64,000 bases of DNA, taken from positions 128,001-192,000 of the forward strand of contig JBBQUR010000009.1 of NCBI GenBank assembly GCA_038212275.1, in the 5' to 3' direction. Below, piece after piece: positions 1 to 64,000 of the stretch. Below the pieces are notes generated by a model. That model did not search any database. It saw only the letters and a list, made by a program, of their open reading frames with translations, and had not been told where the DNA came from. A program made the position numbers and the translations under genes. The first letter of the stretch is position 1. Every line of letters starts with the position of its first letter. The DNA is from Planctomycetota bacterium. Lineage in GTDB: Bacteria > Planctomycetota > B15-G4.

Positions 1-109
1 GCCGAGGCCTCGCCGAGGCGCCGTGGCAGCGTCATCCTGTGCGTTCGGGGACCCCGGGAGGGGCCCGCCGTTTTCACGTCGCCCGGGACGGTCACCAGGC
101 TCGTGCGCC

Positions 110-137
110 TTGATAAATTCTGCGCCCTGCCTAAACT
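110..137 (+). promoter_or_regulatory. candidate sigma70-type promoter for the HEAT-repeat gene
   Basis: TTGATA(110-115)-16 nt-TAAACT(132-137) in an AT-rich patch ~100 nt upstream of the ATG at 237. Confidence 0.5.
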
Positions 138-167
138 CCGGCGCACTTCGGCTCCGGCCCTGATGCT

Positions 168-221
168 CCCGAACGGTGGCCCCGAACATCGGCCCCAAAC
201 CTTGGCCCCGAACCTTGGCCC
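168..221. repeat. 13-bp tandem repeat x4 (CCCRAACNNYGGC) in the 5' leader
   Basis: cccgaacggtggc/cccgaacatcggc/cccaaaccttggc/cccgaaccttggc read directly. Confidence 0.85.
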
Positions 222-236
222 TCCGCGAGACCTCGC

Positions 237-2282
237 ATGTCCGTGAACACACTGCGCCGCCTGTCCCTGCCGATCTGCGCCCTGTTGTTGTCGGCCAACG
301 CCTTCGCGCAGAGTGCCGAGGACTCGTTCAACGCGGCCGTCGAGGCCTTCCGCAACGGAGACACGGCTGCCGCGGCCGAGAGCCTCAAGGCCGTGCTCGC
401 CGAAAACCCGAGTGACGAAGAGGCCTTCCGCATGTGGGAGGCCGTCGAGCAGCAGACCATCAAGGACATGCTGCTTTCGCGCGGCGAACTGGGCGCGCTG
501 GCCGAGCGCTTCCTGGGCCTGGCGCGCATGGGCCAGCTCGGCATCATCTCCGATCCGGGCAATGCCTCGGAGCTGGTGGACACGCTGCTCAACGGTGACG
601 GACTCGAGCGCGAGAAGGCCATCCTCAACCTGCGCAGCCAGTTCGGAAGCTGGGCCGTGCCGGCACTGGTGGGACCGCTCGCGGACCGCTCCAGCACCGA
701 CAACCGCGTTTACGCGATCCAGGCGCTCGTGAACCTCGGCAGCGCCGCCGTGCTCCCGCTCATCGCCACGCTGAAGTCCGACGACGCGCTGCTGCGTCGC
801 AACGCGGCTGCCGTGCTCGGCACGCTGAAGGACCCGCGCGCGGCCGCCGGCCTCGCATGGATGGCCAGGGACGACAGCGACACCGTCAATCAGCAGGTAG
901 CGGCCGAAGCGCTGGCCAAGCTCGGCCTGGCGTCCTCGGATCCGGTCGTGCTCTCGCGCGCACTCGCCGAGGGCTACTTCCGCGGCGACTCCGACTTCGT
1001 CGCCCCGTACGGCTCCGCCAGCGTGCTCTGGACGTGGACCGACGGCAAGCTGCAGGGACGCCCGGTGCTCTCCGGCCTGTATCCGCTCGAACTGGCCGAG
1101 TCCTACGCGATGGCCGCGCTGGAGAACGGCGCCGGCGACACGATGCGCCCCATCCTGTCGGCGATCCACGCCGGACAGAAGGCCGAGATCACCGCCGCCT
1201 CCGCGTTGGCGGGCCTGCAGGGCAACGAGCTGCTGACGACCGCGCAGGAGCGCCTGCCCAAGCTCGAGGTCGATCTCGCACTGGCGGGCAGTCATCGCGG
1301 GCGGGGCCTCATCACCTGTCTCGCGGGCGGGCGTCGCCAGGCGCCGGCCGCGATCGCGCTGATGGGCGCCATGGGCGCGAGCCTCGAGGAGCGCCAGGCA
1401 CTCAGGACCGCGCTGCAGGACAACGATGCGTCGGTGGCCTTCGCCGCGGCCTCGGCGCTCGCGCGCCAGGGCGATGCGGACCCCGGTGTCGTGGCGCGGC
1501 TCGCCTCGGGCCTCGCCGGCGTGCCGCCGCGCACGGTCATGTCGCTTGGCGACACCGGCCTGTCGGGCAGCACGGGCGGCTGGCAGCTGCTCACCGATGA
1601 TGCGGTGGCCGAGGGCCTGCTGCGCGCCAAGGCGCTGCCCCGCAAGGACGTCGTCGTCGTGCAGGACGGCTTGCAGGGTGTCACCCTCGACACGCTTGTC
1701 TTCGCGCTCAAGAACGACCCGCGCACCGCGGACGTGCCGCTGATCATCGTCACCGCGGACGTGGATGGCGTCACGGCGCTCTACGGCGAGAAGGTGGCGG
1801 CCGTGGTCGCGACCGCTTCGTGGGCCACCGTGGCTGCTGCTGCCGGCGAACGCAGTGCCGATCAGGCGGCGGCTGCCGAGCGCGCGCGAGGCGCTGCCGA
1901 GGCGCTCGGCCGCCTCCCGGCGGCGATCGTGCGCGCCACGGCCACCGACATCACAGCCGCGCTGGATTCGGCCAACGACGACGCGGTGCGAAGCGCCGTG
2001 CTCCCGCTCGTGGCCTACGCGGGCATCGTCGAGGCGCTGCCTTCCGTGGAATCGCTCGTGCTTGACGAGAGCCTGACGCCGGCGGTCCGCGCCGAGGCGC
2101 TCCGTGCGGCTGCGCGGCTCTGGGCCCTGAACAACGGAGCCGTCGGCGACTCGAACAAGCTCGGGACGGCGCTGCTCGCGATGGTGAGCGGCGAGGACAG
2201 CGCGCTGGCGCTGCCGGCTGCCGAAGCGCTGGGTCAGCTGCGCGGCGTGTCCGACGCGGCCATCGCGGGCGCCGTCCAGTAA
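237..2282 (+). CDS. secreted/periplasmic HEAT-repeat protein with an embedded receiver-like segment
   Basis: 681 aa; signal peptide ending ANAFA; HEAT-like units (LRRNAAAVLGTL, VAAEALAKL, AAEALGQL); segment DVVVVQDGLQG...LKNDPRTADVPLIIVT resembles a REC domain. Confidence 0.75.
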   Translation: MSVNTLRRLSLPICALLLSANAFAQSAEDSFNAAVEAFRNGDTAAAAESLKAVLAENPSDEEAFRMWEAVEQQTIKDMLLSRGELGALAERFLGLARMGQLGIISDPGNASELVDTLLNGDGLEREKAILNLRSQFGSWAVPALVGPLADRSSTDNRVYAIQALVNLGSAAVLPLIATLKSDDALLRRNAAAVLGTLKDPRAAAGLAWMARDDSDTVNQQVAAEALAKLGLASSDPVVLSRALAEGYFRGDSDFVAPYGSASVLWTWTDGKLQGRPVLSGLYPLELAESYAMAALENGAGDTMRPILSAIHAGQKAEITAASALAGLQGNELLTTAQERLPKLEVDLALAGSHRGRGLITCLAGGRRQAPAAIALMGAMGASLEERQALRTALQDNDASVAFAAASALARQGDADPGVVARLASGLAGVPPRTVMSLGDTGLSGSTGGWQLLTDDAVAEGLLRAKALPRKDVVVVQDGLQGVTLDTLVFALKNDPRTADVPLIIVTADVDGVTALYGEKVAAVVATASWATVAAAAGERSADQAAAAERARGAAEALGRLPAAIVRATATDITAALDSANDDAVRSAVLPLVAYAGIVEALPSVESLVLDESLTPAVRAEALRAAARLWALNNGAVGDSNKLGTALLAMVSGEDSALALPAAEALGQLRGVSDAAIAGAVQ

Positions 2283-2294
2283 GCCGGGTCGGCC

Positions 2295-3200
2295 TCAGGC
2301 TTCGGGAGCGACGGCGCGGCGGACCGGCCAGATCACGAGCAGGACCGCGAGTCCGATGAGGGCTCCGCCGAGCAGTGCGTCGCGCGTGAGGGTTTCTCCC
2401 AGGACCAGGTGACCGGCCATCACTCCCGCCAGCGGCTGCAGGAACACGAAGGGCGCGATGGTGGCCGCGCTGAGGTGGCGCAGCGACGCGTTCCACATGA
2501 GCGTGCCGCCGAAGGACGCGATGATGCCGAGGCCGAGCGTCCACTGCAGAGCCGGCATCAGCGTCGGGCCGCCATGCCACTGGCCGCTCTCGAGCAGCGC
2601 GGCCGGCACCAGCACGGCGCACGACCACAGCATCGACATGAAGGTGATGTCGATCGCGCGGCAGCGTTGCGCGAGTGGCTGCATGAGCGGCGAGTAGAGG
2701 CCCCAGAGAATGCCGTGCGCCGCGAGGATCAGGTTGCCGCGGAGATGGTCGTGCTCGAGCAACCCGCCGAGCGGGGCCTGCTCGAGCACGATGAACAGGG
2801 CACCGGCGAGGCCCGCCAGCAAGCCCGCCGCCTGCAGGCCGCGGATGCGCTCGCCGAGCAGCACGCGCGAAAAGAGCAGGATCGCGGGCGGCTCGAGCAG
2901 GATGAGCACGCTGCCGTTGCCCGACGTGGACCAGCGCAGCCCGACGATTCCGAGCCATAGCGGCAGCGCGTAGGCGACGATGCCGAGCAGCGCGAGTCTC
3001 CGCTGATCCCTGGCGGCGAAGTGCAGGCGCAAGCCGCCGCCGCGCACGGAGAGCAGCGCGATGCAGGCCATGGCGATGAGATTGCGCAGCAGCGTGACCG
3101 TCGCCGGCGGCAGGCCCTCGAGCGCCAGCTTCTGCGCCAGGTAGGTGGAGCCGCCGATGACGTTGGCCAGCACGATCAGCAGGATCGCGAAGGTCTTCAC
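2295..3200 (-). CDS. EamA/DMT family transporter
   Basis: ~10 hydrophobic helices, two EamA-like halves (VLLGER; LVLGETL); GTG start at 3200 overlaps the upstream stop as GTGA. Confidence 0.85.
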   Translation of the reverse strand: MKTFAILLIVLANVIGGSTYLAQKLALEGLPPATVTLLRNLIAMACIALLSVRGGGLRLHFAARDQRRLALLGIVAYALPLWLGIVGLRWSTSGNGSVLILLEPPAILLFSRVLLGERIRGLQAAGLLAGLAGALFIVLEQAPLGGLLEHDHLRGNLILAAHGILWGLYSPLMQPLAQRCRAIDITFMSMLWSCAVLVPAALLESGQWHGGPTLMPALQWTLGLGIIASFGGTLMWNASLRHLSAATIAPFVFLQPLAGVMAGHLVLGETLTRDALLGGALIGLAVLLVIWPVRRAVAPEA

Positions 3201-3559
3201 CGCCTGAGGAACTGGTCCGGCGCCATGATCTTCGCGCCGAGCTGGCGGCTCTTGCCGGTGACCTCGCGGTCGCGGCTGACAACGCAGACGTCGCGTGGGT
3301 TCGGCGCGTCGTAGACCGCGTCGACGATGGCATCGTCCGCCGACGGCACGTTGAACTGCGTGCACCAGCCGAGGGGCTCGCGCGCCGGGATCGACGGGTT
3401 GGGGCGGCGCACGTCCCAGTAGACATCCACCCGGGTGGCGTTCTTCGGCATCCCGGCCTTCAGGGCGACCAGCAGGCGCGCGCGGAGCTGCTCGGGCAGC
3501 AGCTCGTCGTCGCGCAGCAGCCAGTGAGCGAGGTTGTAGCCGTCAATGAGGTAGCGCAC
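3197..3559 (-). CDS. NYN-domain (YacP/Rae1-like) ribonuclease
   Basis: YLIDGYNL, SADDAI and VVSRDREV motifs typical of NYN/PIN proteins. Confidence 0.85.
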   Translation of the reverse strand: MRYLIDGYNLAHWLLRDDELLPEQLRARLLVALKAGMPKNATRVDVYWDVRRPNPSIPAREPLGWCTQFNVPSADDAIVDAVYDAPNPRDVCVVSRDREVTGKSRQLGAKIMAPDQFLRR

Positions 3560-3622
3560 GGGGGCGGAATCATAGTCCCTATGGCGGCCCGGCCGTCTTT
3601 GCTAAGGTTCCCGCCCTGCCCG

Positions 3623-3697
3623 GCCGGGGTAGCTCAGCGGTAGAGCACGGCTTTCGTAAAGCTGAGGTCGTGGGTTCGATTCCCATCCCCGGCTCCA
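3623..3697 (+). tRNA. tRNA-Thr (anticodon CGT)
   Basis: acceptor GCCGGGG/CCCCGGC, D-arm TAGCTCAGCGGTAGAGC, anticodon loop TTCGTAA, T-loop GGTTCGATTCC, encoded CCA. Confidence 0.97.
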
Positions 3698-3768
3698 TTC
3701 GCTCCGCGATCGTGCACGCCGCACGTCTCGCCGGATGGAGCGCCGGGCGCAGGCAACACGCCAACGGG

Positions 3769-4446
3769 TCAGCGGGGCTCGAAGACGAGCAGCACGCGTG
3801 CGCCCGCTTCGCCCGGCAGGCTGGCCTCCCGGCGCCCGGTCAGCGCAAAGCCCAGACGTGCGAGGCGCGGCGTGACCGTGGCCAGCTCCTTGTCGGCGAA
3901 GGGGCCCTTGAGCAGCACGAGACGCTGCATGCGTTTGCGCACCTTGCGCAGCCGTTCGAGCAGCTCGGCGGTCTCGCTCACCGCGCGCACGATGACCGTG
4001 TCCACCGAGTGCGCCGCCAGCCATTCCTCGCCGCGAGCGTGCACGGCGGTGACTCGCGGCGACAATCCGAGCTGCTTCACGATGCCGTCCAGCGCGGCCA
4101 CCTTGCGCTCGCGCGACTCCACGAGCGCAACGGTCAGGTCGGGGCGTGCGATGGCGAGCGGAATGCCGGGAATGCCGCCGCCCGAGCCCAGATCCATGAG
4201 TGTCGTGGTTCCTTCGAGCAGCGGCAGCGCGAGCAGGCTGTCGAGCACGTGGCGCACGGCCATGCCCTCGGCGTCCGTGATGCCGGTCAGGTTGATCGTC
4301 TCGTTGGTGGCGGCGAGCACCTCGCAGAAGCGCGCGAGGTCGATCGCGAGGCGGCTGCGCGCTTCATGGCCCCCCGGAGCGTCAGGTTCTCCGGGCATGT
4401 GGGGGAGCAGAACCGCGGCGATGGAGTGCGCGAAAGCGGATGGCAT
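3769..4446 (-). CDS. rsmG: 16S rRNA m7G527 methyltransferase
   Basis: INLTGI, HVLDSL, DLGSGGGIPGIPLAI and VRAV motifs; start placed at ATG 4446. Confidence 0.92.
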   Translation of the reverse strand: MPSAFAHSIAAVLLPHMPGEPDAPGGHEARSRLAIDLARFCEVLAATNETINLTGITDAEGMAVRHVLDSLLALPLLEGTTTLMDLGSGGGIPGIPLAIARPDLTVALVESRERKVAALDGIVKQLGLSPRVTAVHARGEEWLAAHSVDTVIVRAVSETAELLERLRKVRKRMQRLVLLKGPFADKELATVTPRLARLGFALTGRREASLPGEAGARVLLVFEPR

Positions 4447-4593
4447 GGACAGGCCCCGGGGTCGACTGGACACTAGAGGCTGGCTGGCGGCGCGCGCTGC
4501 TGCAAGCCCGCCGGGCCCCGGGTGCCCGGCCGCCCGCCGACGCTCTCCGCATTGGCCTTCCCGGACCTCCGGCCCCCTGGACACTCCTCACCG

Positions 4594-4911
4594 ATGAGCC
4601 TCGACCGCATCGCACGATTCGCCGCCCTCGTGGCGAAGGAGCCGGACAATCCGTTGCACAACTTCGCGCTCGCACAGGCCTGCCTGGGGGCCGGCGACTG
4701 GGCCGCCGCCGAGGCCGCCTACGCACGCTGCCTGACGCTCAAGCCCGACTGGATGACCGCCGCGATCAAGCGGGGGCGCTGCCTCATCGAACTGGAGCGC
4801 TGGGACGAGGCCCGTTCCACACTGGACCTCGGGGCCGACCTGGCGACGAAGCAGGGCCACGACGAGCCCTGGGCCGAGATCCGCGAGTTGATGGCCCAGC
4901 TCCCCGACTGA
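4594..4911 (+). CDS. small TPR protein
   Basis: 105 aa; EPDNPLHNFALAQACL...AEAAYARCLTLKPDW helical TPR pattern. Confidence 0.75.
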   Translation: MSLDRIARFAALVAKEPDNPLHNFALAQACLGAGDWAAAEAAYARCLTLKPDWMTAAIKRGRCLIELERWDEARSTLDLGADLATKQGHDEPWAEIRELMAQLPD

Positions 4912-5117
4912 CCGCGGATCGGCGCAGCCCGGTCCCCGCGGCGCGGCCCATTTCCGCGGCGCACGGGCGTTGCTACGCTACTCCGCTTTCGCGGCGCCTT
5001 GCGCAAGCGGGCGCTGCCGCACGCCACCGCACGCTTCCACCGCCGTCCAGGCGGGGACTTCAAGGCACCTCGCCCGAAGGCATCGCTCCCAAAGGCACGC
5101 TCCCAAAGGCACCCTGC

Positions 5118-6923
5118 ATGGCACCGCCGGTCATCAACGACTTCACCCTCGCTGTCGCCACCGTGAACGGTTCGGGCAGCGCCTCCTCCAACACGATCCT
5201 CGCGAAGACCATCTTCCGCATGGGCGTGCCGGTGGCGCCGAAGAACCTGTTCCCCAGCAACATCGCGGGATTGCCCACCTGGTATCTCGTGCGCGTCAGC
5301 GAGCGCGGCTGGCAGTCGCGCAGCGGGCGCCGCGAGTTCACCGTGGCCTTCAACGAGGCCACCGTCGCGCAGGACATCAAGCTGGTGACGCCGGGCGGCG
5401 TGCTCGTCATCGACGAGGACCTGTCGGCGAGCAAGGCCGTCGGCCGTGACGACATCACGGTGTTCGTGGTGCCGATGGCCGCCATCGCCAAGGACTTCGG
5501 CCCGGACCCGCGCCTGCGCAAGCTGCTCGCCAACATGGTCTACGTCGGCGTGGTCGCGGAGCTCCTCGGTCTCGACATGACCGTGCTCGAGCAGACGCTC
5601 GCCGACCAGTTCAACGGCAAGGCCAAGGTGGTGAAGCTCAACCTCGATGTCGTCCACGCCGGCGTGAAGTACGCCCGCGAGCATTTCGACAAGGCCAGCT
5701 GTCCCTTCCGCGTGCAGTCGCGCCAGCTGACCGACGGCAAGATCCTCATCGAGGGCAACGCGGCCACCGCTCTGGGCGCGCTGGTCGGCGGCGCGACCGT
5801 ATGCGCGTGGTATCCGATCACGCCGTCGTCCAGCGTGTGCGAGGGCTTCATCGACCTCGCCAAGGAATACCGCGTCGACAAGACCACCGGCGAGGCGCGC
5901 TTCGCGCAGATCCAGGCCGAGGACGAGCTGGCCAGCATCGGCCTCGTCATGGGGGCGGGCTGGGCCGGCGCGCGCGCGTTCACCGCGACTGCGGGCCCCG
6001 GCATCTCGCTCATGGCGGAGCTCGTGGGCTTCGGTTACTACGCGGAAATCCCCGGCGTCATCGTGGACGTGCAGCGCGTCGGGCCGTCCACCGGCATGCC
6101 CACGCGCACTCAGCAGAGCGACATCAAGAGCTGCTACCGGCTCTCGCACGGCGACACCGAGCACATCGTGCTGCTGCCCTCCGGCCCGCAGGAGCTGTAC
6201 GAGCTCACGGCGCAGTCCTTCGACATCGCCGAGCGCTACCAGACTCCGGTGTTCGTGCTCACGGACCTCGACATGGGCATGAACATCTGGATGGCTGACA
6301 CCTTCCCGCTGCTCACCGAGCCCTACGACCGCGGCAAGGTGCTCGACAAGGAAGCGCTGAAGGCCGTCGAGAACTTCGGCCGCTACAAGGACGTGGACGG
6401 CGACGGCATCCCGTACCGCACGCTGCCGGGCACGCACCACCCCAAGGCGCCGTACTTCACGCGCGGCAGCGGTCACACCGAGAGCGCCAGCTACACGGAG
6501 GACAGCGACGAGTACAAGGTCGTCCTGGACCGCATCAAGCGGAAGATCACGGGCAGCACGGCGCACACGCCGGCGCCGGTGATCACCGGTGAAGGCGACA
6601 TCGGCCTGATCCACTTCGGCAGCAGCAGCTTCGCCGTGGACGAGGCGCGCGACGTGCTCGCCCGCGAGGGGCTGCGCACGCGCTCCTGCCGGCTGCGCGC
6701 CCTGCCGCTGCACGCCGAGGTGCTCGAGTTCGTGCGCAGCTGCCGCAGCATCTACGTCGTCGAGCAGAACCGCGACGGGCAGCTGACGGACATCATCAGG
6801 CTGGCCGTGCCGGAGTGCATCACCAGGATCCGTTCCATCCTCGAATACGGCGGCATGCCGATGTCGGCCACACCGGTCGTGCAGGCGCTGTCCGTCGGCA
6901 AGCGGGAGCCCGCCCATGTCTGA
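5118..6923 (+). CDS. 2-oxoacid:acceptor oxidoreductase alpha subunit (gamma-alpha fusion)
   Basis: NGSGSAS, WYPITPSS, QAEDELAS, TATAGPG, QRVGPSTGMPT, VVEQN motifs. Confidence 0.93.
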   Translation: MAPPVINDFTLAVATVNGSGSASSNTILAKTIFRMGVPVAPKNLFPSNIAGLPTWYLVRVSERGWQSRSGRREFTVAFNEATVAQDIKLVTPGGVLVIDEDLSASKAVGRDDITVFVVPMAAIAKDFGPDPRLRKLLANMVYVGVVAELLGLDMTVLEQTLADQFNGKAKVVKLNLDVVHAGVKYAREHFDKASCPFRVQSRQLTDGKILIEGNAATALGALVGGATVCAWYPITPSSSVCEGFIDLAKEYRVDKTTGEARFAQIQAEDELASIGLVMGAGWAGARAFTATAGPGISLMAELVGFGYYAEIPGVIVDVQRVGPSTGMPTRTQQSDIKSCYRLSHGDTEHIVLLPSGPQELYELTAQSFDIAERYQTPVFVLTDLDMGMNIWMADTFPLLTEPYDRGKVLDKEALKAVENFGRYKDVDGDGIPYRTLPGTHHPKAPYFTRGSGHTESASYTEDSDEYKVVLDRIKRKITGSTAHTPAPVITGEGDIGLIHFGSSSFAVDEARDVLAREGLRTRSCRLRALPLHAEVLEFVRSCRSIYVVEQNRDGQLTDIIRLAVPECITRIRSILEYGGMPMSATPVVQALSVGKREPAHV

Positions 6924-7959
6924 GACGACTGCCAGCACCAATCACATCGGCCTGGCCCGCGCAGACTACGGCGGCGCCAAGAGCACGCTGTGCCTCGGCT
7001 GCGGACATGACCAGATCACGCGCCACATCATCGCGGCCACGTACGAGTCCGGCGTGGATCCGTACAACGTGGCCAAGACCTCGGGCATCGGCTGCTCGTC
7101 CAAGACCGGCGCGTACTTCATCAACAAGGGCTACGGCATCAACTCGGTGCACGGGCGCATGCCCTCGGTGGCCACCGGCGCGGCCATGGCCAACCGGCAC
7201 CTCGTCGTGCTCGGCGTCTCCGGTGACGGCGACACGGCCAGCATCGGCATGGGGCAGTTCGTGCACGCGGTGCGCCGCAACACGAACATGGTCTACATCG
7301 TCGAGAACAACGGCGTGTACGGCCTGACCAAGGGCCAGTTCTCCGCGACCTCCGACAAGGGCGCCAAGGTCAAGAGCGGCGACGTCAACGACTACGCCGA
7401 CATCGACCTGTGCCAGATCGCGATGGACCTTGGCTGCGGTTTCGTCGCGCGCAGCTTCAGCGGCGACGCCAAGCAGATGGTGGCGCTCATCCGGGCGGCC
7501 ATCGCCCACAAGGGCTTCGCGCTCATCGATGCGATCTCGCCCTGCGTCACGTTCAACAACCTCGCGGACAGCACCAAGGGTTTCGCCTGGCTCAAGGAGC
7601 ACAACGTCACGCTGCACGAGCTCGGTTTCGTTGCACCGTACGACGCGGTGCAGGTGGAGCAGGCGCCCGGCTCGGTCGTCTCCGTGGACATGCCGGACGG
7701 AAGCCACCTCGTCGTGCACAAGCTGGCCGACCAAGAGCACGATCCGACGGACCGTGCCGCGGCCCTGGCCGTGCTCCAGCGGGACCGCGGAGAGGCCGGC
7801 CACGTGTACACGGGCCTGCTGTACTGCGACCCGGCCGCCTCATCGCCGCCCCTGGAGGAGTCCAAGCACCTCCCGGACGCGGCGCTTGCGACGCTGAACG
7901 AGAAGGATCTGCGCCCGAGCCGCGAGCAATTCGCGGAACTGATGGCCTCCTTCCGCTGA
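6916..7959 (+). CDS. 2-oxoacid:ferredoxin oxidoreductase beta subunit
   Basis: CLGCGH, SGIGCSS, HGR, TPP motif GDGD...ENNGVYGLTKGQ, SPCVTFN; overlaps the alpha gene end. Confidence 0.93.
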   Translation: MSETTASTNHIGLARADYGGAKSTLCLGCGHDQITRHIIAATYESGVDPYNVAKTSGIGCSSKTGAYFINKGYGINSVHGRMPSVATGAAMANRHLVVLGVSGDGDTASIGMGQFVHAVRRNTNMVYIVENNGVYGLTKGQFSATSDKGAKVKSGDVNDYADIDLCQIAMDLGCGFVARSFSGDAKQMVALIRAAIAHKGFALIDAISPCVTFNNLADSTKGFAWLKEHNVTLHELGFVAPYDAVQVEQAPGSVVSVDMPDGSHLVVHKLADQEHDPTDRAAALAVLQRDRGEAGHVYTGLLYCDPAASSPPLEESKHLPDAALATLNEKDLRPSREQFAELMASFR

Positions 7960-8112
7960 GGCCCGCCACCCCGGCAGAACACCCGCCCCCTCGGCGCACC
8001 AGATGATTGATGTCCGGGCCGCCGGCTGGACGATGAAGAGCGGCTCGTCGGCGCTGGTCGGCGGACGTGCCGCATCAGGCGCGGCGGCAGTCCCGGGACG
8101 GAGTTCGCGAGC

Positions 8113-9582
8113 TTGTTGAAGGATGCCCTCTCCCGCCTCTCGCGCCACACGGTGGTGTATGCGGTGGCGAGCCACGCATCGAAGCTGCTGTCCTTCCTCT
8201 TCATCCCGTTCTACACGACGTACCTCACGGAACGGGACTACGGCATCAAGGAGATGCTGTACACGATGCTCTCGGTGCTCGCCATCCTGGCGGGCTCCAA
8301 CATGGCCAGCGCCATGGCCCGCTTCTACTTCGAGAAGCAGGAGCCTGACTACCGGCGCATGGTCGTGTCGACGGCGCTCATCTCGGTGGCGGGTGCGTCG
8401 CTGCTCGTGGGCAGCCTCATTGCGCTGTTCGCGGCCCCGATCGGGCGGCTGCTCGGGGACGATTTCCCCGGCATGACGCGCCTGGTGCTCGTCGCTCTCG
8501 GCATCCTCGTGCTGCAGACGGTTCGCGAGATGTTCTTCCAGTACCTGCGCACGGAGAACCGCAGCACGCTGTTCACCGCGGTCTCGCTGGTCAAGCTCTG
8601 CATCGAGCTGGGCCTGATGATCTGGTTCGTGGCGGGGCTGCAGCTCGGCGTGCTCGGACTCCTCTACGCCATGCTCATCGGCGAGGCGCTCACGCTGATC
8701 TTCATGAGCTTCCTCGTGCTGCCGGTCATCGGGCTGCGCTTCTCTCCTGCGATTTTCCGCACCCTGGCGCTTTTCGTGCTGCCGCTCGTGCCGACAGGCC
8801 TGCTTCAGTTCTGGCTGCACTCCGGCGACCGCTTCATCCTGAAGGCCGCCACCGACAACACCCAGGTGGGCATCTACAGCCTCGCCTACAACTTCGGCTA
8901 CGTCCCCAACTACGCGTTGCTGACGCCGTTCATGATGGTCTGGTTTCCGTACGTCTTCTCGCTCGCGGACAACGAGAAGAGGCGGAGCATCATCGGCCGT
9001 ATCGCGCCGTACTTCATGTTCGCCATGACCGCCTGCTGCCTGTTCATGTCGCTTCTCGCGCGCGAGGCCGTCGTGCTCATGGCGCGCAAGCCCGGCTTCC
9101 ACGCGGCCTGGCCCGCGGTGCCCCTCATCTGCGCCGGCTACTGGTTCTGGAGTTTCTCCCAGCTGGTCCAGACCGGCTTCTACATCATGAAGCGGACGGA
9201 CATGCTGCCGGTGCTCACCGGCATCGCGGTGGCCGTCAACATCCTGCTGAATCTCGCGCTGATTCCCGAACTTGGATTCATGGGCGCCGCGTGGGCCACG
9301 ATGATCACCTTCGCGCTGCTCGTGATCATGGGCGTGCGCGCCGTGCGCCCGGTCTTCAAGGTGGCCTGGCCCTGGCGTCGGCTGCTCATGCCGGCGCTCT
9401 CGGCCACCGTCCTTTGCGTGGCCGGAGTGCTGGCGGACCTGACGCCCGGTCCGGCCAGCATCGGCATCAAGCTCGCGGCCTTTCTCGCATGGATGTTCTG
9501 GATGCTCGCGGGCGGCTTTCTCGAACGGGACGAACGTCACGCGATCGTGACGGCGCTGCGCAGCCTCAAGCGCAGACGCTAG
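8113..9582 (+). CDS. Wzx-like polysaccharide flippase (MOP superfamily)
   Basis: ~14 TM helices; PFYTTYLTERDYG, DRFIL...VGIYSLA, NILLNLALIPELGFMGAAWAT. Confidence 0.88.
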   Translation: MLKDALSRLSRHTVVYAVASHASKLLSFLFIPFYTTYLTERDYGIKEMLYTMLSVLAILAGSNMASAMARFYFEKQEPDYRRMVVSTALISVAGASLLVGSLIALFAAPIGRLLGDDFPGMTRLVLVALGILVLQTVREMFFQYLRTENRSTLFTAVSLVKLCIELGLMIWFVAGLQLGVLGLLYAMLIGEALTLIFMSFLVLPVIGLRFSPAIFRTLALFVLPLVPTGLLQFWLHSGDRFILKAATDNTQVGIYSLAYNFGYVPNYALLTPFMMVWFPYVFSLADNEKRRSIIGRIAPYFMFAMTACCLFMSLLAREAVVLMARKPGFHAAWPAVPLICAGYWFWSFSQLVQTGFYIMKRTDMLPVLTGIAVAVNILLNLALIPELGFMGAAWATMITFALLVIMGVRAVRPVFKVAWPWRRLLMPALSATVLCVAGVLADLTPGPASIGIKLAAFLAWMFWMLAGGFLERDERHAIVTALRSLKRRR

Positions 9583-9586
9583 CGCG

Positions 9587-11914
9587 TCACGGCGTGAGCG
9601 CCGAGAGCGCGTTGGTGGAGGCGAAGCCCTTCACGCCGGCCGGGTCCTGGACCCAGGCCTGGAAGAAGAACTGGAAGTTCGACGGCAGACCGACGGGCCA
9701 CGTGCCGTTGAGCGGCAGGCTTCCCGCGGGCGTGGTGGGCAGCGGGCCGATGAGCACGTTGACGTCCGGCACGAGGACGCCGCCCTTGAGATTGCCCGCC
9801 AGCACGCTGAACCCGGTGATCATCCACCAGTTGGCATTCTCCTTTGCGCTGCTGAGCGTGAGGTTCACGGGACTGCCGCCGGTGAGCGGGCCGCTGCCCG
9901 TGAGCACCGGGATGCCGTGCGTGCCGGCCAGTCCGTTGCCGAGGCTGGCAAAGGTGCCGGGCACGAGCGCGCGCAACTTTGCCAGGTCGCGCGAGTCGAG
10001 CACGCCGTTGCCGTCGGCGTCGGCCGTCTGGCGCCACGGCCAATTCGGCGAGATGAGGTCGACATCGGCCTTGCTGTTCATCGCGGTGACGAAGAGCGCG
10101 AGGTCGGCGGCGTCCGTGTCGAGGTCGCCGTCGAGGTCGCCGGTGGAGTCGAGCGCGGCGTGCGTCACGCTCTGGAATCCGGCCAGCGGCGGGCCCGCTG
10201 GCGTGACCACCTGCTGGCTGCCGTCGAACCAGCGGATCGCGAGCCAGTCGGCGCCGGTGGCGCTGCCCAGTCCGAAGTGCAGGCGGTAAGGCTCCTGGCC
10301 GAGGAAGCTGCTGCCGGCCTTGACCTCGCACATCTGCACGACGCCGGTCGTGCCGCCGGTGCGCAGAAAGACCCGCGTGCCGACGGTGTTGAGGCTGCCG
10401 CCCCTCTGCTTGAGGTCCAGCTGCAGCGAGGGCTTGCCGTTGTTGAGCGTGTTGAGGAAGAAGCCGGCCTTCAGGTTGGCGCCCATCGGCGGCATGACGT
10501 CCTGACTGCGCGTGTAGGCCACGTCGAGGTCGCCGTCGTTGTCGAAGTCGAAAGGCACCATCGAGCGTGCGGTGTCGAGCGTGCCGCCGACGCCGGAGTA
10601 CTGCGGGCAGAACGTATTGATGAGTTGCAGCTTCGTCGACTTGCCGTCGGAGGCGAGCTGCGGGAACAGATTGTTCCAGATGTAGTTGGGCGCCGTGGCG
10701 CTGCCGAGGCCGCGCGCGTTGATGAGCTCCTTGTCGCCATCGTTGTCGAGGTCCACGAAGGCGGCGCCCCAGCCGATGCCGGTCGTCACGTTGGTGTTGA
10801 TGCCCGTGACCGGGCCGATGTGCGTGAACTTCAGGCCCAATCCGCCGATCTTCAGGTCGCTGTCGTTGCGATAGAAGGCATCGACCTTGCTGGGAACGGC
10901 GGAGCCGAAGGTCGAGTTGGTGTGGTAGGTGTCGATGTCGCCGTCGTTGTCGTAGTCGGCGAAGGCGATGCCCATCTCGTTGCCCCAGAGCAGCGAGCCG
11001 GTCGCGTTGTAGTTCATGCCGACCGACGTGGCGATGTTCGGGCCGAAGGTGCCGTTGCCGTTGTTCAGGCGCAGTTCGTCCGCCGCGGTCTCCACGTTGA
11101 TGTGCAGATCAAGCTTTCCGTCGCGGTTGAAGTCGATGAAGCTTGGCATCCAGACCTCGCCGAAGGCGGCGCCGTCGAGGCCCGCTTCAATCGTCGCGTC
11201 CACCAGCAGACGCGGCGTGTAGTCGGGCTGGCCCATGTCCCGCGCCGGATTCGGCACGTTCTTCCAGAGTCGGAACTGGTCCCTGTCGTAGCCCAGCAGC
11301 AGGTTGTTCCTGTACCAGTAGGTGACGATGACATCGAGGAAGCCGTCGTTGTTGTAGTCGCCGACCGCCGCGCCGCCGGCCACGCCGATGACGGTGGTCT
11401 CGACGGTCGGCGCGAGCACGAAGCCGCCGCTGCTGGCCGTGATGTCGGTGAAGTGGTAGCTGCCCGCCGGGCCGTCATTCCGGTGCAGCGAGTACAGGTC
11501 GAGGTTGACCGTGAGCTCTCCCGGGTAGCCGCACGTGATCAGGTCGAGGTCGCCGTCGTTGTCGAAGTCGAAGAAGATCGAGTTGCCGCGGCGCTTGGAG
11601 GGTTCGTCGATTCCGAACAGCGCGGCCGACTCGGTGAACGTGCCGTTGCCGTTGTTGAGGTAGAACTCGTTGGCCTTGCCCTCCGTGCCGCAGATCAGCA
11701 TGTCCAGGAAGGTGTCGTTGTTCACGTCGGCGACGCTCACGCCGGCCGCCTCGGTCGTGATCGTTTCGACGGGCACGAACGTGAAGGCGACACCGGGATT
11801 CTGCGGGCCGGGCGCCGCATTGATCTCGACGAGGTCGAAGCCGACCTGGGCCAGCGCGAACGGGGCCGTCGCCAGGGTAATGAAGGTGGCACCGAGCACG
11901 TGGCGCTTCGACAT
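9587..11914 (-). CDS. secreted FG-GAP/CRTAC1-like (ASPIC-UnbV) protein with dockerin-like module and shared C-terminal domain
   Basis: signal peptide; repeated D-x-[DN]-N-D-G-D-x-D FG-GAP loops; UnbV-like GSSFLGQEPYRLHFGLG; paired dockerin loops GDLDGDLDTDAADL / ADADGNGVLDSRDL. Confidence 0.85.
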   Translation of the reverse strand: MSKRHVLGATFITLATAPFALAQVGFDLVEINAAPGPQNPGVAFTFVPVETITTEAAGVSVADVNNDTFLDMLICGTEGKANEFYLNNGNGTFTESAALFGIDEPSKRRGNSIFFDFDNDGDLDLITCGYPGELTVNLDLYSLHRNDGPAGSYHFTDITASSGGFVLAPTVETTVIGVAGGAAVGDYNNDGFLDVIVTYWYRNNLLLGYDRDQFRLWKNVPNPARDMGQPDYTPRLLVDATIEAGLDGAAFGEVWMPSFIDFNRDGKLDLHINVETAADELRLNNGNGTFGPNIATSVGMNYNATGSLLWGNEMGIAFADYDNDGDIDTYHTNSTFGSAVPSKVDAFYRNDSDLKIGGLGLKFTHIGPVTGINTNVTTGIGWGAAFVDLDNDGDKELINARGLGSATAPNYIWNNLFPQLASDGKSTKLQLINTFCPQYSGVGGTLDTARSMVPFDFDNDGDLDVAYTRSQDVMPPMGANLKAGFFLNTLNNGKPSLQLDLKQRGGSLNTVGTRVFLRTGGTTGVVQMCEVKAGSSFLGQEPYRLHFGLGSATGADWLAIRWFDGSQQVVTPAGPPLAGFQSVTHAALDSTGDLDGDLDTDAADLALFVTAMNSKADVDLISPNWPWRQTADADGNGVLDSRDLAKLRALVPGTFASLGNGLAGTHGIPVLTGSGPLTGGSPVNLTLSSAKENANWWMITGFSVLAGNLKGGVLVPDVNVLIGPLPTTPAGSLPLNGTWPVGLPSNFQFFFQAWVQDPAGVKGFASTNALSALTP

Positions 11915-12136
11915 GAGAGTGAGTCCGAGGGCGGTTGTGAAAGTCGGAGGAGAAGATCCGTGCCTCGGAAGCAGAACGATCGGGTGGACACCGGCAGCAT
12001 CCCGGCCCGAAGCATTCCGATGACTTGGCTACCAACTCTTTCCGAAGACTGCCGACAGCTTGATGCCCTTCGCCGAAGCTGTCAAGCGAGGCAGGAAGGC
12101 CGCGGGGGGTCGCGGCATCCGCGCGAAGAGAGTTGC

Positions 12137-14020
12137 TCAGCCCGGCTTGCCCAATGTCGCGGCGGTCACTACGGAAGGGGGCCGGTCGGCCTGCGTGGAG
12201 GGCACCAGGAAGGGGCCGATCGCGAGTGCGTCCAGCCGCCCCAGCCGGAAGGCGCGGAGGGCGTCCGCCGGCGAGCACACGATCGGCTCCTCGTGCATGT
12301 TGAAACTGGTGTTGATCAGGGTGGGGATGCCGGAGAGCTTCTCGTACTCGGCGAGAATCGCGTGGAAGCCGGGATTCACGTCGCGGCGCAGGAGCTGTGG
12401 CCGCGCGGTGCCGTCCACGTGCACGGCGGCCGGACAGTGCTCGGACATCCACGGCGTGCAGTCCGCCGTGATGGTCATGAACTCCGCGGCGTGGCGCATG
12501 CCGCCGAGGTCGCGGTAGCAGCGGTCGGCAGACTCCGCGAGCGTCACCGGCGCGAAGGGCATGAACTCGGTGCGTCCCAGCCGCTGGTTGAGCCACTGAT
12601 TCACCTCGGGCTGCCGCGCGTGGTAGAGCACCGAGCGGTTGCCGAGCGCGCGAGGCCCGTACTCCATGCGCCCGTCAAAGCGCGCAACGACCTCGCCTGC
12701 GTGAATGCGCCGCGCGACCTCGGCCGCCAGGTCCGCCGGCCGGCTGTACGGAACCTGCGCCTGCTGCAGCGCGGCGAGGATCTGCTCTTCGCTGAACTCC
12801 GGCCCGAGATAGACGTCGTGGAGGGGCGTGCCGACGTCGTGCAGAGGGCCCGCGGCGGCCCGTGAGTCGTGCAGCGCGAGGCCCGTGCCGCAACCGCCAT
12901 CGCCCATGTTGGGATAGATGAAGATGCTCTCCACGCCTTCGATCGCGTGCAGCCGCTGATTGAGCTTCACGTTCGCGGTCACGCCACCGGACAGCACGAG
13001 GTGCCCGCAGCCCGTCGCCGCGACCCAATGCCGCACCCAGTTCACTGCGACGACCTCGAGCACGTGCTGCCACGCCGCCGCGAGGTCGATCATCGCGTAG
13101 CGCGAAGCCAGGTGCCGCGAGAAGAAGATGTTGAGGTTCTGCGCGATGCGGAAGCTCTCTCCGGACTGCCGGATGCGCGCCAGCAGCAGTTCCGAGAGCA
13201 CGGCCGGGTCGCCGTATGCCGCGAGCCCCACGATCTTGCCCGCGTGGCGGTCCGGCTGGAAGCCGAGCGAGGACGTGACGGCCTCGTAGAAGGTCCCGAG
13301 CGAATGCGGAAAGGGCAGGCCGTGCAGGCGCGTGATCTGCCCGCCGTCGCCCAGCGAGATCGAGCCCGCCAGGCCGCTGCCGTAGCCATCGATGGTGACG
13401 ATGAGGGCGCGCGGCTGCCCGCTGGTGTAGTAGGCGTTGCAGGCGTGGGAGAAGTGGTGCTCGTGACGCCTGAGCTTGCCCGCCAGGCCCATCCGCTGCA
13501 GCCCCTGCTCCAGCTCGTTCTGCCAGTGCCGATGCCCCGCCACGGCGAGCTCGGCCCAGCGCTCGCTCATGCGTCGCGTCACCGCTTCGGAGAGAGCGGG
13601 CGTGACGCCGACCAGCCTGTAGAAGAGGCGCTTGGCCAGTCCCTTCGCCATGCGCTGCTCCGGCGTGGACAGCCCGGGCGGCGTTGCGCCGCGGGCTGGC
13701 ACGCGCGCGTCGGCGGCGGCGAGCAGGGCCGACAGGTCCGGCGTGACGAAGTCGGCCTGCTCGCGCCGCTCCGCGTCGAAGGCCGCGGCGATGAGTTCCG
13801 CCTCGCGCTCCGCATTGAAGAACGGGTACGAGACGACGTCCACCTGTTCGGGCGTCACGCCGGCGAAAGCGAACGCGGCCTCGATCGACTGTCGCGGAAA
13901 GCCGGCGTGCTGCTTGCGGCGCGAAAAGCGCTCCTCGCCCGCCGCGAACACGATGCGTCCGTCCTCGACGAGCGAGGCCGTGGCGTCCTTGTCGAGCGGC
14001 GAGATCCCGAGGACTCGCAT
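12137..14020 (-). CDS. carbamoyltransferase (NodU/CmcH/TobZ family)
   Basis: EERFSRRK, HHFSHA, IDGYG, SGGVTANVKLN, GDGG, EYGPRALGNRS, HVDGTARPQ, INTSFNMHEEPIV. Confidence 0.93.
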   Translation of the reverse strand: MRVLGISPLDKDATASLVEDGRIVFAAGEERFSRRKQHAGFPRQSIEAAFAFAGVTPEQVDVVSYPFFNAEREAELIAAAFDAERREQADFVTPDLSALLAAADARVPARGATPPGLSTPEQRMAKGLAKRLFYRLVGVTPALSEAVTRRMSERWAELAVAGHRHWQNELEQGLQRMGLAGKLRRHEHHFSHACNAYYTSGQPRALIVTIDGYGSGLAGSISLGDGGQITRLHGLPFPHSLGTFYEAVTSSLGFQPDRHAGKIVGLAAYGDPAVLSELLLARIRQSGESFRIAQNLNIFFSRHLASRYAMIDLAAAWQHVLEVVAVNWVRHWVAATGCGHLVLSGGVTANVKLNQRLHAIEGVESIFIYPNMGDGGCGTGLALHDSRAAAGPLHDVGTPLHDVYLGPEFSEEQILAALQQAQVPYSRPADLAAEVARRIHAGEVVARFDGRMEYGPRALGNRSVLYHARQPEVNQWLNQRLGRTEFMPFAPVTLAESADRCYRDLGGMRHAAEFMTITADCTPWMSEHCPAAVHVDGTARPQLLRRDVNPGFHAILAEYEKLSGIPTLINTSFNMHEEPIVCSPADALRAFRLGRLDALAIGPFLVPSTQADRPPSVVTAATLGKPG

Positions 14021-14024
14021 CGCG

Positions 14025-15008
14025 TCAGGTCGCGGTCTCGGACAGGCGCGTGCGCAGCTCGAGCGGCGTCAGGGAGAGCCCGCCGAGGTCGCCGAAGAAG
14101 AAGTCGAAGCAGCGCCGGAAGCGATCGAGGAACTCCGCCAGCTCGGTCTCGGTGCGCACGTACGGCGTGCAGCCCGGCTTGAGCGACGGCGAGTGGAAGC
14201 TGAACACGAAGGTGCGCTGGCCGCGTGCGAGCAACTCGTGCAGCAGTCGCCGATGATCGCCGGTGTCGAAACCCTCGGGCGACAGCCGCAGCCGGTCGAG
14301 CAGGCCGGTCCGCGAGAGCAGGCCCGGCAGCCGCGCCCAGGCCAGCGACGGCCGATTGGCCCAGGTGTGCAGCCCGTGCGCCGCCCCGGACAGCAGCCCC
14401 GTGTACGCACCGGTCAGCGGGATGCCGAGCATGCGGCGCTTGTCACCGAACCAGTAGGGCTCCGTGCTGGAGGCGCTGTAGTCGGGTCCGCCCTCGTTGC
14501 GGTAGTCGAAGGGCGGGCAGACGGAGAAGTCCACGTCGAAGCCGAGCGACTCGAGCAGCTCGTGCGTGTGGGGGCCGAGGCCGTAGCGGCCGGCCTGGTA
14601 GACGGCGGGGCGCACGCCGATGCCCGCCTCGATGGCCTCCACGGTCGCGCGCAGCTTGGCGGCTTCCAGCTCGCGGGGCAGGTTGCCGGGGAAGGAGTTG
14701 CGCAGGCAGAGTTCCTCGTCGTACGGCGGCGTGACCCAGGGGTGCAGGTGTGCGCCGATGACCGCGCGGCCCGAGGTCGCGAGCTCGCGCAGCATCTCGT
14801 TGCCCTGTCGCTGGCTGGCCACGGGATAGTCGACGACGTAGGTCGGCGTGATGCCGTATTCGTCGAAGATCGCCTGCGCGCGCCCGACGTGCGCCATCGC
14901 GGTGACGCCGGCGTTCTCGCGGCGGAAGCCGGCGTCCCAGTCGAACTCCTCCTCGGTGTCGATGAGCACGAGCAGCACCGGGCGATTCGCTGGCGAGATC
15001 GTGGCCAT
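14025..15008 (-). CDS. polysaccharide deacetylase family protein (WalW-like)
   Basis: IDTEEEFDW, IGAHLHPWVTPP, YQAGRYG, FSFHSPSL motifs. Confidence 0.85.
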   Translation of the reverse strand: MATISPANRPVLLVLIDTEEEFDWDAGFRRENAGVTAMAHVGRAQAIFDEYGITPTYVVDYPVASQRQGNEMLRELATSGRAVIGAHLHPWVTPPYDEELCLRNSFPGNLPRELEAAKLRATVEAIEAGIGVRPAVYQAGRYGLGPHTHELLESLGFDVDFSVCPPFDYRNEGGPDYSASSTEPYWFGDKRRMLGIPLTGAYTGLLSGAAHGLHTWANRPSLAWARLPGLLSRTGLLDRLRLSPEGFDTGDHRRLLHELLARGQRTFVFSFHSPSLKPGCTPYVRTETELAEFLDRFRRCFDFFFGDLGGLSLTPLELRTRLSETAT

Positions 15009-15016
15009 GCTGCTGC

Positions 15017-16360
15017 TCAGCCCCGGTCGGCTTCGGTGATCTGCACCATGCGCTGCAGGGCGGCGCGCGCGTGCGTGGCGACCGCCGCGCGCTCGTCGTC
15101 GTCGAGTCTCTCGCGGAAGCCGGAGCTTTCGTCGACGCAGTCGCCGACGAGCACGCGGTTGATGTCGGGGAGCCGGCCCCTGGCAAGCAGGTCCACGGTG
15201 GCCACGAGGTGCGGCGGGTCGTTGCGCGACATCGTGGCGCAGCCGCAGCCGGTGGAATGAAAGGAAGGATCGGGGATGTCCGCGACGTGGACGACTTCCA
15301 CGCCGCGCAGTCGGCCCTGCTCACGGGCGTTGCTCGTGAAATGAGCTTCGGTGGCGATGGCGATCCTGTCGCCGCGAGGCGCGGTCATCACCGCATTCCA
15401 GAGGAATTTCGTGCTGCCGGCGCCGTCCGCGGCCTGCACGAAGGGCAGCGGGCACTCCGGATGGGCCAGCACGCGGAAACCGCGGCCGTGCCAGTAATCC
15501 ACCATCGACGGCTTGAAGACCGTGTGCACGCCGCAGGAACTGCCCCAGAGCACGACGCGCGCCGCATCGAGACGCGCCAGCTCATCGGGCTTCAGTCCCG
15601 ACACCTTCTTCAGCATGCCCTCGGTGCCGGCGGGCCACAGGTATTGCTGCTCCGGCGGAATGCCCGCCTGCCAGCAGGCCACCTCGCCGAGGTGCCGGTC
15701 CGGCACCCAGAGCACCTTGCGGCCCTGCGCCAGCGCCCACTGCAGGACAAGCTTCGCATTGCTGCTCGTGCAGACGGCGCCGCCGGTCTGCCCGGCCAGC
15801 GCCTTCACGCGGCCGCTCGTGTTCATGTACGCGACGACGAGGAAGCGATCGCCGTAGCGCTCCTGCAGCTGCTCGAAGAATGGCGCGACGTGGAACTCCT
15901 TGGCGAACATCTCCATCGTGCAGCCGGCGCGCGGATTGGTGATGAACACCTGCTGGTGGGGGTGCGCCAGCGTGGCGATGGACTCCGCCATGAAGTGCAC
16001 GGCGGACTCCACGATGAACTCCGCGCGCGGGTTGGCAGCCGCCTGCAGCGCGAGTTCGTAGCTGTCCGCGACGCGCCCGCCGTAGTGCTCGACCAGCTTC
16101 ACGATCTCGCCGCCCATGTAGTAGTGCGCGAGCAGCAGCAGCTTGTCGCCGAAGTGCGCGAGCGCCGGCTTCAGGTAGTTGTCCATCCACGGCAGCACGA
16201 TCTCGGGCGTGCGGCCCGGCAGGGCGAGGTACTCCTCCGCGTAGGGCCGGAACTCCTGCTGATAGCGATCGAGCGGCAGGTCCTGCTGGCAGATCGGCAT
16301 CCCCGGCACGATGGCCAGGCCGCTGAGCTGGATGGATCGGTCGAGGGTGCGAAGGGCCAA
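15017..16360 (-). CDS. nadA: quinolinate synthase
   Basis: LAHYY, AGCTM, YMNTS, CTSSNA, PDRHLG, CGVH, AHPEC, GST, CATM; start placed at TTG 16360. Confidence 0.9.
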   Translation of the reverse strand: MALRTLDRSIQLSGLAIVPGMPICQQDLPLDRYQQEFRPYAEEYLALPGRTPEIVLPWMDNYLKPALAHFGDKLLLLAHYYMGGEIVKLVEHYGGRVADSYELALQAAANPRAEFIVESAVHFMAESIATLAHPHQQVFITNPRAGCTMEMFAKEFHVAPFFEQLQERYGDRFLVVAYMNTSGRVKALAGQTGGAVCTSSNAKLVLQWALAQGRKVLWVPDRHLGEVACWQAGIPPEQQYLWPAGTEGMLKKVSGLKPDELARLDAARVVLWGSSCGVHTVFKPSMVDYWHGRGFRVLAHPECPLPFVQAADGAGSTKFLWNAVMTAPRGDRIAIATEAHFTSNAREQGRLRGVEVVHVADIPDPSFHSTGCGCATMSRNDPPHLVATVDLLARGRLPDINRVLVGDCVDESSGFRERLDDDERAAVATHARAALQRMVQITEADRG

Positions 16361-16553
16361 GACTTCTTTCCGGGAAGCGGGGCCCGCCGTCCGCGCGGCC
16401 GAGCGAACGGCCGTGCGCGGGGCGAGCGTCCCGTTGTATCGGTCGGGACGAGGTGAAGATAGAGCCCGGCGCGACCGTCCGCCCGTCGCGATGCGGGGCT
16501 TCGTGCTGCCGCCTGTCGCACCGGCATGCGGCGCGCGACGCGGCTCGCTGCGC

Positions 16554-17282
16554 TCAGGGGCGGAGTTGCGCGGCGGCGGGGCGGTCCAGCACCCAGTGCG
16601 CGTGCCGCACCAGTTGTGCCGGCGTGGCCTGCACGTCCGGTGTGCCCTGCAGAGCGCTCCGGACCGCGGCTGCCTTCGACGCGCCCGAGGCGAGCACCAC
16701 CACGTGCCGTGCCGCGGCCAGTGCCGGCGGCGTGAGCGAGATCCGCAGGTGCGGCTCGACGGGTGCGTGCGTGACGAGGACGGCCCGCTCGCGTTCCTGC
16801 AGCGCGGGCGATCCGGGAAACAGCGAGGCGGTGTGGCCGTCGGCGCCGATGCCGAGCAGCAGCACATCGAGCGTCGCGGGCAGCGCGGCGGCGTAGCGGA
16901 CGGCGGCGCGCTCCGCGGCAGCCTCCGGCGGTTCGGTCGGGTCCCAGGCATCGACCATGCGGTGCAGGCGTGCGGCTGGCAGCGCGCCGCCGTTCACGAG
17001 CGTGTCGCGGAGCATGCGGCCATTGCTGCCCGCGTCGTCCGGTGACACGACGCGCTCGTCGCCGAGGAAGACGTCCCAGCCGGCCAGCGAGGCGCGGCCC
17101 TCGCGCACGGCGAGCGCGAGGAGTTCATAACAGCGTCGCGGCGTGCTGCCGCCGGCAAGCGCCACGCCAAGGCTCGGCCTGTCGCACAGTTCCTTCTCCG
17201 CGAGACGCAGCAGCAGGTCCGCGACCACCTGCGCGGCTGCCTCGGCATCCTCCACGACGGTGAGTCGCTCGTCGTGACTCAC
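16554..17282 (-). CDS. pgl: 6-phosphogluconolactonase
   Basis: ALAGGSTP, GDERVV, LLGIGADGHTASLFPG, RISLT; GTGA overlap with the zwf stop. Confidence 0.93.
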   Translation of the reverse strand: MSHDERLTVVEDAEAAAQVVADLLLRLAEKELCDRPSLGVALAGGSTPRRCYELLALAVREGRASLAGWDVFLGDERVVSPDDAGSNGRMLRDTLVNGGALPAARLHRMVDAWDPTEPPEAAAERAAVRYAAALPATLDVLLLGIGADGHTASLFPGSPALQERERAVLVTHAPVEPHLRISLTPPALAAARHVVVLASGASKAAAVRSALQGTPDVQATPAQLVRHAHWVLDRPAAAQLRP

Positions 17283-19021
17283 GACATCGGCCGCGCGCGG
17301 ATCGGCGTCCAGCGACGGTGATCGGCGAGCAGCAGCTCGTCGGCGGCGGCCGGGCCCTGACTGCCCTGCGCGTATTCGTGCAGCGGCAACGGATCGCCCT
17401 CGGGGCGCTCCCACGCCGCCAGCAGCGGGTCCACGAAGCGCCAGCAGTGTTCGACCTCGTCGCGTCGCGTGAAGAGGGTCGCGTCGCCGCGCAGCGCGTC
17501 GAGCAGCAGGCGCTGGTAGCTGTCCTGGCTGGCCTGGCCGAAGGCGCGCCGGTAGGAGAAGTCCATGTCCACGGTGGCGACGTCCAGGTCGTCGCCCGGA
17601 CGCTTGCCGGCGAAGCGCAGCGAGATGCCCTCGTCTGGCTGGATGCGCAGCGTGAGCACGTTGGGCTCTACATGCTGGCAGGTCTCGTCCGAGCCGAACA
17701 GGCACAGCGGAATGGGTTGGAAGTGAATGACGACCTCCGTGGCATGCGCCGCGAGCCGCTTGCCGCTGCGCAGGAAGAAGGGCACGCCCTGCCAGCGCCA
17801 GTTCTCGACGAGCACGCGCAGCGCCGCGTAGGTCGGGGCGCGCGAGTCGCGTGGCACGTCGGGCTCGTCGCGGAAGCCCGCGTACTGCGCGAAGACGGCA
17901 TGCTCGCCGACCTCGTGGGGGAGAATCGGCCGCAGTGAGCGGAAGAGCTGCACGCGCGCGTCGCGCACGTCGTCGGCCTTGAAGGTGATGGGCAGCTCCA
18001 TCGCCACCAGCGCGAGCACCTGCATCAGGTGGTTCTGCAGCATGTCGCGCACGACGCCGACCTTGTCGTAGAAGCGGCCGCGGCCCTCCATGCCCAGCGG
18101 TTCGGCGGCCGTGATCTCCACGTGGCTGATGTGCTTGCGGTTCCACAGCGGCTCGAACATCGAGTTGCCGAAGCGGAACACGAGGATGTTCTGCACGGTC
18201 TCCTTGCCGAGGAAGTGGTCGATGCGGAAGGTCTGCCGTTCGTCGAGCACATGCCCGACCAGCGCGTTGAGCTCCTGCGCGCTCCGGCAGTCGTGGCCGA
18301 AGGGCTTCTCGATGACGACGCGCGTCCAGGGCCGACTGTCCACGGCCGTGAGCAGGCCGTTCTCGTGCAGCCCGCGCAGGATCTGCGGATAGGCAGCGGG
18401 CGGCGTGGCCAGATAGAAGAGGCGATTGCCGCCGGTGCCCGCGCCGGCATCGAGGGTCGCCAGGCGTTCTTTCAGCGCGCGATAGCCGGCGCTGTCGTCG
18501 AAGTCGCCGCGCACGTGATGCACCGAGGCCGCGAAGCGCGACCATGCTGCGCCATCGGGCGCGCCGTGTGCCGGCCGGCGCGCCGCGATCGCGGCGGCCA
18601 GGCTCGCGCGCAGCGCCTCGTCGCTGTCGGGGCGCCGGCTGTAGCCGACGATGGCGAAGTGTTCGGGCAGGAGCCCCTGCTGTGAGAGTCGCAGCAGGGC
18701 CGGCGCCAGCTTGCGGTGCGTGAGGTCGCCCGAGGCGCCGAAGATCACGAGCACGCAGGGCGCGAGGAGGCGCGCGGACGGCCCGCTCGGCGAGGCGCCG
18801 TTGGCGGCAGCGCCCGCGGCATCGCCCGCGGACGGGCCCGTGCCTTCGGCCGAGGCGGCGTCGGCAGCGATGCCCGGAGCGGTGGCAGCGTGCGCGGAGC
18901 CCGCAATGCCAGCGATTCCGGCCTGGCCTGCGGGCTCGGCGGGGGACGCCGTCGAGGTCGGGGCGGCCGCCACGGGAGCGCAGGTGGCTTCGACTCGAAT
19001 CGTCTCGGGTTGCTGTGTCAT
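17279..19021 (-). CDS. zwf: glucose-6-phosphate 1-dehydrogenase
   Basis: IFGASGDLTHRKL, EKPFG, RIDHFLGKETVQN, RDMLQNHL, WQGVPFFLRSGK; ~85-aa Ala/Pro-rich N-terminal extension, so start uncertain. Confidence 0.95.
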   Translation of the reverse strand: MTQQPETIRVEATCAPVAAAPTSTASPAEPAGQAGIAGIAGSAHAATAPGIAADAASAEGTGPSAGDAAGAAANGASPSGPSARLLAPCVLVIFGASGDLTHRKLAPALLRLSQQGLLPEHFAIVGYSRRPDSDEALRASLAAAIAARRPAHGAPDGAAWSRFAASVHHVRGDFDDSAGYRALKERLATLDAGAGTGGNRLFYLATPPAAYPQILRGLHENGLLTAVDSRPWTRVVIEKPFGHDCRSAQELNALVGHVLDERQTFRIDHFLGKETVQNILVFRFGNSMFEPLWNRKHISHVEITAAEPLGMEGRGRFYDKVGVVRDMLQNHLMQVLALVAMELPITFKADDVRDARVQLFRSLRPILPHEVGEHAVFAQYAGFRDEPDVPRDSRAPTYAALRVLVENWRWQGVPFFLRSGKRLAAHATEVVIHFQPIPLCLFGSDETCQHVEPNVLTLRIQPDEGISLRFAGKRPGDDLDVATVDMDFSYRRAFGQASQDSYQRLLLDALRGDATLFTRRDEVEHCWRFVDPLLAAWERPEGDPLPLHEYAQGSQGPAAADELLLADHRRWTPIRARPMS

Positions 19022-19261
19022 GTCGTTCTGGTCTCCGGAGCGGGCGCGGCGCGACTTCGCCACCGCATCGCCGCGCTGTCGCGCCGCAAGCATAGCCACG
19101 CTCCGGCACCGCGCCGCGACGCGCCGCACGGGAGCGCGATGCGTGGCCCGGATGCTAGGCTTCCGCGCCTCGTCGCGCCGGCATGGCGCGGCTCCCGGGC
19201 CGGCGCCCATCGCGTCGGCCGCGAGGTCCACAGGTCCCGCCTCCGGAGGCTGCTGCCACAC

Positions 19262-22039
19262 ATGACGACGCACCACCGCTCGTTTTCGGTCCTCTCCGCT
19301 CTTCCCTTGTTCGCCGGAGCGCTGCTCGCGATGACATCGAATGCTGCTTCCCAGGAGATGCAGATCCCGTTCCAGAAGTTCGTGCTCGAGAACGGACTCG
19401 AGGTCGTGATCCTCGAGGACCACAGCGACCCGGTCGTCGCCGTCTACGTGAACTACCACGTGGGCAGCGGGCGCGAGGAACTCGGACGCTCCGGCTTCGC
19501 GCACCTGTTCGAGCACCTCATGTTCCAGGGCAGCGCGCACGTCGCCGACGACGGGCACTTCAAGCTCGTCAGCGGCGCCGGCGGCACGCTCAACGGCACC
19601 ACGAATCGCGACCGCACCAATTACTTCGAGACGCTGCCGTCCAACCAGCTCGAGACCGCGCTGTGGCTCGAGGCGGACCGCATGGGCTTCCTGCTCGGCG
19701 CGATCACGCAGGAGAAGCTGGACAACCAGCGCGAGGTGGTGAAGAACGAGCGCCGCCAGAACTACGAGAACGTGCCCTACGCGCAGGCCGGCAAGGACGT
19801 CATGGCCGCTCTCTATCCGCACGGGCATTCCTACAGCTGGCTCACGATCGGCAGCCACGAGGATCTCACGGCGGCGTCGCTCGAGGACGTGCGCGGCTTC
19901 TTCCGCCGCTGGTACGGCCCGAACAACGCGACGCTCGCCATCGGCGGCGACGTCGACGTGGAGCAGGCGCTCGCGCCGGCCAAGAAGTGGTTCGGCGGCA
20001 TCCCGCGCGGCCCGGACGTGGCCCGTCCCGTCGCGCGGCCCGCAGGCCTCGAGCAGACGATGCGCCTCGTCGCCGAGGACAAGGTGCAGCTCCCCGAGCT
20101 GAGCATCACGTGGCCGAGCGTGCCGAAGAACTCCGAGGACGAGGCCGCGCTGCTCATGCTTTCGGCCGTGCTCTCGGCCAACAAGTCCGCCATCCTCGAC
20201 CGGGCGCTGACCATCGACGAGGTGCTTGCCACGCGCGTTTCCGCGTCGCAGGACAGCGGCGAGGTCGCCGGCGAGTTCGACATCACCGTGCGCGCCGCGC
20301 CGGGCGTCACGCTCGATGCGCTGGAGCAGAAGGTGCACGACCTGCTCGCGAAGGCCGCGCACGACGGCATCGACGCCGCGGCGCTCAAGCGCCAGCAGAC
20401 GCGCTACGAGGCCAACTTCGTGAACCGCCTCGAGACGGTCTCCGCGCGCACGTCCGCGCTGGCCGAGGCCAACACCTTCACCGGTGACCCGGCCACGGCC
20501 ACGGGCCTCCTGAAGCAGGTGCTCGCGGTCACGCCGGCGCAGGTGCAGTCGGTGCTGCAGCGCTACCTCATCGGCCGTCCGGCCGTGATCATGTCGGTGG
20601 TGCCGCTCGGCAAGCTGGACATGGCCGCGTCGGGCCGCAGCAGCGCGCAGCTCGCCGTCGAGCAGGGCGTGGACCGCAGCACGCAACCGCAGCCGTCCGC
20701 GCCCACCGCCTTCCGCCCGCCGGTGCTGTGGCACGACATGCTGGCCAACGGCGTGATGGTCACCGGCACGCTCTACACGGAGCTGCCGCTCGTCACGATG
20801 CAGCTGGCTGTGCCGGCCGGCAGCATGCGCGAGACTCTCGACCGGGTCGGCCTCGCGTCGCTCACGGCCGAGCTCATGAACGAGGGCACGACCACGCTCT
20901 CGACGACGGAGCTGGCCGACCGGCTGGATGAGCTGGGCGCCAACCTCAACGTGTCGGCGAACGACGACGAGATCGTGATCTCGCTGCGCGTGCTGCAGCG
21001 CAACCTGCCCGCGGCCGTCGGCCTGCTGCAGGACGTGCTGCTGCGTCCGCGCTTCTCGCAGCAGGACTTCGAGCGCATCCGCACGCAGCGCCTCGCGGCG
21101 CTGGCGACGCGCGGCGACAGCATCCGCACGATCGTCGGCAACGCGTGGGGCCGCCTGCAGTATGGCAAGGACAGCCCCGCGGGCTGGCCGTCGGCCGGCA
21201 CGACGGAGTCCGTGTCGCGGCTCACGCTCGATGACGTGAAGGCCTTCTACAAGGCGAATGTGGTGCCCGGCGGCTCGCGGCTGATCGTCGTCGGCGACCT
21301 GCAGCCCGCCGCGGTGCACGACCTGTTCGCGCCGCTGGTGGCCAGCTGGAAGGGCGCGGCGCCCGCGCCGATCGCCGCGTCGGTGCGGCCCACCGTGGAC
21401 GGCACGCGCATCTACCTCGTGGACAAGCCCGGTTCGCCGCAGTCCGAGATCCGCATCGGGCACGCCTCCGTGGCGGCCACGGATCCGGACTACTATCCGC
21501 TGTCCGTGCTGAACTACATCCTCGGCGGCGCCTTCAGCAGCCGCATCAACATGAACCTGCGTGAGGACAAGGGCTACACCTACGGCGCGCGCACCGGCTT
21601 CGCGGGCGGCCTGCGACCGGGCAGCTTCACCGCGAGCAGCCCGGTGCGCACGGACGTCACGAAGGAGTCCGTGATCGAGCTCATGAAGGAGCTCAACGCC
21701 ATCAAGGAGGGCGTCACGGAAGAGGAGACCGTCTTCGCTCGCGAGGCCCTGGCGCAGTCGATGAACCGTCAGTACGAGTCCATCGGAAGCCTCGCCGGCC
21801 TGCTCGACAACGTGAGCCAGCTCGGCTACCCGGACGACTATCCCGCACAGCGGCTCGCGCTGCTCGGCACGATCTCCAAGGCCGACCTCGACGCGCTCGC
21901 GACGAAGGCCATCCACCCGGACCGCGCGATGATCCTCGTCGTCGGCGACAGCGAGAAGGTGAAGGAGGGCCTGGATTCGCTGGGCTACGGCCCGGTGATC
22001 GAGCTGGACATCGACGGCAATCCGATCGCGCAGAGCTGA
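19262..22039 (+). CDS. secreted M16 (pitrilysin-type) zinc peptidase
   Basis: signal peptide; HLFEH inverted zincin motif, VVKNER, YGPNNATL; second half ILGGAFSSRINMNLREDKGYTYG. Confidence 0.93.
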   Translation: MTTHHRSFSVLSALPLFAGALLAMTSNAASQEMQIPFQKFVLENGLEVVILEDHSDPVVAVYVNYHVGSGREELGRSGFAHLFEHLMFQGSAHVADDGHFKLVSGAGGTLNGTTNRDRTNYFETLPSNQLETALWLEADRMGFLLGAITQEKLDNQREVVKNERRQNYENVPYAQAGKDVMAALYPHGHSYSWLTIGSHEDLTAASLEDVRGFFRRWYGPNNATLAIGGDVDVEQALAPAKKWFGGIPRGPDVARPVARPAGLEQTMRLVAEDKVQLPELSITWPSVPKNSEDEAALLMLSAVLSANKSAILDRALTIDEVLATRVSASQDSGEVAGEFDITVRAAPGVTLDALEQKVHDLLAKAAHDGIDAAALKRQQTRYEANFVNRLETVSARTSALAEANTFTGDPATATGLLKQVLAVTPAQVQSVLQRYLIGRPAVIMSVVPLGKLDMAASGRSSAQLAVEQGVDRSTQPQPSAPTAFRPPVLWHDMLANGVMVTGTLYTELPLVTMQLAVPAGSMRETLDRVGLASLTAELMNEGTTTLSTTELADRLDELGANLNVSANDDEIVISLRVLQRNLPAAVGLLQDVLLRPRFSQQDFERIRTQRLAALATRGDSIRTIVGNAWGRLQYGKDSPAGWPSAGTTESVSRLTLDDVKAFYKANVVPGGSRLIVVGDLQPAAVHDLFAPLVASWKGAAPAPIAASVRPTVDGTRIYLVDKPGSPQSEIRIGHASVAATDPDYYPLSVLNYILGGAFSSRINMNLREDKGYTYGARTGFAGGLRPGSFTASSPVRTDVTKESVIELMKELNAIKEGVTEEETVFAREALAQSMNRQYESIGSLAGLLDNVSQLGYPDDYPAQRLALLGTISKADLDALATKAIHPDRAMILVVGDSEKVKEGLDSLGYGPVIELDIDGNPIAQS

Positions 22040-22145
22040 GGCGGAGCCTTCCGCGCGCCATCAACTCGGCGAGCGCTTCCGGCGTATGCTCGTCCCGCGA
22101 GCTCCGGCGTGCCCGTCCCGGGCAGGCAGTTCGCGGAGGTGGTGC

Positions 22146-22331
22146 ATGAACAAGTCGGCAACCGTCGCAAACTCGATCCTGTGGGCGGCGGCCATCATTG
22201 CCTCGGCCATTGTGTTGAAGGGCACGCCGCAGGCCTGGCCGATGCTCGGCATCCTGAGCGGCGCCGCCACGGCGTCCACGCTCCTTCTCGGGTCATCCTG
22301 CCGCCGGCAGGGGGCGCGCTCGCAGAACTGA
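22146..22331 (+). CDS. small two-helix membrane protein
   Basis: 61 aa, GGAGG Shine-Dalgarno before the ATG, two hydrophobic segments. Confidence 0.6.
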   Translation: MNKSATVANSILWAAAIIASAIVLKGTPQAWPMLGILSGAATASTLLLGSSCRRQGARSQN

Positions 22332-22400
22332 GCTGCGCCGCGCGCCGCGGCCGCAGCGCGCCTCCGGTCCCTCGTGGCGTTACCGCCGTGGCGGCTGTGC

Positions 22401-23165
22401 TCAGCCGCCCGTGCCCCAGCGGCGGTGCAGGAAGCGCTCGGCGGGGGCGAAGAGAAGTTTGTCGGCGAGCAGGCCGATGAGCACGATCACGAACATGATG
22501 CCGAGGACCTGGTCCATGGCGTGCAGTTCGCGGCCGTAGTGCAGCAGGTGTCCGAGGCCGAGGCCGCTGAGGATCGTGACGTAGATCTCCGCGGCCATGA
22601 GCGAGCGCCACGCGAAGGCCCAGCCCTGCTTCATGCCGGAGACGATGAAGGGCAGCGACGCCGGCATCGTCACGAAGAACAGCGTGTGGAAGCGCCGGCT
22701 GCCCATGGTGCGCGCGGCGCGGGCGTAGATCGGCGGCGCGTGGCGCACGCCGTTGTCCGTCGCGATGAGGATCGCCCACAGCGTGCCCATGACGACGACG
22801 AACTGCATCGCCATCTCGGTCTGCCCGAACCACACGAGCGCGAGCGGCACCCAGCACACGGACGGCAGCGTCTGCATGCCCAGCGCGAGCACGCCGAGCG
22901 TGTCCGAGCAGGCGCGGAATCGCGCGGTGAGGAAGCCCAACGGCAGTCCGAGCAGCAGCCCGATGGCGTAGCCGGACAGCAGCCGCCTGCCGGTGACGAA
23001 AGCGGCATCGAGCAGCGTGCCGTCCAGCAGCGCGCGCCACAGGTAGCGACCGACGGCCGACGGATCGGGCAGCAATACGGGTGACCAGCGCCCGCTATTC
23101 GCGAGCAGGTGCCACGCGAAGATCAGGGAGGCGAAGAACAGCGTGCCGATGACGAAGCGCTTCAT
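22401..23165 (-). CDS. ABC transporter permease (SsuC/TauC/NrtB type)
   Basis: LLPDPS, QTLPSVCWVPL, ARAARTMG, AFAWRSLMAAE, GLGLG. Confidence 0.9.
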   Translation of the reverse strand: MKRFVIGTLFFASLIFAWHLLANSGRWSPVLLPDPSAVGRYLWRALLDGTLLDAAFVTGRRLLSGYAIGLLLGLPLGFLTARFRACSDTLGVLALGMQTLPSVCWVPLALVWFGQTEMAMQFVVVMGTLWAILIATDNGVRHAPPIYARAARTMGSRRFHTLFFVTMPASLPFIVSGMKQGWAFAWRSLMAAEIYVTILSGLGLGHLLHYGRELHAMDQVLGIMFVIVLIGLLADKLLFAPAERFLHRRWGTGG

Positions 23166-24349
23166 GGCGCCTCTCCCTTGCGACGCTCGCCCCTGCGACG
23201 TTCGTCGCGCGCGGGATCGTCGGCTCCTTCGAGCCCGGTGTCGCTGCCGGCGATGGCGTCAGCGGCCTCCTCCGCCTCCGCGCCTTCGCCGCCCGCGGCG
23301 ACCTCGGCGGGCAGCTCGCCGCGGAAGGGCGCGTCGGGGCCGGCGCCTGCGGCGCGCTGCTGACGCCAGGGCTCGCCGTGCTCCGGGCCGTCGCCGCGCT
23401 GCGTGACGCCCGCGTGCACGTCGCCCGAGTGCGCGTCGGCCTCGCGGCCGAAGATGTCGCGCGGATCCATGCGCCGCGCGAAGTCCATCGCATGGCCGCC
23501 CAGCGACTTCAGCGACAGGCCACCGCGCTGGCGCGCACGCGAGCCGAAGCCGTTGGTGGGGAGATGACTCTTGAGAGCCTCGGTGATGTGCGCCGACAGC
23601 TCCGCGAGCGCCGCGCTATTCACGTTGCGCGGCCGGGGCAGGTCGATGACGAACTCCTCGCGGATGCGCCCCGGGTGCGGCGAGAAGAGGATGACGCGGT
23701 CGCCGAGGCACACGGCCTCGCGCACGTTGTGCGTCACGAAGACGAGCGTTTTGCGCCGCGCGGCCCAGATGCGCTGCAGGTCGAAGTACAGCACGTCGCG
23801 CGTCAGCGCATCGAGCGCGGCGAAGGGCTCGTCCATGAGCAGCATGCGCGGGTTGGGGGCGAGCGAGCGCGCCAGCGCGACGCGCTGCTTCATGCCCCCG
23901 GAGAGCTCGTGCACGTTCGCGTGCTTGAAGTCCTCCAGCCCAACCATGTCGAGGTAGAAGTCGGCCAGTTCGCAGCGCGCCTTGGGGTCCAGCCCGGGCT
24001 TGAGCTTCAGGCCGAAGAGCACGTTGTCGTAGACGTCGAGCCACGGGAAGAGCGCCGACTCCTGGAACATGACCATGCGGTCGCGCCCCGGCGAGGTGAC
24101 CGGGACGCCGTCCGAGAGCACGCGCCCCTTGTCCGGGAATTCCAGGCCAGCCGCCATGAAAAGCAGCGTGGACTTGCCGCAGCCGCTGGGACCCACCAGG
24201 CACACGACCTCGCCTTCGTTCACGGTGAGGTTGATGTCGGCCAGCGCCTCGACGCTGCCGCCGCGCGCGGTACGGAAGGTCTTGCCGACCGACTCGAGCA
24301 CCAGCTTGCCCGGTGCCGCATTCGCTTCGCCTTGCGCCGCGGACATCAC
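23162..24349 (-). CDS. ABC transporter ATP-binding protein (SsuB/TauB type) with long low-complexity C-tail
   Basis: GPSGCGKST, LSGGMKQR, LLMDEPFAALD, VTHN, LPRPR. Confidence 0.92.
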   Translation of the reverse strand: MMSAAQGEANAAPGKLVLESVGKTFRTARGGSVEALADINLTVNEGEVVCLVGPSGCGKSTLLFMAAGLEFPDKGRVLSDGVPVTSPGRDRMVMFQESALFPWLDVYDNVLFGLKLKPGLDPKARCELADFYLDMVGLEDFKHANVHELSGGMKQRVALARSLAPNPRMLLMDEPFAALDALTRDVLYFDLQRIWAARRKTLVFVTHNVREAVCLGDRVILFSPHPGRIREEFVIDLPRPRNVNSAALAELSAHITEALKSHLPTNGFGSRARQRGGLSLKSLGGHAMDFARRMDPRDIFGREADAHSGDVHAGVTQRGDGPEHGEPWRQQRAAGAGPDAPFRGELPAEVAAGGEGAEAEEAADAIAGSDTGLEGADDPARDERRRGERRKGEAP

Positions 24350-25362
24350 GGCACGACCACGAGGTTTGCGAGGTCACCCGCGTCGGTGAGGAAGCCGGCC
24401 GTCTGCGCCGCCTTCACGAAGTCGCGCAGCTGCTCGATCGCGAGGGCGTTCGTGACGTGCAGTCGCGGCCAGCAGTGAGCGATGAGCTCCGGCTTGACCG
24501 GACTGTGCGTCTCCTCGGTCAGCTCGGCGGCCACCAGCGCCTGGGCCTCGGCTGGGTGCGCCTCGATCCATTCCGTCAGCTCCGCGTGCGCGGCCACGAA
24601 GCGCTTTGCGAGGTCCCGGTGCTCCTCAAGAAAAGCGGTGCTGCACGCGAGCACCGTCGTGATCGCGTCGTCCTCGGACAGCATGATCCGGCCGCCGCAC
24701 TCCAGTTCGAGGCGCGAGACCCAGGGCTCCACGGTCCACACGCCGTCCAGCGCGCCGGACACGAAGAGGTCCAGCTGATCGGGGTTGGCGGTCGGGAGCA
24801 CGCTGACATCGCCGCCCGTCTGCGTGACGTGGAAGCCCTGGGCCGCGAGCCACGCGCGGCAGGACACGTCCTGCGTGTTGCCGAGCTGCGGCGTCGCGAT
24901 CCTGCCGCCGCGGAAGTCCTCGGGTGCGGCGATGCGTCCGTCGCCGTGGACCACCAGCGCCGCGCCGCCGTTCGTGGCGCCTGCGAGCAGGCGCACCTCC
25001 GCGCCGCCGGACCTGATGTACGCATTGAGCGCCGGGTTCGGGCCGACGTAGGTCACGTCGAGCGAGCCCGAGAGGATGGCCTCCATCGCGCTGGGCCCCG
25101 CATTGTACGTGTACCACTCGATGCGCACGTCCGGCCCGAGCCGCTGCTCGAACCAGCCCTCGCCCTTGCGCGAGAGCGCGTGCGCCACGAGGCCGTGCGC
25201 GTGCGTCACGTTGGGAAAGTGCCCGACGCGCAGGACCTGAGCGGCAGGCGGAGCGCCGGATTCGGAGGAGGGGCCGGACGCGGGAGTGCGGGAGTCGCCG
25301 CAGGCGGCGAGTCCCGCGAGAAGCGCGAGGGCTGGAAGTCGGGAGAGCGGCCGCGTGTGCAT
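24346..25362 (-). CDS. ABC substrate-binding lipoprotein (aliphatic sulfonate SsuA-like)
   Basis: lipobox LAAC; GHFPNVTHA, NAGP, YVGPNP, ATPQLGNTQDV, EPW. Confidence 0.88.
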   Translation of the reverse strand: MHTRPLSRLPALALLAGLAACGDSRTPASGPSSESGAPPAAQVLRVGHFPNVTHAHGLVAHALSRKGEGWFEQRLGPDVRIEWYTYNAGPSAMEAILSGSLDVTYVGPNPALNAYIRSGGAEVRLLAGATNGGAALVVHGDGRIAAPEDFRGGRIATPQLGNTQDVSCRAWLAAQGFHVTQTGGDVSVLPTANPDQLDLFVSGALDGVWTVEPWVSRLELECGGRIMLSEDDAITTVLACSTAFLEEHRDLAKRFVAAHAELTEWIEAHPAEAQALVAAELTEETHSPVKPELIAHCWPRLHVTNALAIEQLRDFVKAAQTAGFLTDAGDLANLVVVP

Positions 25363-25439
25363 GGTTGTGGACCTCGGGCTGTGAAGCGGGGCAACACCTG
25401 GCCGGGCCGTTGAGCTCGCCAGGCGGCGCGCGCTCCAGA

Positions 25440-25455
25440 TGCAACTGCCATGCCG
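25440..25455 (-). promoter_or_regulatory. sigma54 (-24/-12) promoter for the ABC operon
   Basis: minus strand CGGCATGGCAGTTGCA = GG-N10-GC with TTGCA, ~78 nt upstream of the ATG at 25362. Confidence 0.65.
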
Positions 25456-25671
25456 TCGTCGGCGGCGGCGTACGAAGGCCCTGGTTCGGCCCTTCGTGCC
25501 CGTTCGTGCGGGATGACCACGGGCGCGCGGCAAGCGGACGGGCGCGCTGCGACCTGCTGCCGCGGCGCGCCCGCAAGTTTCACGGGATGCGGCCATCACG
25601 GGTCATGGCTTCCCGTGTCCCGTGACGGCCGCGGTCCCCCGGCCGTCTCGTGCCGGCCGGTCTCGGAGGAC

Positions 25672-26967
25672 TCAGAACTGGATCTGGTACTGAAGGCGGA
25701 TGCGGTCCTGGTCGGGAGTGGAGCCGTCGTTGTCCAGCTTGCTGTAGTCGAGCTGCCACTTGCCGTTGTTCTTGTCGACGTAGTAGTTCACGCCGGCCGA
25801 GTACTCGTTCTTGTCGTCCGCGGACTCGTAGTTGATGTGCGAACTGCGCGCGACGACTTCCCAGCGGTTGGGAACGAGGAAGTATCCGACCTGGAACGTG
25901 TCGCCGGAGTCATGCATGCCGTCGGCGTTGTTGAGGTTCGCGTTGCGGTCGTAGAGTTCCGCGAGGAGCGACCAGGGGCCGGAGAAGACCTGCGCGTCGA
26001 TACCCGACGTGTTGGTCTGGGCGCCCGGCGTGACCGTGGTCTTGCCGGTGGAGTCGTCGTTCTGCATGAACGAGGCGCCGATGGCTGCCTTCGTGCTGCC
26101 GTCGTCGACCGTCGAGAACGACATGCCCTCGGCCTTGAGCGGCACGTCGTTCACGTTCCAGACGATGCGCGCCGACTTGCGCAGGCCGTTGCGGTCCTCG
26201 CCCGCCGCATTGCTCGCGCCGGGGCCCTGGCCGTTGCTGATGTCGGCGTAGTACTCGAACATGCCGTCCCCGAGGATGCCGTGGAGCATGGCGCCCGGTT
26301 CGTACGAGGGCGCGAACTCCGTCGACGCGATCGAGCGTTCGATGAGCGACAGCCCCCAGCTGGAGATCAGCTCCTCGCGCCCGAACGGCACCTTGAACTG
26401 TCCGAAGCGCAGCGCGGCCAGCGGGCCGAAGGCCCAATTGATGTAGCCGTCGCGCAGGGAGGAATTCTTGGTGGTGGAAGACGAGGTGAAGCTGCTCTGC
26501 GTGGGGATGTCGAACTCGAGCTTGTAGGTCACGTTTTCAGCCCCGGCCTTGCCCTCGAAGCCGACGTAGGCGCGCGGGACGCTGAAGTTGGTGCCGTCAC
26601 CGGTGTCGGCGTCGGAGTTGTCGTTCTCGGCACGCACCTGCATCTTGCCCTTGATGTTCATGGACCACTTGCCGTCGGCGGACCGGAAGTCCAGCTTGCC
26701 GGGCTGCCCGCCGCGCACCATGACGTCCGGCGCCTGGAGCCGCTGCAAGCTGGCCTCGATGAGCGCCACCTCGTTGGCGTGCGCATCGACGCGCTGCTGG
26801 GCGAGCTGCTGCAGCTCGGCGTACTCGGCGTCATTGATGAGCCCGCGCGCCTTCAGCACGTCGAGGATCGCGAGGTCGAGGGAGTCGTCGGTGGATTGGG
26901 CCGCGGCCGCCGCTGGCAGCGCCAGCACCGCGGCAGCAACGAGAAGACGGGTCGTACGTCGAAGCAT
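25672..26967 (-). CDS. OprO/OprP-like (anion-selective) porin
   Basis: signal peptide; RDGYIN, RFGQFKVPFGREELISS, IERS motifs; C-terminal QYQIQF beta-signal. Confidence 0.85.
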   Translation of the reverse strand: MLRRTTRLLVAAAVLALPAAAAAQSTDDSLDLAILDVLKARGLINDAEYAELQQLAQQRVDAHANEVALIEASLQRLQAPDVMVRGGQPGKLDFRSADGKWSMNIKGKMQVRAENDNSDADTGDGTNFSVPRAYVGFEGKAGAENVTYKLEFDIPTQSSFTSSSTTKNSSLRDGYINWAFGPLAALRFGQFKVPFGREELISSWGLSLIERSIASTEFAPSYEPGAMLHGILGDGMFEYYADISNGQGPGASNAAGEDRNGLRKSARIVWNVNDVPLKAEGMSFSTVDDGSTKAAIGASFMQNDDSTGKTTVTPGAQTNTSGIDAQVFSGPWSLLAELYDRNANLNNADGMHDSGDTFQVGYFLVPNRWEVVARSSHINYESADDKNEYSAGVNYYVDKNNGKWQLDYSKLDNDGSTPDQDRIRLQYQIQF

Positions 26968-27056
26968 GGAGTGTTCCCGGGCACGAGAGGGGACGCGCCG
27001 CGGGGACGCGCGCGCGTCCCGGTTCCGCGGTGCGCACCAGGGGTCGCGGGGGGCAG

Positions 27057-27072
27057 AGAAAAAACCGTGCCA
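27057..27072 (-). promoter_or_regulatory. degenerate sigma54 promoter for the porin gene
   Basis: minus strand TGGCACGGTTTTTTCT: perfect -24 box, TTTC instead of TTGC at -12, ~90 nt upstream of the ATG. Confidence 0.4.
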
Positions 27073-27245
27073 CCTCGCGGGTGCGCCCAATGCCAGCGCG
27101 GCCGGCCAACGGGCGTTGCGCGTGTGCGCCACGACGATTCGAGCCGTTGCCGAGGCGTGCGTGCGCAGCTTCGCGTGGTGCCGGTGGCGTGTACCCGTTG
27201 CCTATACTGGCGCGGCCATGAACGCTCCGTGACCCGACACGGGCG

Positions 27246-27261
27246 TGGCACGGCGTTTGCA
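27246..27261 (+). promoter_or_regulatory. consensus sigma54 promoter upstream of the bEBP gene
   Basis: TGGCACGGCGTTTGCA matches TGGCAC-N5-TTGCA exactly. Confidence 0.8.
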
Positions 27262-27290
27262 AACTCCACGTCCTCGTGACCGGACTCCCC

Positions 27291-28865
27291 ATGCCATTCC
27301 TGATCGAGGCCTGGCGCCAGGCCTGTCGCCACAGCGAGATCGGCGACTCGGTGGCCAGCCTTGCGCCGCTCATCGCGAGCCAGATTCCGCTGCAGGCGCT
27401 GCTCGTGCGGCGGTTCGACGCGACGCTTGGTCGGTTGGAGACCGTGGCGGCGGTGGGTCCCGGGCTGCCGTCGATCGGTGCGCGCACGGAGCTGGAGTCG
27501 TCGCAGAGCATGGCGCTGCTTGCGTGGTGCAAGGCCGGCGCCATCCTGCACGCGTCCACCTCGGCGCCGACCACGCTGATCACCGCTCTGCTGCCGCAGG
27601 GGCCGACCGGCGATGTCCTCGCGGGCCCGCTGCGCGAGGGCGAGCAGGCCGTGGGCGTCGTGCTGCTCGTCGGCTACCCGGGCAGCAGTTTCGACAGCCA
27701 GCACGAGACTGTGCTGGCGTCATTGCTCGAGCCGATCTCCGTCGCGCTCTTGAACGACCGCCGCGTGCTGGAGCTGGCGCGGTTGCGCGAGGCGGTGGAG
27801 GCCGACAATCGCGCGCTGCTCACCCGCCTGCAACGCGACGACATCAGCGATTCCGTGGTTGGCGCGGAGGCCGGCCTCGCCGGCGTCATGGAGCAGGTGG
27901 GCCAGGTGGCGCCCACCGAAGCCCCTGTGCTCATCCTGGGCGAGACCGGCTCCGGCAAGGAGGTCATCGCGCGTGCGATCCACGAGCGCAGCCGCCGCTC
28001 CGCCGGGCCGGTAGTGCGCGTGAATTGCGGCGCGATCCCGTCCGAGCTCGTGGACAGCGAATTGTTCGGGCACGAACGCGGCAGCTTCACGGGCGCCGTG
28101 AATGCGCGCAAGGGCTGGTTCGAGCGCGCCGACGGCGGCACGCTCTTCCTCGACGAAATCGGCGAGCTTCCGCTCGCGGCGCAGGTGCGCCTGCTGCGCA
28201 TCCTGCAGGACGGCAGCTTCGAACGCGTGGGCGGTCATCGTCCGCTGAGCGTGGACGTGCGCCTCGTGGCCGCCACGCACCGCGACCTGCAGGAGATGGT
28301 GGCGCAGGGCGGCTTCCGCCAGGACTTGTGGTACCGCATCAGCGTCTTCCCGATCCGCCTGCCGGCGCTGCGCGAGCGGCGCGGCGACATCGCGGCCCTC
28401 GCGCGGCATTTCGCGCAGCGCGCGGGCCTGCGTCTCGGTGGCGTTGCGCTGCAACCGTCGGCGGACGACCTGGCGCAGCTCGCCGCGTATGACTGGCCCG
28501 GCAACGTGCGCGAGCTGGCATCGGTGATCGAGCGCGCGACGATTCTCGGCGGGGGCAGGCAGCTCAACATCGCGGCCGCGCTCGGCGGCGGCCAGCGGCC
28601 CGCGGCTCCGTCCGCAGCGGGCAGTGCGCACGAGGCGCAGGGCGACCCGACGGTCGCGGCATCCGGCGCCGCGGCACAGCACGCAGCCTCGCTCGATGCC
28701 GCGATGATCGGACACATCGAGTCCGCTCTCGTCGCGACGGGCGGCCGCATCGAGGGGCCGTCAGGCGCCGCGGCCCGTCTCGGCATCAATCCCCACACGC
28801 TTCGCGCCCGGATGCGCAAGCTCGGCATCGACTGGGGCCGCTTCCGCACGCCGCCGGATCGGTAG
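27291..28865 (+). CDS. sigma54-dependent enhancer-binding protein (GAF-like/AAA+/Fis HTH)
   Basis: GETGSGKE, ELFGHERGSFTGA, LFLDEIG, WPGNVREL, AAARLGINPHTLR; alternative GTG start at 27276. Confidence 0.93.
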   Translation: MPFLIEAWRQACRHSEIGDSVASLAPLIASQIPLQALLVRRFDATLGRLETVAAVGPGLPSIGARTELESSQSMALLAWCKAGAILHASTSAPTTLITALLPQGPTGDVLAGPLREGEQAVGVVLLVGYPGSSFDSQHETVLASLLEPISVALLNDRRVLELARLREAVEADNRALLTRLQRDDISDSVVGAEAGLAGVMEQVGQVAPTEAPVLILGETGSGKEVIARAIHERSRRSAGPVVRVNCGAIPSELVDSELFGHERGSFTGAVNARKGWFERADGGTLFLDEIGELPLAAQVRLLRILQDGSFERVGGHRPLSVDVRLVAATHRDLQEMVAQGGFRQDLWYRISVFPIRLPALRERRGDIAALARHFAQRAGLRLGGVALQPSADDLAQLAAYDWPGNVRELASVIERATILGGGRQLNIAAALGGGQRPAAPSAAGSAHEAQGDPTVAASGAAAQHAASLDAAMIGHIESALVATGGRIEGPSGAAARLGINPHTLRARMRKLGIDWGRFRTPPDR

Positions 28866-28925
28866 AGTGCAGGCGCCGCCAGGCGCCCGTCGCCCGGCTT
28901 CATCGCTCTGCGAGAGGAGTCCGCC

Positions 28926-29990
28926 GTGCCGTCCGATCCGCATCCCGTCACCGATTGCTGCGCACCGGCGTCCGCGCGGCCCGATCCTTCCGCTCCGACC
29001 GACGCGGACTGCCGTCGCGCAGTGCTCGACGTGTATGCCGCCGCGGCCACGGCGCCCGACAGCAGCCTGTGCTGCGTCGCGGGCACGCAATGGACGTTGC
29101 CCGGCCTGCACGTGCCGCCGGTGATGCACGAGATGAACTACGGTTGCGGCTCGACGGTGAACCCGGGCGATCTGTCGGGCACGCGGCCGATTCTCTACGT
29201 CGGCGTCGGCGGCGGGCTCGAGGCGCTGCAATTCGCGTACTTCCGGCGTCAGCCCGGCGGCGTGATCGCCGTGGATCCCGTCCCGGAGATGCGTGAGGCT
29301 GCCGCGCGCAACCTCGCGCTGGCCGCGGAGAGCAACCCCTGGTTCCGCCCGGAGTTCGTGAGCATTCTCGACGGCAGCGCGGAGGCCCTGCCCGTCGCGG
29401 ATGGCAGCGTGGACGTCGTCGCGCAGAACTGCCTTTTCAACGTCTTCGTGGACGGCGACCTGCGCGCCGCGCTCTCCGAGGTGCATCGCGTGCTCGCGCC
29501 CGGCGGCCGTTTCTCCACGAGCGATCCGATCGCGACGACGCCCATCCCCGAGGCGCTGCGCCGCAACACGACGCTGCGTGCGCGCTGCTGCTCCGGCTGC
29601 CGCACCTACGACGAGTATCTCGCGGCGCTGGCCGAGGCAGGCTTCACGCGCCTCGTCGTGCGCGCGCGACGCCCGTATCGCCTGCTCATGCCGCACGAAT
29701 TCCAGGAACTGTCCGCGCCGCTGCTGCTCGAAAGCATCGACCTGCTGGCCGTGCGCACCGGCGCTCCGACGGGCGCCGCGGACGCGGGATCCGCCCGCGC
29801 ACCGCTCGAGGTGTTCACCGGCCGCACCGCGATCAATGCCGGCGTCGCTCCGATCGAGTTGCGCCACGGCGTGCTGCTGCTGCCCGGCCAGCCGCTGCCC
29901 GTGTCCGATACCACGGCCGCGGAGCTCTCGCTGCGCAACGACGTGCTCGTCACGCCGCCCACATACCACGCCGAGCCGGGTTGCTGCTGA
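28926..29990 (+). CDS. arsM: arsenite S-adenosylmethionine methyltransferase (cyanobacterial/arsenosugar-type ArsM)
   Basis: LCCV, MNYGCG, LYVGVGGGLEALQFAYF, VAQNCLFN, ARRPYRLL, FTGRTAI and C-terminal GCC recalled from this ArsM subfamily; GAGGAG RBS. Confidence 0.8.
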   Translation: MPSDPHPVTDCCAPASARPDPSAPTDADCRRAVLDVYAAAATAPDSSLCCVAGTQWTLPGLHVPPVMHEMNYGCGSTVNPGDLSGTRPILYVGVGGGLEALQFAYFRRQPGGVIAVDPVPEMREAAARNLALAAESNPWFRPEFVSILDGSAEALPVADGSVDVVAQNCLFNVFVDGDLRAALSEVHRVLAPGGRFSTSDPIATTPIPEALRRNTTLRARCCSGCRTYDEYLAALAEAGFTRLVVRARRPYRLLMPHEFQELSAPLLLESIDLLAVRTGAPTGAADAGSARAPLEVFTGRTAINAGVAPIELRHGVLLLPGQPLPVSDTTAAELSLRNDVLVTPPTYHAEPGCC

Positions 29991-29991
29991 G

Positions 29992-31107
29992 ATGAGCGAC
30001 GATGCCGCCTTCGCCCGCCTGCTCGTCGTCGGCGGATTTCTCGGCGCAGGCAAGACCACGGCGCTGCTGCGCCTCTCGCAGCTCTTCCACGACGAGGGCC
30101 GGCGCGTCGCGCTCATCACCAACGACCAGGCCGACAACCTCGTGGACACGGCCAGCCTGCGCGTGCGCGGCTTGCGTGTCGAGGAAGTCGCGGGCGCCTG
30201 CTTCTGCTGCAAGTTCGACGATCTCGCGCAGAAGGCCGAGCTGCTCGTCGCGCAGGAGCGCCCGGATGTGCTGCTCGCGGAGCCGGTGGGAAGCTGCACG
30301 GACCTCGCGGCCACGGTCATCGCGCCCTTCCGCCGGATCTACGCGGGCCGCATCGACGTCGCGCCGTATTCCGTGCTGGTGGACCCGGCTCGCGCGCGGC
30401 AGCTCGTGCTCGAGCGCGGCTTCGGCGGCTTCTCGGCCAAGGTCGCCTACATTTTCCTGAAGCAGCTCGAGGAGGCGGACGTCATCTGCGTGAGCAAGGC
30501 CGACCTGCTTGCGGGCGAGGCGCGTGCGACGTTGCTGGACGCGCTGGCGCGGGAGTTCCCGAAGGCCGCGGTGCTTGCGACTTCGAGCGTCACCGGCGAG
30601 GGCTTCGCTCGCTGGCGCGAGCTGCTCGGCAGCGGCGCGGCAGCGGGCACGCACATCGTGGATGTGGACTACGACACCTACGCCGAGGGCGAGGCAGAGC
30701 TGGGCTGGCTCAACATGGCGCTGCGCCTGGACGCCGAGGCGCCCTTCGAGGCCGATGCCCTGGCGACGGCGCTGGTCGCCGCGCTGGCCGGGCGGCTTGC
30801 GGCACGCGGCGCGCAGGTCGCGCACCTGAAGCTGCTCATCGAGGCGGATGGCCGCACGTCTGTCGCCAATGCCGTCGGTGGCGCGAGCGGCACGCGGCTG
30901 TCCGTGGCGTCGGGAGCGAGGACGCGTCGTGCGCAGCTCATCGTGAATGCCCGCGTGGCCATCGACCCGCAGGCGTTGCGCGCGCTGGCCGATGCGGTGC
31001 TCGTCGCCGAGCTCGCGCGCGTCGGCGTGCATTCCGCTCTCGTCGAGAGCGCGCACTTCCGCCCGGGCCGCCCGGTGCCCACGCACCGCGACGCCGCGAA
31101 CGCGTGA
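29992..31107 (+). CDS. COG0523/CobW-family metallochaperone GTPase
   Basis: GGFLGAGKTT, ITND, GACFCC (CxCC), EPVG, KQLEEAD, SKAD. Confidence 0.88.
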   Translation: MSDDAAFARLLVVGGFLGAGKTTALLRLSQLFHDEGRRVALITNDQADNLVDTASLRVRGLRVEEVAGACFCCKFDDLAQKAELLVAQERPDVLLAEPVGSCTDLAATVIAPFRRIYAGRIDVAPYSVLVDPARARQLVLERGFGGFSAKVAYIFLKQLEEADVICVSKADLLAGEARATLLDALAREFPKAAVLATSSVTGEGFARWRELLGSGAAAGTHIVDVDYDTYAEGEAELGWLNMALRLDAEAPFEADALATALVAALAGRLAARGAQVAHLKLLIEADGRTSVANAVGGASGTRLSVASGARTRRAQLIVNARVAIDPQALRALADAVLVAELARVGVHSALVESAHFRPGRPVPTHRDAANA

Positions 31108-31144
31108 CGCCGTGACGCCGTGACGCCGCGACGCCGCGACGCCG
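31105..31144. repeat. 8-bp tandem repeat x5 (YGACGCCG) between convergent stop codons
   Basis: tgacgccg x3 then cgacgccg x2, flanked by inverted cgcgtgacg/cgtcacgcg. Confidence 0.85.
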
Positions 31145-31513
31145 TCACGCGTGATAGAAGCGTTCGTGGACGATCCTGCCGCCGCGCCACCGTGCGCGTG
31201 ACACCTGCTCGAGGTGCACGCTCGTGCCGTCGTTGAGCACGAAGTCCGAGACGGACTCGACGAGGCTCGTGTCGCCCTCGACCGCGAGCGTCATGACCTC
31301 GTAGCGCTTCCACTGCTTCACCGATGCGATGAACTCGGCCTCACGCAGCTTGTTCGCGGGCAGGCCGACGCACGGCGTGCCGGAGTTCAGCTGCCGCTCG
31401 ACCTCGGGCGCGTAGAACTCGTCCATGGCTTCGGCGAGGCGCCCGTCCGCAAGGTAGCTCTGCAGGTCGGTGACGCGTTCGCTCGTATCCACTCGGGCGT
31501 TGCCGGCGGCCAT
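31145..31513 (-). CDS. SnoaL-like / NTF2-fold protein
   Basis: 122 aa; EAMDEFYA..., VEGD, WRGGRIVHERFY. Confidence 0.75.
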   Translation of the reverse strand: MAAGNARVDTSERVTDLQSYLADGRLAEAMDEFYAPEVERQLNSGTPCVGLPANKLREAEFIASVKQWKRYEVMTLAVEGDTSLVESVSDFVLNDGTSVHLEQVSRARWRGGRIVHERFYHA

Positions 31514-31610
31514 GGGTGAGTCCTCGGTGCGGGAGTTCGTCTGGACGGACAGGAGATGGTGCGGGAGGGCGCTGCTGCGGCCCTTGTGCTTGCGCGGTGA
31601 TTCAGCCGGT

Positions 31611-32738
31611 TCAGCCCGCGGGGCGCACTGCAGCCGGCGAGACGGCCGCCTGTGCGGCGGGGTCCTGCGTGCCGAGCTGCGCGGCGTCGGCCTGCGCGGC
31701 GGCCGCCGCCACCTGCGATGCCTGCGCCGTCGCGACCTCGGCCAGCGCCTGCTTGAGGATGGCGAAGGTGATGTACCACCCGATGACGAGCAGGATGACG
31801 CACTGCATGAGCGGCGCATCGGGGAGCACGGCGGTGTCCCACAGCCCGTGCAGCACCACGGCCACGATCCAGCGGCGCACGACGATGGGGTGGCGCAGCA
31901 GGTCCCACGTGAAAGGCTGCGTGCCACGCGCCTGCCAGAGCGCCGCGCCGATCATCGCGGTCCAGATGACATGGCCACCCGGCGAGAGCAGGCCGCGCCA
32001 GAGGATGGAGCCGAAGACTCCGTCGCTCTGCCAGGCGTAGCCCGCGGACTCGTAGCCGGCGAAGCCCGCGCCCACGGCTGCGCCGAAGAGCAGGCCATTG
32101 AGCTGCCAGCGCCAGCGCAGATTCTTCAGCACAAGCAGCAGCGCGAGCGCCTTGGCGGTCTCCTCGATGACGCCGGTGAGCAGCGCGGGCACGAAGTTGT
32201 ACGTGCCCGAGCCCGGGATGACCTGCGCGAGCAGCATCGTGATGAGCAGGCCCGCCGCGCCGCCGAGCAGCGTGAGCCTTCCCACCTGATAGACCGACAC
32301 GTTGCGCGGCGTGTTCATCTCGAAGAAGAACACCACCACCGACAGCGGCACGACGAACGCGCCGATGACCACGAGCCCCGGGAAGAAGTTCGGGTTGTCG
32401 AACTCCGTGATCCCGATGCGCAGCAGCATGTACGTGGCGATGGCGCCCACGAGAATGCGCCACCAGACGCGCGGCCGCGGCCAGCCGGCGGGGATGGCGG
32501 AGAGCGGCGGCGTCGTCGTCGCGGTGCCGACGGCGAAAAGATCCTCGGCCGGGCCTTCCTCCGAGATGCCGCCGCTGAGCACGTGGCCCACGGGCACGTC
32601 GCCGATCTCCGGCACGCCGGCCATCGCGCTGAGCCTGCCGCCCAGTGACGCAAGCATGCCGCGCGGCGCCGGGTCCGGCATCGCGCCCGGCGTCGGACCA
32701 GAAGCGGGAACCGGCGAGGGACTCGAGCCGTCGCTCAC
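31611..32738 (-). CDS. PrsW family intramembrane metalloprotease
   Basis: IEETAK, GFAGYES, H...HGLWD motifs within multiple TM helices. Confidence 0.88.
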   Translation of the reverse strand: MSDGSSPSPVPASGPTPGAMPDPAPRGMLASLGGRLSAMAGVPEIGDVPVGHVLSGGISEEGPAEDLFAVGTATTTPPLSAIPAGWPRPRVWWRILVGAIATYMLLRIGITEFDNPNFFPGLVVIGAFVVPLSVVVFFFEMNTPRNVSVYQVGRLTLLGGAAGLLITMLLAQVIPGSGTYNFVPALLTGVIEETAKALALLLVLKNLRWRWQLNGLLFGAAVGAGFAGYESAGYAWQSDGVFGSILWRGLLSPGGHVIWTAMIGAALWQARGTQPFTWDLLRHPIVVRRWIVAVVLHGLWDTAVLPDAPLMQCVILLVIGWYITFAILKQALAEVATAQASQVAAAAAQADAAQLGTQDPAAQAAVSPAAVRPAG

Positions 32739-32748
32739 GCGGCGCTCC

Positions 32749-33084
32749 CTAGTCGTCCACGTCCATGCCGAGCTTCTTGCGTCCGGTGGGCGAGATCATC
32801 TCGGCGCCCCATGGCGGATCCCAGACCACGTTCACGTTGCAGCCCTTGACCCCGGGCACCGCGAGAATCTTGGTCTCGCACTCCTTGGGGATGGAGGCGG
32901 CCGACGGGCAGCTCGGCGACGTGAGGCTCATGGTGAGGTTCACCTGACCGTCGCTCGCGACATCGAGGCCGTAGACCAGGCCGAACTCCACGATGTTCAC
33001 CGGGACCTCGGGGTCGTACACGGTGGCCAGCGCGGCCATGATCGGCTCGCGCAGCTCCTTGGCGGGGTCCTGGGTTTCGGTCAT
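32749..33084 (-). CDS. DUF59/SufT/PaaD-type metal-sulfur cluster assembly factor
   Basis: VYDPEVPVNIVEFGLVY, TSPSCP, VVWDPPW; GGAG RBS before ATG 33084. Confidence 0.9.
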   Translation of the reverse strand: MTETQDPAKELREPIMAALATVYDPEVPVNIVEFGLVYGLDVASDGQVNLTMSLTSPSCPSAASIPKECETKILAVPGVKGCNVNVVWDPPWGAEMISPTGRKKLGMDVDD

Positions 33085-33282
33085 CGCTGTCTCCATTGCG
33101 TCCGCAGTCCCTGTCGACACGCCGGATGGCGAGGCGGCGCGGGCTGATCGGGGCGACCCCGCACCATCCGCCGGCGGACAGAGCGCACGATAGCGGATGG
33201 CGCGCGCCCGGCAAGCCGGAAGCCGGATCGCCCTCTCGGGCGCACGGTGCCGGCGGGTGACGGAGCAGCCGCCAGCTGGCGA

Positions 33283-33317
33283 CAGGGCCGTCCGGACACA
33301 GCATCCGGACGGCCCTG
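33283..33317 (-). terminator. GC-rich hairpin downstream of paralogue A
   Basis: cagggccgtccgga-7 nt-tccggacggccctg perfect stem; no clear U-tract. Confidence 0.45.
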
Positions 33318-33369
33318 CGCCGGAGCGTGCGCGCAGCGCGCCAGCTCCTGCTTCGTTCAGCTCGGCCCG

Positions 33370-34416
33370 TCAGGGCTTGGCGAGCACGCCATTGTCCGAC
33401 GTGCCGTTGTCGAAGTTGTTGTTCAACTGGTCGAGGGCCGTGCTCAAGTCCGAGAGCGAGACGTCGCCGACGTTGTCGCCGTCCACGTCGATCGGCGCCG
33501 TGAGCGCGCCCGAGATGGCCAGGTTGGAGAGGTCAATCACCTCGCGCACGGACAGGCCGATGAGCTTCGCGTTCACGCCCTGAACGTAGACGAGTTCTCC
33601 GAGCTTGCAGGTGGTCTGGCTCTTCTTGAAGTCGAAGACGCCCGCATCGTCGAAGGCCAGGTTGAGCATGGCCGCAGCGAGCTGCCCGGCGAAGACGCCA
33701 GCCGTGGCGTTCGCCACGTCGGTTGCGTCCGCCGTGAACGCGCCGGGCGAGCTGCCTTCGGGCAGGAAGTTCTGCACCGCAGCGGACGTGGTCAGCAGCA
33801 GCGCATACTGCGTGTCCGCATCCGGGCCGTCCTTGTCGCCGAGGATGAGGCCGCCGGGGAAGACGTTCGCGAAGTTGGCATCGCGCAGGCAACCGGGGTT
33901 GTTGCCGGCGCACTTGGTGCCCCAGCCACCCTGGGTGAAGGTCACGAAGGCGCCCGCCTCGACATCACAGGGATGATTGCAGGCGCCGTCGACGATGCTG
34001 AGCGACGCGAGGTTCGAGATGCCGAAGGTCTTCGGCTGGTCGATCGCGACGGCCACGAACTGCCAGTACGCCACGATGCCGATGAGGGAGGCGTCGCAGG
34101 GCAGCTGGCGATCGCCCAGGCAGAGCACGCCGCTGCGCGGAATCGGCAGCGGGAAGACGGTGAGGAACGGCGGCGTGACGCAGAGGTCGCCGGCGATCGT
34201 GTGAGTCGTGCCGGTGTGGAGCGAGAGGACCACGAAGGCGGTCCAGTTGCCCGCGGGCATCGTGAAGCACTCGCCGAACGCGGTTCCGAGCGGAACCACC
34301 GGCGGGATGACGGTCAACTCGAAACCAGGATCTCCGGTGCAGGTCTGCGCCGTGAGACTCGATGAGAACAAACATGCGGCAAGGGCCATGGGAAGGGCGA
34401 GGCGGGTCAGGAACAT
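33370..34416 (-). CDS. secreted hypothetical protein, tandem paralogue A
   Basis: signal peptide; Cys-containing N-domain; TFTQGGWG, FAGQL, LNNNFDNG; clearly homologous to 34669-35721. Confidence 0.8.
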   Translation of the reverse strand: MFLTRLALPMALAACLFSSSLTAQTCTGDPGFELTVIPPVVPLGTAFGECFTMPAGNWTAFVVLSLHTGTTHTIAGDLCVTPPFLTVFPLPIPRSGVLCLGDRQLPCDASLIGIVAYWQFVAVAIDQPKTFGISNLASLSIVDGACNHPCDVEAGAFVTFTQGGWGTKCAGNNPGCLRDANFANVFPGGLILGDKDGPDADTQYALLLTTSAAVQNFLPEGSSPGAFTADATDVANATAGVFAGQLAAAMLNLAFDDAGVFDFKKSQTTCKLGELVYVQGVNAKLIGLSVREVIDLSNLAISGALTAPIDVDGDNVGDVSLSDLSTALDQLNNNFDNGTSDNGVLAKP

Positions 34417-34466
34417 GGGGGCGGGATCATGTGCTGATGGAGGAATTCTTGAGATATCGGCTTGAG

Positions 34467-34495
34467 ACAATATTTCGATCCAGGCATTTCGTCAA
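34467..34495 (-). promoter_or_regulatory. sigma70-type promoter of paralogue A
   Basis: minus strand TTGACG-17 nt-TATTGT; CTTGAGA direct repeat (34448, 34461) across the predicted start site; supports the ATG at 34416. Confidence 0.65.
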
Positions 34496-34580
34496 CCCGC
34501 ATGCCGTGCTCTGGCTCAATCGCGCCGTGCCAATCCCTGCCCAAGGCGCGCCGGGCAGGTGTCAGTCCGCCGGAATGGCG

Positions 34581-34617
34581 ACCGGGCCGTCCGGACATGG
34601 CGTCCTGACGGCCCGGT
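34581..34617 (-). terminator. GC-rich hairpin downstream of paralogue B, homologous to 33283-33317
   Basis: accgggccgtccggac-atggc-gtcctgacggcccggt. Confidence 0.45.
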
Positions 34618-34668
34618 GCTGGGGCCCGCGCGGGTCGCGCCGGCCCCTGAGTACGGCAGCTCAGGACC

Positions 34669-35721
34669 TCACGGCATGCCGAGCACGCCGTCGTCCTTCG
34701 TGCCGTTGTCGAAGTTGTTGTTCAACGTGTCGAGGGCCGTGCTGAGATCCGAGAGCGAGACGTCGCCGACGTTGTCGCCATCCACGTCGATCGGCGCCTT
34801 CAGCGCGCCTGAGATGGCCAGGTTGGAGAACTCGATCACCTCTCGCACGGAATGTCCCAGCAGCTTGGCGTGCACGCCTTGCGCGAAGACGAGGTCGCCG
34901 AGCTTGCAGAAGCTCTGGCACTTCTTGGAGTCGAAGACGCCGGCGTCGTCGAAGGCCACGTTGAGCATGGCCGAGGCGAGCTGTCCGGCGAAGACGCCGG
35001 CCGCCGTGCTCGTCACGTTGGTCATGTCCTCAGTGAACTTGCCGGGTGATCCGCCCGCGGGGAGAAACTTCTCCACCTTGCTGGACGTGGTCAGCAGCAG
35101 CGCGTAGTTCTTGTCATTGTCCGGGCCGTCCTTGTCACCAAGGATGAGGCCGCCGGGGAAGACGTCCTTGAAGTGGGCGTCGCGCAGACAGCCGGGATTG
35201 TTGCCGGCGCACTTGGTGCCCCAGCCGCCCTGGGTGTACGTCATGAAGGCGCCCGGCTTGACTTCGCAGGGATGATTGCAGGCGCCGTCGACGATCGTGA
35301 GCGAGGCGAGGTTCGAGAGGCCGAAGCTCTTCGGCTGGCCGTTCGACACGGCCACGAACTGCCAGTAGGCGACGATGCCGATGAGCGAGGCGTCGCACGG
35401 CATCTGGCGATCGCCGAGGCAGAGCACGCCGCTCTCCGGCATCGGCAGCGGGAAGATCGTGAGGAACGGCGGCGCAACGCCCAGATTGCCGGCGACGGTG
35501 TGCGTCGTGCCCTTGTGAAGCGACAGCACCACGAAGGCCGTCCAGTGGCCCGGCGGCGTCTGGAAGCACTCGCCGAACGGGGTCCCGATAGGAACCACCG
35601 GCGGAATGACGGTGATCTCGAAGCCCTGGTCGTGCGGGCAGTCCTGCGCGCGGAGTGTCGGGGCAAGCAGGCACGCGGCAATGGCCAGCGCCATGGGGAC
35701 TGCGAACAGTCTTCGTGACAT
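34669..35721 (-). CDS. secreted hypothetical protein, tandem paralogue B
   Basis: signal peptide; long identical blocks with paralogue A (e.g. PIDVDGDNVGDVSLSDLSTALD); alternative start 35766. Confidence 0.8.
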   Translation of the reverse strand: MSRRLFAVPMALAIAACLLAPTLRAQDCPHDQGFEITVIPPVVPIGTPFGECFQTPPGHWTAFVVLSLHKGTTHTVAGNLGVAPPFLTIFPLPMPESGVLCLGDRQMPCDASLIGIVAYWQFVAVSNGQPKSFGLSNLASLTIVDGACNHPCEVKPGAFMTYTQGGWGTKCAGNNPGCLRDAHFKDVFPGGLILGDKDGPDNDKNYALLLTTSSKVEKFLPAGGSPGKFTEDMTNVTSTAAGVFAGQLASAMLNVAFDDAGVFDSKKCQSFCKLGDLVFAQGVHAKLLGHSVREVIEFSNLAISGALKAPIDVDGDNVGDVSLSDLSTALDTLNNNFDNGTKDDGVLGMP

Positions 35722-35859
35722 GTGGAATGAATCCGAGCGAGGGCGAGGGAAGTTGTGCCCTGACATCGGCTCGAAGCAAATTGCGGCTCAAGGCATTCCG
35801 GCGACCGGCCGGCGACCGGCCGCCGCCGGGCAGGCGCCGGGCCGGCGCCGGGCCGGCGA

Positions 35860-36936
35860 TCAGGGGATCGTGATCGGGAACCCGAGCGGCGCGGTATCGA
35901 GCGTGGTGGAGGCGCCGCATCCGATCCACCGCAGCGTCACGGTCACGGCGTAGCTGCCCGCCGGGGTGTCCTCGGGGATTCCGAGGGAAGCCGTGACGAG
36001 CGTGTCGCCCTCTCTCACGGCGAGGATCTCGACAGGCCAGTCGAAGTCGGTCGGCCCGCCGGGTGCGGCGCCGGCGGGCACGGCCAAGACCGAGAAGCTC
36101 TCGAGCGCGGGATCCCAGGCTTCCGCAAGCCTCAACTGGAGAGTCATCTCATCGCCGATGCCGTGCGTGAGTTCGACGGCCTGCGTGGGCGGCAGCGCGA
36201 GAAGCGTAGCGAGCAGTTGCTCGAGCGACTGGCCCATCCACGACGACGGCACCGGATTCACCGAGAGGATGGCGTTCCACAGCTGCGTGTGAAATCGATA
36301 CCCGGTTCCTCCCGGGTTGTCGCTGACGATGGTGAGTCCGGCGATGGGACGCTGGCCCGGGTGCGCCATCACTTCCACGGGAAGCAGGCCATCGACGGCG
36401 GCGAGCAGCGAGCCGTCGGCGGCATAGGCTCGCACGTGCGTGAGGCCGCCCGTCCCGAAGAAGGGCGTGACGCGCACCGAGGACTGCGGGCTGTCGAAGA
36501 GCACGGACACGGCGCCCATGCCCAGGCTTCCGGGCGCGCACCCGTTGCCGGAGAGGCCGAGCATCGTGCCGATGAATTGCATGACGCCGTCCGAGTCGGG
36601 CCCGACCGCAAGTGAGAGCGGTGCGGCGGGAGTGCCCGAGACCACCTCGGTGCCCATGGCCGACAGGCCGACGCTCTGGCCGACGAAACACTCGCCGAAG
36701 GTGCCCACGTCGTCGTTGGGTCCGCGCAGGCAAAGCTGGCTCGCCGGCACGCAGTCGATCCCCTGAAACAACCAGTCGCAGGTCGACACGGTCGCCGCCG
36801 AGGCAGGCGAGTCGCCATCGGGCGCGGCCAGCGGCGCTGTCGCGAGCGACTGGAGCACGCCTTGTGCGGTGACTTCGGTTTGTGTCATCAGTGCAGGGAC
36901 AAGCGCCCAGATGCCGTGGCGCAGGCGTCGCGCCAT
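35860..36936 (-). CDS. secreted hypothetical beta-rich protein
   Basis: fills the gap between neighbours; plausible signal peptide; Ig-like C-terminus (IPEDTPAGSYAVTVTL); start uncertain. Confidence 0.55.
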   Translation of the reverse strand: MARRLRHGIWALVPALMTQTEVTAQGVLQSLATAPLAAPDGDSPASAATVSTCDWLFQGIDCVPASQLCLRGPNDDVGTFGECFVGQSVGLSAMGTEVVSGTPAAPLSLAVGPDSDGVMQFIGTMLGLSGNGCAPGSLGMGAVSVLFDSPQSSVRVTPFFGTGGLTHVRAYAADGSLLAAVDGLLPVEVMAHPGQRPIAGLTIVSDNPGGTGYRFHTQLWNAILSVNPVPSSWMGQSLEQLLATLLALPPTQAVELTHGIGDEMTLQLRLAEAWDPALESFSVLAVPAGAAPGGPTDFDWPVEILAVREGDTLVTASLGIPEDTPAGSYAVTVTLRWIGCGASTTLDTAPLGFPITIP

Positions 36937-37016
36937 TGCGCAGATCGCGAGACTCGTGACACGATGAGTGTCGTCATCCGGGAACCGCACCACTGTTTGG
37001 CGCCGAGAGTGTAACG

Positions 37017-40000
37017 ATGAAATGGATGGACCTCCCATGTCCGGAGTTGCGCTCGCGGCGGCTCTTGTCGATCCTCGCTGCGGGCATCTTGAGCGCGACG
37101 GCTGCAGCGCAAGGGACGCCGCTGGAACAGCAGCTTCCGCTGCGTGTCAATTGCGGCGACCTCAACGGCCACGCCGCCGAAGAGCCCGGTTACGTGACCA
37201 TGGGGCCGACGTCCGCGCTCGGCTGGGCCGTCCTGGTCCCGCCGCCCGTGGCCACCGTGCACGTCGCAGGCCTCACGACGGCCGGGGCCACTCCCGGTCC
37301 GTCCGACATCTTCAGCATCGACCCTGACGATCTCGCCCACACTCACAAGCTCACATCGCTTCAACTCGCGAATCCCACGCAGCTTCTCATCAGCGGATTG
37401 GGTTCCAGGAAGCCGTACAGGATCCGACTCGAGCTGGGCGCTCATTCACCGTGGGCCGACATCGTCGGCACGCAGGCCGTCTACGTCGCTTCGACCGTGT
37501 CACGCCGCGCCACTGTCGAGGAGAGCATCGGCCTGAACGTGTGGCGCACGCTCGCGCGCGACGTTCGCTGCACGGCCGGCTACGGCAGCTCGACCTTTGC
37601 GTCCGTCGTGGGCAGCACCGTGCCGGTGTGGGCGCTGGTCCACAGCGACACGGGTGGGAACATCATCCTCCGCTTCAGCAGCCCGAACGGAGATCCGCAA
37701 TTTCTGGCAGGCTTCGAGCTGCATGCCTTCGAGCCACTGCCGGTCGTCTATCACCACGGCGCCAGCGGCGCTCTGGTCACGTCCAATCCGGCGCTGCAGC
37801 TGTTCGCGTCGGACTTCAATGCCAATGATTTCGTGAGTGCGCGGCAGGATCTCCTGAACGCTCCTGGCATGGATCCCTTCCTGAAAGGCGTGGCCCTCAC
37901 GCAGCTTGTCGGCTGGCTCGACGGATCACGCGACGGACAGGTGGACCTGATTCCGGAAGCGGTTGCTTCCCTGAAGCTGGCCCACGCGCCGTCGCATCCG
38001 GCGGCGGCGTACCTGCTGAGCCAGCTCGACCAGTACCAGCGCGCGATCGATCACCTGGAAGCGCGCGGCTACAGCGACGCCTTCGCCTGCCCGTCGGAGG
38101 GCGGCAAGGGCTTCATGAATCCCGCGTGCGCCGGCCAACTCCAGCTGGAGTTCGGCAAGGGCGTCACGAATCCCAATGCCCAGGCGGCGCTGCGCCAGCT
38201 CTCCGGCCTGTGTGCGCCGGCCGTGGGAGCCACGATCGTGGGTGATATCCAGGCCTGGAACGCGGCGCCGCTGCAGTACGCGGGCTGGGAGCCGTCACCG
38301 CTGGCCTTTGCGGCGCTGAAGCAGTTCGGCGTCACGATCGCGCTGGCCGATCCCTTCCTTGATGTTTCCAAGCTGCCGAGCTCTTCGGCGATCGATCCGG
38401 AGTCCACGGAGTTCGTTCAGGCGTTCAAGGACATCTTCCTCACCGGGCCGGGGACGATCGGCTTCGGCGCCAATGGCTTCGGTGCGTCGGAGTTTCCGCT
38501 CGACGTGGAGCTGCTGCTGCTGGCGAAGTACGCCGAACTGGGAAAGCATCCCTATCTGTGGGACGCCAGCCTCTGGAACACGACGGCGGGCACGGCCGTC
38601 CTGACCGATGCGCAGATCGAGGCGTCGTGGTGGGGCGCGTACGTCGCGAAACCTGCGGCCGACACGGCGGCTCCCGCATGGGCGAACGACCAGCGCCAAT
38701 TCATCAAGGCGTATCGCGGGATCATCGAGTACTGGCTCACGAGTCGGCTCGATGGCAGCGAACTCGGCGGCGGCTGGGGAGACGACATCGAACTGCTGCT
38801 GCAGTTCTATCCGAGCTGGTGCGGCCGCCAGGATCAGGCCGACCGGCGGCGACTCGACGTGATCGACGCGATGATCGCCTACGGACTCGACACGCCGCAG
38901 TACGTGAGCAACGGCTACTTCACCGGGCCGATCAGCGACGTGGAGCACACGGCCGAATACACGGCGAACACCTTTCAGGCCACGCGGGCGGTCTTCGGCC
39001 ATTCGGCGCGCGCCATCGACACGGCGCTCGGCGTGACGCGGCATCTGGTCGACGATGCCCAACCCTTCGCCGGACCGACGCTTGCGCCGAAGAACCGGCT
39101 TCACTTCAAGTCCTACTACATGACCTCGAGTGGACCGGATGCGGTGCCGGCGCACATGGTGGACGTGCTGCTCAACGGTCGCGCGATGCTGCCCGGCGTG
39201 GCGATGGGCTTTCATGCCCCGATCGGAGCCGCGCACCTGCTTCACCAGGATCTCGGCGCCTGGGCAGCCGCCTGGCGCGACGATGCACTGGACGATCCGG
39301 CGGCCTCGCTCGGCAAGCCCAGGGGATTCTTCGCGCCGGTCCAGTACCCGTCGAACACCTTCGGCAACGGCACCGCGTGGTGGAGCATCTCCGGCTCGGC
39401 GTCGGACACGGAGTTCCTCGACAAGACGCAGATCGCCTACGAGGTCGACCTGCTGCGCATGGCCTATCGCACGTCGACGGCGGCGGACCGCTGGCGCTAC
39501 CTGCTGCCGATGGTGCGCCTCTTCAAGTCCGTGATGGCGTGGGAAGACCAGGGCAAACCTGTCGGCAGCACCGGAAGCGAAGCCTGGGCCGACAAGCTCG
39601 TCCAGGGCTCACCGCGATTCTGGGCCCTCATCGCGGCGTGCACGGGAGACCTGGAGACCGATCCGTACCTCACGGTCACGGACGATCCGGATGTGCCCGG
39701 GACCTCGCCCTACGTGGACTCCGCGCTCATCGCGAAGCTGCACGGCTGGCTCATGACGGGCCTGCCCGGTGGCATCAACCTGCCGGGCGCCTTCAACCTG
39801 GCGCTGCAGTACGCGCTCCGGAACATCATTCCGTGCTCGACCGGCAACACGGCCAAGAATTCGATGCCCGTGTCGAACGCCTATCTCGCGGCCAATCCGT
39901 TTCTGCGCGGGGCCTTTCCGTTTCTCACCAGACACGTGCTGCACACCGATCGAGTCTTCATCAACCACGCCAACGTGCTGAATCACTTCGCCGCCAACGT

Positions 40001-40820
40001 CACCGGCGGCGACCTGCAGGAAGGCATCGCCTTCCGGCCGGCAGTGCGCTGGATCACGCGGCTCGAGGCCGCGCCCGACATCTCCGTGAGCTGCAATCTG
40101 CGCGACCTGGTAGAAACCATGTATGGCGCCTTCGCATACAACTTCGGCACATCGCCCGTCAGCGTCGAGCTGCAGCTCGACGAGGGCCTGGTCCCGGGCA
40201 CCTACCTCGTCGAGGTCGGCCCGGGGGCGGCCAAGTGCGATCAGTTCCTCAGCGGCGTGACGAGTTCGCAGTCCGTGCAGAAGCGGGGCACGGGCGTGAA
40301 GACCCCGGTGCTGCTGCAACCGGGCCTGAATCTCGTGCGAATCACGCGCCAGGGCGCCGCCGACGCGCCGGCGGCGGGCTACGACCTCGCCATCGATCCT
40401 CCGCGACTGGAGCTCTACAAGAAGCTGTCGAGCATCGGCGGCCTGCCCGCACTGCTCTTCAAGGTGCACGTCGTCAACGCAGGGGCGACGGCCAGTCCGC
40501 CGGCCACGCTGAACCTGTTCGCCAGCGTGCTGTTGCCCGACGGCAGCGTGCTGCCGGTGAACGCGGCGACGCCCAATGAATTTCTCATCTGGAGCACGGC
40601 CGTTCCTTCGCTGGCCGGCACGAGCGACTACTCGGTGGCCTCGACCGACCTTCAGCTCGGCGTGTTCATGAACTCGATCGCCACCACGCTCCTGCTCAGC
40701 GGGCTGGGCATCCAGCTGCGTGCGGAGGTGATCGCCGGTCCCTCCGAGGGCGACCGCCTCAACAACGAGATGTCGCGTGGCTGGTTCGCGAACGGCACCC
40801 CGCTCTTCGGCAGCGGCTGA
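37017..40820 (+). CDS. large secreted protein: CBM/malectin-like N-terminus, helical core, CARDB-like C-terminus
   Basis: 1267 aa; signal peptide; LRVNCG; ELGGGWGDDIE and DVEHTAE motifs; YDLAI...VVNAG...EGDRLNN. Confidence 0.7.
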   Translation: MKWMDLPCPELRSRRLLSILAAGILSATAAAQGTPLEQQLPLRVNCGDLNGHAAEEPGYVTMGPTSALGWAVLVPPPVATVHVAGLTTAGATPGPSDIFSIDPDDLAHTHKLTSLQLANPTQLLISGLGSRKPYRIRLELGAHSPWADIVGTQAVYVASTVSRRATVEESIGLNVWRTLARDVRCTAGYGSSTFASVVGSTVPVWALVHSDTGGNIILRFSSPNGDPQFLAGFELHAFEPLPVVYHHGASGALVTSNPALQLFASDFNANDFVSARQDLLNAPGMDPFLKGVALTQLVGWLDGSRDGQVDLIPEAVASLKLAHAPSHPAAAYLLSQLDQYQRAIDHLEARGYSDAFACPSEGGKGFMNPACAGQLQLEFGKGVTNPNAQAALRQLSGLCAPAVGATIVGDIQAWNAAPLQYAGWEPSPLAFAALKQFGVTIALADPFLDVSKLPSSSAIDPESTEFVQAFKDIFLTGPGTIGFGANGFGASEFPLDVELLLLAKYAELGKHPYLWDASLWNTTAGTAVLTDAQIEASWWGAYVAKPAADTAAPAWANDQRQFIKAYRGIIEYWLTSRLDGSELGGGWGDDIELLLQFYPSWCGRQDQADRRRLDVIDAMIAYGLDTPQYVSNGYFTGPISDVEHTAEYTANTFQATRAVFGHSARAIDTALGVTRHLVDDAQPFAGPTLAPKNRLHFKSYYMTSSGPDAVPAHMVDVLLNGRAMLPGVAMGFHAPIGAAHLLHQDLGAWAAAWRDDALDDPAASLGKPRGFFAPVQYPSNTFGNGTAWWSISGSASDTEFLDKTQIAYEVDLLRMAYRTSTAADRWRYLLPMVRLFKSVMAWEDQGKPVGSTGSEAWADKLVQGSPRFWALIAACTGDLETDPYLTVTDDPDVPGTSPYVDSALIAKLHGWLMTGLPGGINLPGAFNLALQYALRNIIPCSTGNTAKNSMPVSNAYLAANPFLRGAFPFLTRHVLHTDRVFINHANVLNHFAANVTGGDLQEGIAFRPAVRWITRLEAAPDISVSCNLRDLVETMYGAFAYNFGTSPVSVELQLDEGLVPGTYLVEVGPGAAKCDQFLSGVTSSQSVQKRGTGVKTPVLLQPGLNLVRITRQGAADAPAAGYDLAIDPPRLELYKKLSSIGGLPALLFKVHVVNAGATASPPATLNLFASVLLPDGSVLPVNAATPNEFLIWSTAVPSLAGTSDYSVASTDLQLGVFMNSIATTLLLSGLGIQLRAEVIAGPSEGDRLNNEMSRGWFANGTPLFGSG

Positions 40821-40859
40821 ATCCGGCCGGCGACGGCCGCGCGCGCCTGCTCGCCGCCA

Positions 40860-41020
40860 TGCCCCGCGCTGCCCGCGCTGCCCACGCTGCCTGCGACGCC
40901 CGCGCTGCCTGCGACGCCCGCGCTGCCCTCGACGCCAATGCTGCCCTCGACGCCAATGCTGCCTGCGCTGCCTGCGCTGCCTTTCCCGCCAACGCCGGCA
41001 TCGCTGCCATCGCTGCCAGC
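40860..41020. repeat. degenerate 9/18-bp tandem repeat (GCTGCC core)
   Basis: e.g. cgctgcctgcgacgcccg x2, gctgccctcgacgccaat x2, gctgcctgc. Confidence 0.8.
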
Positions 41021-41037
41021 GACGTGAGTCCCTGTCC

Positions 41038-41066
41038 TTGCCGCGTCCCCAACAGCAGACTAGGCT
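41038..41066 (+). promoter_or_regulatory. candidate sigma70-type promoter for the methionine-synthesis gene
   Basis: TTGCCG-17 nt-TAGGCT, ~110 nt upstream of the ATG. Confidence 0.45.
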
Positions 41067-41178
41067 CCCCGGCCGATAGAGTGCGGCTATTCACGGCAGC
41101 CTCCGCCGCAACGCTCGCTCCAGCTCGCCTCCTGCCGTAACGTCGGCTCATCGCCTCAAACGTCCGCCCGGATCGCAC

Positions 41179-43095
41179 ATGCCCAGCAAGACACCTTTTC
41201 TGCAGACCCTTTCCGAGCGCGTCATCCTCGGGGACGGCGGCATGGGCAGCGAGATCTACGCGCGCGGCGTGTTCATCAACCGCTGCTACGACGAGCTGAA
41301 CCTGTCGGGCGCCGCGCTCATCCGCGGCATCCACCACGACTTCGTGAAGGCAGGCAGCGAACTCATCGAGACCAACACCTACGGCGCCAACCGGCCGAAG
41401 CTCGCGGCGCACGGCCTCGAGGGCCGCATGTCGGACATCCTGCGTGCCGGCGTTGCACTGGCGCAGGAGGAAGCCGGCGGCCGCGCCTACGTGGCGGGGA
41501 GCATGGGTCCGCTCGGACCGGCCGCCAAGGAAGCGGGCTTCGGCGACAAGGCGCAGCAGGACGCCTACGCGGAGGTCGCCGTCGTGCTTGCCGATGCCGG
41601 CGCAGACCTGCTCTTCCTCGACACGTTCACGAGCCTGCCCGACCTGCACCGCGCCATCCTCGCGTGTCGTGCGGTGACGGACCTGCCGGTGGTGGCCAGC
41701 TTCTCCTTTCACCGCGGCTTCATCATGGGCAGCAACGACTTCCTCGTGCAGCCCGAGGACCTCGTGGCCACCGTGCTGCGCAGCGGCGCGCACGTCATCG
41801 GGGCCAATTGCGGCGACGGCCCGCACATGACGCTCGACGTCGTGGAGCGGCTCATCGATGCCGGACTGCCTGTCGCGGCGATGCCGAACGTCGGCGGCCC
41901 GGCGCTCATCGAAGGGCGCTCGGTCTATCTCTCCAGCCCCGAGTACATCGCCGAGTACAGCCGGCGCTTCGTGCAGAAGAAGGCGCGCCTCATCGGCGGC
42001 TGCTGCGGCGTGACGCCCAGCCAGATCCACGAGGTCTCCAGCTTCCTGCTTTCCATCCAGCCGCGGTCCGCGCGGCGCTCGCGGATCGCGGACGCGACGC
42101 CGGCCGAAGAGGCCGCCACCGCCGCGAGCGACGCGGTGCCCGCGACGCCGGCCGACGTGCCTGTGCCGCGCATGCAGCCGATTCCGCTCGCGGAGCGCAG
42201 CGTGTGGGGGAGCAAGATCGGCGGCAGCTTCTCGGTGAGCGTCGAGCTGGACCCGCCGCCGGGCCTCGACGCAACGCCGTCCATCGAGCACGCCAAATTC
42301 CTCCGCGACGCGGGCATCGATGCGGTGAACATCGCCGACGGCCCGCGCGCGATCGCGCGCATGGGGCCGCTCGCGCTGGCCATGCAGGTCAAGCTGCAGG
42401 TGGGTCTGGAGACGATCACGCACTACTGCTGCCGCGACCGCAACGTGCTCGCGATGCAGATGGATCTCATCGGCGCCAACGCGCTGGGCCTGCGCAACCT
42501 CATGCTCATCACCGGCGATCCGCCGAAGATGGGCAACTTCCCCGACGCCACCGCGGTCTTCGACGTGGACAGCATCGGGCTCATCGGCTTCGCGAACGAA
42601 CTCAACCACGGCATCGACCTCGGCGGCAAGCCGCTTGGCGACCGCACGGGTTTCGTCATCGGCACCGGCTGCAATCCGGGCGCGATGGACCTGGAGCGCG
42701 AGGTCGCGCGCTACGCGGCGAAGATCGAGGCCGGCGCGGAGTACGTCTTCAGCCAGCCGGTCTATGACCCGGCGCTGCTCGACCGCTTCCTTGCCGCGAC
42801 GGCGCACGTGAAGCGCGTGCCCTTCTTCGTCGGCATCCTGCCGCTGGCCAGCCTCAAGAACGCGGAGTTCCTGACGCGCGAGGTGCCGGGCATGGCGGTG
42901 CCCGAAAACGTGCTGAAGCGGCTGCGCGAGGCGCGCACGCGCGACGACCAGCGCGAGGTCGGCATCCGCGTGGCCACCGAGACGCTGGCGTCGGCGATCG
43001 AGCACGACCGCATCCGCGGCGCCTACATCTTTCCGCCCTTCGGCAAGTACGAGCCGATCCTGCGGGTGCTCAAGGAGTCTGGCGCGCGGGCTTGA
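41179..43095 (+). CDS. yitJ: bifunctional homocysteine S-methyltransferase / methylenetetrahydrofolate reductase (YitJ-like)
   Basis: GDGGMGS, ETNTYGAN, GANCGDGP, IGGCCGVTP; MTHFR half VELDPP, HYCCRDRN, ITGDPP, SQPVYD. Confidence 0.92.
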   Translation: MPSKTPFLQTLSERVILGDGGMGSEIYARGVFINRCYDELNLSGAALIRGIHHDFVKAGSELIETNTYGANRPKLAAHGLEGRMSDILRAGVALAQEEAGGRAYVAGSMGPLGPAAKEAGFGDKAQQDAYAEVAVVLADAGADLLFLDTFTSLPDLHRAILACRAVTDLPVVASFSFHRGFIMGSNDFLVQPEDLVATVLRSGAHVIGANCGDGPHMTLDVVERLIDAGLPVAAMPNVGGPALIEGRSVYLSSPEYIAEYSRRFVQKKARLIGGCCGVTPSQIHEVSSFLLSIQPRSARRSRIADATPAEEAATAASDAVPATPADVPVPRMQPIPLAERSVWGSKIGGSFSVSVELDPPPGLDATPSIEHAKFLRDAGIDAVNIADGPRAIARMGPLALAMQVKLQVGLETITHYCCRDRNVLAMQMDLIGANALGLRNLMLITGDPPKMGNFPDATAVFDVDSIGLIGFANELNHGIDLGGKPLGDRTGFVIGTGCNPGAMDLEREVARYAAKIEAGAEYVFSQPVYDPALLDRFLAATAHVKRVPFFVGILPLASLKNAEFLTREVPGMAVPENVLKRLREARTRDDQREVGIRVATETLASAIEHDRIRGAYIFPPFGKYEPILRVLKESGARA

Positions 43096-43114
43096 ACGGC
43101 TCTTTTTCGCGTAC

Positions 43115-43345
43115 GCGCCGGGGGTGCTGCCCGCGCGGTGTCGTGGGGACTGTGAGTCGGGCTGAGATTGCAGTGCGCCGGCGCGGGGGCTCCGGGCCGC
43201 TTCGGTCAACGACCCGCCATGCGGGGGCGGGTGACAAAGCGTGGGGCGCTCGTGGCGGTCGGAATCTTGCGGCCCGGAGCCCCCGCGCCGCGCACGTCAC
43301 TGCACGCTCGGCCGGTCGAGGGCGGGCGGGCAGCACCCCCGGCGC
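43115..43345. other. ~230-nt nested inverted-repeat element (candidate structured ncRNA or MITE)
   Basis: perfect 20-bp arms 43115-43134/43326-43345 and perfect 22-bp arms 43179-43200/43269-43290, plus apical hairpins. Confidence 0.7.
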
Positions 43346-43599
43346 TGCCGCTTCACGGCGCCGTTGCGACCGTGCGGAGGGTGAAGGTCTGGAAGTCCTG
43401 CCTCACGAGCATGCTCTGCTCACACTTTGGTTGCCATGACGAAGGACGGTTGTCGGGGCGCGGGAGGGGATTGAGAAGGGGCGCAGCATTGTCGCCGCGT
43501 CCTGGCGCGTGCGTTGAGGCGGAGAGAGGCGATCAGCCGTCGTCAGATCGCCGCGGCTTCGGATGATGCGAACACCTACACTCCGCTTCTCCTGATGGA

Positions 43600-43947
43600 G
43601 TGCCGACCATGGCCAGCAAGCGCAGCCGCGTTCTGTGGGTGATCGTTCTACTCGTCGCGATCGGGCTCGTGATCGGCGGGGCGATGACGGGGCTCACGGT
43701 GTCGGCCAGCGTCGGCGGCCGGACGATCACGGCGGAGTCGGCCAACATTCTCAGCCTCGCCAAGGTCGAGGTGCGGGCCGACGGAGCCGTCGTGCACCTC
43801 GGTGACCTCGAGGTCACCGTGACGAACGATCTCGTCACGCTTCCGGATGGCGCAGGAGTCGCGATCCCCGCGGGCTGTACGCTTGTCGCGCTCAGGGAAA
43901 GCGGAGGCAGCGTGCGCGTGATGCTCGACGGCGCCGCGGCAAACTAG
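43600..43947 (+). CDS. small membrane-anchored hypothetical protein
   Basis: N-terminal TM helix followed by beta-strand pattern; start 43600 or 43609 (GGAG upstream). Confidence 0.6.
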   Translation: MPTMASKRSRVLWVIVLLVAIGLVIGGAMTGLTVSASVGGRTITAESANILSLAKVEVRADGAVVHLGDLEVTVTNDLVTLPDGAGVAIPAGCTLVALRESGGSVRVMLDGAAAN

Positions 43948-44263
43948 CGCCTCCCGGCGACCCGCGGCGCGGCGTGAACGAGCTCGTCGCGATGGACCAG
44001 CGCGGCGGACCAGCGCGGCGGACCCGCGGATGCGGGGCGCTCAGGCGCCGACGTTGCCGATGGGCTTGACCTGGGCACCCTCCCGAGGGTGGTCGCGCAG
44101 GCGTTCGACCTGCCGGACTCGGGGTAGCGCGCGCCGCGACGGCAGGGCGACGCGATGCGCCGCGGCCCCGCGTGGCAGCCACCCCGGCAGTTGCTGGACA
44201 GGTCTGCCGAGTGCAAAGCAGAATCATGCGCGCGCACACACGAACCTGCAGGAGAGGTGATCC

Positions 44264-46921
44264 ATGACTTCCCACGCCGATGCACGAGACGGACTCGCGC
44301 GAGCCCTGTTCTTCCGAACGGCCGTCACGTTCGCCGTCGCGGCCGCGCTGCTGCTGCCGGCGAGCACCGCCCGAGCGCAGGATGCGCCCGCGGACATCAA
44401 CTGGCCGCGCGTGTTCGAGAAGGATGGAAAGAAGTTCACGATCTTCCAGCCGCAGGTGGATTCGTGGAAGGATTACGAGGTGCTCCAGTTCCGCAGCGCC
44501 GTCTCCATCGAGGGCGTGCTGCCGGCGGTGACGTTCGGCGTGCTCGAGGCGCAGGCGAAGACTGTGGTCGACCACGCAACGCGGCAGGTCGCGCTCACTC
44601 CCGAGAAGCAGGAGCTGACGTTCCCCGGCGTGCCCGACGCGGATGTCGCCCTGCTGAAGGCGGCGGCCCTGGAGCTGCATCCCCCGGAGGCCGTGGTCGT
44701 CATCGCCCTCGACCGCGTGCTCGCGTACCTCGATCCCTCGGACGTGCCGCTCGAGCGCACGACCGAGGTCAACCTCGCTCCGCCGAAGATCTTCTACAGC
44801 GCGAGTCCGGCGATCCTTGTCAACATCATGGGCTTGCCGAAGTTCGTGCCCGTGGTGCCCGGCAATCGCGAGCTGTTCTTCGCGCTCAACACGAACTGGG
44901 ATCTGCTCCAGGACGTCGCCGGGAAGGGCTACTACCTGCGCGACGGAGACGGTTGGCTGACGACCAACGATGTGCTGAAGGGGCCGTGGACGCCGACGAA
45001 GGATCTGCCGGCGTCCTTCAAGTCGCTCCCGTCGGACGAGAACTGGGCCGAGACGCGCAAGCACATCCCGGGAACGCCGGCCGCGGCGGCTCCCGCGGTG
45101 TTCGTGTCCACGGCGCCGGCGGAACTGATCCTCACCGGGGGCGCGCCGGAGTTCACCCCGGTGCCGGAGACGGGACTGTCACGCCTCAGCAACACGGACA
45201 GCGTCGTGTTCCGCGAGGGAAGCGCCGGGGATTTCTTCCTGCTTGTCGCCGGGCGCTGGTTCCGCGCGGGCAAGCTCGATGGCCCGTGGGGTGCGGCCAG
45301 CAGCGACCTGCCCGCCGACTTCGCTCTGATCCCGGATGACGATGCGTCTGCTTTCGTCAGGGCGTCCGTGCCCGGCACGGACGAGGCCACCGAAGCGGTG
45401 CTGCTCGCATCCATCCCCAATACCACGGTGGTGAACCGGAGCGACCCTCCGGTGGCGGTGACCTGGGGCGGGAAGCCGCACTTCGCGCCGATCACCGGCA
45501 CGACGGTGCAGGCCGGCACGAACACAGCGTTCAGTGTTTTCCTCGTGGACGGCGCGTACTACTGCTGCGATCAGGGCGTGTGGTTCAACGCCGGCGCCGC
45601 GACCGGGCCGTGGCAACTCTGCAGCGAGGTCGCGAAGGCCATCTACACGATCCCGCCGACGAACCCGCACTACAACGTCACCTTCGTGACCGTCGTGGAG
45701 TCCACGCCAACCACGGTGACGTTCGCGCAGACGGCGGGGTACAGCGGCGAGTACGTCGCGTCGAACGGCGTGCTCGTCTTCGGCGCCGGCATGGACGCTT
45801 CCGAAGAGAGCGCGGACACGTCGACCGATGAGACGAGCGACGAGATGTCCGGTGATGAGTCGTACGAGGACGACTGCTACTACTATCCGGCGTACCCCTG
45901 CTACTACTCGTACGGCTGCGGCGCGCTGTACGACGATGCCTACGGCGGCTACTACGGCTCCGGCTACGACTACTACGGCCCCTACGGCGGCGCCGGATAC
46001 GCCGCGGCCTACAACCCGGCGACCGGCACGTACGGGCGCGCTTCGTATGCCTACGGTCCCTACGGCAGCGCTTCCGCGCGCGCGGCCTACAACCCGTACA
46101 CAGGCGGCTTCGCAACCGGCGCGCGGGTGAATGGTGTCAACGGCTCGGCCGCGAGAGCCGCCGGCTACAACCCGGCGACGGGTGCGTACGGCAGGGGCGC
46201 GTCGGCGACGGGCCGCTACGGCAGCGCAGGCTTCGCGCATGTCGGCAACGCCAACACCGGCAAGGCGGCGACCGGCCGCACCGCGTCCACCGCAAACGGC
46301 GACGCCGCCGCGGTGAAGACGAACCAGGGCACGGGCGCCGCTGCGTGGAACACGCAGAACAGCCAGGGGGCCGTCGCCAGGACGCCGTCCGGCGATCTCT
46401 ACGCCGGCACCGACGGCACCGTCTACAAGCGCGACGCTGACGGCAACTGGTCGAGCAACTCCGGCAGCGGCTGGGAGAGTGCCAACAAGCCGCAACCCAC
46501 CGAGGCCGGGGCGAGCGCAGCAACATCGACGGCTCCGAGGGCCGGAGCCACCGGAGCCACCGGAGCCACCGGAGCCACCGGAGCCACCGGAGCCACCGGA
46601 GCCACCGGAGCGGCCGGAGCGGCCGGAGCATCGGGGGCGGCAGGTGCTGGCGGCGCGGCGGACAGCAGGACTTCGGGCGCGCGAGCTTCCACCGCGGGGA
46701 GTCGCACTACGGTGGCTCAGGCCGGCGGGGCGCGCAGCTCGGGTGCGACGAAGTCCCGGAGCCGGAGCTCGAGCGACCTGGAATCCCAATTCAAGGCGCG
46801 CGACCAGGGCAACAGGAGCACCGAGCGCACGACGCAAAGCAGGTCGAGCGGAGGGTCGTCTCGCAGCCGATCCTCCGCAGGCGGCGGCCGCAGCGGCGGC
46901 GGCCGGGGCGGACGGCCGTGA
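44264..46921 (+). CDS. secreted Tyr/Gly-rich hypothetical protein (type often auto-annotated carbohydrate-binding V/XII)
   Basis: GGAGAGG RBS; signal peptide; WPR...FQPQVDSW, GRWF...GPW, repeated YNPxTG, Gly/Ser/Arg tail. Confidence 0.75.
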   Translation: MTSHADARDGLARALFFRTAVTFAVAAALLLPASTARAQDAPADINWPRVFEKDGKKFTIFQPQVDSWKDYEVLQFRSAVSIEGVLPAVTFGVLEAQAKTVVDHATRQVALTPEKQELTFPGVPDADVALLKAAALELHPPEAVVVIALDRVLAYLDPSDVPLERTTEVNLAPPKIFYSASPAILVNIMGLPKFVPVVPGNRELFFALNTNWDLLQDVAGKGYYLRDGDGWLTTNDVLKGPWTPTKDLPASFKSLPSDENWAETRKHIPGTPAAAAPAVFVSTAPAELILTGGAPEFTPVPETGLSRLSNTDSVVFREGSAGDFFLLVAGRWFRAGKLDGPWGAASSDLPADFALIPDDDASAFVRASVPGTDEATEAVLLASIPNTTVVNRSDPPVAVTWGGKPHFAPITGTTVQAGTNTAFSVFLVDGAYYCCDQGVWFNAGAATGPWQLCSEVAKAIYTIPPTNPHYNVTFVTVVESTPTTVTFAQTAGYSGEYVASNGVLVFGAGMDASEESADTSTDETSDEMSGDESYEDDCYYYPAYPCYYSYGCGALYDDAYGGYYGSGYDYYGPYGGAGYAAAYNPATGTYGRASYAYGPYGSASARAAYNPYTGGFATGARVNGVNGSAARAAGYNPATGAYGRGASATGRYGSAGFAHVGNANTGKAATGRTASTANGDAAAVKTNQGTGAAAWNTQNSQGAVARTPSGDLYAGTDGTVYKRDADGNWSSNSGSGWESANKPQPTEAGASAATSTAPRAGATGATGATGATGATGATGATGAAGAAGASGAAGAGGAADSRTSGARASTAGSRTTVAQAGGARSSGATKSRSRSSSDLESQFKARDQGNRSTERTTQSRSSGGSSRSRSSAGGGRSGGGRGGRP
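46544..46624 (+). repeat. in-frame 9-bp VNTR (GGAGCCACC x7 then GGAGCGGCC x2) encoding (GAT)7(GAA)2
   Basis: read directly. Confidence 0.95.
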
Positions 46922-46979
46922 ACACGGGCATGAACTTCGGCGCTCTTCGCGTGCGTTGGTGTGGCGCGTCGGCGGTCAC

Positions 46980-47530
46980 GATGCTTCGAATCCGGGTTTG
47001 ATCCGCAGCTCTCCGGATGAGGTGCCCCTTGATCGTGCACGTCGGCGGCAGGTCATCGGCATGCGGGTAGCGCTCCCGGAATCGCCGGCGGTCCTCGTCC
47101 GTGCCGCGAGTGGCCTGCACGAAGGCCCGCCGCAGCTCGAGGAACTCATCCTCGGCCTTCCGGTTCTGGGCATCCCAGCAGGCCGGGACGCGGGGTGTCA
47201 GGAGGATGATCACTGCAGCGTTGCTCTCGGTCGTCGACTCGCTGGACAAGACGTAGTCGAGGATCGGGATCGAGCTTTGGATCGGGACCCCGGACTGGGC
47301 AGTGCGACGATCCTTCTGGCTGAGCCCGCTCAGGATCGGGCTGCGGCCCAGCGCGATGACGGCCTGGCTGGAAACCGAACCCTCGTCGAAGATCACCGAG
47401 CCGTCTGACGACGATCCGGTGAGCACGTCGAGGATGCTCGCGCGGGACGCCTCGACCGACAAGTGGACGAGTGCGGTGCCCTCATCAGCCGACGTTCGCA
47501 GGAGCGTCGGCGTGACCTTTTCCACGCCCG
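46980..47530 (-). pseudogene. remnant of a secretin (type II/III secretion or Tad) C-terminal domain
   Basis: KVTPT...SQAVIALG..ILSGL...SGVPI..IPILDYV.S...VIILLTPR resembles the secretin core; no N-terminus; boundaries approximate. Confidence 0.55.
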
Positions 47531-47755
47531 CGAACACGACAACGAGCACGATCGCGAGCACGACCGCACGCCGGCCTTCAGCACGTGGAGTTTCGAGACG
47601 GACAGGCCGCTGTCGCTGGAGGCCGTGCGCGCTGTCGCCCGCAAGCTGCCGGGGAGCATTTATCGCTGCAAGGGCGTCCTGAACACGTCCGACACGCCGG
47701 CCCGGCGGACCGCGCTGCAGGTCGTCGGCCGACGCGTGGACACATCACTGCGGGA
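47523..47755 (+). pseudogene. remnant of a CobW C-terminal domain
   Basis: His/acidic linker EHDNEHDREHD then FSTWSFETDRPLS...IYRCKGV...LQVVGRR; no GTPase domain, no proper stop. Confidence 0.6.
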
Positions 47756-47786
47756 CGCGAGGGCCGCGTCCGGCTGCGCGCCGCCC

Positions 47787-48020
47787 TCAGGCGCCGTCGT
47801 TGCCGATGGCCTCGACCGGGCACTGCTCCATCGCTTCGGTGCAGAGCTTGAGGTCTTCGGGCGACTTCGGCTGGTTGTGCACGAAGTCGTGGTCGCCGTC
47901 CGCGCTCTCCTTGAAGAAGGCCGGCGCGATGTCCGAGCACAGGTGGCAGAGGATGCACTGCTTGTCCACGTAGTAGGAACCGGGGACGTTGTCGGCGTAC
48001 TTTTCGGCGACGGTGGCCAT
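47787..48020 (-). CDS. ferredoxin (single 4Fe-4S/3Fe-4S cluster)
   Basis: CILCHLC...AMEQCPVEAIG. Confidence 0.9.
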   Translation of the reverse strand: MATVAEKYADNVPGSYYVDKQCILCHLCSDIAPAFFKESADGDHDFVHNQPKSPEDLKLCTEAMEQCPVEAIGNDGA

Positions 48021-48228
48021 GGGGGCGAGTCTCTTCTGCGTTGGGGGCCCGCGGCGGCCCGTGTGCTGGAAATGTCCGCTGCTCGGATGGAACGAGACAC
48101 TATAGCCGCGCCTCCGGAACGAGGTCCAGAGTTCGGCGGCCGGCGCGAGTCCGCGTGCGGTCGGCAGCGCCGGGTGGTGGTCGACGCGCAGCGGCCTCTC
48201 CCACCCGCGCCCACTCTGGAGCGTCAGG

Positions 48229-48693
48229 TCAGCCGAGGGGGCCGGGCGGCGCCGCCTCGACGGCCAGGCGCGTCACGAACTGGTGCACGCCCTCGGCGCG
48301 CAGGGCGCAGAGGCGCAGGCGCCGGCCGTAGAGCACGCGCACCTCGTCCAGCGCCGCGGCGTCATAGGCGCCGCTGAAGACCTGCAGCTCGTCGTCGTCC
48401 TCGTCATATTCGAGGCGTTCGGCGCGCAGCAGGTGCAGGACGCGAGCGAGCAGCAGGAGCTCGGCGTCCAGCGGGTCGGCCTCGGGCAGCAGCGCTTCGT
48501 TGACGAGCCAGGTGCCCTGTGCGCGGGGGTCGAAGACCACGCGGGCGTGCGCGTCGCGCACCTCGGCGACGACGCCGCGCCGGTCCGCGAGGTGCAGCTC
48601 CGCGTTGCTCTGCGAGCGCCGGCAACGCACCACGTCGCCGGGAGCGAATCCCGCGCGATTCCTGTGTTTGTCGGTGCCTGGGAAGCGGGCCAT
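48229..48693 (-). CDS. hypothetical protein
   Basis: 154 aa, globular composition, co-oriented with neighbours; SH3/KOW-like GDVV...RGVV N-terminus. Confidence 0.55.
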   Translation of the reverse strand: MARFPGTDKHRNRAGFAPGDVVRCRRSQSNAELHLADRRGVVAEVRDAHARVVFDPRAQGTWLVNEALLPEADPLDAELLLLARVLHLLRAERLEYDEDDDELQVFSGAYDAAALDEVRVLYGRRLRLCALRAEGVHQFVTRLAVEAAPPGPLG

Positions 48694-48724
48694 GGAGGAG
48701 GGACTGCCGCGCGCGGTGCGCCGC

Positions 48725-49189
48725 TCAGGAGCCCTTCGGCGGCAGCGGCGCGACCTTCGTCGCGAGCAGGCCGCCGACGATCAGCGCGATGCCGATGCCC
48801 GGATAGAGGATGCCGACGAGCCACGCCTTGATGGTCGCGTCATATGGCGCCAGGCGCAGCACGAGCCCGAAGCCGATCATGAGCAGGACGAGCACGATCA
48901 TCGACGGCGCGAACACCGTCCATGCCGGCGCGTTCTCGCCGCTCTTCACGATGTTGGACACCGCGCGGCGCGCGCCCTTCTTCAGCAGCGTGAAGCCCTT
49001 GGCCAGGCCGACGACGACGCCGATGCCGAGCGCGATCCATGTGTCGTTGCCGGCGAGCCCGACGACCTCGGGGTCATGTCGCAACCCTGCGTACGGCAGT
49101 CCGCGCACGATGAGCATGATGCCCACCGCGATCCAGACCACGGCCACGACCCAACGGCGGCCCTGCTGCGACATCGAGCTCATGCTCAT
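48725..49189 (-). CDS. four-helix membrane protein
   Basis: GAGG RBS; four hydrophobic segments, GLAKG motif. Confidence 0.7.
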   Translation of the reverse strand: MSMSSMSQQGRRWVVAVVWIAVGIMLIVRGLPYAGLRHDPEVVGLAGNDTWIALGIGVVVGLAKGFTLLKKGARRAVSNIVKSGENAPAWTVFAPSMIVLVLLMIGFGLVLRLAPYDATIKAWLVGILYPGIGIALIVGGLLATKVAPLPPKGS

Positions 49190-49343
49190 CAAAGAATCCT
49201 CGGAAGGCTTCCGGCGGACAGGCTCCGGCAGGAGCGCTGCCGGGCACACCGGCGACGGGCCGCGGATGATAGCGCCGCGGAGTCGCCGGGCGCGCATCGT
49301 CCCGCCTCTTTCGCGACGCACGCGCCGGAGGACGCCGCCGGCC

Positions 49344-49403
49344 GGCCGCTGCGTGCAGGCCGCTGCATGCCGGCCGCTGCGTGCAGGCCGTTGCGTGCAG
49401 GCC
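49344..49403. repeat. 14-bp tandem repeat x4 (GGCCGCTGCGTGCA)
   Basis: read directly in the intergenic gap. Confidence 0.9.
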
Positions 49404-49452
49404 TTCGCTCCGCACGAACCGGCCAGGAGGTCGCGTGCGCCGATCGCCGGCG

Positions 49453-50088
49453 TCAGCCGCGCAGCGCGGCCTGCGCAGCGGTCAGGGCCGCCTCGCACGC
49501 GTCGGTGCCCCGCAGTTGAGGGAAGGGGATCGGCGCGGCGGGTTCGCGCGGCCGGTCGCCCAGGGTCAGCGCCCACCAGCCGACATCGTGCCAGGCGCCG
49601 AATTTGTGGCCGATGTGCTCGTAGTTGCCCAGCTTGCGGAACCCGAGCGACTCGTGCAGCGCGACGCTGGCGGGGTTGGGCAGCGTGATGCCCGCGTAGG
49701 CGTTCACGAAGCCCTGCTGAGCGAGCACGCTGAACAGCGCTCGATACAGCGCGCGAGCCACGCCGGTGCGACGCGCCGTCGCCGCGATGTAGGCCGAGAC
49801 CTCGACGCACCACTGATAGGCCGCGCGCTCGCGGTGCGAGGTTGCGTACACGTAGCCGAGCAGCACGCCGTCGCGTTCGCACACCAGCCACGGCCAACGC
49901 TCCAGGGTCGCGCTCACGCGGCGCGCCATGGTGTCCACGTCGGGCGGTTCGAACTCGAAGCTGATGACCGTGTCCCGCACGATCGGCGCGTAGATCTCCA
50001 GAATGCCCGCCGCGTCGGCGGGCGTGGCGATGCGCACGCCGATCCCGAGGCTGTCGCGCAGGGCGTTCGTCACCGTGGCCGGGCTCAT
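49453..50088 (-). CDS. GNAT N-acetyltransferase, phosphinothricin/arsinothricin (ArsN1-like) family
   Basis: IYAPIVRDTVISFEFEPP, HRERAAY, AGITLPNPASVALHE, KFGAWHDVGWW; ATGA overlap with the upstream stop. Confidence 0.85.
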   Translation of the reverse strand: MSPATVTNALRDSLGIGVRIATPADAAGILEIYAPIVRDTVISFEFEPPDVDTMARRVSATLERWPWLVCERDGVLLGYVYATSHRERAAYQWCVEVSAYIAATARRTGVARALYRALFSVLAQQGFVNAYAGITLPNPASVALHESLGFRKLGNYEHIGHKFGAWHDVGWWALTLGDRPREPAAPIPFPQLRGTDACEAALTAAQAALRG

Positions 50089-51437
50089 TCGATGTCGAGG
50101 CGCAGGCCGTTGGTCGCGGAGGCGCCCTTCACCGAGGTAGCGTCCGCGAACCAGCACTGCGTCACCAGCGAGAGCCCGGAGAGCGGGCCTGCAGGCAACG
50201 CGGAGGAGAGCACGAGCTTGCCCTGGCCGTCCGCCATGAGCGGCACAGTGAGCAGCACCGGCGACGGCGCGAAGAGACCACCCTTGAAGGGCAGGCTCGC
50301 CTCGCTGAGCGACGCGAAAAGCACGCCGGCCGCGTGTGGTGCGACGAGCTGCACGAAGTGCGTGAACGGCCCGCCGCCGGGCGACAGGTCTCCGGCGCCC
50401 GTGAGCTGCGGCACGCCGCCGAGGCCCGCGAGCCCGGAGCCCAGCAGCACGCAGGCGCCGGGCGGCGCATCGATGTCGATGGGGAAGGCGTTGGAGAGCG
50501 TCGCGCCGCTGGCGCCCGGCACCTTGACGAGCACGTCGCCCGCCTCGGCGCCCACGGGAATCACCACCGAGATCAGCGTGCCGCCCGCGGTGGAGGCCAC
50601 GCCGGTCAATTTGAGCGGCGTGCCGTCGCCGCCGGGATCGGTGAACCACACCTCGTTGCCGAGAGCCGCGAACTGGCTGCCGACAACGCTCAGCGTCCCG
50701 CCCGTGTCCAGCGCGCCGCCGAGCGAGGAGATCACCGGCTTGGCCGCGGAGGCCGCGCCGTAGATCGCCTTCAGTCCCGCGATGTCGTCCGCAGCGAGCG
50801 AGCGCGCCGAGGTGCCGTCACCGCTGATCGCTGGCGCCATCGTGGCGCCCGAGGTGCTGCTGTGCCCCAGCCCGAGCGCATGCCCGATCTCGTGTGTCGC
50901 CACGGCCTGCAGATCGAGCGCGCCCTCGTCGGGTGCACCGGGTCCGTCATCCCAGACGAAGTCGTCGTTGTAGACGATCTTCCAGCCGTCGCTGATCGGG
51001 CTCTGCGTGAACGCCGTCACGCCGCCGCCGAGCGAGGTCGCCGAGTGCACGTTGTCGTTGACGCCGCCCGCGGACGCGGCCAGGCCCTGCCAGGTGTTGT
51101 CGAAGTTGGCGCCGCCGCTGCCGAGCACCGGATTGCTGGCGAGCCCGTCGCCGAGACCGTTGCCGCCGCGCGGCAGGCTGCCCCATTCCGCGTGCGCCTT
51201 CCAGAGGGCGAGCGGCGCGCCGGTCACGCCAGGAAAGTTGCCGTGCGGGAAGGCGTTCTCGTTGGCCTGCACGTCGAGGAAGTTGTTGAAGACGCGGACG
51301 TCGCGCTGGTCGAGGCCAAGACTCTCACCGGAGGTGCTGAACGCGGTGCTGATCGTCGGCAGGCTCGTCAGTGCGGCCAGCGCCACGGCACCTGTCACGA
51401 GCACACCGGCGCAGACGCTCAGGGTGGATGTGGCCAT
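50085..51437 (-). CDS. secreted matrixin (M10A) metalloprotease with IPT/TIG-like and shared C-terminal domains
   Basis: HEIGHALGLGH zinc motif plus Met-turn ATMAP; AGGAG RBS; signal peptide. Confidence 0.88.
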   Translation of the reverse strand: MATSTLSVCAGVLVTGAVALAALTSLPTISTAFSTSGESLGLDQRDVRVFNNFLDVQANENAFPHGNFPGVTGAPLALWKAHAEWGSLPRGGNGLGDGLASNPVLGSGGANFDNTWQGLAASAGGVNDNVHSATSLGGGVTAFTQSPISDGWKIVYNDDFVWDDGPGAPDEGALDLQAVATHEIGHALGLGHSSTSGATMAPAISGDGTSARSLAADDIAGLKAIYGAASAAKPVISSLGGALDTGGTLSVVGSQFAALGNEVWFTDPGGDGTPLKLTGVASTAGGTLISVVIPVGAEAGDVLVKVPGASGATLSNAFPIDIDAPPGACVLLGSGLAGLGGVPQLTGAGDLSPGGGPFTHFVQLVAPHAAGVLFASLSEASLPFKGGLFAPSPVLLTVPLMADGQGKLVLSSALPAGPLSGLSLVTQCWFADATSVKGASATNGLRLDIE

Positions 51438-51606
51438 CGGACGGTCTCCTGGGAGAGTCGGGAAACGGCGTGAGGATCCCGGCTTGTCGTTGCGCCGCAC
51501 GCATCGGGCAGGGGGCCGGGCGGTCGGCGATCGGAGGCCGCCGTGTCGGCGCCCAGACTATGTCGGTCGGATGCGCGCCGCCAGTCGCCGCCGGCGCGGC
51601 GCGCGG

Positions 51607-52395
51607 TCAGGGGACTTTCAGCAACTCCTCGAGCTGAGGCAGCACGTTGGCCGCCGCGCGCCGGTGGCCCTCGGCATTGGGATGGATGCCGTCCGCCTGA
51701 TTGAGCTCGGGGTGTCCGCCGATGCCGGCCAGCAGGGACGGCACGAAGGCCACGCCCGTCTGCTCTGCCAGCGGCGGAAAGATCGCCGCGAACTCGCGCG
51801 TGTAGTCGGGCCCGTAGTTCGGGGGCAGTTCGATGCCGACCAGCAGCACGCGCGCACCCGCCCCGGTCGCGAGCTCGATGATTCTGCGCAGGTTCGCTGC
51901 GGTGTTGGCGGGCGGTTGGCCGCGCAGGCCGTCGTTGCCGCCGAGGCACAGCACGAGAATGTCGGCGTGCTCGCGCAGCGTCCATGCGGTGCGCGACAGG
52001 CCACCCGCACTCGTGTCGCCCGAAACGCCCGCGTTGACGACCTCGATGGGGGTGCCGTCGGCTGCGAGCAGCCGGCCGAGCACCGCGGGATAGGCCTCGT
52101 CCGCCGCGACACCGTAGCCGGCGGTGAGGCTGTCCCCGAGGAAGACGACGCGCGGCCGCGGCACCGCCGCGTCGGCGGCCACCGCGTCGGCCGGCACCGC
52201 GTTGGCAGGCACCGCGTTGGCAGGCACCGCGTCGGCAGGCACCGCGTTGGCCGCGATGGGGGCCGACGCCTGCGCCGTGCGCGCGGTGCCGGTCGCCGTC
52301 ACGAGAGATTCCGCGCCTTCCGGATCACCGCGATTGCAGCCGAGCGCCAGCGCGACTAGAAGGCAGGCCACCGCGGACACCTGTCGTGCGGACAT
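51607..52395 (-). CDS. TesA-like SGNH arylesterase lipoprotein
   Basis: lipobox ALGC; GDSLTAG, NAGVSGDT, GGNDG, DGIHP. Confidence 0.92.
   Translation of the reverse strand: MSARQVSAVACLLVALALGCNRGDPEGAESLVTATGTARTAQASAPIAANAVPADAVPANAVPANAVPADAVAADAAVPRPRVVFLGDSLTAGYGVAADEAYPAVLGRLLAADGTPIEVVNAGVSGDTSAGGLSRTAWTLREHADILVLCLGGNDGLRGQPPANTAANLRRIIELATGAGARVLLVGIELPPNYGPDYTREFAAIFPPLAEQTGVAFVPSLLAGIGGHPELNQADGIHPNAEGHRRAAANVLPQLEELLKVP
52165..52252 (-). repeat. in-frame 15-bp repeat encoding A[ND]AVP linker
   Basis: caccgcgtYggcagg units x~6. Confidence 0.85.
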
Positions 52396-52419
52396 GAACC
52401 CACTATAGGCGGAGACGAG

Positions 52420-53148
52420 GTGAGCGACGCGGTGCGACTGCGGTGCACGAGCCTGACCCGGCGTCTGCCGTCAGGAGGACGCGAGCTCACCGTGCTGGAC
52501 GGCCTCGACCTGGCCGTCGGCGCCGGCGAGTTCCTCGCCATCCTCGGGCCGTCCGGCAGCGGCAAGTCCACGCTGCTCGCGCTGCTGGCGGGCCTGGATC
52601 GCCCGTCGTCGGGAGAGGTCTTCGTGGACGGCACGCCGCTCTCCTCGCTGGACGAGGACGAGCTGGCGCTGCTGCGCCGCCGCCGCCTGGGCTTCGTCTT
52701 CCAGTCCTTCCAGCTCCTGCCGCACTTCACGGCGCGCGAGAACGTGCTGCTGCCGCTGGAGCTGATCGACGCGCCGGATGCCGAGGCACGCGCCGACGAG
52801 TTGCTCGCGGCCGTGGGGCTGTCCGAGCGTGGACATCACTATCCGGGACAGCTCTCCGGCGGCGAGCAGCAGCGCGTGGCGGTGGCGCGCGGCTTCTCGG
52901 CGCGGCCCGCCATCCTGCTCGCGGATGAACCCACCGGCAATCTCGACGGCGCCAACGGCCGGCGCGTGCTGGACCTGCTTGCGGCGCTGCGCGCCGCGCA
53001 CGGCACCACGCTGGTGCTTGTGACGCACGATCCCGAGATCGCGGCGCGCGCCGACCGCTGCGTGCACCTCGCCGACGGCCGTCTCGTGCGCGACACCTGG
53101 CGCACGGACGCTGCCGCCAGCGCGACGGCCGCGCGGCCAAGGTCGTGA
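52420..53148 (+). CDS. YbbA-like ABC ATP-binding protein
   Basis: GPSGSGKST, LSGGEQQR, ADEPTGNLD, VTHD; divergent from the tesA-like gene. Confidence 0.9.
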   Translation: MSDAVRLRCTSLTRRLPSGGRELTVLDGLDLAVGAGEFLAILGPSGSGKSTLLALLAGLDRPSSGEVFVDGTPLSSLDEDELALLRRRRLGFVFQSFQLLPHFTARENVLLPLELIDAPDAEARADELLAAVGLSERGHHYPGQLSGGEQQRVAVARGFSARPAILLADEPTGNLDGANGRRVLDLLAALRAAHGTTLVLVTHDPEIAARADRCVHLADGRLVRDTWRTDAAASATAARPRS

Positions 53149-53177
53149 GCATGGCGTCGTGAGCATGGCGTCGTGAG
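53142..53177. repeat. 14-bp tandem duplication at the ybbA/ybbP junction
   Basis: gtcgtgagcatggc x2 + gtcgtgag. Confidence 0.9.
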
Positions 53178-55878
53178 ACTCGGGCTCCTCGTCACGCTGC
53201 TGCGACGCGAGTCGCGCGGGCAGCTCGGGCGGCTGGGCATCTTCTGCGCGTCGCTGGCGGTCGGCGTTGCGGCGGTGGTCACCGTGTCGGGGCTCTCGGC
53301 GGCACTCGATGGCGCCGTGCGCGCCTCGGCGCGCGAACTGCTCGCCGCCGACGTCGCCGTCGAGAGCCGTCGCGCGCTTCCCGCGGAGCTGGACGGCGTG
53401 CTCGCCCGGCATCCCGGCCTGCGCCGCGTGAATGTCACCGAGCTGACCAGCCTCGTCGCCGTGCCTCCCGCTGCCGACGGCACGCCGGGCAGCAGCCGCC
53501 TCGTGGAGGTCAAGGCCGTCGAGGACGGCTTTCCCTTCTACGGCAGCCTGCAGCTGGATCCGCCGCGCCCGCTTTCCGAGCTGCTCGGTGACGACGGCGT
53601 CGTGTGCGCCCCGGAACTGCTGGCCAGCCTGGGCCTCGCGCGGGGCGACCGCCTGCGCCTCGGCGGCCGCGACTTCACCATCACCGGCTCCGTGCTCGCC
53701 GAGCCCGACAAGCTGGGCATCAGCTTCACGCTCGGGCCGCGCGTCTTCGTGTCGCACGCCGCGCTGCAGGCGACGGAGTTGCTCGGCTTCGGCTCGACGG
53801 CGCGGCATCGCGCGCTGCTCGCGCTGCCCGAGGGCGCGTCCGCGCGCGACGGCAATGCACTGGCCGACGAGTTGGCCGCGGCCTTCCCGCGGCATTCCGG
53901 CGCTCGCGTGCAGACCTCCGCCGACGCGCAACCGTCGCTGCGGCGCGGCCTGCAGCGCGTGGACGGGTTCCTCGGACTGGTCGCGCTGCTCTCGCTGCTC
54001 ATCGGCGGCATCGGCGTCGCCCAGACCGTGCGCGCCTGGCTGGCCGGACGGCTGCAGAGCCTCGCCGTGGCGCGCTGTCTCGGCGTGCGGCCGCGCGAAC
54101 TGCTGCTCGTGCACTTCCTGCAGACGCTCGTGCTGGGATTGATCGGCAGCCTGGCCGGCGTGGCGCTGGGCGTGCTCGCCTTGTCGGCCGTGCCGCCGCT
54201 CGTCGGTGAGTGGCTGCCGGCCGACGCACTGTCTGCCTGGCAACCGGCCGCGATGGGGCGCGGGTTGGCACTGGGCCTTTTCGTCTCGCTCTTCGCGAGC
54301 ATGCCGGGACTGCTCGCCATCCTGCGTGTGCCGCCGCTCGCTGCGCTGCGGCGGGACGCCGTGCTGCGCGCGGCCGGCCGGCCGGCGCGCCTCGCCTTGA
54401 CGCTGCTGCTGCTCGGCGGCGTTTTCGGTGCGGCGTGGTGGCAGTCACGCGAGGTGGTGCACGCGGCCGTGTTCGCCGGCGGGCTTGCGGCGGTGGCGGG
54501 ACTGCTGCTGCTCGCGGCGCGCGGCGCGATGGCAGGAGTGTCGCGCCTGCCGCGTGCGCGCTGGCCGCTCGCGCTGCGCCACGGCCTCTCGGCCATCGGC
54601 CGGCCGGATGCCGGCACGTGGGGCGGTGTGCTCGCGCTCGGCATGGGCGTGCTCGTCATCGTCGCGATGCAGCTCGTGCAGTCGCGGCTGTCGAGCGAAC
54701 TGTCCGGTGCGCTGCCGCGCGAGGCGCCGACGGCCTTCCTCATCGACATCCAGAAAGAGCAATGGCCCGGCGTGTCCGCGCTGCTCGAGGAAGCCGGTGC
54801 GACGCACGTGGAGTCCACGCCCGTGATCACCGCGCGACTCGCCTCGATCGACGGCCGCGAGGTCGCCGGCCGCAGCCCCCGCGGCCGCGCGCGTGACGCA
54901 TCGCGCGACGACGCAAGCGCCGACGCAAGCGCCGACACGCGTGACAGCGCACGCGACGAGGCGGGCGACGATGCTCGCGACGACGCGGGCGACGCGGGCG
55001 ACGGGGGCGACGGGGCACGCGAGCCGCGTGACGGCGATCGCTCCGGGCCGCGGCGCGGGGGCTGGGCCAGTTCTCGCGAGCAGCGCCTCACGACGATGGC
55101 GGAACTGCCTGAGGACAACCGCATTCTGGAGGGCGCGCTCTGGTGCCGTCCGGGTGTCGACGAAGTGAGCCTGGAGCAGGGCTATGCGGAGGAACTCGGC
55201 GTGACGCTCGGCTCGGTCCTCGTCTTCGACGTGCTCGGGACGCCGGTCACGCTGACGGTCAGCAGCCTGCGGCACGTGGAGTGGCGCACCTTCGGCATCA
55301 ACTTCTTCCTCGTGGTGGAGCCGGGCGTGCTGGACGGTGCGCCGCAGATGATCGTCGCCGCCGCGAAGCTGCCGGCCGGAAACGAGCAGCGCGCGCAGGA
55401 CGCGCTGACCGCGCGCTTCCCCAACGTGACGCTGCTGCCGGTGGCGGAGATCGTGGCCAAGGTGGGCGCGCTGCTCGAGCGGCTCGGCGCCGGCGTGCGC
55501 GTGCTGGGGCTGTTCACGGTGGCGTCCGGGTTGGCCATCCTGGCTGGTGCGCTGGGCGCGGCGGCGGTGGCTCGCCGCGGACAGATCGCGCTGCTCAAGA
55601 CGCTGGGACTCACGCGGCGCGGCGTGCTCGCACTGTTCGGCGTCGAGTGGGCGCTGCTCGGCGCGCTGGCCGGTGCCGTCGGCGGAGCAGCCGGTGCGTT
55701 GCTCGCGTGGGCCGTGCTCACGCAGCTCATGGAGCTGGACAGTCAGCTCGCGCCGCTGCTGGAGGCGCTGCCGTTGGCCGTCGCGGGCGCGGCGCTGCTC
55801 GCCGTGGTGGCCGGCGCCGTCGCAAGCCTGCGCGCGCTGGCCGTGTCGCCGCTGGTGGTTCTGCGGCAGGAGTCCTGA
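53173..55878 (+). CDS. YbbP-like FtsX/MacB-type ABC permease
   Basis: ELLAAD, FPFYG, LLIGGIGVA, FLIDIQ, INFF motifs; TM clusters. Confidence 0.9.
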   Translation: MRLGLLVTLLRRESRGQLGRLGIFCASLAVGVAAVVTVSGLSAALDGAVRASARELLAADVAVESRRALPAELDGVLARHPGLRRVNVTELTSLVAVPPAADGTPGSSRLVEVKAVEDGFPFYGSLQLDPPRPLSELLGDDGVVCAPELLASLGLARGDRLRLGGRDFTITGSVLAEPDKLGISFTLGPRVFVSHAALQATELLGFGSTARHRALLALPEGASARDGNALADELAAAFPRHSGARVQTSADAQPSLRRGLQRVDGFLGLVALLSLLIGGIGVAQTVRAWLAGRLQSLAVARCLGVRPRELLLVHFLQTLVLGLIGSLAGVALGVLALSAVPPLVGEWLPADALSAWQPAAMGRGLALGLFVSLFASMPGLLAILRVPPLAALRRDAVLRAAGRPARLALTLLLLGGVFGAAWWQSREVVHAAVFAGGLAAVAGLLLLAARGAMAGVSRLPRARWPLALRHGLSAIGRPDAGTWGGVLALGMGVLVIVAMQLVQSRLSSELSGALPREAPTAFLIDIQKEQWPGVSALLEEAGATHVESTPVITARLASIDGREVAGRSPRGRARDASRDDASADASADTRDSARDEAGDDARDDAGDAGDGGDGAREPRDGDRSGPRRGGWASSREQRLTTMAELPEDNRILEGALWCRPGVDEVSLEQGYAEELGVTLGSVLVFDVLGTPVTLTVSSLRHVEWRTFGINFFLVVEPGVLDGAPQMIVAAAKLPAGNEQRAQDALTARFPNVTLLPVAEIVAKVGALLERLGAGVRVLGLFTVASGLAILAGALGAAAVARRGQIALLKTLGLTRRGVLALFGVEWALLGALAGAVGGAAGALLAWAVLTQLMELDSQLAPLLEALPLAVAGAALLAVVAGAVASLRALAVSPLVVLRQES

Positions 55879-55880
55879 CG

Positions 55881-55972
55881 CGCACTGCGCTGAGCCGCGC
55901 CGCGCCGCGCTGAGCCGCGCTGCGCTGTGCTGTACTGTGCTGCGCCGCACCGCGCTGCGCTGTGCCGTGCCG
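55881..55972. repeat. degenerate 5-bp microsatellite between convergent genes
   Basis: ~18 units such as cgcac/tgcgc/tgagc/cgcgc/tgtgc. Confidence 0.75.
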
Positions 55973-56818
55973 TCAGCGTTCGCGCAGCACGAAGTCGAAG
56001 GGCAGGTCGAGTTCGCCGGCCACGGGGATGCCGTCCGCCGTGGCGGGCAGGAAGCGCCAGCTGCGCACCGCATCCACTGCGGCAGCATCGAGGTCGGGGA
56101 AGCCGGAGCTGGATGAGACGGACACATCGCGCACCGCGCCGGTCTCGTCGACGAGGGCGTGGATGACGACGCGGCCGGTCTCGCGCGCGCGCCGCGACGC
56201 CTCGGGATAGTCGGGCGGCGTGTTCTCGGGGAGCGCGCGCGGCGCGACCTGCCCCGAGACGTCGCGGGCCTCGGAGGGGACGGCGGCGGCGACGTCCGGT
56301 GCTTCCTCGCCGACGGGCACGCTCTCCGCTGTCAGCTCCGACATCGAGGCGGCGGGCGCTGCAACGCGCGGCCGCCGCGGCGCCCGCCGGAAGTCGAGCG
56401 CCGGCGCTGCGTCCGCCAGCGCGAAGGCCGGCGCGGTGACCACCGGCTCACGCGCGGGCTCCGCGTCCGAGCGGTCCGTCGCCTCCACCAGCTGCGGTTC
56501 GGGCAGCGGCGTGTCGAGGCGCTCGGGCATCACGGCGGTCCAGGTGTCGGGTGCGTGCAGCAGCTCACGCACGTCGGCCGATGTGCCGGCCGATGTGCCG
56601 GCTGATGGCAGCGGTTCTCCCGGGGACTCGACGACGGGCTCGAGTCCGCGGAGATTCAGCCGGGGAGCGGCGAAGGGAAGCTCGGCCCGATGCCGCAGCG
56701 CGAAGAGGGCCAGCGCGTGCAGGCCGAGGCTGCCCAGCAGCGCGAAGGCGGTCGTCGCACGGCGCGACCGCCGCGGGCTGCGGCGGGGCCCGGATGCAGA
56801 GGGATGTTCGCCTGCCAC
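55973..56818 (-). CDS. TonB family energy transducer
   Basis: TM with SxxxH (SLGLH), Pro-rich linker, PDYPEASRR...GRV...SSSG...LDAAAVDAVRSWRFLPA. Confidence 0.85.
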   Translation of the reverse strand: MAGEHPSASGPRRSPRRSRRATTAFALLGSLGLHALALFALRHRAELPFAAPRLNLRGLEPVVESPGEPLPSAGTSAGTSADVRELLHAPDTWTAVMPERLDTPLPEPQLVEATDRSDAEPAREPVVTAPAFALADAAPALDFRRAPRRPRVAAPAASMSELTAESVPVGEEAPDVAAAVPSEARDVSGQVAPRALPENTPPDYPEASRRARETGRVVIHALVDETGAVRDVSVSSSSGFPDLDAAAVDAVRSWRFLPATADGIPVAGELDLPFDFVLRER

Positions 56819-56832
56819 CCCGGAGCCTCGCC

Positions 56833-57894
56833 TCAGAACTCGTAGCCGAGGATGAGGAAGATCTGCGCGTTGGGTGACTCGCCGCCGACGCCGACGAGCG
56901 GCGCGAAGTCGATGTGCGTGCGCTTGAACGGGCGGTACTGGAAGCTCGGGCCGATGAAGAACTCGTCGGTGAATTCGCTGCGGTCTTCCTCGGCATTGAT
57001 GCGCTGGGCCTTGAATTCGGCGCCCACCGAGAAGACCTCGTCGGTGATGGTCTTCGAGATGCCGTAGGTGAACTGCAGCTCGCGCTCCTGGTCGCCGGTG
57101 GTCTGTTGCTCGCACGAGAAGTTGGCGCTCCAGTGCCAGCTGGGCGCGAGCTGGTCGGCGAACAGCAGCTTGCCCTCCCAGGCGTCCGGCTCCGAATAAT
57201 TGTTGATCCACTCCAGGTAGGCGGTGGGATTGCCCCAGATCTTGCCCCAGTCCGCGAACGCATAGCGGAGCTCGATCTGCTGCCCGTTCATGTCGAAGGG
57301 CACCCAGTTGCCCTCGTTCTGCGCCTTCAGATAGAAGTCGAGCTGGAAGCGATGCGGCAGGCCGATCTCGACCTCGTACAGGTTGCGGATCTTCGTGTCG
57401 CCGTGCTTCGGGTCGTCGATGCGAGCCCAGTACTCGACGTCGATCTCGCCCTCGGGGATCACGTAGGTGCGCACCGTGGCGAAGCGGCGGCGCGTGGTCC
57501 AGCGCGGCTGCGCATACGGGCCGACGAGTTCTTCCTCGCGCAGCTCGGGCGGCATCTCGCCGACGATCTCGATGGCCGGCATTTCCCAGGAGCGCAGGTG
57601 CGGCTCATCGTCGGAGGGCGGACGGGTCGCGTCCTGCGGGGCCGGTTGCGGGGCGTTCTGCGGGGACACGTGCGGCTGCCAGGCGAGCAGTTCCGCCGCC
57701 AGCGCGGCAAAGGTCGAGGTCGTGGACGCGGCGTCCGCGCCGGCCGCCTCGGCGAAGGGGGCGGCAGGCGGTGCGGGCGGGTTGCCGAGCGTGTCGTGAG
57801 CATGGGCCACGTCCAGGGCGCCGAGCAGGCTGAAGGCGCAGGCCATGCCGAGTCGCCACATCGCGATCGCGCCGCCGAGGGCAGTCCGCCGCAT
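56833..57894 (-). CDS. putative small outer-membrane beta-barrel protein
   Basis: signal peptide ending AHA; amphipathic strands; C-terminal FLILGYEF; start uncertain. Confidence 0.7.
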   Translation of the reverse strand: MRRTALGGAIAMWRLGMACAFSLLGALDVAHAHDTLGNPPAPPAAPFAEAAGADAASTTSTFAALAAELLAWQPHVSPQNAPQPAPQDATRPPSDDEPHLRSWEMPAIEIVGEMPPELREEELVGPYAQPRWTTRRRFATVRTYVIPEGEIDVEYWARIDDPKHGDTKIRNLYEVEIGLPHRFQLDFYLKAQNEGNWVPFDMNGQQIELRYAFADWGKIWGNPTAYLEWINNYSEPDAWEGKLLFADQLAPSWHWSANFSCEQQTTGDQERELQFTYGISKTITDEVFSVGAEFKAQRINAEEDRSEFTDEFFIGPSFQYRPFKRTHIDFAPLVGVGGESPNAQIFLILGYEF

Positions 57895-58044
57895 CGATCG
57901 CCGCGAATGGTCGATGTGCGAGGCGGCGCGCGTGTGTGCGTGGTCGGGGAAGGTCCGGAGCATGGGCGGGGTCCGCAGTCGGGTGGAGGGTCGACAATCC
58001 GTGGTAAGAGCGCGGGATCGCCGGAATCGGTTCATGGCGAGGAG

Positions 58045-58092
58045 CGGGATCGGGATCGGGAGCGGGTTCGGGTTCGGGTTCGGGATCGGGAC
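58045..58092. repeat. 6-bp tandem repeat x8 (CGGGWN) in a divergent promoter region
   Basis: cgggat cgggat cgggag cgggtt x3 cgggat cgggac. Confidence 0.9.
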
Positions 58093-58136
58093 GCGCGGGC
58101 GTCCCATTGCGCCGGGCGGGCGCTAGGGTGTCGCCG

Positions 58137-58712
58137 ATGGATCGGGCCGACATCATCACGGGAGAGCGGCTCTGGGCGCAGTCCGCGCGGCTACGCCTGC
58201 TGCTCCGGCACCTGGCCGGCGCGGCGCTGCGCGACCGCGTCGAGCTGGACGATCTCGTGCAGGAGACTTTTCTGCGCGTGCTCGCTTCGCCGGGCGGCCT
58301 GCCTGAAGCACGTGCGGTCGAGGATGCCGAGTTGTGGCGCCTGCTGGTGCACGTCGCACGGCATGTCGTCGTGGATGTGGCGCGTGCGGCGCGCGCGGCC
58401 AAGCGCGGCGGCGCGCGGTCGCTGCGACGCGCCGACTGGTCGCTGGGTGGAGTGAGCGTGAGTCAGCTTGCGGCCGCGACGGCCGGGCCGGCGACACGGG
58501 CGGTCGGGCGCGAGACCGAGGCGCAGCTCGAACGCGCCTTCATGACGTTGTCCGCCGAGCATCGGCGCGTGCTCGGTTTGCGACAGTTGCAGGGCCTGTC
58601 GGCGGAGGAGGCCGGCGCGCGCATGGGCCGCAGCGCCACCGCGGTGCACTCGCTCTATCGGCGCGCACTGCTCGCGTGGGAACAGGCGCTGACCCATGGC
58701 GTGAGCGGGTGA
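58137..58712 (+). CDS. ECF sigma-70 family factor
   Basis: region 2 DDLVQETFLRV; region 4 HRRVLGLRQLQGLSAEEAGARMGRSATAVHSLYRRA. Confidence 0.85.
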   Translation: MDRADIITGERLWAQSARLRLLLRHLAGAALRDRVELDDLVQETFLRVLASPGGLPEARAVEDAELWRLLVHVARHVVVDVARAARAAKRGGARSLRRADWSLGGVSVSQLAAATAGPATRAVGRETEAQLERAFMTLSAEHRRVLGLRQLQGLSAEEAGARMGRSATAVHSLYRRALLAWEQALTHGVSG

Positions 58713-58722
58713 GCGGCTGACT

Positions 58723-59238
58723 TCAGGGCTGGAGGCTCTCGAACATTTCGTGCACTGCCAGGTCGATGCGGACCCGCGTGGTCTCCAGCGGAAACACCTG
58801 CCTGGCGGTCGAGCGCGCCGAGCCGCGCCAGACGAGCGCGTTCGTGGAGGTGTGGAAGATCTCCACCAGCAGCGAGCCCTCCGTCACGATCGGGTCGTCG
58901 ACGGGATCCGGCACGTGACCTTGCGCGGCCTCGGCTTGCGCGCGCGTGGCGACCACGTCGCACTCGACGCGCAGGGCGCCGCCGGCCGCCACCTCCACGA
59001 GTCCCAGAGCCTGCAGCTCCCGGTTGACGGCCTCGCGAACCAGCGCCTGCACGGCCGTGTCGTCGCCCGACCACGTGCCCGTCGTGTCCACGACATGAGC
59101 GGAGGACTCCGACCATTGATACGTCTGCACCGCGCGCAGGTCGATGTCCGCGAACTTGCGCGACTTGACCGTGATGTCGGTGTGGAGCGATGAACAGGCG
59201 CTTGCGACGAGCAGCAGCAGCGGAAGGATGTTGCGCAC
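58723..59238 (-). CDS. DUF4136-like lipoprotein
   Basis: lipobox ASAC; TYQW, EGSLLVEIF...LVWRG...AVHEMFE. Confidence 0.8.
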   Translation of the reverse strand: MRNILPLLLLVASACSSLHTDITVKSRKFADIDLRAVQTYQWSESSAHVVDTTGTWSGDDTAVQALVREAVNRELQALGLVEVAAGGALRVECDVVATRAQAEAAQGHVPDPVDDPIVTEGSLLVEIFHTSTNALVWRGSARSTARQVFPLETTRVRIDLAVHEMFESLQP

Positions 59239-59455
59239 GGAAGAGCTCCGAGATCGGGAGGAGGCTCGGCAGCGTGTCCGGCCCCGCGCGAGCATAGGAC
59301 ACGCCGGCGCTGCGGCCCACCGGCTGCTCGCGTGGCGATCCTGCCGACACCGCGAAAGCACATCACGCCTGTCACGCGGCCGCAGGGATTCCGATGCAGC
59401 AACGAGGCGCCAGACTCGGCGCCCGTCACTATGAACCAGCATTCGGAGCCACACG

Positions 59456-60556
59456 ATGTCATCGTTCCCCGTCCGTCCGCCCCGCCGATTCTCGCTGTCC
59501 CGCGTGCTGACAGCCGCCGTCGGCGTCGCCGCCTCGGCCGGTGTCTGCCTGGCCGCGGCCTCGCTGCTGCCGGCACTCGACCTGACGAGCTGGACGCAGT
59601 TCGATCCCGACAACGACTGGAACGTGTCCTTTCCCACGGCGACGAGCCTGCGCATGACCGAGCAGGTCACCAGCTCGTCGGTGCATCCGGGCTGGGTGGT
59701 GAGCGACTTCAACCTTGCGCCCGTCGTCACCGTCGAGTTCGACCTCGGCGTCACGGCCGGCACAAGCGATGACGATCTCATCGGCTTCGGCTTCTCGTGG
59801 CTCGACGGCAGTCACTCGTGGCTCATGGACTGGAAGAAGAACACCCAGACCTTCAACTGGGGCCAGCCAGTGCCCGTCAACGACGACGTCGCCGAGCAAG
59901 GCCTCAAGATCAAGCGGATCAACGGCTCCTATTCATGGGACGGCCTGTGGGGAGGCCAGGATGGTCTCGGTGTGAGCACCATCGCCGGCCCGGCGGGCGG
60001 AGCCTGGGTCGCGGGCACCGTCTATCACTTCGTGATGAACCTCTCTCCCGGCCACATCGTCGTCACGCGCAACGGCGTCGGGCTCTTCGATGTCGTCGAT
60101 CCCTCGTATCCGGGCGGCGTGGGCGCCATCGCCTGCTACGGCTTCAGCCAGGGCAACATCAACCTGTCGAACGTCTGCATCACTCCTGCACCGTGGTTCA
60201 AGCTTGGTCTCGGAAAGGTCGGCAGCGCCGGCGTCCCGCAACTCTCCGGCAACGGCACGCTGAGTGATGGCTCGCTCAACGAGATCGTGCTGACGAACGC
60301 CGCGCCGTCCGCGCCGGCGACGCTGATCTTCGGCCTGTCGGCGATCAACGCGCCGTTCAAGGGCGGCACGATGGTCCCGCAGCCCCTGCTCACGCTGGCG
60401 CTCGGAACCTCCGGCGCCGGCTCCCTGAATCTGCCGTTCACCTGGCCGGCAGGAGTGCCCGCGGGAGTCCCCATCTACTTCCAGTACTGGATCCAGGATG
60501 CGGGCGCGACGCACGGCCTGTCGGCCAGCAACGGATTGAAGGGCGTCTCGCAGTGA
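59456..60556 (+). CDS. secreted protein with thrombospondin C-terminal-like (L-lectin fold) domain and shared C-terminal domain
   Basis: signal peptide; DDDLIGFGF...WKK.TQ...GLKIK...DPSYPGG...FSQ. Confidence 0.75.
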   Translation: MSSFPVRPPRRFSLSRVLTAAVGVAASAGVCLAAASLLPALDLTSWTQFDPDNDWNVSFPTATSLRMTEQVTSSSVHPGWVVSDFNLAPVVTVEFDLGVTAGTSDDDLIGFGFSWLDGSHSWLMDWKKNTQTFNWGQPVPVNDDVAEQGLKIKRINGSYSWDGLWGGQDGLGVSTIAGPAGGAWVAGTVYHFVMNLSPGHIVVTRNGVGLFDVVDPSYPGGVGAIACYGFSQGNINLSNVCITPAPWFKLGLGKVGSAGVPQLSGNGTLSDGSLNEIVLTNAAPSAPATLIFGLSAINAPFKGGTMVPQPLLTLALGTSGAGSLNLPFTWPAGVPAGVPIYFQYWIQDAGATHGLSASNGLKGVSQ

Positions 60557-60671
60557 CGGGCTGACGGGTTCGGGCGCGCGCTCGTGCCTCATGTGGCCGA
60601 CGCGCGCGCCCGATCTCGCGGGTGCCACGCGGCAGCTGGCGCCACGAGGCAGCTGGCGGCTGCAGCGGATT

Positions 60672-61481
60672 TCAGCCGGCCGCGGCTGCGCCGCCCTTCG
60701 CCACGCCGAGTCGGCCCACGAGCGCGCCGGCGATGAGGTCGTCGGCGATGATGACCTCGGAGGCACCGGCGCGGCGCAGCAGCGCGCCGCGCTGGCTGTC
60801 GGAGCCCGTCACGGCGATCCGCAGGTTCGGGTTGAGCGAATGCGCCATGAGCGTGAGGGCGAGCTTCCGGTCCGAGTCCTCGGTCGTGACGATGATGGCG
60901 CGGGCACTGTCCACGCGGGCGCGCTCCAGCACGGCGTCCTGCGCGCCGGCATCACCGAACACCACGAGGTGGCCAAGCGCCGAGGCGGCGTCGGCCAGCG
61001 GTTTGTCCCGCTCGATGACAACCACGGCGTCGCCCGCCGCCTTCAGTCGCGTGGCGACGAGCTCGCCAAGCGCCTGGAAGCCGATGACGACGACGTGTCC
61101 GGACAGCTTCTCGAGGATGTGTTCCATGCGCCTGCTCTCTCTGTGGGCTGCGATGTCATCGCTGGACAGCATGCCGGTGAGTTTGGAAATCGCCCAGCCC
61201 GCGATGACCACGGTGAAGAACATGGCCACCAGCATGAAAATCTTCTGCCGCCTGTCGAGGGTCGAGAAGTCGCCGAGCGTGGTGATGAGGTTGGCGCTGT
61301 TCCAGAGCCCGTCGAAGGAGCGGCGGTAGAAGGGTTCGCCCGACTGGTCGAGCAGGGCCAGGCCGACGGAGCAGAACACGAGCAGCGCGAGCAGCAGTCC
61401 CAGCGTGCGCAGCGCCTGACGCCGCCACTCCTGGACGCGCAAGCGCGACCTGCGCACCTCGACGACGTGAAGGATGGGCAT
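60672..61481 (-). CDS. 2-TM ion channel with TrkA-N/RCK domain
   Basis: TM-pore-TM; HVVVIGFQALG, VVIERD, GDA, LRRAGA. Confidence 0.85.
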   Translation of the reverse strand: MPILHVVEVRRSRLRVQEWRRQALRTLGLLLALLVFCSVGLALLDQSGEPFYRRSFDGLWNSANLITTLGDFSTLDRRQKIFMLVAMFFTVVIAGWAISKLTGMLSSDDIAAHRESRRMEHILEKLSGHVVVIGFQALGELVATRLKAAGDAVVVIERDKPLADAASALGHLVVFGDAGAQDAVLERARVDSARAIIVTTEDSDRKLALTLMAHSLNPNLRIAVTGSDSQRGALLRRAGASEVIIADDLIAGALVGRLGVAKGGAAAAG

Positions 61482-61613
61482 CGGAGTTCCCGGGACAGGC
61501 CGGCCGGTCGGGCGGACGTTCCGCTCACCGCCTTGCGGCGAGCAGTCTAAGCATCCGGGCCCGTCCGCCGCGCACCTGTCTGCGGACGTTGCGATGCACT
61601 ACGCTGCTCCGCC

Positions 61614-63671
61614 ATGGGAACGTGCGGCGTGCTGGTGGTGCGGGTGGCCCTTCTCGTCGGGACGACGCTGCACCTCAGCGCCCAGGATGTGCCGGCCGCG
61701 CAGGCAGCGCAGGCCGCGCAGGCAGCGCCGGACCAGCAGGTCGCGCAGGTCGCGCAGCTTGCGCCGGGTGCCCCGGCCGAGTCGCGGGCACTGCGCATCG
61801 AGCTCGGCCCGGAGGGGCCGGCGAGCGGAGCATGCGTCCTGCCCTTCCGGGGCCAGGTTGCGCTCACTGCTTCGCGCTGCGATGAGGCCGGCCGCGTGAC
61901 GCTCGCTGATGCGGACGGCGTGGACAGCCTCGTGCTCTTCGGCCCGCCGGCGATCGCCTGCGTCGTGCCGCTGGCTCCCGATGCGACCGACGTGAGCGTG
62001 CCGCTCATCCGCCTTGCGGGCCGCGTGCTGGTGGACGGCGAGGCGCCGCGCGGGCCGATGTCACTCGGGCTCGCGCCGCTCACCGGCATGGCACGCCTCT
62101 CCGGCGAGATGCTGCGTACCTTCGGCAAGGAGCTGGTGGAAAACCTCCGCACCACGACCGATGCGCAGGGGCGCTTCGACTTCGGCCTCGTGTCCACGTC
62201 GCTGTCCGGGCGCATCGAGGGGCCGCGCGACCTCGTCTCGATGGCGCAGGACGGGGCGCGCGGTCGCGCTGACAACATGGTGGCGTTCGAGCATGCCGGC
62301 GCGGAGCTGGTGCTCGAGTTTCACGCGCTGCCGTGCCTCATCGGGCGGGTCGTCGATGCGCGGGGCGAGGCCGTGCCCGGCGCGCGTTACGAGCTGCACA
62401 CGGTGTACGACAGCCGGTGGTCGAGCGGCACCTCCGGCAGCGTGGATGCCGCGGGAGGCCTGCGCATTCCGTTGTACGACGAGGCCATGAAAGAAGGTGT
62501 CCTGCAGCTCAGCGGCCCGCCCGGGTCGGGGCGTCGGACGCTGTCCCTCAAGAAGAGTGTCGGTGACGTGAATCTCGGCGACATCGTGCTCGAGCCGTAT
62601 GCGGTGCTGCCGGTCGCTGTCCGCGATACGGAGGGGCGGCCGATCGTCGGCGCGATCGTGTACAGCCCGACCGGCTCCGCGCGCAGCGACCCGTCGGACA
62701 GCGAGGGGCGCATCCTGTTCACCGGCGTCGTCGACAGCGAGCCGCAGGTGCGTGTCGCGGCGCTGGGCTTTCAGTCGATGGACGTCCCTTCGCACGCCGC
62801 ATCGAAGCTGCCGGTGGACGTGGTGCTCCAGCGGCTCGCGACGCTGGCCATCGACGTGCGCGCGGCGGACGGAACTCCTGCCGAGAAGCTGCAGCTCCGG
62901 CTGGAATGCGACATGCCGCTCTTCGTGGACCCCGCCGCGGGTTTCGACAGGCCGCTGCAGGAGCGGCTCGGCGCGAACTCCGTGCGCGGCTGCACGGGAA
63001 CGTCGGGATGCTGCTTCGCGTCGGTCTACTTCTGCGGAGGCAGGGCGCTGCTCACCGGTCTGCGCGACGGCGTGACCATCCGTGCCTCGCTCACGGACCG
63101 CTGCGGCACGGAGCTGCGCCCGACGGAAAGCATCGTGGTGACGGACCGCGCACAGCTCACGCGCAGCTGGCAGCTCTCCCGCTCGCCGCGCGACGTGACC
63201 GTCCTCGTGCGTGCACCGGACGGTTCGCCGGTGCCGAACGCTCCCGTGGCGCCCGCGTGCGTCGACGCCGTGCTGAACGACCGGGAAGGGCGCGCCCTGC
63301 TGCACGACGTCTTCGGCGACGAACTGAGCTTCGAAGTGCGACCGCCGCCTGCGAGCGGCCTCGGCCGCACGGAGAAGCTGACGCGCAGCATCCCGCCCGA
63401 CGGCCTCATCGTCGTGGACGTGGTGCCCGCCCGCACGCTCGTCATCGAGGTGGTGGAGGAGGACGGCACGCCCGTCGACGCCACGGTGCGCCTGGACGGC
63501 TTCGGCTCATTCATCGTCGATGGTCGGCGGACGGGCCCCGGCCGCTACGAGGCCGGCGGCTACGGCGAAGGCGACGTGCGCATCACCGTGAGCGACGGCC
63601 AGCGCGCCGACGCCCGGCTGCACGACACGGCAGTTCCGGTGGCTCGCTTCGTGCTGCCGACCGTGCACTGA
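61614..63671 (+). CDS. secreted protein with carboxypeptidase-regulatory-like beta-sandwich repeats
   Basis: repeated GRVVD..G..VPGA, TTDAQGRF, VRDTEGRPIVGA, SDSEGR. Confidence 0.7.
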   Translation: MGTCGVLVVRVALLVGTTLHLSAQDVPAAQAAQAAQAAPDQQVAQVAQLAPGAPAESRALRIELGPEGPASGACVLPFRGQVALTASRCDEAGRVTLADADGVDSLVLFGPPAIACVVPLAPDATDVSVPLIRLAGRVLVDGEAPRGPMSLGLAPLTGMARLSGEMLRTFGKELVENLRTTTDAQGRFDFGLVSTSLSGRIEGPRDLVSMAQDGARGRADNMVAFEHAGAELVLEFHALPCLIGRVVDARGEAVPGARYELHTVYDSRWSSGTSGSVDAAGGLRIPLYDEAMKEGVLQLSGPPGSGRRTLSLKKSVGDVNLGDIVLEPYAVLPVAVRDTEGRPIVGAIVYSPTGSARSDPSDSEGRILFTGVVDSEPQVRVAALGFQSMDVPSHAASKLPVDVVLQRLATLAIDVRAADGTPAEKLQLRLECDMPLFVDPAAGFDRPLQERLGANSVRGCTGTSGCCFASVYFCGGRALLTGLRDGVTIRASLTDRCGTELRPTESIVVTDRAQLTRSWQLSRSPRDVTVLVRAPDGSPVPNAPVAPACVDAVLNDREGRALLHDVFGDELSFEVRPPPASGLGRTEKLTRSIPPDGLIVVDVVPARTLVIEVVEEDGTPVDATVRLDGFGSFIVDGRRTGPGRYEAGGYGEGDVRITVSDGQRADARLHDTAVPVARFVLPTVH

Positions 63672-63684
63672 CCCGACGGGTGCG

Positions 63685-64000
63685 TCAGCGCTGGAAGTTC
63701 TCGAACATGGCCTGCACCGCGAAGTCGAGGCGCACGAGAACGTCTTCACGCGAGTAGAGCGTGTCGGCCGTCGAGCGCGCGACACCGCGCCAGAGCAGGA
63801 CATCCGTGCCGGTCTCGAAGACGTCGACGATCAGGCAGCCCTCGGTGATGAGCACCGGGTCGGCGGAGCCACCGGTCGCCTTGCTGACAGCCTCGGCTTC
63901 CTCGCGGGTGCCGACGGCGGCGAGGGACACGCTGACGTCGGCGCCTGAGGTCACCCTCGTGTAGCCGGCCTGCTGCATCCGGGCGTTCACGGCATCGCGC
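63685..64000 (-). CDS. DUF4136-like protein, 5' end outside the window
   Basis: EGCLIVDVF...LLWRG...AVQAMFENF; paralogous to 58723-59238. Confidence 0.7.
   Translation of the reverse strand, partial: RDAVNARMQQAGYTRVTSGADVSVSLAAVGTREEAEAVSKATGGSADPVLITEGCLIVDVFETGTDVLLWRGVARSTADTLYSREDVLVRLDFAVQAMFENFQR

Follow-up and report, generated by a model that had tools for sequence, protein, structure and literature searches.

The 64-kb stretch of planctomycete DNA analyzed here (the window) carries, between positions 22401 and 31107, seven genes in two opposing groups (Table 1). Genes for a permease, an ATPase, a binding protein and a porin lie on the minus strand, and genes for a sigma-54 activator, a methyltransferase and a GTPase lie on the plus strand, with a gap of 60 nt between the activator and methyltransferase genes and of 1 nt between the methyltransferase and GTPase genes; this is the content, orientation and spacing that an earlier note had described. 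The porin, importer and activator genes (22401-28865) are referred to as module A, and the methyltransferase-GTPase pair (28926-31107) as module B. In comparison with two genomes of the same family, both modules lie within an insertion of approximately 10.7 kb that also contains SnoaL-like and PrsW-like genes. In genomes G007 and G014 the insertion is absent, and about 1.5 kb separates the M16 peptidase ortholog from the homolog of window positions 32761-33214; the PrsW-like query had no match in five family genomes.

Table 1. Features of the locus, with positions in the window
Feature	Coordinates	Strand	Basis or remark
Insertion, ~10.7 kb	22040..32740	.	relative to two same-family genomes
ABC permease, NitT/TauT type	22401..23165	-	BPD_transp_1, 59.8 bits
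ABC ATPase	23162..24349	-	ABC_tran, 111 bits
Lipoprotein substrate-binding protein, SsuA/TauA-like	24346..25362	-	NMT1_2, 91.7 bits
Sigma-54 -24/-12 element before the binding-protein operon	25440..25455	-	CGGCATGGCAGTTGCA, 2 mismatches
TCACGG/CCGTGA half-site cluster	25580..25628	.	candidate activator-binding enhancer, or hairpin after the porin gene
Anion-type outer-membrane porin (Porin_O_P)	25672..26967	-	PF07396, 101 bits
Degenerate -24-like site before the porin gene, doubtful	27057..27072	-	TGGCACGGTTTTTTCT, no GC at -12
Dyad in the divergent promoter region	27227..27242	.	CCGTGACCCGACACGG; L043 and L044 have similar dyads upstream of the porin gene
Consensus sigma-54 promoter before the activator gene	27246..27261	+	TGGCACGGCGTTTGCA, exact TGGCAC-N5-TTGCA
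Sigma-54 enhancer-binding protein (bEBP)	27291..28865	+	Sigma54_activat PF00158, 234.5 bits
ArsM-like SAM methyltransferase, arsenosugar ArsM type	28926..29990	+	NF038099, 384.1 bits (E = 5e-115)
G3E/COG0523-like GTPase with CFCC motif, unnamed subfamily	29992..31107	+	cobW, 78 bits

The methyltransferase and its GTPase partner

Sequence comparison supports an ArsM-like identity for the methyltransferase, in agreement with the earlier note. The protein contains Class I SAM methyltransferase domains (Methyltransf_11, _25 and _31 in Pfam), and its C74, C169 and C221 align with the YGCG, SNC and GEC positions of solved ArsM chains, their CmArsM counterparts being C72, C174 and C224. Among 40 homologs C49, C74, C169, C221 and C353 never vary, and C50 is conserved in at least 90%. 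The invariant C49 is a candidate equivalent of the N-terminal C44, but the HMMER alignments to solved ArsM begin only at residues 61-67. The gene has a GTG start, with GAGGAG 7 nt upstream. The two closest relatives are 89% and 84% identical for the methyltransferase, and 88% and 81% for the GTPase. Neither ArsR nor ArsS is encoded in the 64-kb window, and their reported absence holds to that extent; the genome does encode ArsS (TIGR04167, 390 bits), but away from arsM, its neighbors on contig C3 being DUF2064 and GT2 genes, and the TIGR04167 matches are all on contigs other than that of the window. ArsR-like tblastn matches in the source genome are confined to contigs C10 and C4. ArsS is also present in five of the six pair-holding relatives searched (4/5, plus a positive G035).

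The GTPase is, from its sequence, supported as a COG0523-like protein, again as proposed earlier. Invariant positions include the P-loop (G14-T23), C70-F-C-C73, E97-G100 (ExxG-C) and D171 of the [NS]KxD motif, and the CXCC aligns with the CICC of YjiA. A structure model with a pLDDT of 93.6 has YjiA, HypB and UreG as its best fold matches. Pfam gives no CobW_C match, and scores fall far under curated cut-offs (ZigA, 51.2 against 600; CobW, 50.8 against 332; PRK11537, 33.7 against 361). The surroundings of its relatives recurrently include arsenic-type genes: no more than 4 kb separates the GTPase gene from an ArsR, MIP, methyltransferase or ArsS gene at 28 of the 80 best loci from genomes and at 17 of the 80 from metagenomes, and the methyltransferase gene adjoins it at 10 of the 80 best genome loci. 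Such neighbors (a MIP channel, ArsS, or ArsP_1 with an ArsE-family protein) span several phyla, with gene orders such as ArsR, methyltransferase, MIP, transglutaminase-like protein, GTPase (L048), methyltransferase, ArsS, GTPase (L146), and MIP, GTPase, ArsE-family thioredoxin, ArsP_1 permease (L059). The link is not universal, since 52 of the 80 genome loci have none of the four arsenic-type neighbors within 4 kb. A divergent DegT aminotransferase gene is found at 24 of the 80 genome loci.

Might module B have nothing to do with arsenic? The substrate of the methyltransferase could instead be selenium, tellurium or a thiol, with the GTPase an ordinary Zn/Co/Ni COG0523 chaperone induced by ArsR/SmtB-type sensors. 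The methyltransferase does fall under both ArsM cut-offs (384.1 against 400 for NF038099; 110.8 against 263 for NF008823), the related models in NCBIfam cover selenoprotein variants as well as a CobW-related selenoprotein, ArsR-family regulators are able to sense other metals, the ArsR/SmtB family sensing many of them to judge by its family names, and the loci lacking arsenic-type neighbors point the same way. We nevertheless regard this alternative as unlikely, given the conservation of the three alignable ArsM cysteines, the 56-57% identity of the methyltransferase to proteins named arsenosugar ArsM by NCBI, the arsenic-type neighborhoods in several phyla, and the distance of the GTPase from the ZigA and CobW models.

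We prefer to view module B as a putative arsenic unit, in which an ArsM-type As(III) SAM methyltransferase would be translationally coupled to the GTPase. As(III) would most likely be bound by the invariant CFCC thiols of the GTPase, which may pass it to ArsM or to other arsenic proteins, and the methylated product of ArsM may be passed on to ArsS, the radical-SAM enzyme with its gene on contig C3. The literature searched contained no description of an arsenic-linked GTPase subfamily. More speculatively, CFCC-bearing G3E GTPases of this type could form an undescribed class of GTP-dependent As(III) chaperones, in which the cysteine triad would hold arsenite for handover to ArsM, enzymes of the ArsS pathway or MIP channels; we put this forward as a tentative proposal that may well be wrong. 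If this is true, a metalloid would for the first time have a nucleotide-driven chaperone; the GTPase is widespread in Planctomycetota, Acidobacteriota and Omnitrophota. The recurrent arsenic-gene link of this GTPase family is the feature of the locus most worth following.

The porin-importer-activator block and its relation to module B

Overlaps of 4 nt join the binding-protein gene to the ATPase gene and the latter to the permease gene, marking a cognate permease and ATPase in one operon. The binding-protein ORF extends to 25599, and its likely start at 25362 is the onset of a lipoprotein signal ending in LAAC; the porin ORF extends to 27132, with a likely start at 26967 at the signal peptide, whose onset is ORF residue 56. 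The porin belongs to a phosphate/anion family. The top models for the binding protein are SsuA_fam, SaoX and TauA, although it scores below the SsuA_fam cut-off (TIGR01728, 152.8 against 163.5) and far under those of the TauA and SsuA equivalog models. It has only three solved relatives, TauA, E. coli SsuA and a Xanthomonas protein whose deposited name is 'nitrate transport protein', and the ligands of the nearest are taurine and alkanesulfonates. The ATPase, whose last 130 aa or so form a low-complexity tail, best matches SaoA, TauB and NtrCD-like models, and the top NCBIfam matches of the permease are SaoP, NtrB, SsuC and TauC, every one under its cut-off. The activator combines a GAF-like N-terminus (a weak GAF_2 match), an AAA+ domain with a GSFTGA loop of the GAFTGA type, and HTH_8. 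Its start candidates are 27276 and 27291, and its length of 524 aa in the protein collection places the start at 27291.

Control of the porin and the SsuABC-like importer by sigma-54 and this activator, as the earlier note suggested, is supported by conserved synteny, a -24/-12 site, dyads and the presence of rpoN in the source genome (TIGR02395, 378.6 bits against a cut-off of 277). The five genes form a colinear block in two relatives of the same order, L043 (genome G024) and L044 (genome G030), where the activator orthologs, 60% identical over residues 5-520, stand at the end of the transporter block. The three promoter sites originally proposed fared differently. The site at 27246 is an exact consensus that occurs nowhere else in the window (expectation 0.02; such a site arises in 2 of 100 shuffles) and is one of six in the 4.65-Mb genome, against one for a reversed control pattern. 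The site at 25440 is not significant alone, because the window contains 24 two-mismatch sites against 24.9 expected; a -24/-12 site is nonetheless kept before the binding-protein gene in all three genomes (AGGCATGGCCGTTGCC in L043 and CGGCACCACCATTGCC in L044), about 40-80 nt upstream of the start codon. The site at 27057, lacking the GC at -12, is unsupported, since three one-mismatch sites are found against 1.7 expected and 22 of 100 shuffles do as well. Clusters of at least three half-sites in 120 nt are present in the spacer between porin and binding-protein genes in 3/3 genomes. Genome-wide there are 42 clusters, and the one at 25580 is the only one left after inspection as both non-coding and accompanied by a correctly oriented sigma-54-like site. 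Lying 3' of the stop codon of the porin gene, these clusters may represent hairpins and not binding sites; in L044 they are the arms of one long hairpin.

Module A would be an inducible uptake system for an organosulfonate-type anion, its predicted substrate. The GAF-domain activator, made from the consensus promoter, may bind the CCGTGA/TCACGG dyads and would turn on the binding-protein/ATPase/permease operon from the 25455-25440 site, and probably the dedicated anion porin as well.

What, then, joins module A to module B? The earlier note saw one sigma-54 regulon, in which the activator would sense a metalloid or oxyanion and induce the porin and importer together with ArsM and the GTPase, so that an imported organoarsenical or oxyanion would be methylated. 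The activator gene and arsM share an orientation, the 60-nt gap and the sequence immediately upstream of it contain no terminator, a consensus sigma-54 promoter precedes the activator gene, and the modules share one island with the same distribution, being absent from the 15 family genomes searched and present in family f4, so that joint origin or joint function may apply. Yet none of the other genomes examined joins the ArsM-GTPase pair to the transporter-activator block; the two occur there as separate units. All six same-order loci have the pair without an activator, porin or transporter gene within about 10 kb; no porin, binding-protein or permease gene lies within 4 kb of the GTPase gene at 160 loci (the 80 best from genomes and 80 from metagenomes), which with the same-order loci makes 0/166 with adjacent transporter genes. 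The two modules are on different contigs (C22 and C46) in G024, and genus g16 has the pair in 5/5 genomes and the transporter in 1/5. The best activator relative is 76% identical, whereas the methyltransferase and GTPase have relatives at 88-89% on contigs absent from the activator's match list, and the sulfonate ligands of the binding protein's solved relatives do not favor a metalloid. The synteny search recovered the porin-importer-activator block and, at the loci examined, failed to recover the activator-arsM-GTPase arrangement, one metagenome GTPase locus having an activator-type match of 42%. A regulon that couples uptake to metalloid methylation is, on this evidence, quite improbable.

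The account we prefer is that the modules are two independent units brought together in an insertion specific to the source genome; taken jointly with the roles and regulation proposed for each, it seems to us probable, if not strongly so. In relatives the pair sits behind ArsR or an apparent sigma-70-like promoter of its own, and in the source genome this usual ArsR or promoter would have been lost. No sigma-54-like site better than four mismatches occurs in or just before the 60-nt gap, and with no terminator there, read-through from the sigma-54 promoter probably accounts for transcription of module B; such an arrangement is not conserved and probably arose by accident as the island was assembled. 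Module A could instead be an importer of nitrogen compounds or inorganic anions (nitrate, cyanate or bicarbonate), as is common for sigma-54-controlled NitT/TauT transporters. This would suit the NtrB and NtrCD matches of permease and ATPase, the porin family and the nitrogen-related role of many sigma-54 regulons, but it is very unlikely in view of the best models and solved TauA and SsuA relatives of the binding protein, the absence of NrtA, CmpA and CynA models from its NCBIfam matches, and the G050 locus, where the orthologous transporter is divergent from CysD and CysN/C genes.

Comparison with known systems

The sulfonate importers of E. coli are under CysB/Cbl control. Module A shares the three-component ABC architecture of SsuABC and TauABC, and its binding protein matches SsuA_fam and the solved TauA (6ssy) and SsuA (2x26). 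It differs in that the binding protein is below every curated cut-off, in its dedicated Porin_O_P porin and in its predicted sigma-54 control. Its predicted regulation is reminiscent of organosulfur use in Pseudomonas under SfnR-type sigma-54 control (Endoh et al. 2003, 2005, as cited in PMC8234197), where a sigma-54-dependent activator is likewise dedicated to organosulfur acquisition genes. In contrast to SfnR, the module A activator has a GAF-like sensor domain and is encoded in a five-gene block with a porin and an SsuABC-like importer, without adjacent monooxygenase genes and in a planctomycete host; the likeness drawn here is one of role.

The methyltransferase shares with ArsM/AS3MT proteins (CmArsM, 4fr0; the Chlamydomonas enzyme, 5evj; NF038099) the SAM fold and the aligned YGCG, NC and C-x-x-G cysteines. 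Unlike them, it scores 16 bits below the NF038099 cut-off, has an extra conserved C-terminal domain ending in GCC, and is paired with a GTPase, arsS not being adjacent. The GTPase has the P-loop, same-position CXCC and two-domain architecture of the COG0523 G3E proteins YjiA (1nij/4ixm), ZigA and CobW, with YjiA the best fold match, but sequence similarity is very weak (28 bits to YjiA, 51 bits to ZigA), the CobW_C match is missing, and the C-terminal domain is distinct and conserved (DYDxYAExEAxLGWLN, AHxK, NAR, RPGRPxP). Arsenic-type neighbors replace the Zur, B12 or nitrile-hydratase contexts of those proteins. ArsD, the cysteine-rich As(III) chaperone of the ArsA pump, uses no nucleotide; the role proposed for the GTPase, of passing As(III) to a partner, would be the same, a purely functional analogy between proteins of unrelated fold.

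Linkage of the uptake genes to the methyltransferase-GTPase pair

Are anion uptake, metalloid methylation and metal chaperoning coupled in one sigma-54 regulon, as the earlier note proposed? The genes it listed and the gaps it gave, 60 nt and 1 nt, are correct, and the same genes with the same spacings were recovered: four on the minus strand and three on the plus strand, in a window of ~70% G+C. The most likely starts of the binding-protein and porin genes are those at which a lipoprotein signal begins and a signal peptide is found, respectively, and the activator start was set by the 524-aa entry in the protein collection. The Ala/Gly/Glu/Arg-rich residues beyond the ABC domain of the ATPase (window 23162-23560) reach the permease start and could be a real tail or untranslated spacer.

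Genes of the uptake block and the methyltransferase-GTPase pair, in window coordinates
Product	Position	Strand	Features
BPD_transp_1 permease	22401-23165	-	domain match
ABC ATPase	23162-24349	-	final ~130 residues low-complexity
NMT1_2/SsuA-family binding protein	likely start 25362	-	lipoprotein signal (…LAGLAAC)
Porin_O_P porin	likely start 26967	-	signal peptide
sigma-54 enhancer-binding protein (bEBP, activator)	start 27291	+	weak GAF_2 N-terminus, AAA+ domain with GSFTGA loop, HTH_8
methyltransferase	28926-29990	+	60 nt after activator gene; GTG start, GAGGAG 7 nt 5' of GTG
cobW-family GTPase	29992-31107	+	1-nt gap after methyltransferase gene

Two relatives in the window's family, G007 and G014, have the ortholog of an M16 peptidase ~1.5 kb away from their homolog of window 32761-33214, so that window 22040-32740 is a ~10.7-kb insertion, or the relatives have suffered a deletion. 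This island holds the uptake genes, the pair, a SnoaL-like gene and a PrsW-like gene, and 15 genomes of the window's family gave no match to the methyltransferase, the GTPase or the binding protein. Neither a flanking tRNA gene nor long direct repeats were found at the island ends. Two further stretches, window 33300-41130 and 43005-47770, are also unmatched in the syntenic regions of G007 and G014.

Six genomes of the same order encode methyltransferase orthologs that are 64-67% identical, and in all six the GTPase adjoins the methyltransferase amid otherwise unrelated genes, with no activator, porin, binding protein, ATPase or permease within ~10 kb of the pair. In one of them, G024, the transporter-activator block is on contig C22 and the pair is on C46. 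Likewise, in 160 loci (80 genome and 80 metagenome) no porin, binding protein or permease was present within 4 kb of the GTPase; the activator had an AAA+-type match of 42% in one metagenome locus. The single regulon for uptake and methylation is not supported by these comparisons. What survives of the proposal is the tie between the transporter and the sigma-54 activator, upheld by synteny and conserved sites; membership of the pair in the same regulon does not. A conserved bEBP-arsM-COG0523 synteny was likewise not borne out: among 166 loci the activator-pair junction is seen in the window alone, and we therefore regard it as incidental to the assembly of the island and not as a designed regulon. 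Close adjacency within an island should not be taken as evidence of a shared regulon.

Nothing resembling a terminator, and no sigma-54-like site with fewer than four mismatches, is present in the 60-nt gap between the activator and methyltransferase genes or just upstream of it, and the window pair has no ArsR. In the window genome, the pair is probably transcribed by read-through from the sigma-54 promoter. Three loci of the genus g16 (L052, L053 and L054) share a sigma-70-like TTGAC(T/A)-N17-19-ATCGT motif 5' of the methyltransferase gene, a weak lead to a promoter-like element that is absent from the window's 60-nt gap.

The transporter block and its sigma-54 activator

Binding-protein orthologs, 41-44% identical, were found in five of the 60 related genomes searched. 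Five genes follow one another on a single strand in G024 and G030, as porin, binding protein, ATPase, permease and activator, and the activators there are 60% identical to that of the window across residues 5-520. This five-gene block, which in G024 lies apart from the pair, assigns the activator to the transporter. The G024 and G030 blocks (L043 and L044) are flanked by methylmalonyl-CoA pathway genes: a mutase, a carboxyltransferase and a glyoxalase-fold epimerase-like gene.

Among curated models the binding protein matches SsuA_fam best (152.8 bits; cut-off 163.5). Solved structures include just three relatives of it: TauA, E. coli SsuA and a Xanthomonas protein deposited under the name 'nitrate transport protein'. 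An orthologous transporter in G050 is divergent from CysD and CysN/C genes. Our best estimate from sequence is that the substrate would be an organosulfonate-type anion. SfnR is a precedent for sigma-54 control of organosulfur genes (work cited in PMC8234197). The block is of familiar kinds and gives a planctomycete example of ordinary substrate-inducible sigma-54 control.

The three sigma-54 sites of the earlier note fared differently. The site at 27246-27261 is an exact TGGCAC-N5-TTGCA, the sole one in the window (0.02 expected). The 4.65-Mb genome has six of them, compared with one for a reversed control pattern; it also encodes RpoN, and the site stands. The minus-strand site at 25455-25440, before the binding-protein gene, has two mismatches, and at that stringency the window total is 24 against a chance expectation of 24.9. 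It is supported not by counts but by conservation, because the window genome, G024 and G030 all keep a -24/-12 element ~40-80 nt 5' of the binding-protein start (CGGCATGGCAGTTGCA, AGGCATGGCCGTTGCC and CGGCACCACCATTGCC). The degenerate site at 27072-27057 lacks the -12 GC and is unsupported.

All three genomes also possess a cluster of TCACGG/CCGTGA half-sites in the porin/binding-protein spacer and CCGTG…CACGG dyads 5' of the porin gene. We read these elements as candidate enhancer sites of the activator. Alternatively, the cluster, being 3' of the porin gene, might be a hairpin or terminator, a reading offered because in L044 a single long hairpin has the half-sites as its arms. The window dyad at 27227-27242 lies in the region of the divergent promoters, which contains no gene end. 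The genome has 42 half-site clusters, and inspection left that of the window as the sole one that is outside coding sequence and has a sigma-54-like site in the correct orientation after it. The activator would sense a ligand through its GAF-like domain, bind the dyads and switch on the binding-protein operon and probably the porin gene; the consensus promoter of its own gene is probably under its control as well.

A second activator target at C5:163233, the only other of the 42 clusters first scored as non-coding with a sigma-54-like site, was rejected as a 7-nt tandem repeat whose "promoter" is inside a gene. The cluster at window 35937-36015 was taken as chance, being inside an ORF.

The methyltransferase and ArsS

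The methyltransferase matches the arsenosugar ArsM model NF038099 with a score of 384.1 bits (E = 5e-115), which is 16 bits below the cut-off, and it is 56-57% identical to proteins named arsenosugar ArsM by NCBI. Alignment to solved ArsM chains matches C74 (YGCG), C169 (QNC) and C221 to the arsenic-binding cysteines, and these are invariant in 40 homologs together with C49 and the C-terminal C353. The enzyme would be expected to methylate As(III). Elsewhere in the genome, an ArsR-like tblastn match at C4:262599-263312 adjoins a weak methyltransferase match (NF038099, 19 bits) and may be a second ArsR-methyltransferase pair.

The window genome encodes ArsS (TIGR04167, 390 bits) on contig C3 (C3:236609-237583; 9580-10920 of locus L013), next to a DUF2064+GT2 gene and a sulfatase, as in family relatives. 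One search detected ArsS in four of five pair-holding relatives, always on another contig, and a sixth pair-holder, G035, was also positive. Of 15 genomes in the window's family, 13 encode ArsS, whereas none matches the ArsM-like methyltransferase at E <= 1e-20, so in this family ArsS may work without this type of ArsM. The distribution bears on whether ArsS always depends on it.

An arsenic-associated GTPase subfamily

The new element of the region is an arsenic-associated subfamily of G3E GTPases, and its neighbours were surveyed in the best 80 genome loci from 300 confirmed relatives. An adjacent methyltransferase occurs in 10 of the 80, all in the group with 58-64% identity, an adjacent MIP channel in 18 and an adjacent ArsR-family regulator in 13; 28 have at least one of ArsR, MIP, methyltransferase or ArsS within 4 kb. 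The same four gene types are near the GTPase in 17 of 80 metagenome loci, just 44 of which have at least 1.5 kb upstream. Among individual loci, L048 has the order ArsR, methyltransferase, MIP, transglutaminase-like, GTPase; the metagenome contig L146 (7696-11074) encodes a methyltransferase (29% identical), ArsS (Radical_SAM + DUF3641) and the GTPase; and L059 of Omnitrophota (7139-11395) encodes a MIP channel, the GTPase, an ArsE-family thioredoxin-like protein, a ModA-like binding protein and an ArsP_1-family permease. Against the arsenic link, 52 of the 80 genome loci have none of the four neighbours, and 24 instead have a divergent DegT aminotransferase.

A ~125-aa frame 5' of the GTPase in 24 genome loci ('unk129'), whose translation appeared out of frame, was dropped as a protein, being antisense to the divergent DegT/DnrJ aminotransferase gene. 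Roughly 12 genome loci, including L045-L048, L062, L072, L075, L076, L083 and L100, have a transglutaminase-core protein (~390-710 aa) between the MIP channel and the GTPase, some of the tblastn matches overlapping other frames. In the window, an 8-nt tandem repeat (GACGCCGT-like, 31086-31149) runs across the GTPase stop codon in ~8 copies, and a similar 7-nt repeat is 3' of a gene at C5:163190-163290.

Sources name the family generically, and the Protein Atlas gives only generic G3E clusters. In openly accessible literature, including the arsenic passages of the review PMC11672702, we found no paper that connects arsenic genes with COG0523, CobW or G3E proteins. Environmental genomics makes wide use of arsenic biotransformation genes as markers, and an unrecognised accessory GTPase accompanying arsR, aquaglyceroporin, arsM and arsS in several phyla would add an arsenic-handling component. 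The GTPase would bind As(III) on its thiols and serve ArsM or other arsenic proteins; if true, the client range of COG0523-type chaperones would extend from metals to a metalloid.

The GTPase is a divergent G3E protein with an invariant P-loop, C70-F-C-C73 and ExxG-x-C102, and an equally invariant, distinctive C-terminal domain. Its AlphaFold model is confident (pLDDT 93.6, pTM 0.91), with YjiA, HypB, UreG and MeaB as the best fold matches. YjiA, the top fold match, is also the only solved COG0523 protein that a profile reaches (28 bits), and the CFCC of the GTPase aligns with the CICC of YjiA.

Follow-up and report, generated by a model that had tools for sequence, protein, structure and literature searches.

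Why do three proteins with unrelated passenger regions end in the same domain? The genes for these proteins lie in a 64,000-nucleotide stretch of DNA from a Planctomycetota bacterium (the window), and a first-pass annotation had taken their common tail for a lineage-specific targeting or surface-anchoring domain that serves an uncharacterized export system. We analyzed the domain in the window, in the genome to which the window belongs, and in relatives of that genome.

Three proteins of the window share a homologous terminal domain

Protein A (775 amino acids; positions 9587..11914, minus strand) contains FG-GAP_3 repeats (Pfam, E = 1.1e-30), an UnbV_ASPIC region (E = 3.6e-14), a weak dockerin-like stretch and the terminal domain. 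The domain (9593..9970, minus strand; HMM match G000:C9:137593-137970, E = 4.9e-60) ends in ...TNALSALTP-stop. This protein had been labeled FG-GAP/dockerin; the FG-GAP part of the label stands, and the dockerin part comes down to a sub-threshold match to Dockerin_1 (residues 592-648, E = 0.035, below the cut-off) upstream of the tail. The gene is flanked by genes for a Polysacc_synt flippase and a carbamoyltransferase.

Protein B (471 amino acids as listed; 50085..51500, minus strand) is a matrixin-type metalloprotease (Peptidase_M10, E = 2.4e-15) with the terminal domain at 50088..50468, minus strand (G000:C9:178088-178468, E = 5.3e-56), and ends in ...TNGLRLDIE-stop. Its true start may be an internal methionine 21 codons downstream of the listed start. 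Among NCBIfam models there was a weak match to the myxosortase-dependent metalloprotease (44 bits versus a cut-off of 250), in the catalytic region only.

Protein C (366 amino acids; 59456..60556, plus strand) has a signal-like N-terminus, a TSP_C/LamG-like passenger (TSP_C, residues 93-239, E = 2.3e-6, 28 bits versus a cut-off of 25.6) and the terminal domain (60176..60553, plus strand; G000:C9:188176-188553, E = 9.6e-60), which ends in ...SNGLKGVSQ-stop. Orthologues of protein C have the same architecture, and their domains are 59-76% identical. Just upstream is an ECF sigma factor gene (58107..58712, plus strand; Sigma70_ECF, E = 1.5e-11), a possible regulator of protein C by association only. 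On reading the sequences, we found a hydrophobic, signal-like N-terminal segment in proteins A, B and C.

We found that the three tails are homologous. BLASTP of tail against tail gave E-values of 5e-22 (A and C), 1e-19 (B and C) and 8e-11 (A and B), far beyond chance. The last ~127 residues of the three proteins align over 129 columns, 31 of them invariant, with 33-36% identity to the first row of the alignment. The earlier claim of three unrelated proteins (FG-GAP/ASPIC, matrixin and TSP_C-like) with one terminal domain of ~120 amino acids is thus borne out. The alignment reproduced the reported pattern (LGxGxxGxxGxPxLxGxGxL, KGG, P, GxLxL, PxG, QxWxxD and GxxxxN[GA]L), and in all three proteins exactly five residues separate the L of N[GA]L from the stop, as had been stated. 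The domain positions given in the first-pass annotation agree with the HMM envelopes to within a few codons.

The domain is present in many copies, nearly all of them C-terminal

The genome that contains the window (4.65 Mb in 40 contigs, 70.1% GC, 91% complete, Planctomycetota) has many copies of the domain. A profile built from the three tails matched 125 places. An HMM iterated for three rounds against all stop-to-stop frames of at least 80 amino acids identified 139 open reading frames, each with a single significant copy. The concern, raised at the outset, that the domain might occur in very few copies therefore falls away. Restriction to the C-terminus held as well: the distance from the domain to the stop was at most 23 residues in 134 of the 139 proteins and at most 8 residues in 129, leaving five non-terminal copies. 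In 76 of the 139, the stop falls 3 residues past the end of the model.

Genes for domain proteins make up ~3-4% of the genes in this genome, whose 3,132 genes, as called crudely from GC3, are an undercount. They are dispersed; the 127 copies in this gene call are distributed as 95 singletons, 13 pairs and 2 triplets.

The boundaries of the domain are conserved. The start consensus, W[TS]DLGxGLAGxxGxPxLxGxG, follows directly after the passenger, with no low-complexity or long linker. The C-terminal copies of this genome end in the consensus SN[GA]L-[RKQ]-x-x-T-P-stop, with a final proline in 88 of 129 copies and threonine as the commonest residue at position -2 (46/129). Among the best 150 of 7,655 representatives found worldwide (see below), 133 have a final proline and 98 a final TP. 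No hydrophobic helix precedes these SN[GA]LxxxTP ends, in agreement with the initial remark that the tails are without the transmembrane segment and basic tail of PEP-CTERM.

Within the domain, ~30 positions hardly vary among ~140 paralogues and among families of the phylum; aromatic and polar residues are conserved at F62, K63, Q104, W106, D109 and N120. The domain is also poor in charge (on average 8.5 K, R, D and E residues per copy, about 7% of residues). Compared with the passengers of the same genes, it is two- to four-fold depleted in D (2.9% vs. 7.7%), E (1.0% vs. 2.7%) and R (0.9% vs. 3.5%), and enriched in leucine and proline.

Export of the domain proteins is well indicated, mainly from reading their N-termini, in most of which a basic and then a hydrophobic stretch lead up to an AxA-like site, often with glutamine next. 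Heuristics for signal peptides separated domain proteins from controls poorly, both in a permissive form (115 of 139 domain proteins and 322 of 600 controls) and in a strict form (58 of 139 and 369 of 2,078). We also considered that the proteins might be lipoproteins and rejected this idea; there were 12 lipobox-like matches, by eye mostly a cysteine inside the h-region.

The passengers are diverse. Twenty-nine members from this genome were scanned against Pfam. Passenger families were found in 11 and none in 18, and the tail matched no family in any of the 29. The families were DUF642/CBM_4_9, phytase-like, Kelch, sulfatase, DUF7901, FG-GAP_2, FG-GAP_3 (twice), Big_7 and SBBP. Passengers in relatives elsewhere include TSP_C, Kelch, FG-GAP, M10, M14, M23, CotH, LTD, CHRD, GSDH, FGE-sulfatase and phosphoesterase, and others. 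In the source records, all of these relatives are named "hypothetical" or after the passenger.

Twelve short representatives that might be stand-alone copies were inspected. Eleven look like 5'-truncated gene calls, and one (P0022) resembles a signal peptide plus the domain alone.

The domain is predicted to be an Ig-like beta-sandwich with no specific relative

An AF2 model of the domain of protein C, based on an alignment of 30 sequences, is all-beta with 10-11 strands and no helix (pLDDT 89.3, pTM 0.82). Judged from this model, the domain is an Ig-like beta-sandwich: the predicted fold class is clear and there is no specific relative. Foldseek against the PDB gave no matches at E<=0.001. 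With VIA-align, the best match of the model was LILRB4 (Z 8.3, rmsd 2.5, 86 aligned residues), tied with PECAM-1 (Z 8.2) and complement MG domains (Z about 8). Scores at this level are common among unrelated beta-sandwiches, and for the modeled structure these are only generic fold matches. The C-terminal region of PorU ranked 37th (Z 6.8, rmsd 4.1, 98 aligned). A prediction of a complex of two copies of the domain (score 0.00, mark 0.42) makes no call either way.

The first-pass annotation had allowed that the tail might prove to be a characterized Pfam family, such as a CBM or an Ig domain. No family in Pfam (2025 copy) or NCBIfam r20 matched the three tails at E<=1, and this holds for the CBM and lectin families of Pfam and for domains such as Big, PKD, FN3 and PPC. 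We found no name for the domain in Pfam, NCBIfam r20, the PDB or the ESM Atlas; the nearest clusters in the ESM Atlas are unnamed Planctomycetota proteins. Nor did the titles and abstract openings of the literature that we searched contain a description of it. The domain family merits a Pfam or NCBIfam model of its own.

The family is hugely expanded in one order of Planctomycetota

The domain family is hugely expanded in one uncultured, high-GC order of Planctomycetota. All 41 genomes of the order contain it. In the genomes of its families f1 and f2 there are mostly 56 to more than 108 copies (36 in G003 and 21 in G011, which is 58% complete), and in f1 alone, aside from these two genomes, mostly 77 to more than 108. 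The f4 genomes have 3-68 copies and the f5 genomes 2-7. Of 301 Planctomycetota genomes sampled evenly, each at least 80% complete, 59 had a match at E<=1e-5. As far as sampled, the domain is thus lineage-specific, as first proposed.

Worldwide, 7,655 cluster representatives matched at E<=1e-3 and 1,061 at E<=1e-30. In all of the best 150 of the 7,655, at most 8 residues follow the domain, which is a single stretch in 148. Named relatives are almost all metagenome-assembled genomes (MAGs) labeled Planctomycetota or uncultured Phycisphaerales. Five of 79 loci are in bins labeled Gammaproteobacteria, Polyangiaceae or Pseudohongiellaceae, and these are probably mis-binned contigs.

Distant versions of the domain keep part of the sequence pattern. 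We fetched 12 loci from five distant genomes and obtained 12 significant matches to open reading frames. The stop comes 1-6 residues after the domain in nine of the 12 and 19 residues after it in two; the remaining match is internal. Several start with YGxGCxG and several have a cysteine near the end. The motifs [FL]xGG, QxWxxD and SN[GA]L are kept, and the terminal proline is absent.

Exceptional copies are N-terminal or on a membrane enzyme

We found one conserved architecture in which the domain precedes an enzyme. The protein encoded at C7:48390-49718 has a signal-like segment, a full-strength domain (residues 44-161, i-E 6.9e-39), a proline-rich linker and a Lactamase_B (MBL) domain. The MBL part was found in 21 of 41 relatives (13 of 15 in f1, 7 of 11 in f2 and none of 14 in f3-f5). 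Of 12 MBL loci fetched from relatives, 10 have the domain at the N-terminus and in frame (58-73% identity). Three further named MAG loci have the same order of domain and MBL.

Other non-terminal copies are more varied. A paralogue of protein C (C28:566-2227) continues for 174 more residues past the domain. On contig C4, two adjacent genes encode giant Kelch/GSDH/TIG proteins with a divergent, YGxGCxG-type copy right behind the signal-like segment.

One C-terminal copy is on an integral membrane enzyme. The PMT_2 (GT-C) protein encoded at C20:72814-75138 has at least 8 hydrophobic segments and carries the domain at its C-terminus, which by analogy with other GT-C enzymes would be periplasmic. 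The fusion has a full-length, 43%-identical orthologue in G010. Its count of 2 of 41 genomes is a floor; a stricter first look found no full-length orthologue in the other 39. No glycan cluster was found in the neighborhood of the fusion gene.

Based on the conserved N-terminal position in the MBL proteins and on the GT-C fusion, we suggest that the domain is recognized as a folded module and not as a linear C-terminal signal.

Searches for machinery, partners and neighbors

We searched the genome that contains the window for components of known secretion systems. Por_Secre_tail (PF18962) had no match at E<=0.01, with a control that rang only below the cut-off. There were no matches to models of SprA/Sov, PorV and PorU (PF14349, NF033710 and NF033707), for which no control genome exceeded the cut-offs and SprA_N was silent everywhere, or to Slam and SlipAM (PF04575), for which the control was also silent everywhere. 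Cohesin (PF00963) had no match either; its control rang in 3 genomes, in 1 of them over the cut-off.

The genome has 8 genes with a secretin domain. Across 41 relatives, the number of secretins does not track the abundance of the domain: f5 genomes, with 2-7 copies, have 7-9 secretins, and f1 genomes, mostly with 77 to more than 108 copies, have 5-8. No secretin gene adjoins a domain gene, except for one short secretin open reading frame in the window.

The recurrent neighbors of domain genes are mostly regulatory. Within 2 genes of domain genes in this genome, the enriched families were ECF sigma, Ser/Thr kinase and one other paralogous family. Five of 8 members of the ECF-sigma-like family and 6 of 15 of the Ser/Thr-kinase family were this close to a domain gene, compared to a background of 13%. 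Both families were named by eye, and a link between the ECF-sigma-like family (251-amino acid representative) and the window gene at 58107..58712 is not established. We found no envelope machinery among the neighbors within 2 genes. In 79 loci of other MAGs, the only large neighbor "family" consisted of the domain itself, read in an alternative frame. The next family, present at 7 loci, is sulfatase-like by eye.

Large proteins were examined as candidates for a translocon or scaffold and were rejected. Fourteen giant proteins were scanned, and those recognized were NRPS, GH94, UvrA-like, DUF748 and Rhs proteins, kinase-sigma54 activators and proteins with CarboxypepD_reg repeats. Three of the 14 had no Pfam match and do not look barrel-like by composition. 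A screen for internal repeats, as expected of a scaffoldin, had as top matches NRPS, a UvrA-like protein and domain-bearing beta-propellers; there was no repeat-rich candidate among proteins without the domain.

The domain as a possible docking handle

We tentatively favor the notion that the domain is a shared docking or retention handle, recognized as a fold, that gives its proteins a common address in the cell envelope. The cargo would cross the inner membrane by Sec, guided by the signal-like N-termini that we observed, which would then be cleaved, and the terminal domain would fold in the periplasm. One shared envelope partner (a glycan, peptidoglycan, the outer membrane or a receptor protein) might bind its conserved, almost uncharged surface. 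Such binding would hold ~140 unrelated enzymes and beta-propeller binders non-covalently at one location in the envelope or at the surface, like dockerin or SLH modules. Because the handle would be recognized as a fold, this notion explains the copies behind the signal peptide of MBL proteins and at the end of a membrane glycosyltransferase.

Several results are consistent with a docking handle. There is a single copy on each of 139 proteins with unrelated passengers, the all-beta model is confident, and the domain is not tied to one position, being N-terminal in the MBL orthologues. The PMT_2 fusion points the same way, since an inner-membrane protein cannot be outer-membrane cargo. Depletion of charge fits a large docking surface, and divergent versions of the domain from distant families of the phylum still have three motifs ([FL]xGG, QxWxxD and SN[GA]L). 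The T9SS tail, SprA_N, PorV, PorU and Slam are unmatched in the genome, with controls that were weak or silent. However, the searches yielded no partner: no cohesin match, no recurrent neighbor other than regulatory ones, and no repeat-rich scaffold candidate. Strict terminal placement in single copy, and conservation of the last residue (proline), would be expected of a sorting signal more than of a binding module. Many anchor modules follow a long flexible linker, and this domain does not. The exceptional architectures are also few (5 of 139 copies non-terminal, and the GT-C fusion in at least 2 of 41 genomes).

Alternatively, the domain may be an export tag, similar to the C-terminal domain (CTD) of T9SS cargo. 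An undescribed outer-membrane translocon of Planctomycetota would move the Sec-exported passenger to the surface or the medium, and the tag would be cut off or used for attachment. The layout resembles that of T9SS cargo: an Ig-like sandwich in one copy at the extreme C-terminus, signal-like N-termini, and ~100 or more unrelated cargo proteins per genome. The position and residues of the end are conserved, with a stop 3 residues past the model end in 76 of 139 copies, a last proline in 88 of 129 and a final TP in 98 of the best 150 representatives. Passengers such as matrixin, TSP_C, FG-GAP/ASPIC and CotH are of an extracellular kind, and passengers join the domain without a long linker. Against an export tag, the 91%-complete genome has no match to the T9SS tail, SprA_N, PorV, PorU or Slam, although the controls were weak or silent, and the number of secretin genes does not track the abundance of the domain. 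The terminal proline is limited to the order's own clade, and distant versions end otherwise. The conserved N-terminal copies in MBL proteins and the copy on a polytopic inner-membrane GT-C enzyme are a misfit for a C-terminal translocation signal, and because of these two architectures we disfavor a strictly C-terminal secretion signal. We consider an export tag of this kind rather unlikely, although it is the main rival of the docking handle and draws strength from the near-absolute terminal placement, the single copy and the conserved last residues. The same doubt applies to the broader proposal that Sec-exported proteins with the domain travel by an undescribed route to or across the outer membrane, specific to Planctomycetota and used for surface display, as a counterpart of T9SS with entirely different machinery. 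If true, such a route would serve ~3-4% of the proteome in the order. From the first-pass annotation, then, targeting or anchoring is still the best reading, and the uncharacterized export system is reduced to one of two live options.

It is improbable that the ligand of the domain is instead an external one, for example a polysaccharide or the surface of another cell, bound in the manner of a CBM or lectin, so that enzymes and propeller proteins would be directed there and not to the envelope of the cell that makes them. A beta-sandwich with conserved aromatic and polar positions and variable position in the protein would suit such a module, the GT-C fusion recalls glycosyltransferases with a carbohydrate-binding C-terminal domain, and the gene for protein A is between those for the Polysacc_synt flippase and the carbamoyltransferase. 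However, no CBM or lectin family matched at E<=1, and the domain is never in tandem, whereas CBMs and the Ig domains of adhesins are often repeated. It is difficult to see how a single external ligand would suit proteases, sulfatases, phosphatase-like enzymes and the many passengers of unknown kind, and placement is far stricter than that of typical CBMs.

Least probable of all is a partnerless stability or folding cap (an intramolecular chaperone or a protease-resistant end whose C-terminal proline blocks carboxypeptidases or tail-specific proteases), for although the conserved proline, the compact, well-predicted fold and, as a loose precedent, pre-peptidase C-terminal domains suit it, a cap has no need for ~30 near-invariant positions across ~140 paralogues and the families of the phylum, is useless at the N-terminus of MBL enzymes, and would be oddly depleted of charge for an aid to solubility or stability.

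The placement of proteins in the unusual envelope of Planctomycetota is largely unknown, and here one domain tags ~140 exported proteins per genome. Its partner would reveal either a new route of surface display or secretion in the PVC group or a new pair of envelope polymer and anchor. Knowing the partner would also allow the location of hundreds of uncharacterized enzymes and binders in MAG lineages to be predicted.

Comparison with known systems

PEP-CTERM-type tags are about 20-35 residues long and consist of a motif, a transmembrane helix and a basic tail. The domain is like PEP-CTERM/exosortase, GlyGly-CTERM/rhombosortase, MYXO-CTERM and LPXTG systems in its varied cargo and fixed tail, its restriction to a lineage and its high copy number. 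Short C-terminal sorting signals with dedicated sortases are the subject of PMC1569441 and PMC3237569. Unlike these short signals, the domain is globular, has no terminal hydrophobic helix and matches no NCBIfam sorting-signal model at E<=1.

The CTD of T9SS cargo in Bacteroidota (Por_Secre_tail, PF18962; TIGR04183) is similar to the domain in being a small Ig-like sandwich, one per protein, at the C-terminal end of unrelated Sec-exported passengers, with tens to hundreds per genome at scattered loci. The two differ in that there is no sequence match, the phylum is different, and the domain is N-terminal in one orthologue group and present on an inner-membrane enzyme. They also differ in size: ~120 amino acids and 10-11 strands, compared to roughly 80-100 amino acids and 7 strands for the T9SS CTD. 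In T9SS cargo, PorU removes the CTD and the protein is attached to A-LPS.

EmbC of mycobacteria is a GT-C glycosyltransferase that carries a carbohydrate-binding C-terminal domain. The PMT_2 fusion parallels this enzyme, in which the CBM is at the periplasmic end. By analogy with SLH domains, the domain might be a folded module that holds many different proteins on an envelope polymer. We detected no sequence similarity or specific structural similarity to SLH or EmbC modules. A further difference is that the organism analyzed here is diderm.

Dockerins are duplicated, calcium-binding helical repeats of roughly 70 amino acids that bind cohesins, and they serve as the folded docking handle of cellulosomal enzymes. 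The domain differs from dockerin (Dockerin_1, PF00404) in that it is a 120-amino acid beta-sandwich, the Dockerin_1 model has no match on the tail, and its genome has no cohesin match. It resembles dockerin in being one small module on dozens to hundreds of unrelated secreted enzymes, mostly but not always at the C-terminus. By this analogy, the mode of action that we favor for the domain is that of dockerin, a folded handle for docking.

Genes around the three carriers in the window

The gene for protein A (FG-GAP/ASPIC; 9587..11914, minus strand) lies between a Polysacc_synt (Wzx-like) flippase gene (8113-9582, plus strand) and a carbamoyltransferase gene (12137-14020, minus strand), and this setting is a polysaccharide-modification neighbourhood. 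Three genes away from the gene for protein B, the matrixin protease, we found a short secretin-domain ORF (46791-47744, minus strand; 317-aa frame; PF00263, 7.3e-12), one of eight secretin-domain genes in the source genome, G000. The same observation takes in G000:C9:127431-127922, on the same contig just upstream of the window.

A fourth protein in the window (34669-35787, minus strand; 365 aa), which has a signal-like N-terminus and no Pfam family found on it, contains an internal stretch (about 35311-35550) resembling the ~120-aa Ig-like domain of proteins A, B and C. The match to the domain HMM was weak and partial (i-E 4.9e-4, model positions 39-115).

Domain copies outside the C-terminus and on a membrane enzyme

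We found that the domain can also be placed N-terminally. In one orthologue group (G000:C7:48390-49718 and loci L153-L160 and L162), the order of parts is conserved: the signal-like segment is followed by a motif of Cys-Cys or a single Cys, after which come the domain, a linker rich in Pro and a metallo-beta-lactamase fold, predicted to be an enzyme. This group was present in 21 of the 41 relatives from the same order and was confined to the two domain-rich families. Two adjacent giant exported proteins of 1,297 and 1,671 aa (G000:C4:144058-147963 and 149834-155149, minus strand), with Kelch, GSDH, TIG and malectin matches, both carry a divergent YGxGCxG-type version directly behind the signal-like segment.

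The domain is also fused to a polytopic membrane glycosyltransferase of the PMT_2 (GT-C) type (G000:C20:72814-75138, plus strand), with an orthologue (43% identical) in one other genome. Its neighbour genes encode a Rieske oxygenase, an SPFH protein and a lipoate ligase, and there was no glycan cluster among them.

Taxon labels and spurious ORFs

The bins that hold loci L036, L057, L059, L085 and L092, all with typical copies of the Planctomycetota domain, carry the labels Gammaproteobacteria, Polyangiaceae and Pseudohongiellaceae; the contigs concerned are probably mis-binned. In this 70%-GC DNA (the whole genome and loci L031-L109 from other MAGs), real genes are overlapped by long spurious ORFs. 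The largest "family" in the neighbour screen (62 ORFs, 49 loci) was false, an alternative-frame shadow of the domain itself.

Regulatory genes near domain-bearing genes

An ECF sigma gene (58107-58712, plus strand) lies a short way upstream of the gene for protein C (TSP_C-like). Divergent to it is a 424-aa ORF (56833-58107, minus strand) whose sole Pfam match, Phenol_MetA_deg, was sub-threshold; its C-terminal end, ...FLILGYEF, resembles that of an outer-membrane beta-barrel.

In G000, 5/8 members of an ECF-sigma-like family, named by eye from sequence, had a gene that carries the domain no more than two genes away, compared to a background of 13%. For a Ser/Thr-kinase family, likewise named by eye, the count was 6/15 against the same 13%. 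The proximity of these two kinds of genes to domain genes suggests that sets of domain-bearing exported proteins are controlled by extracytoplasmic signals.
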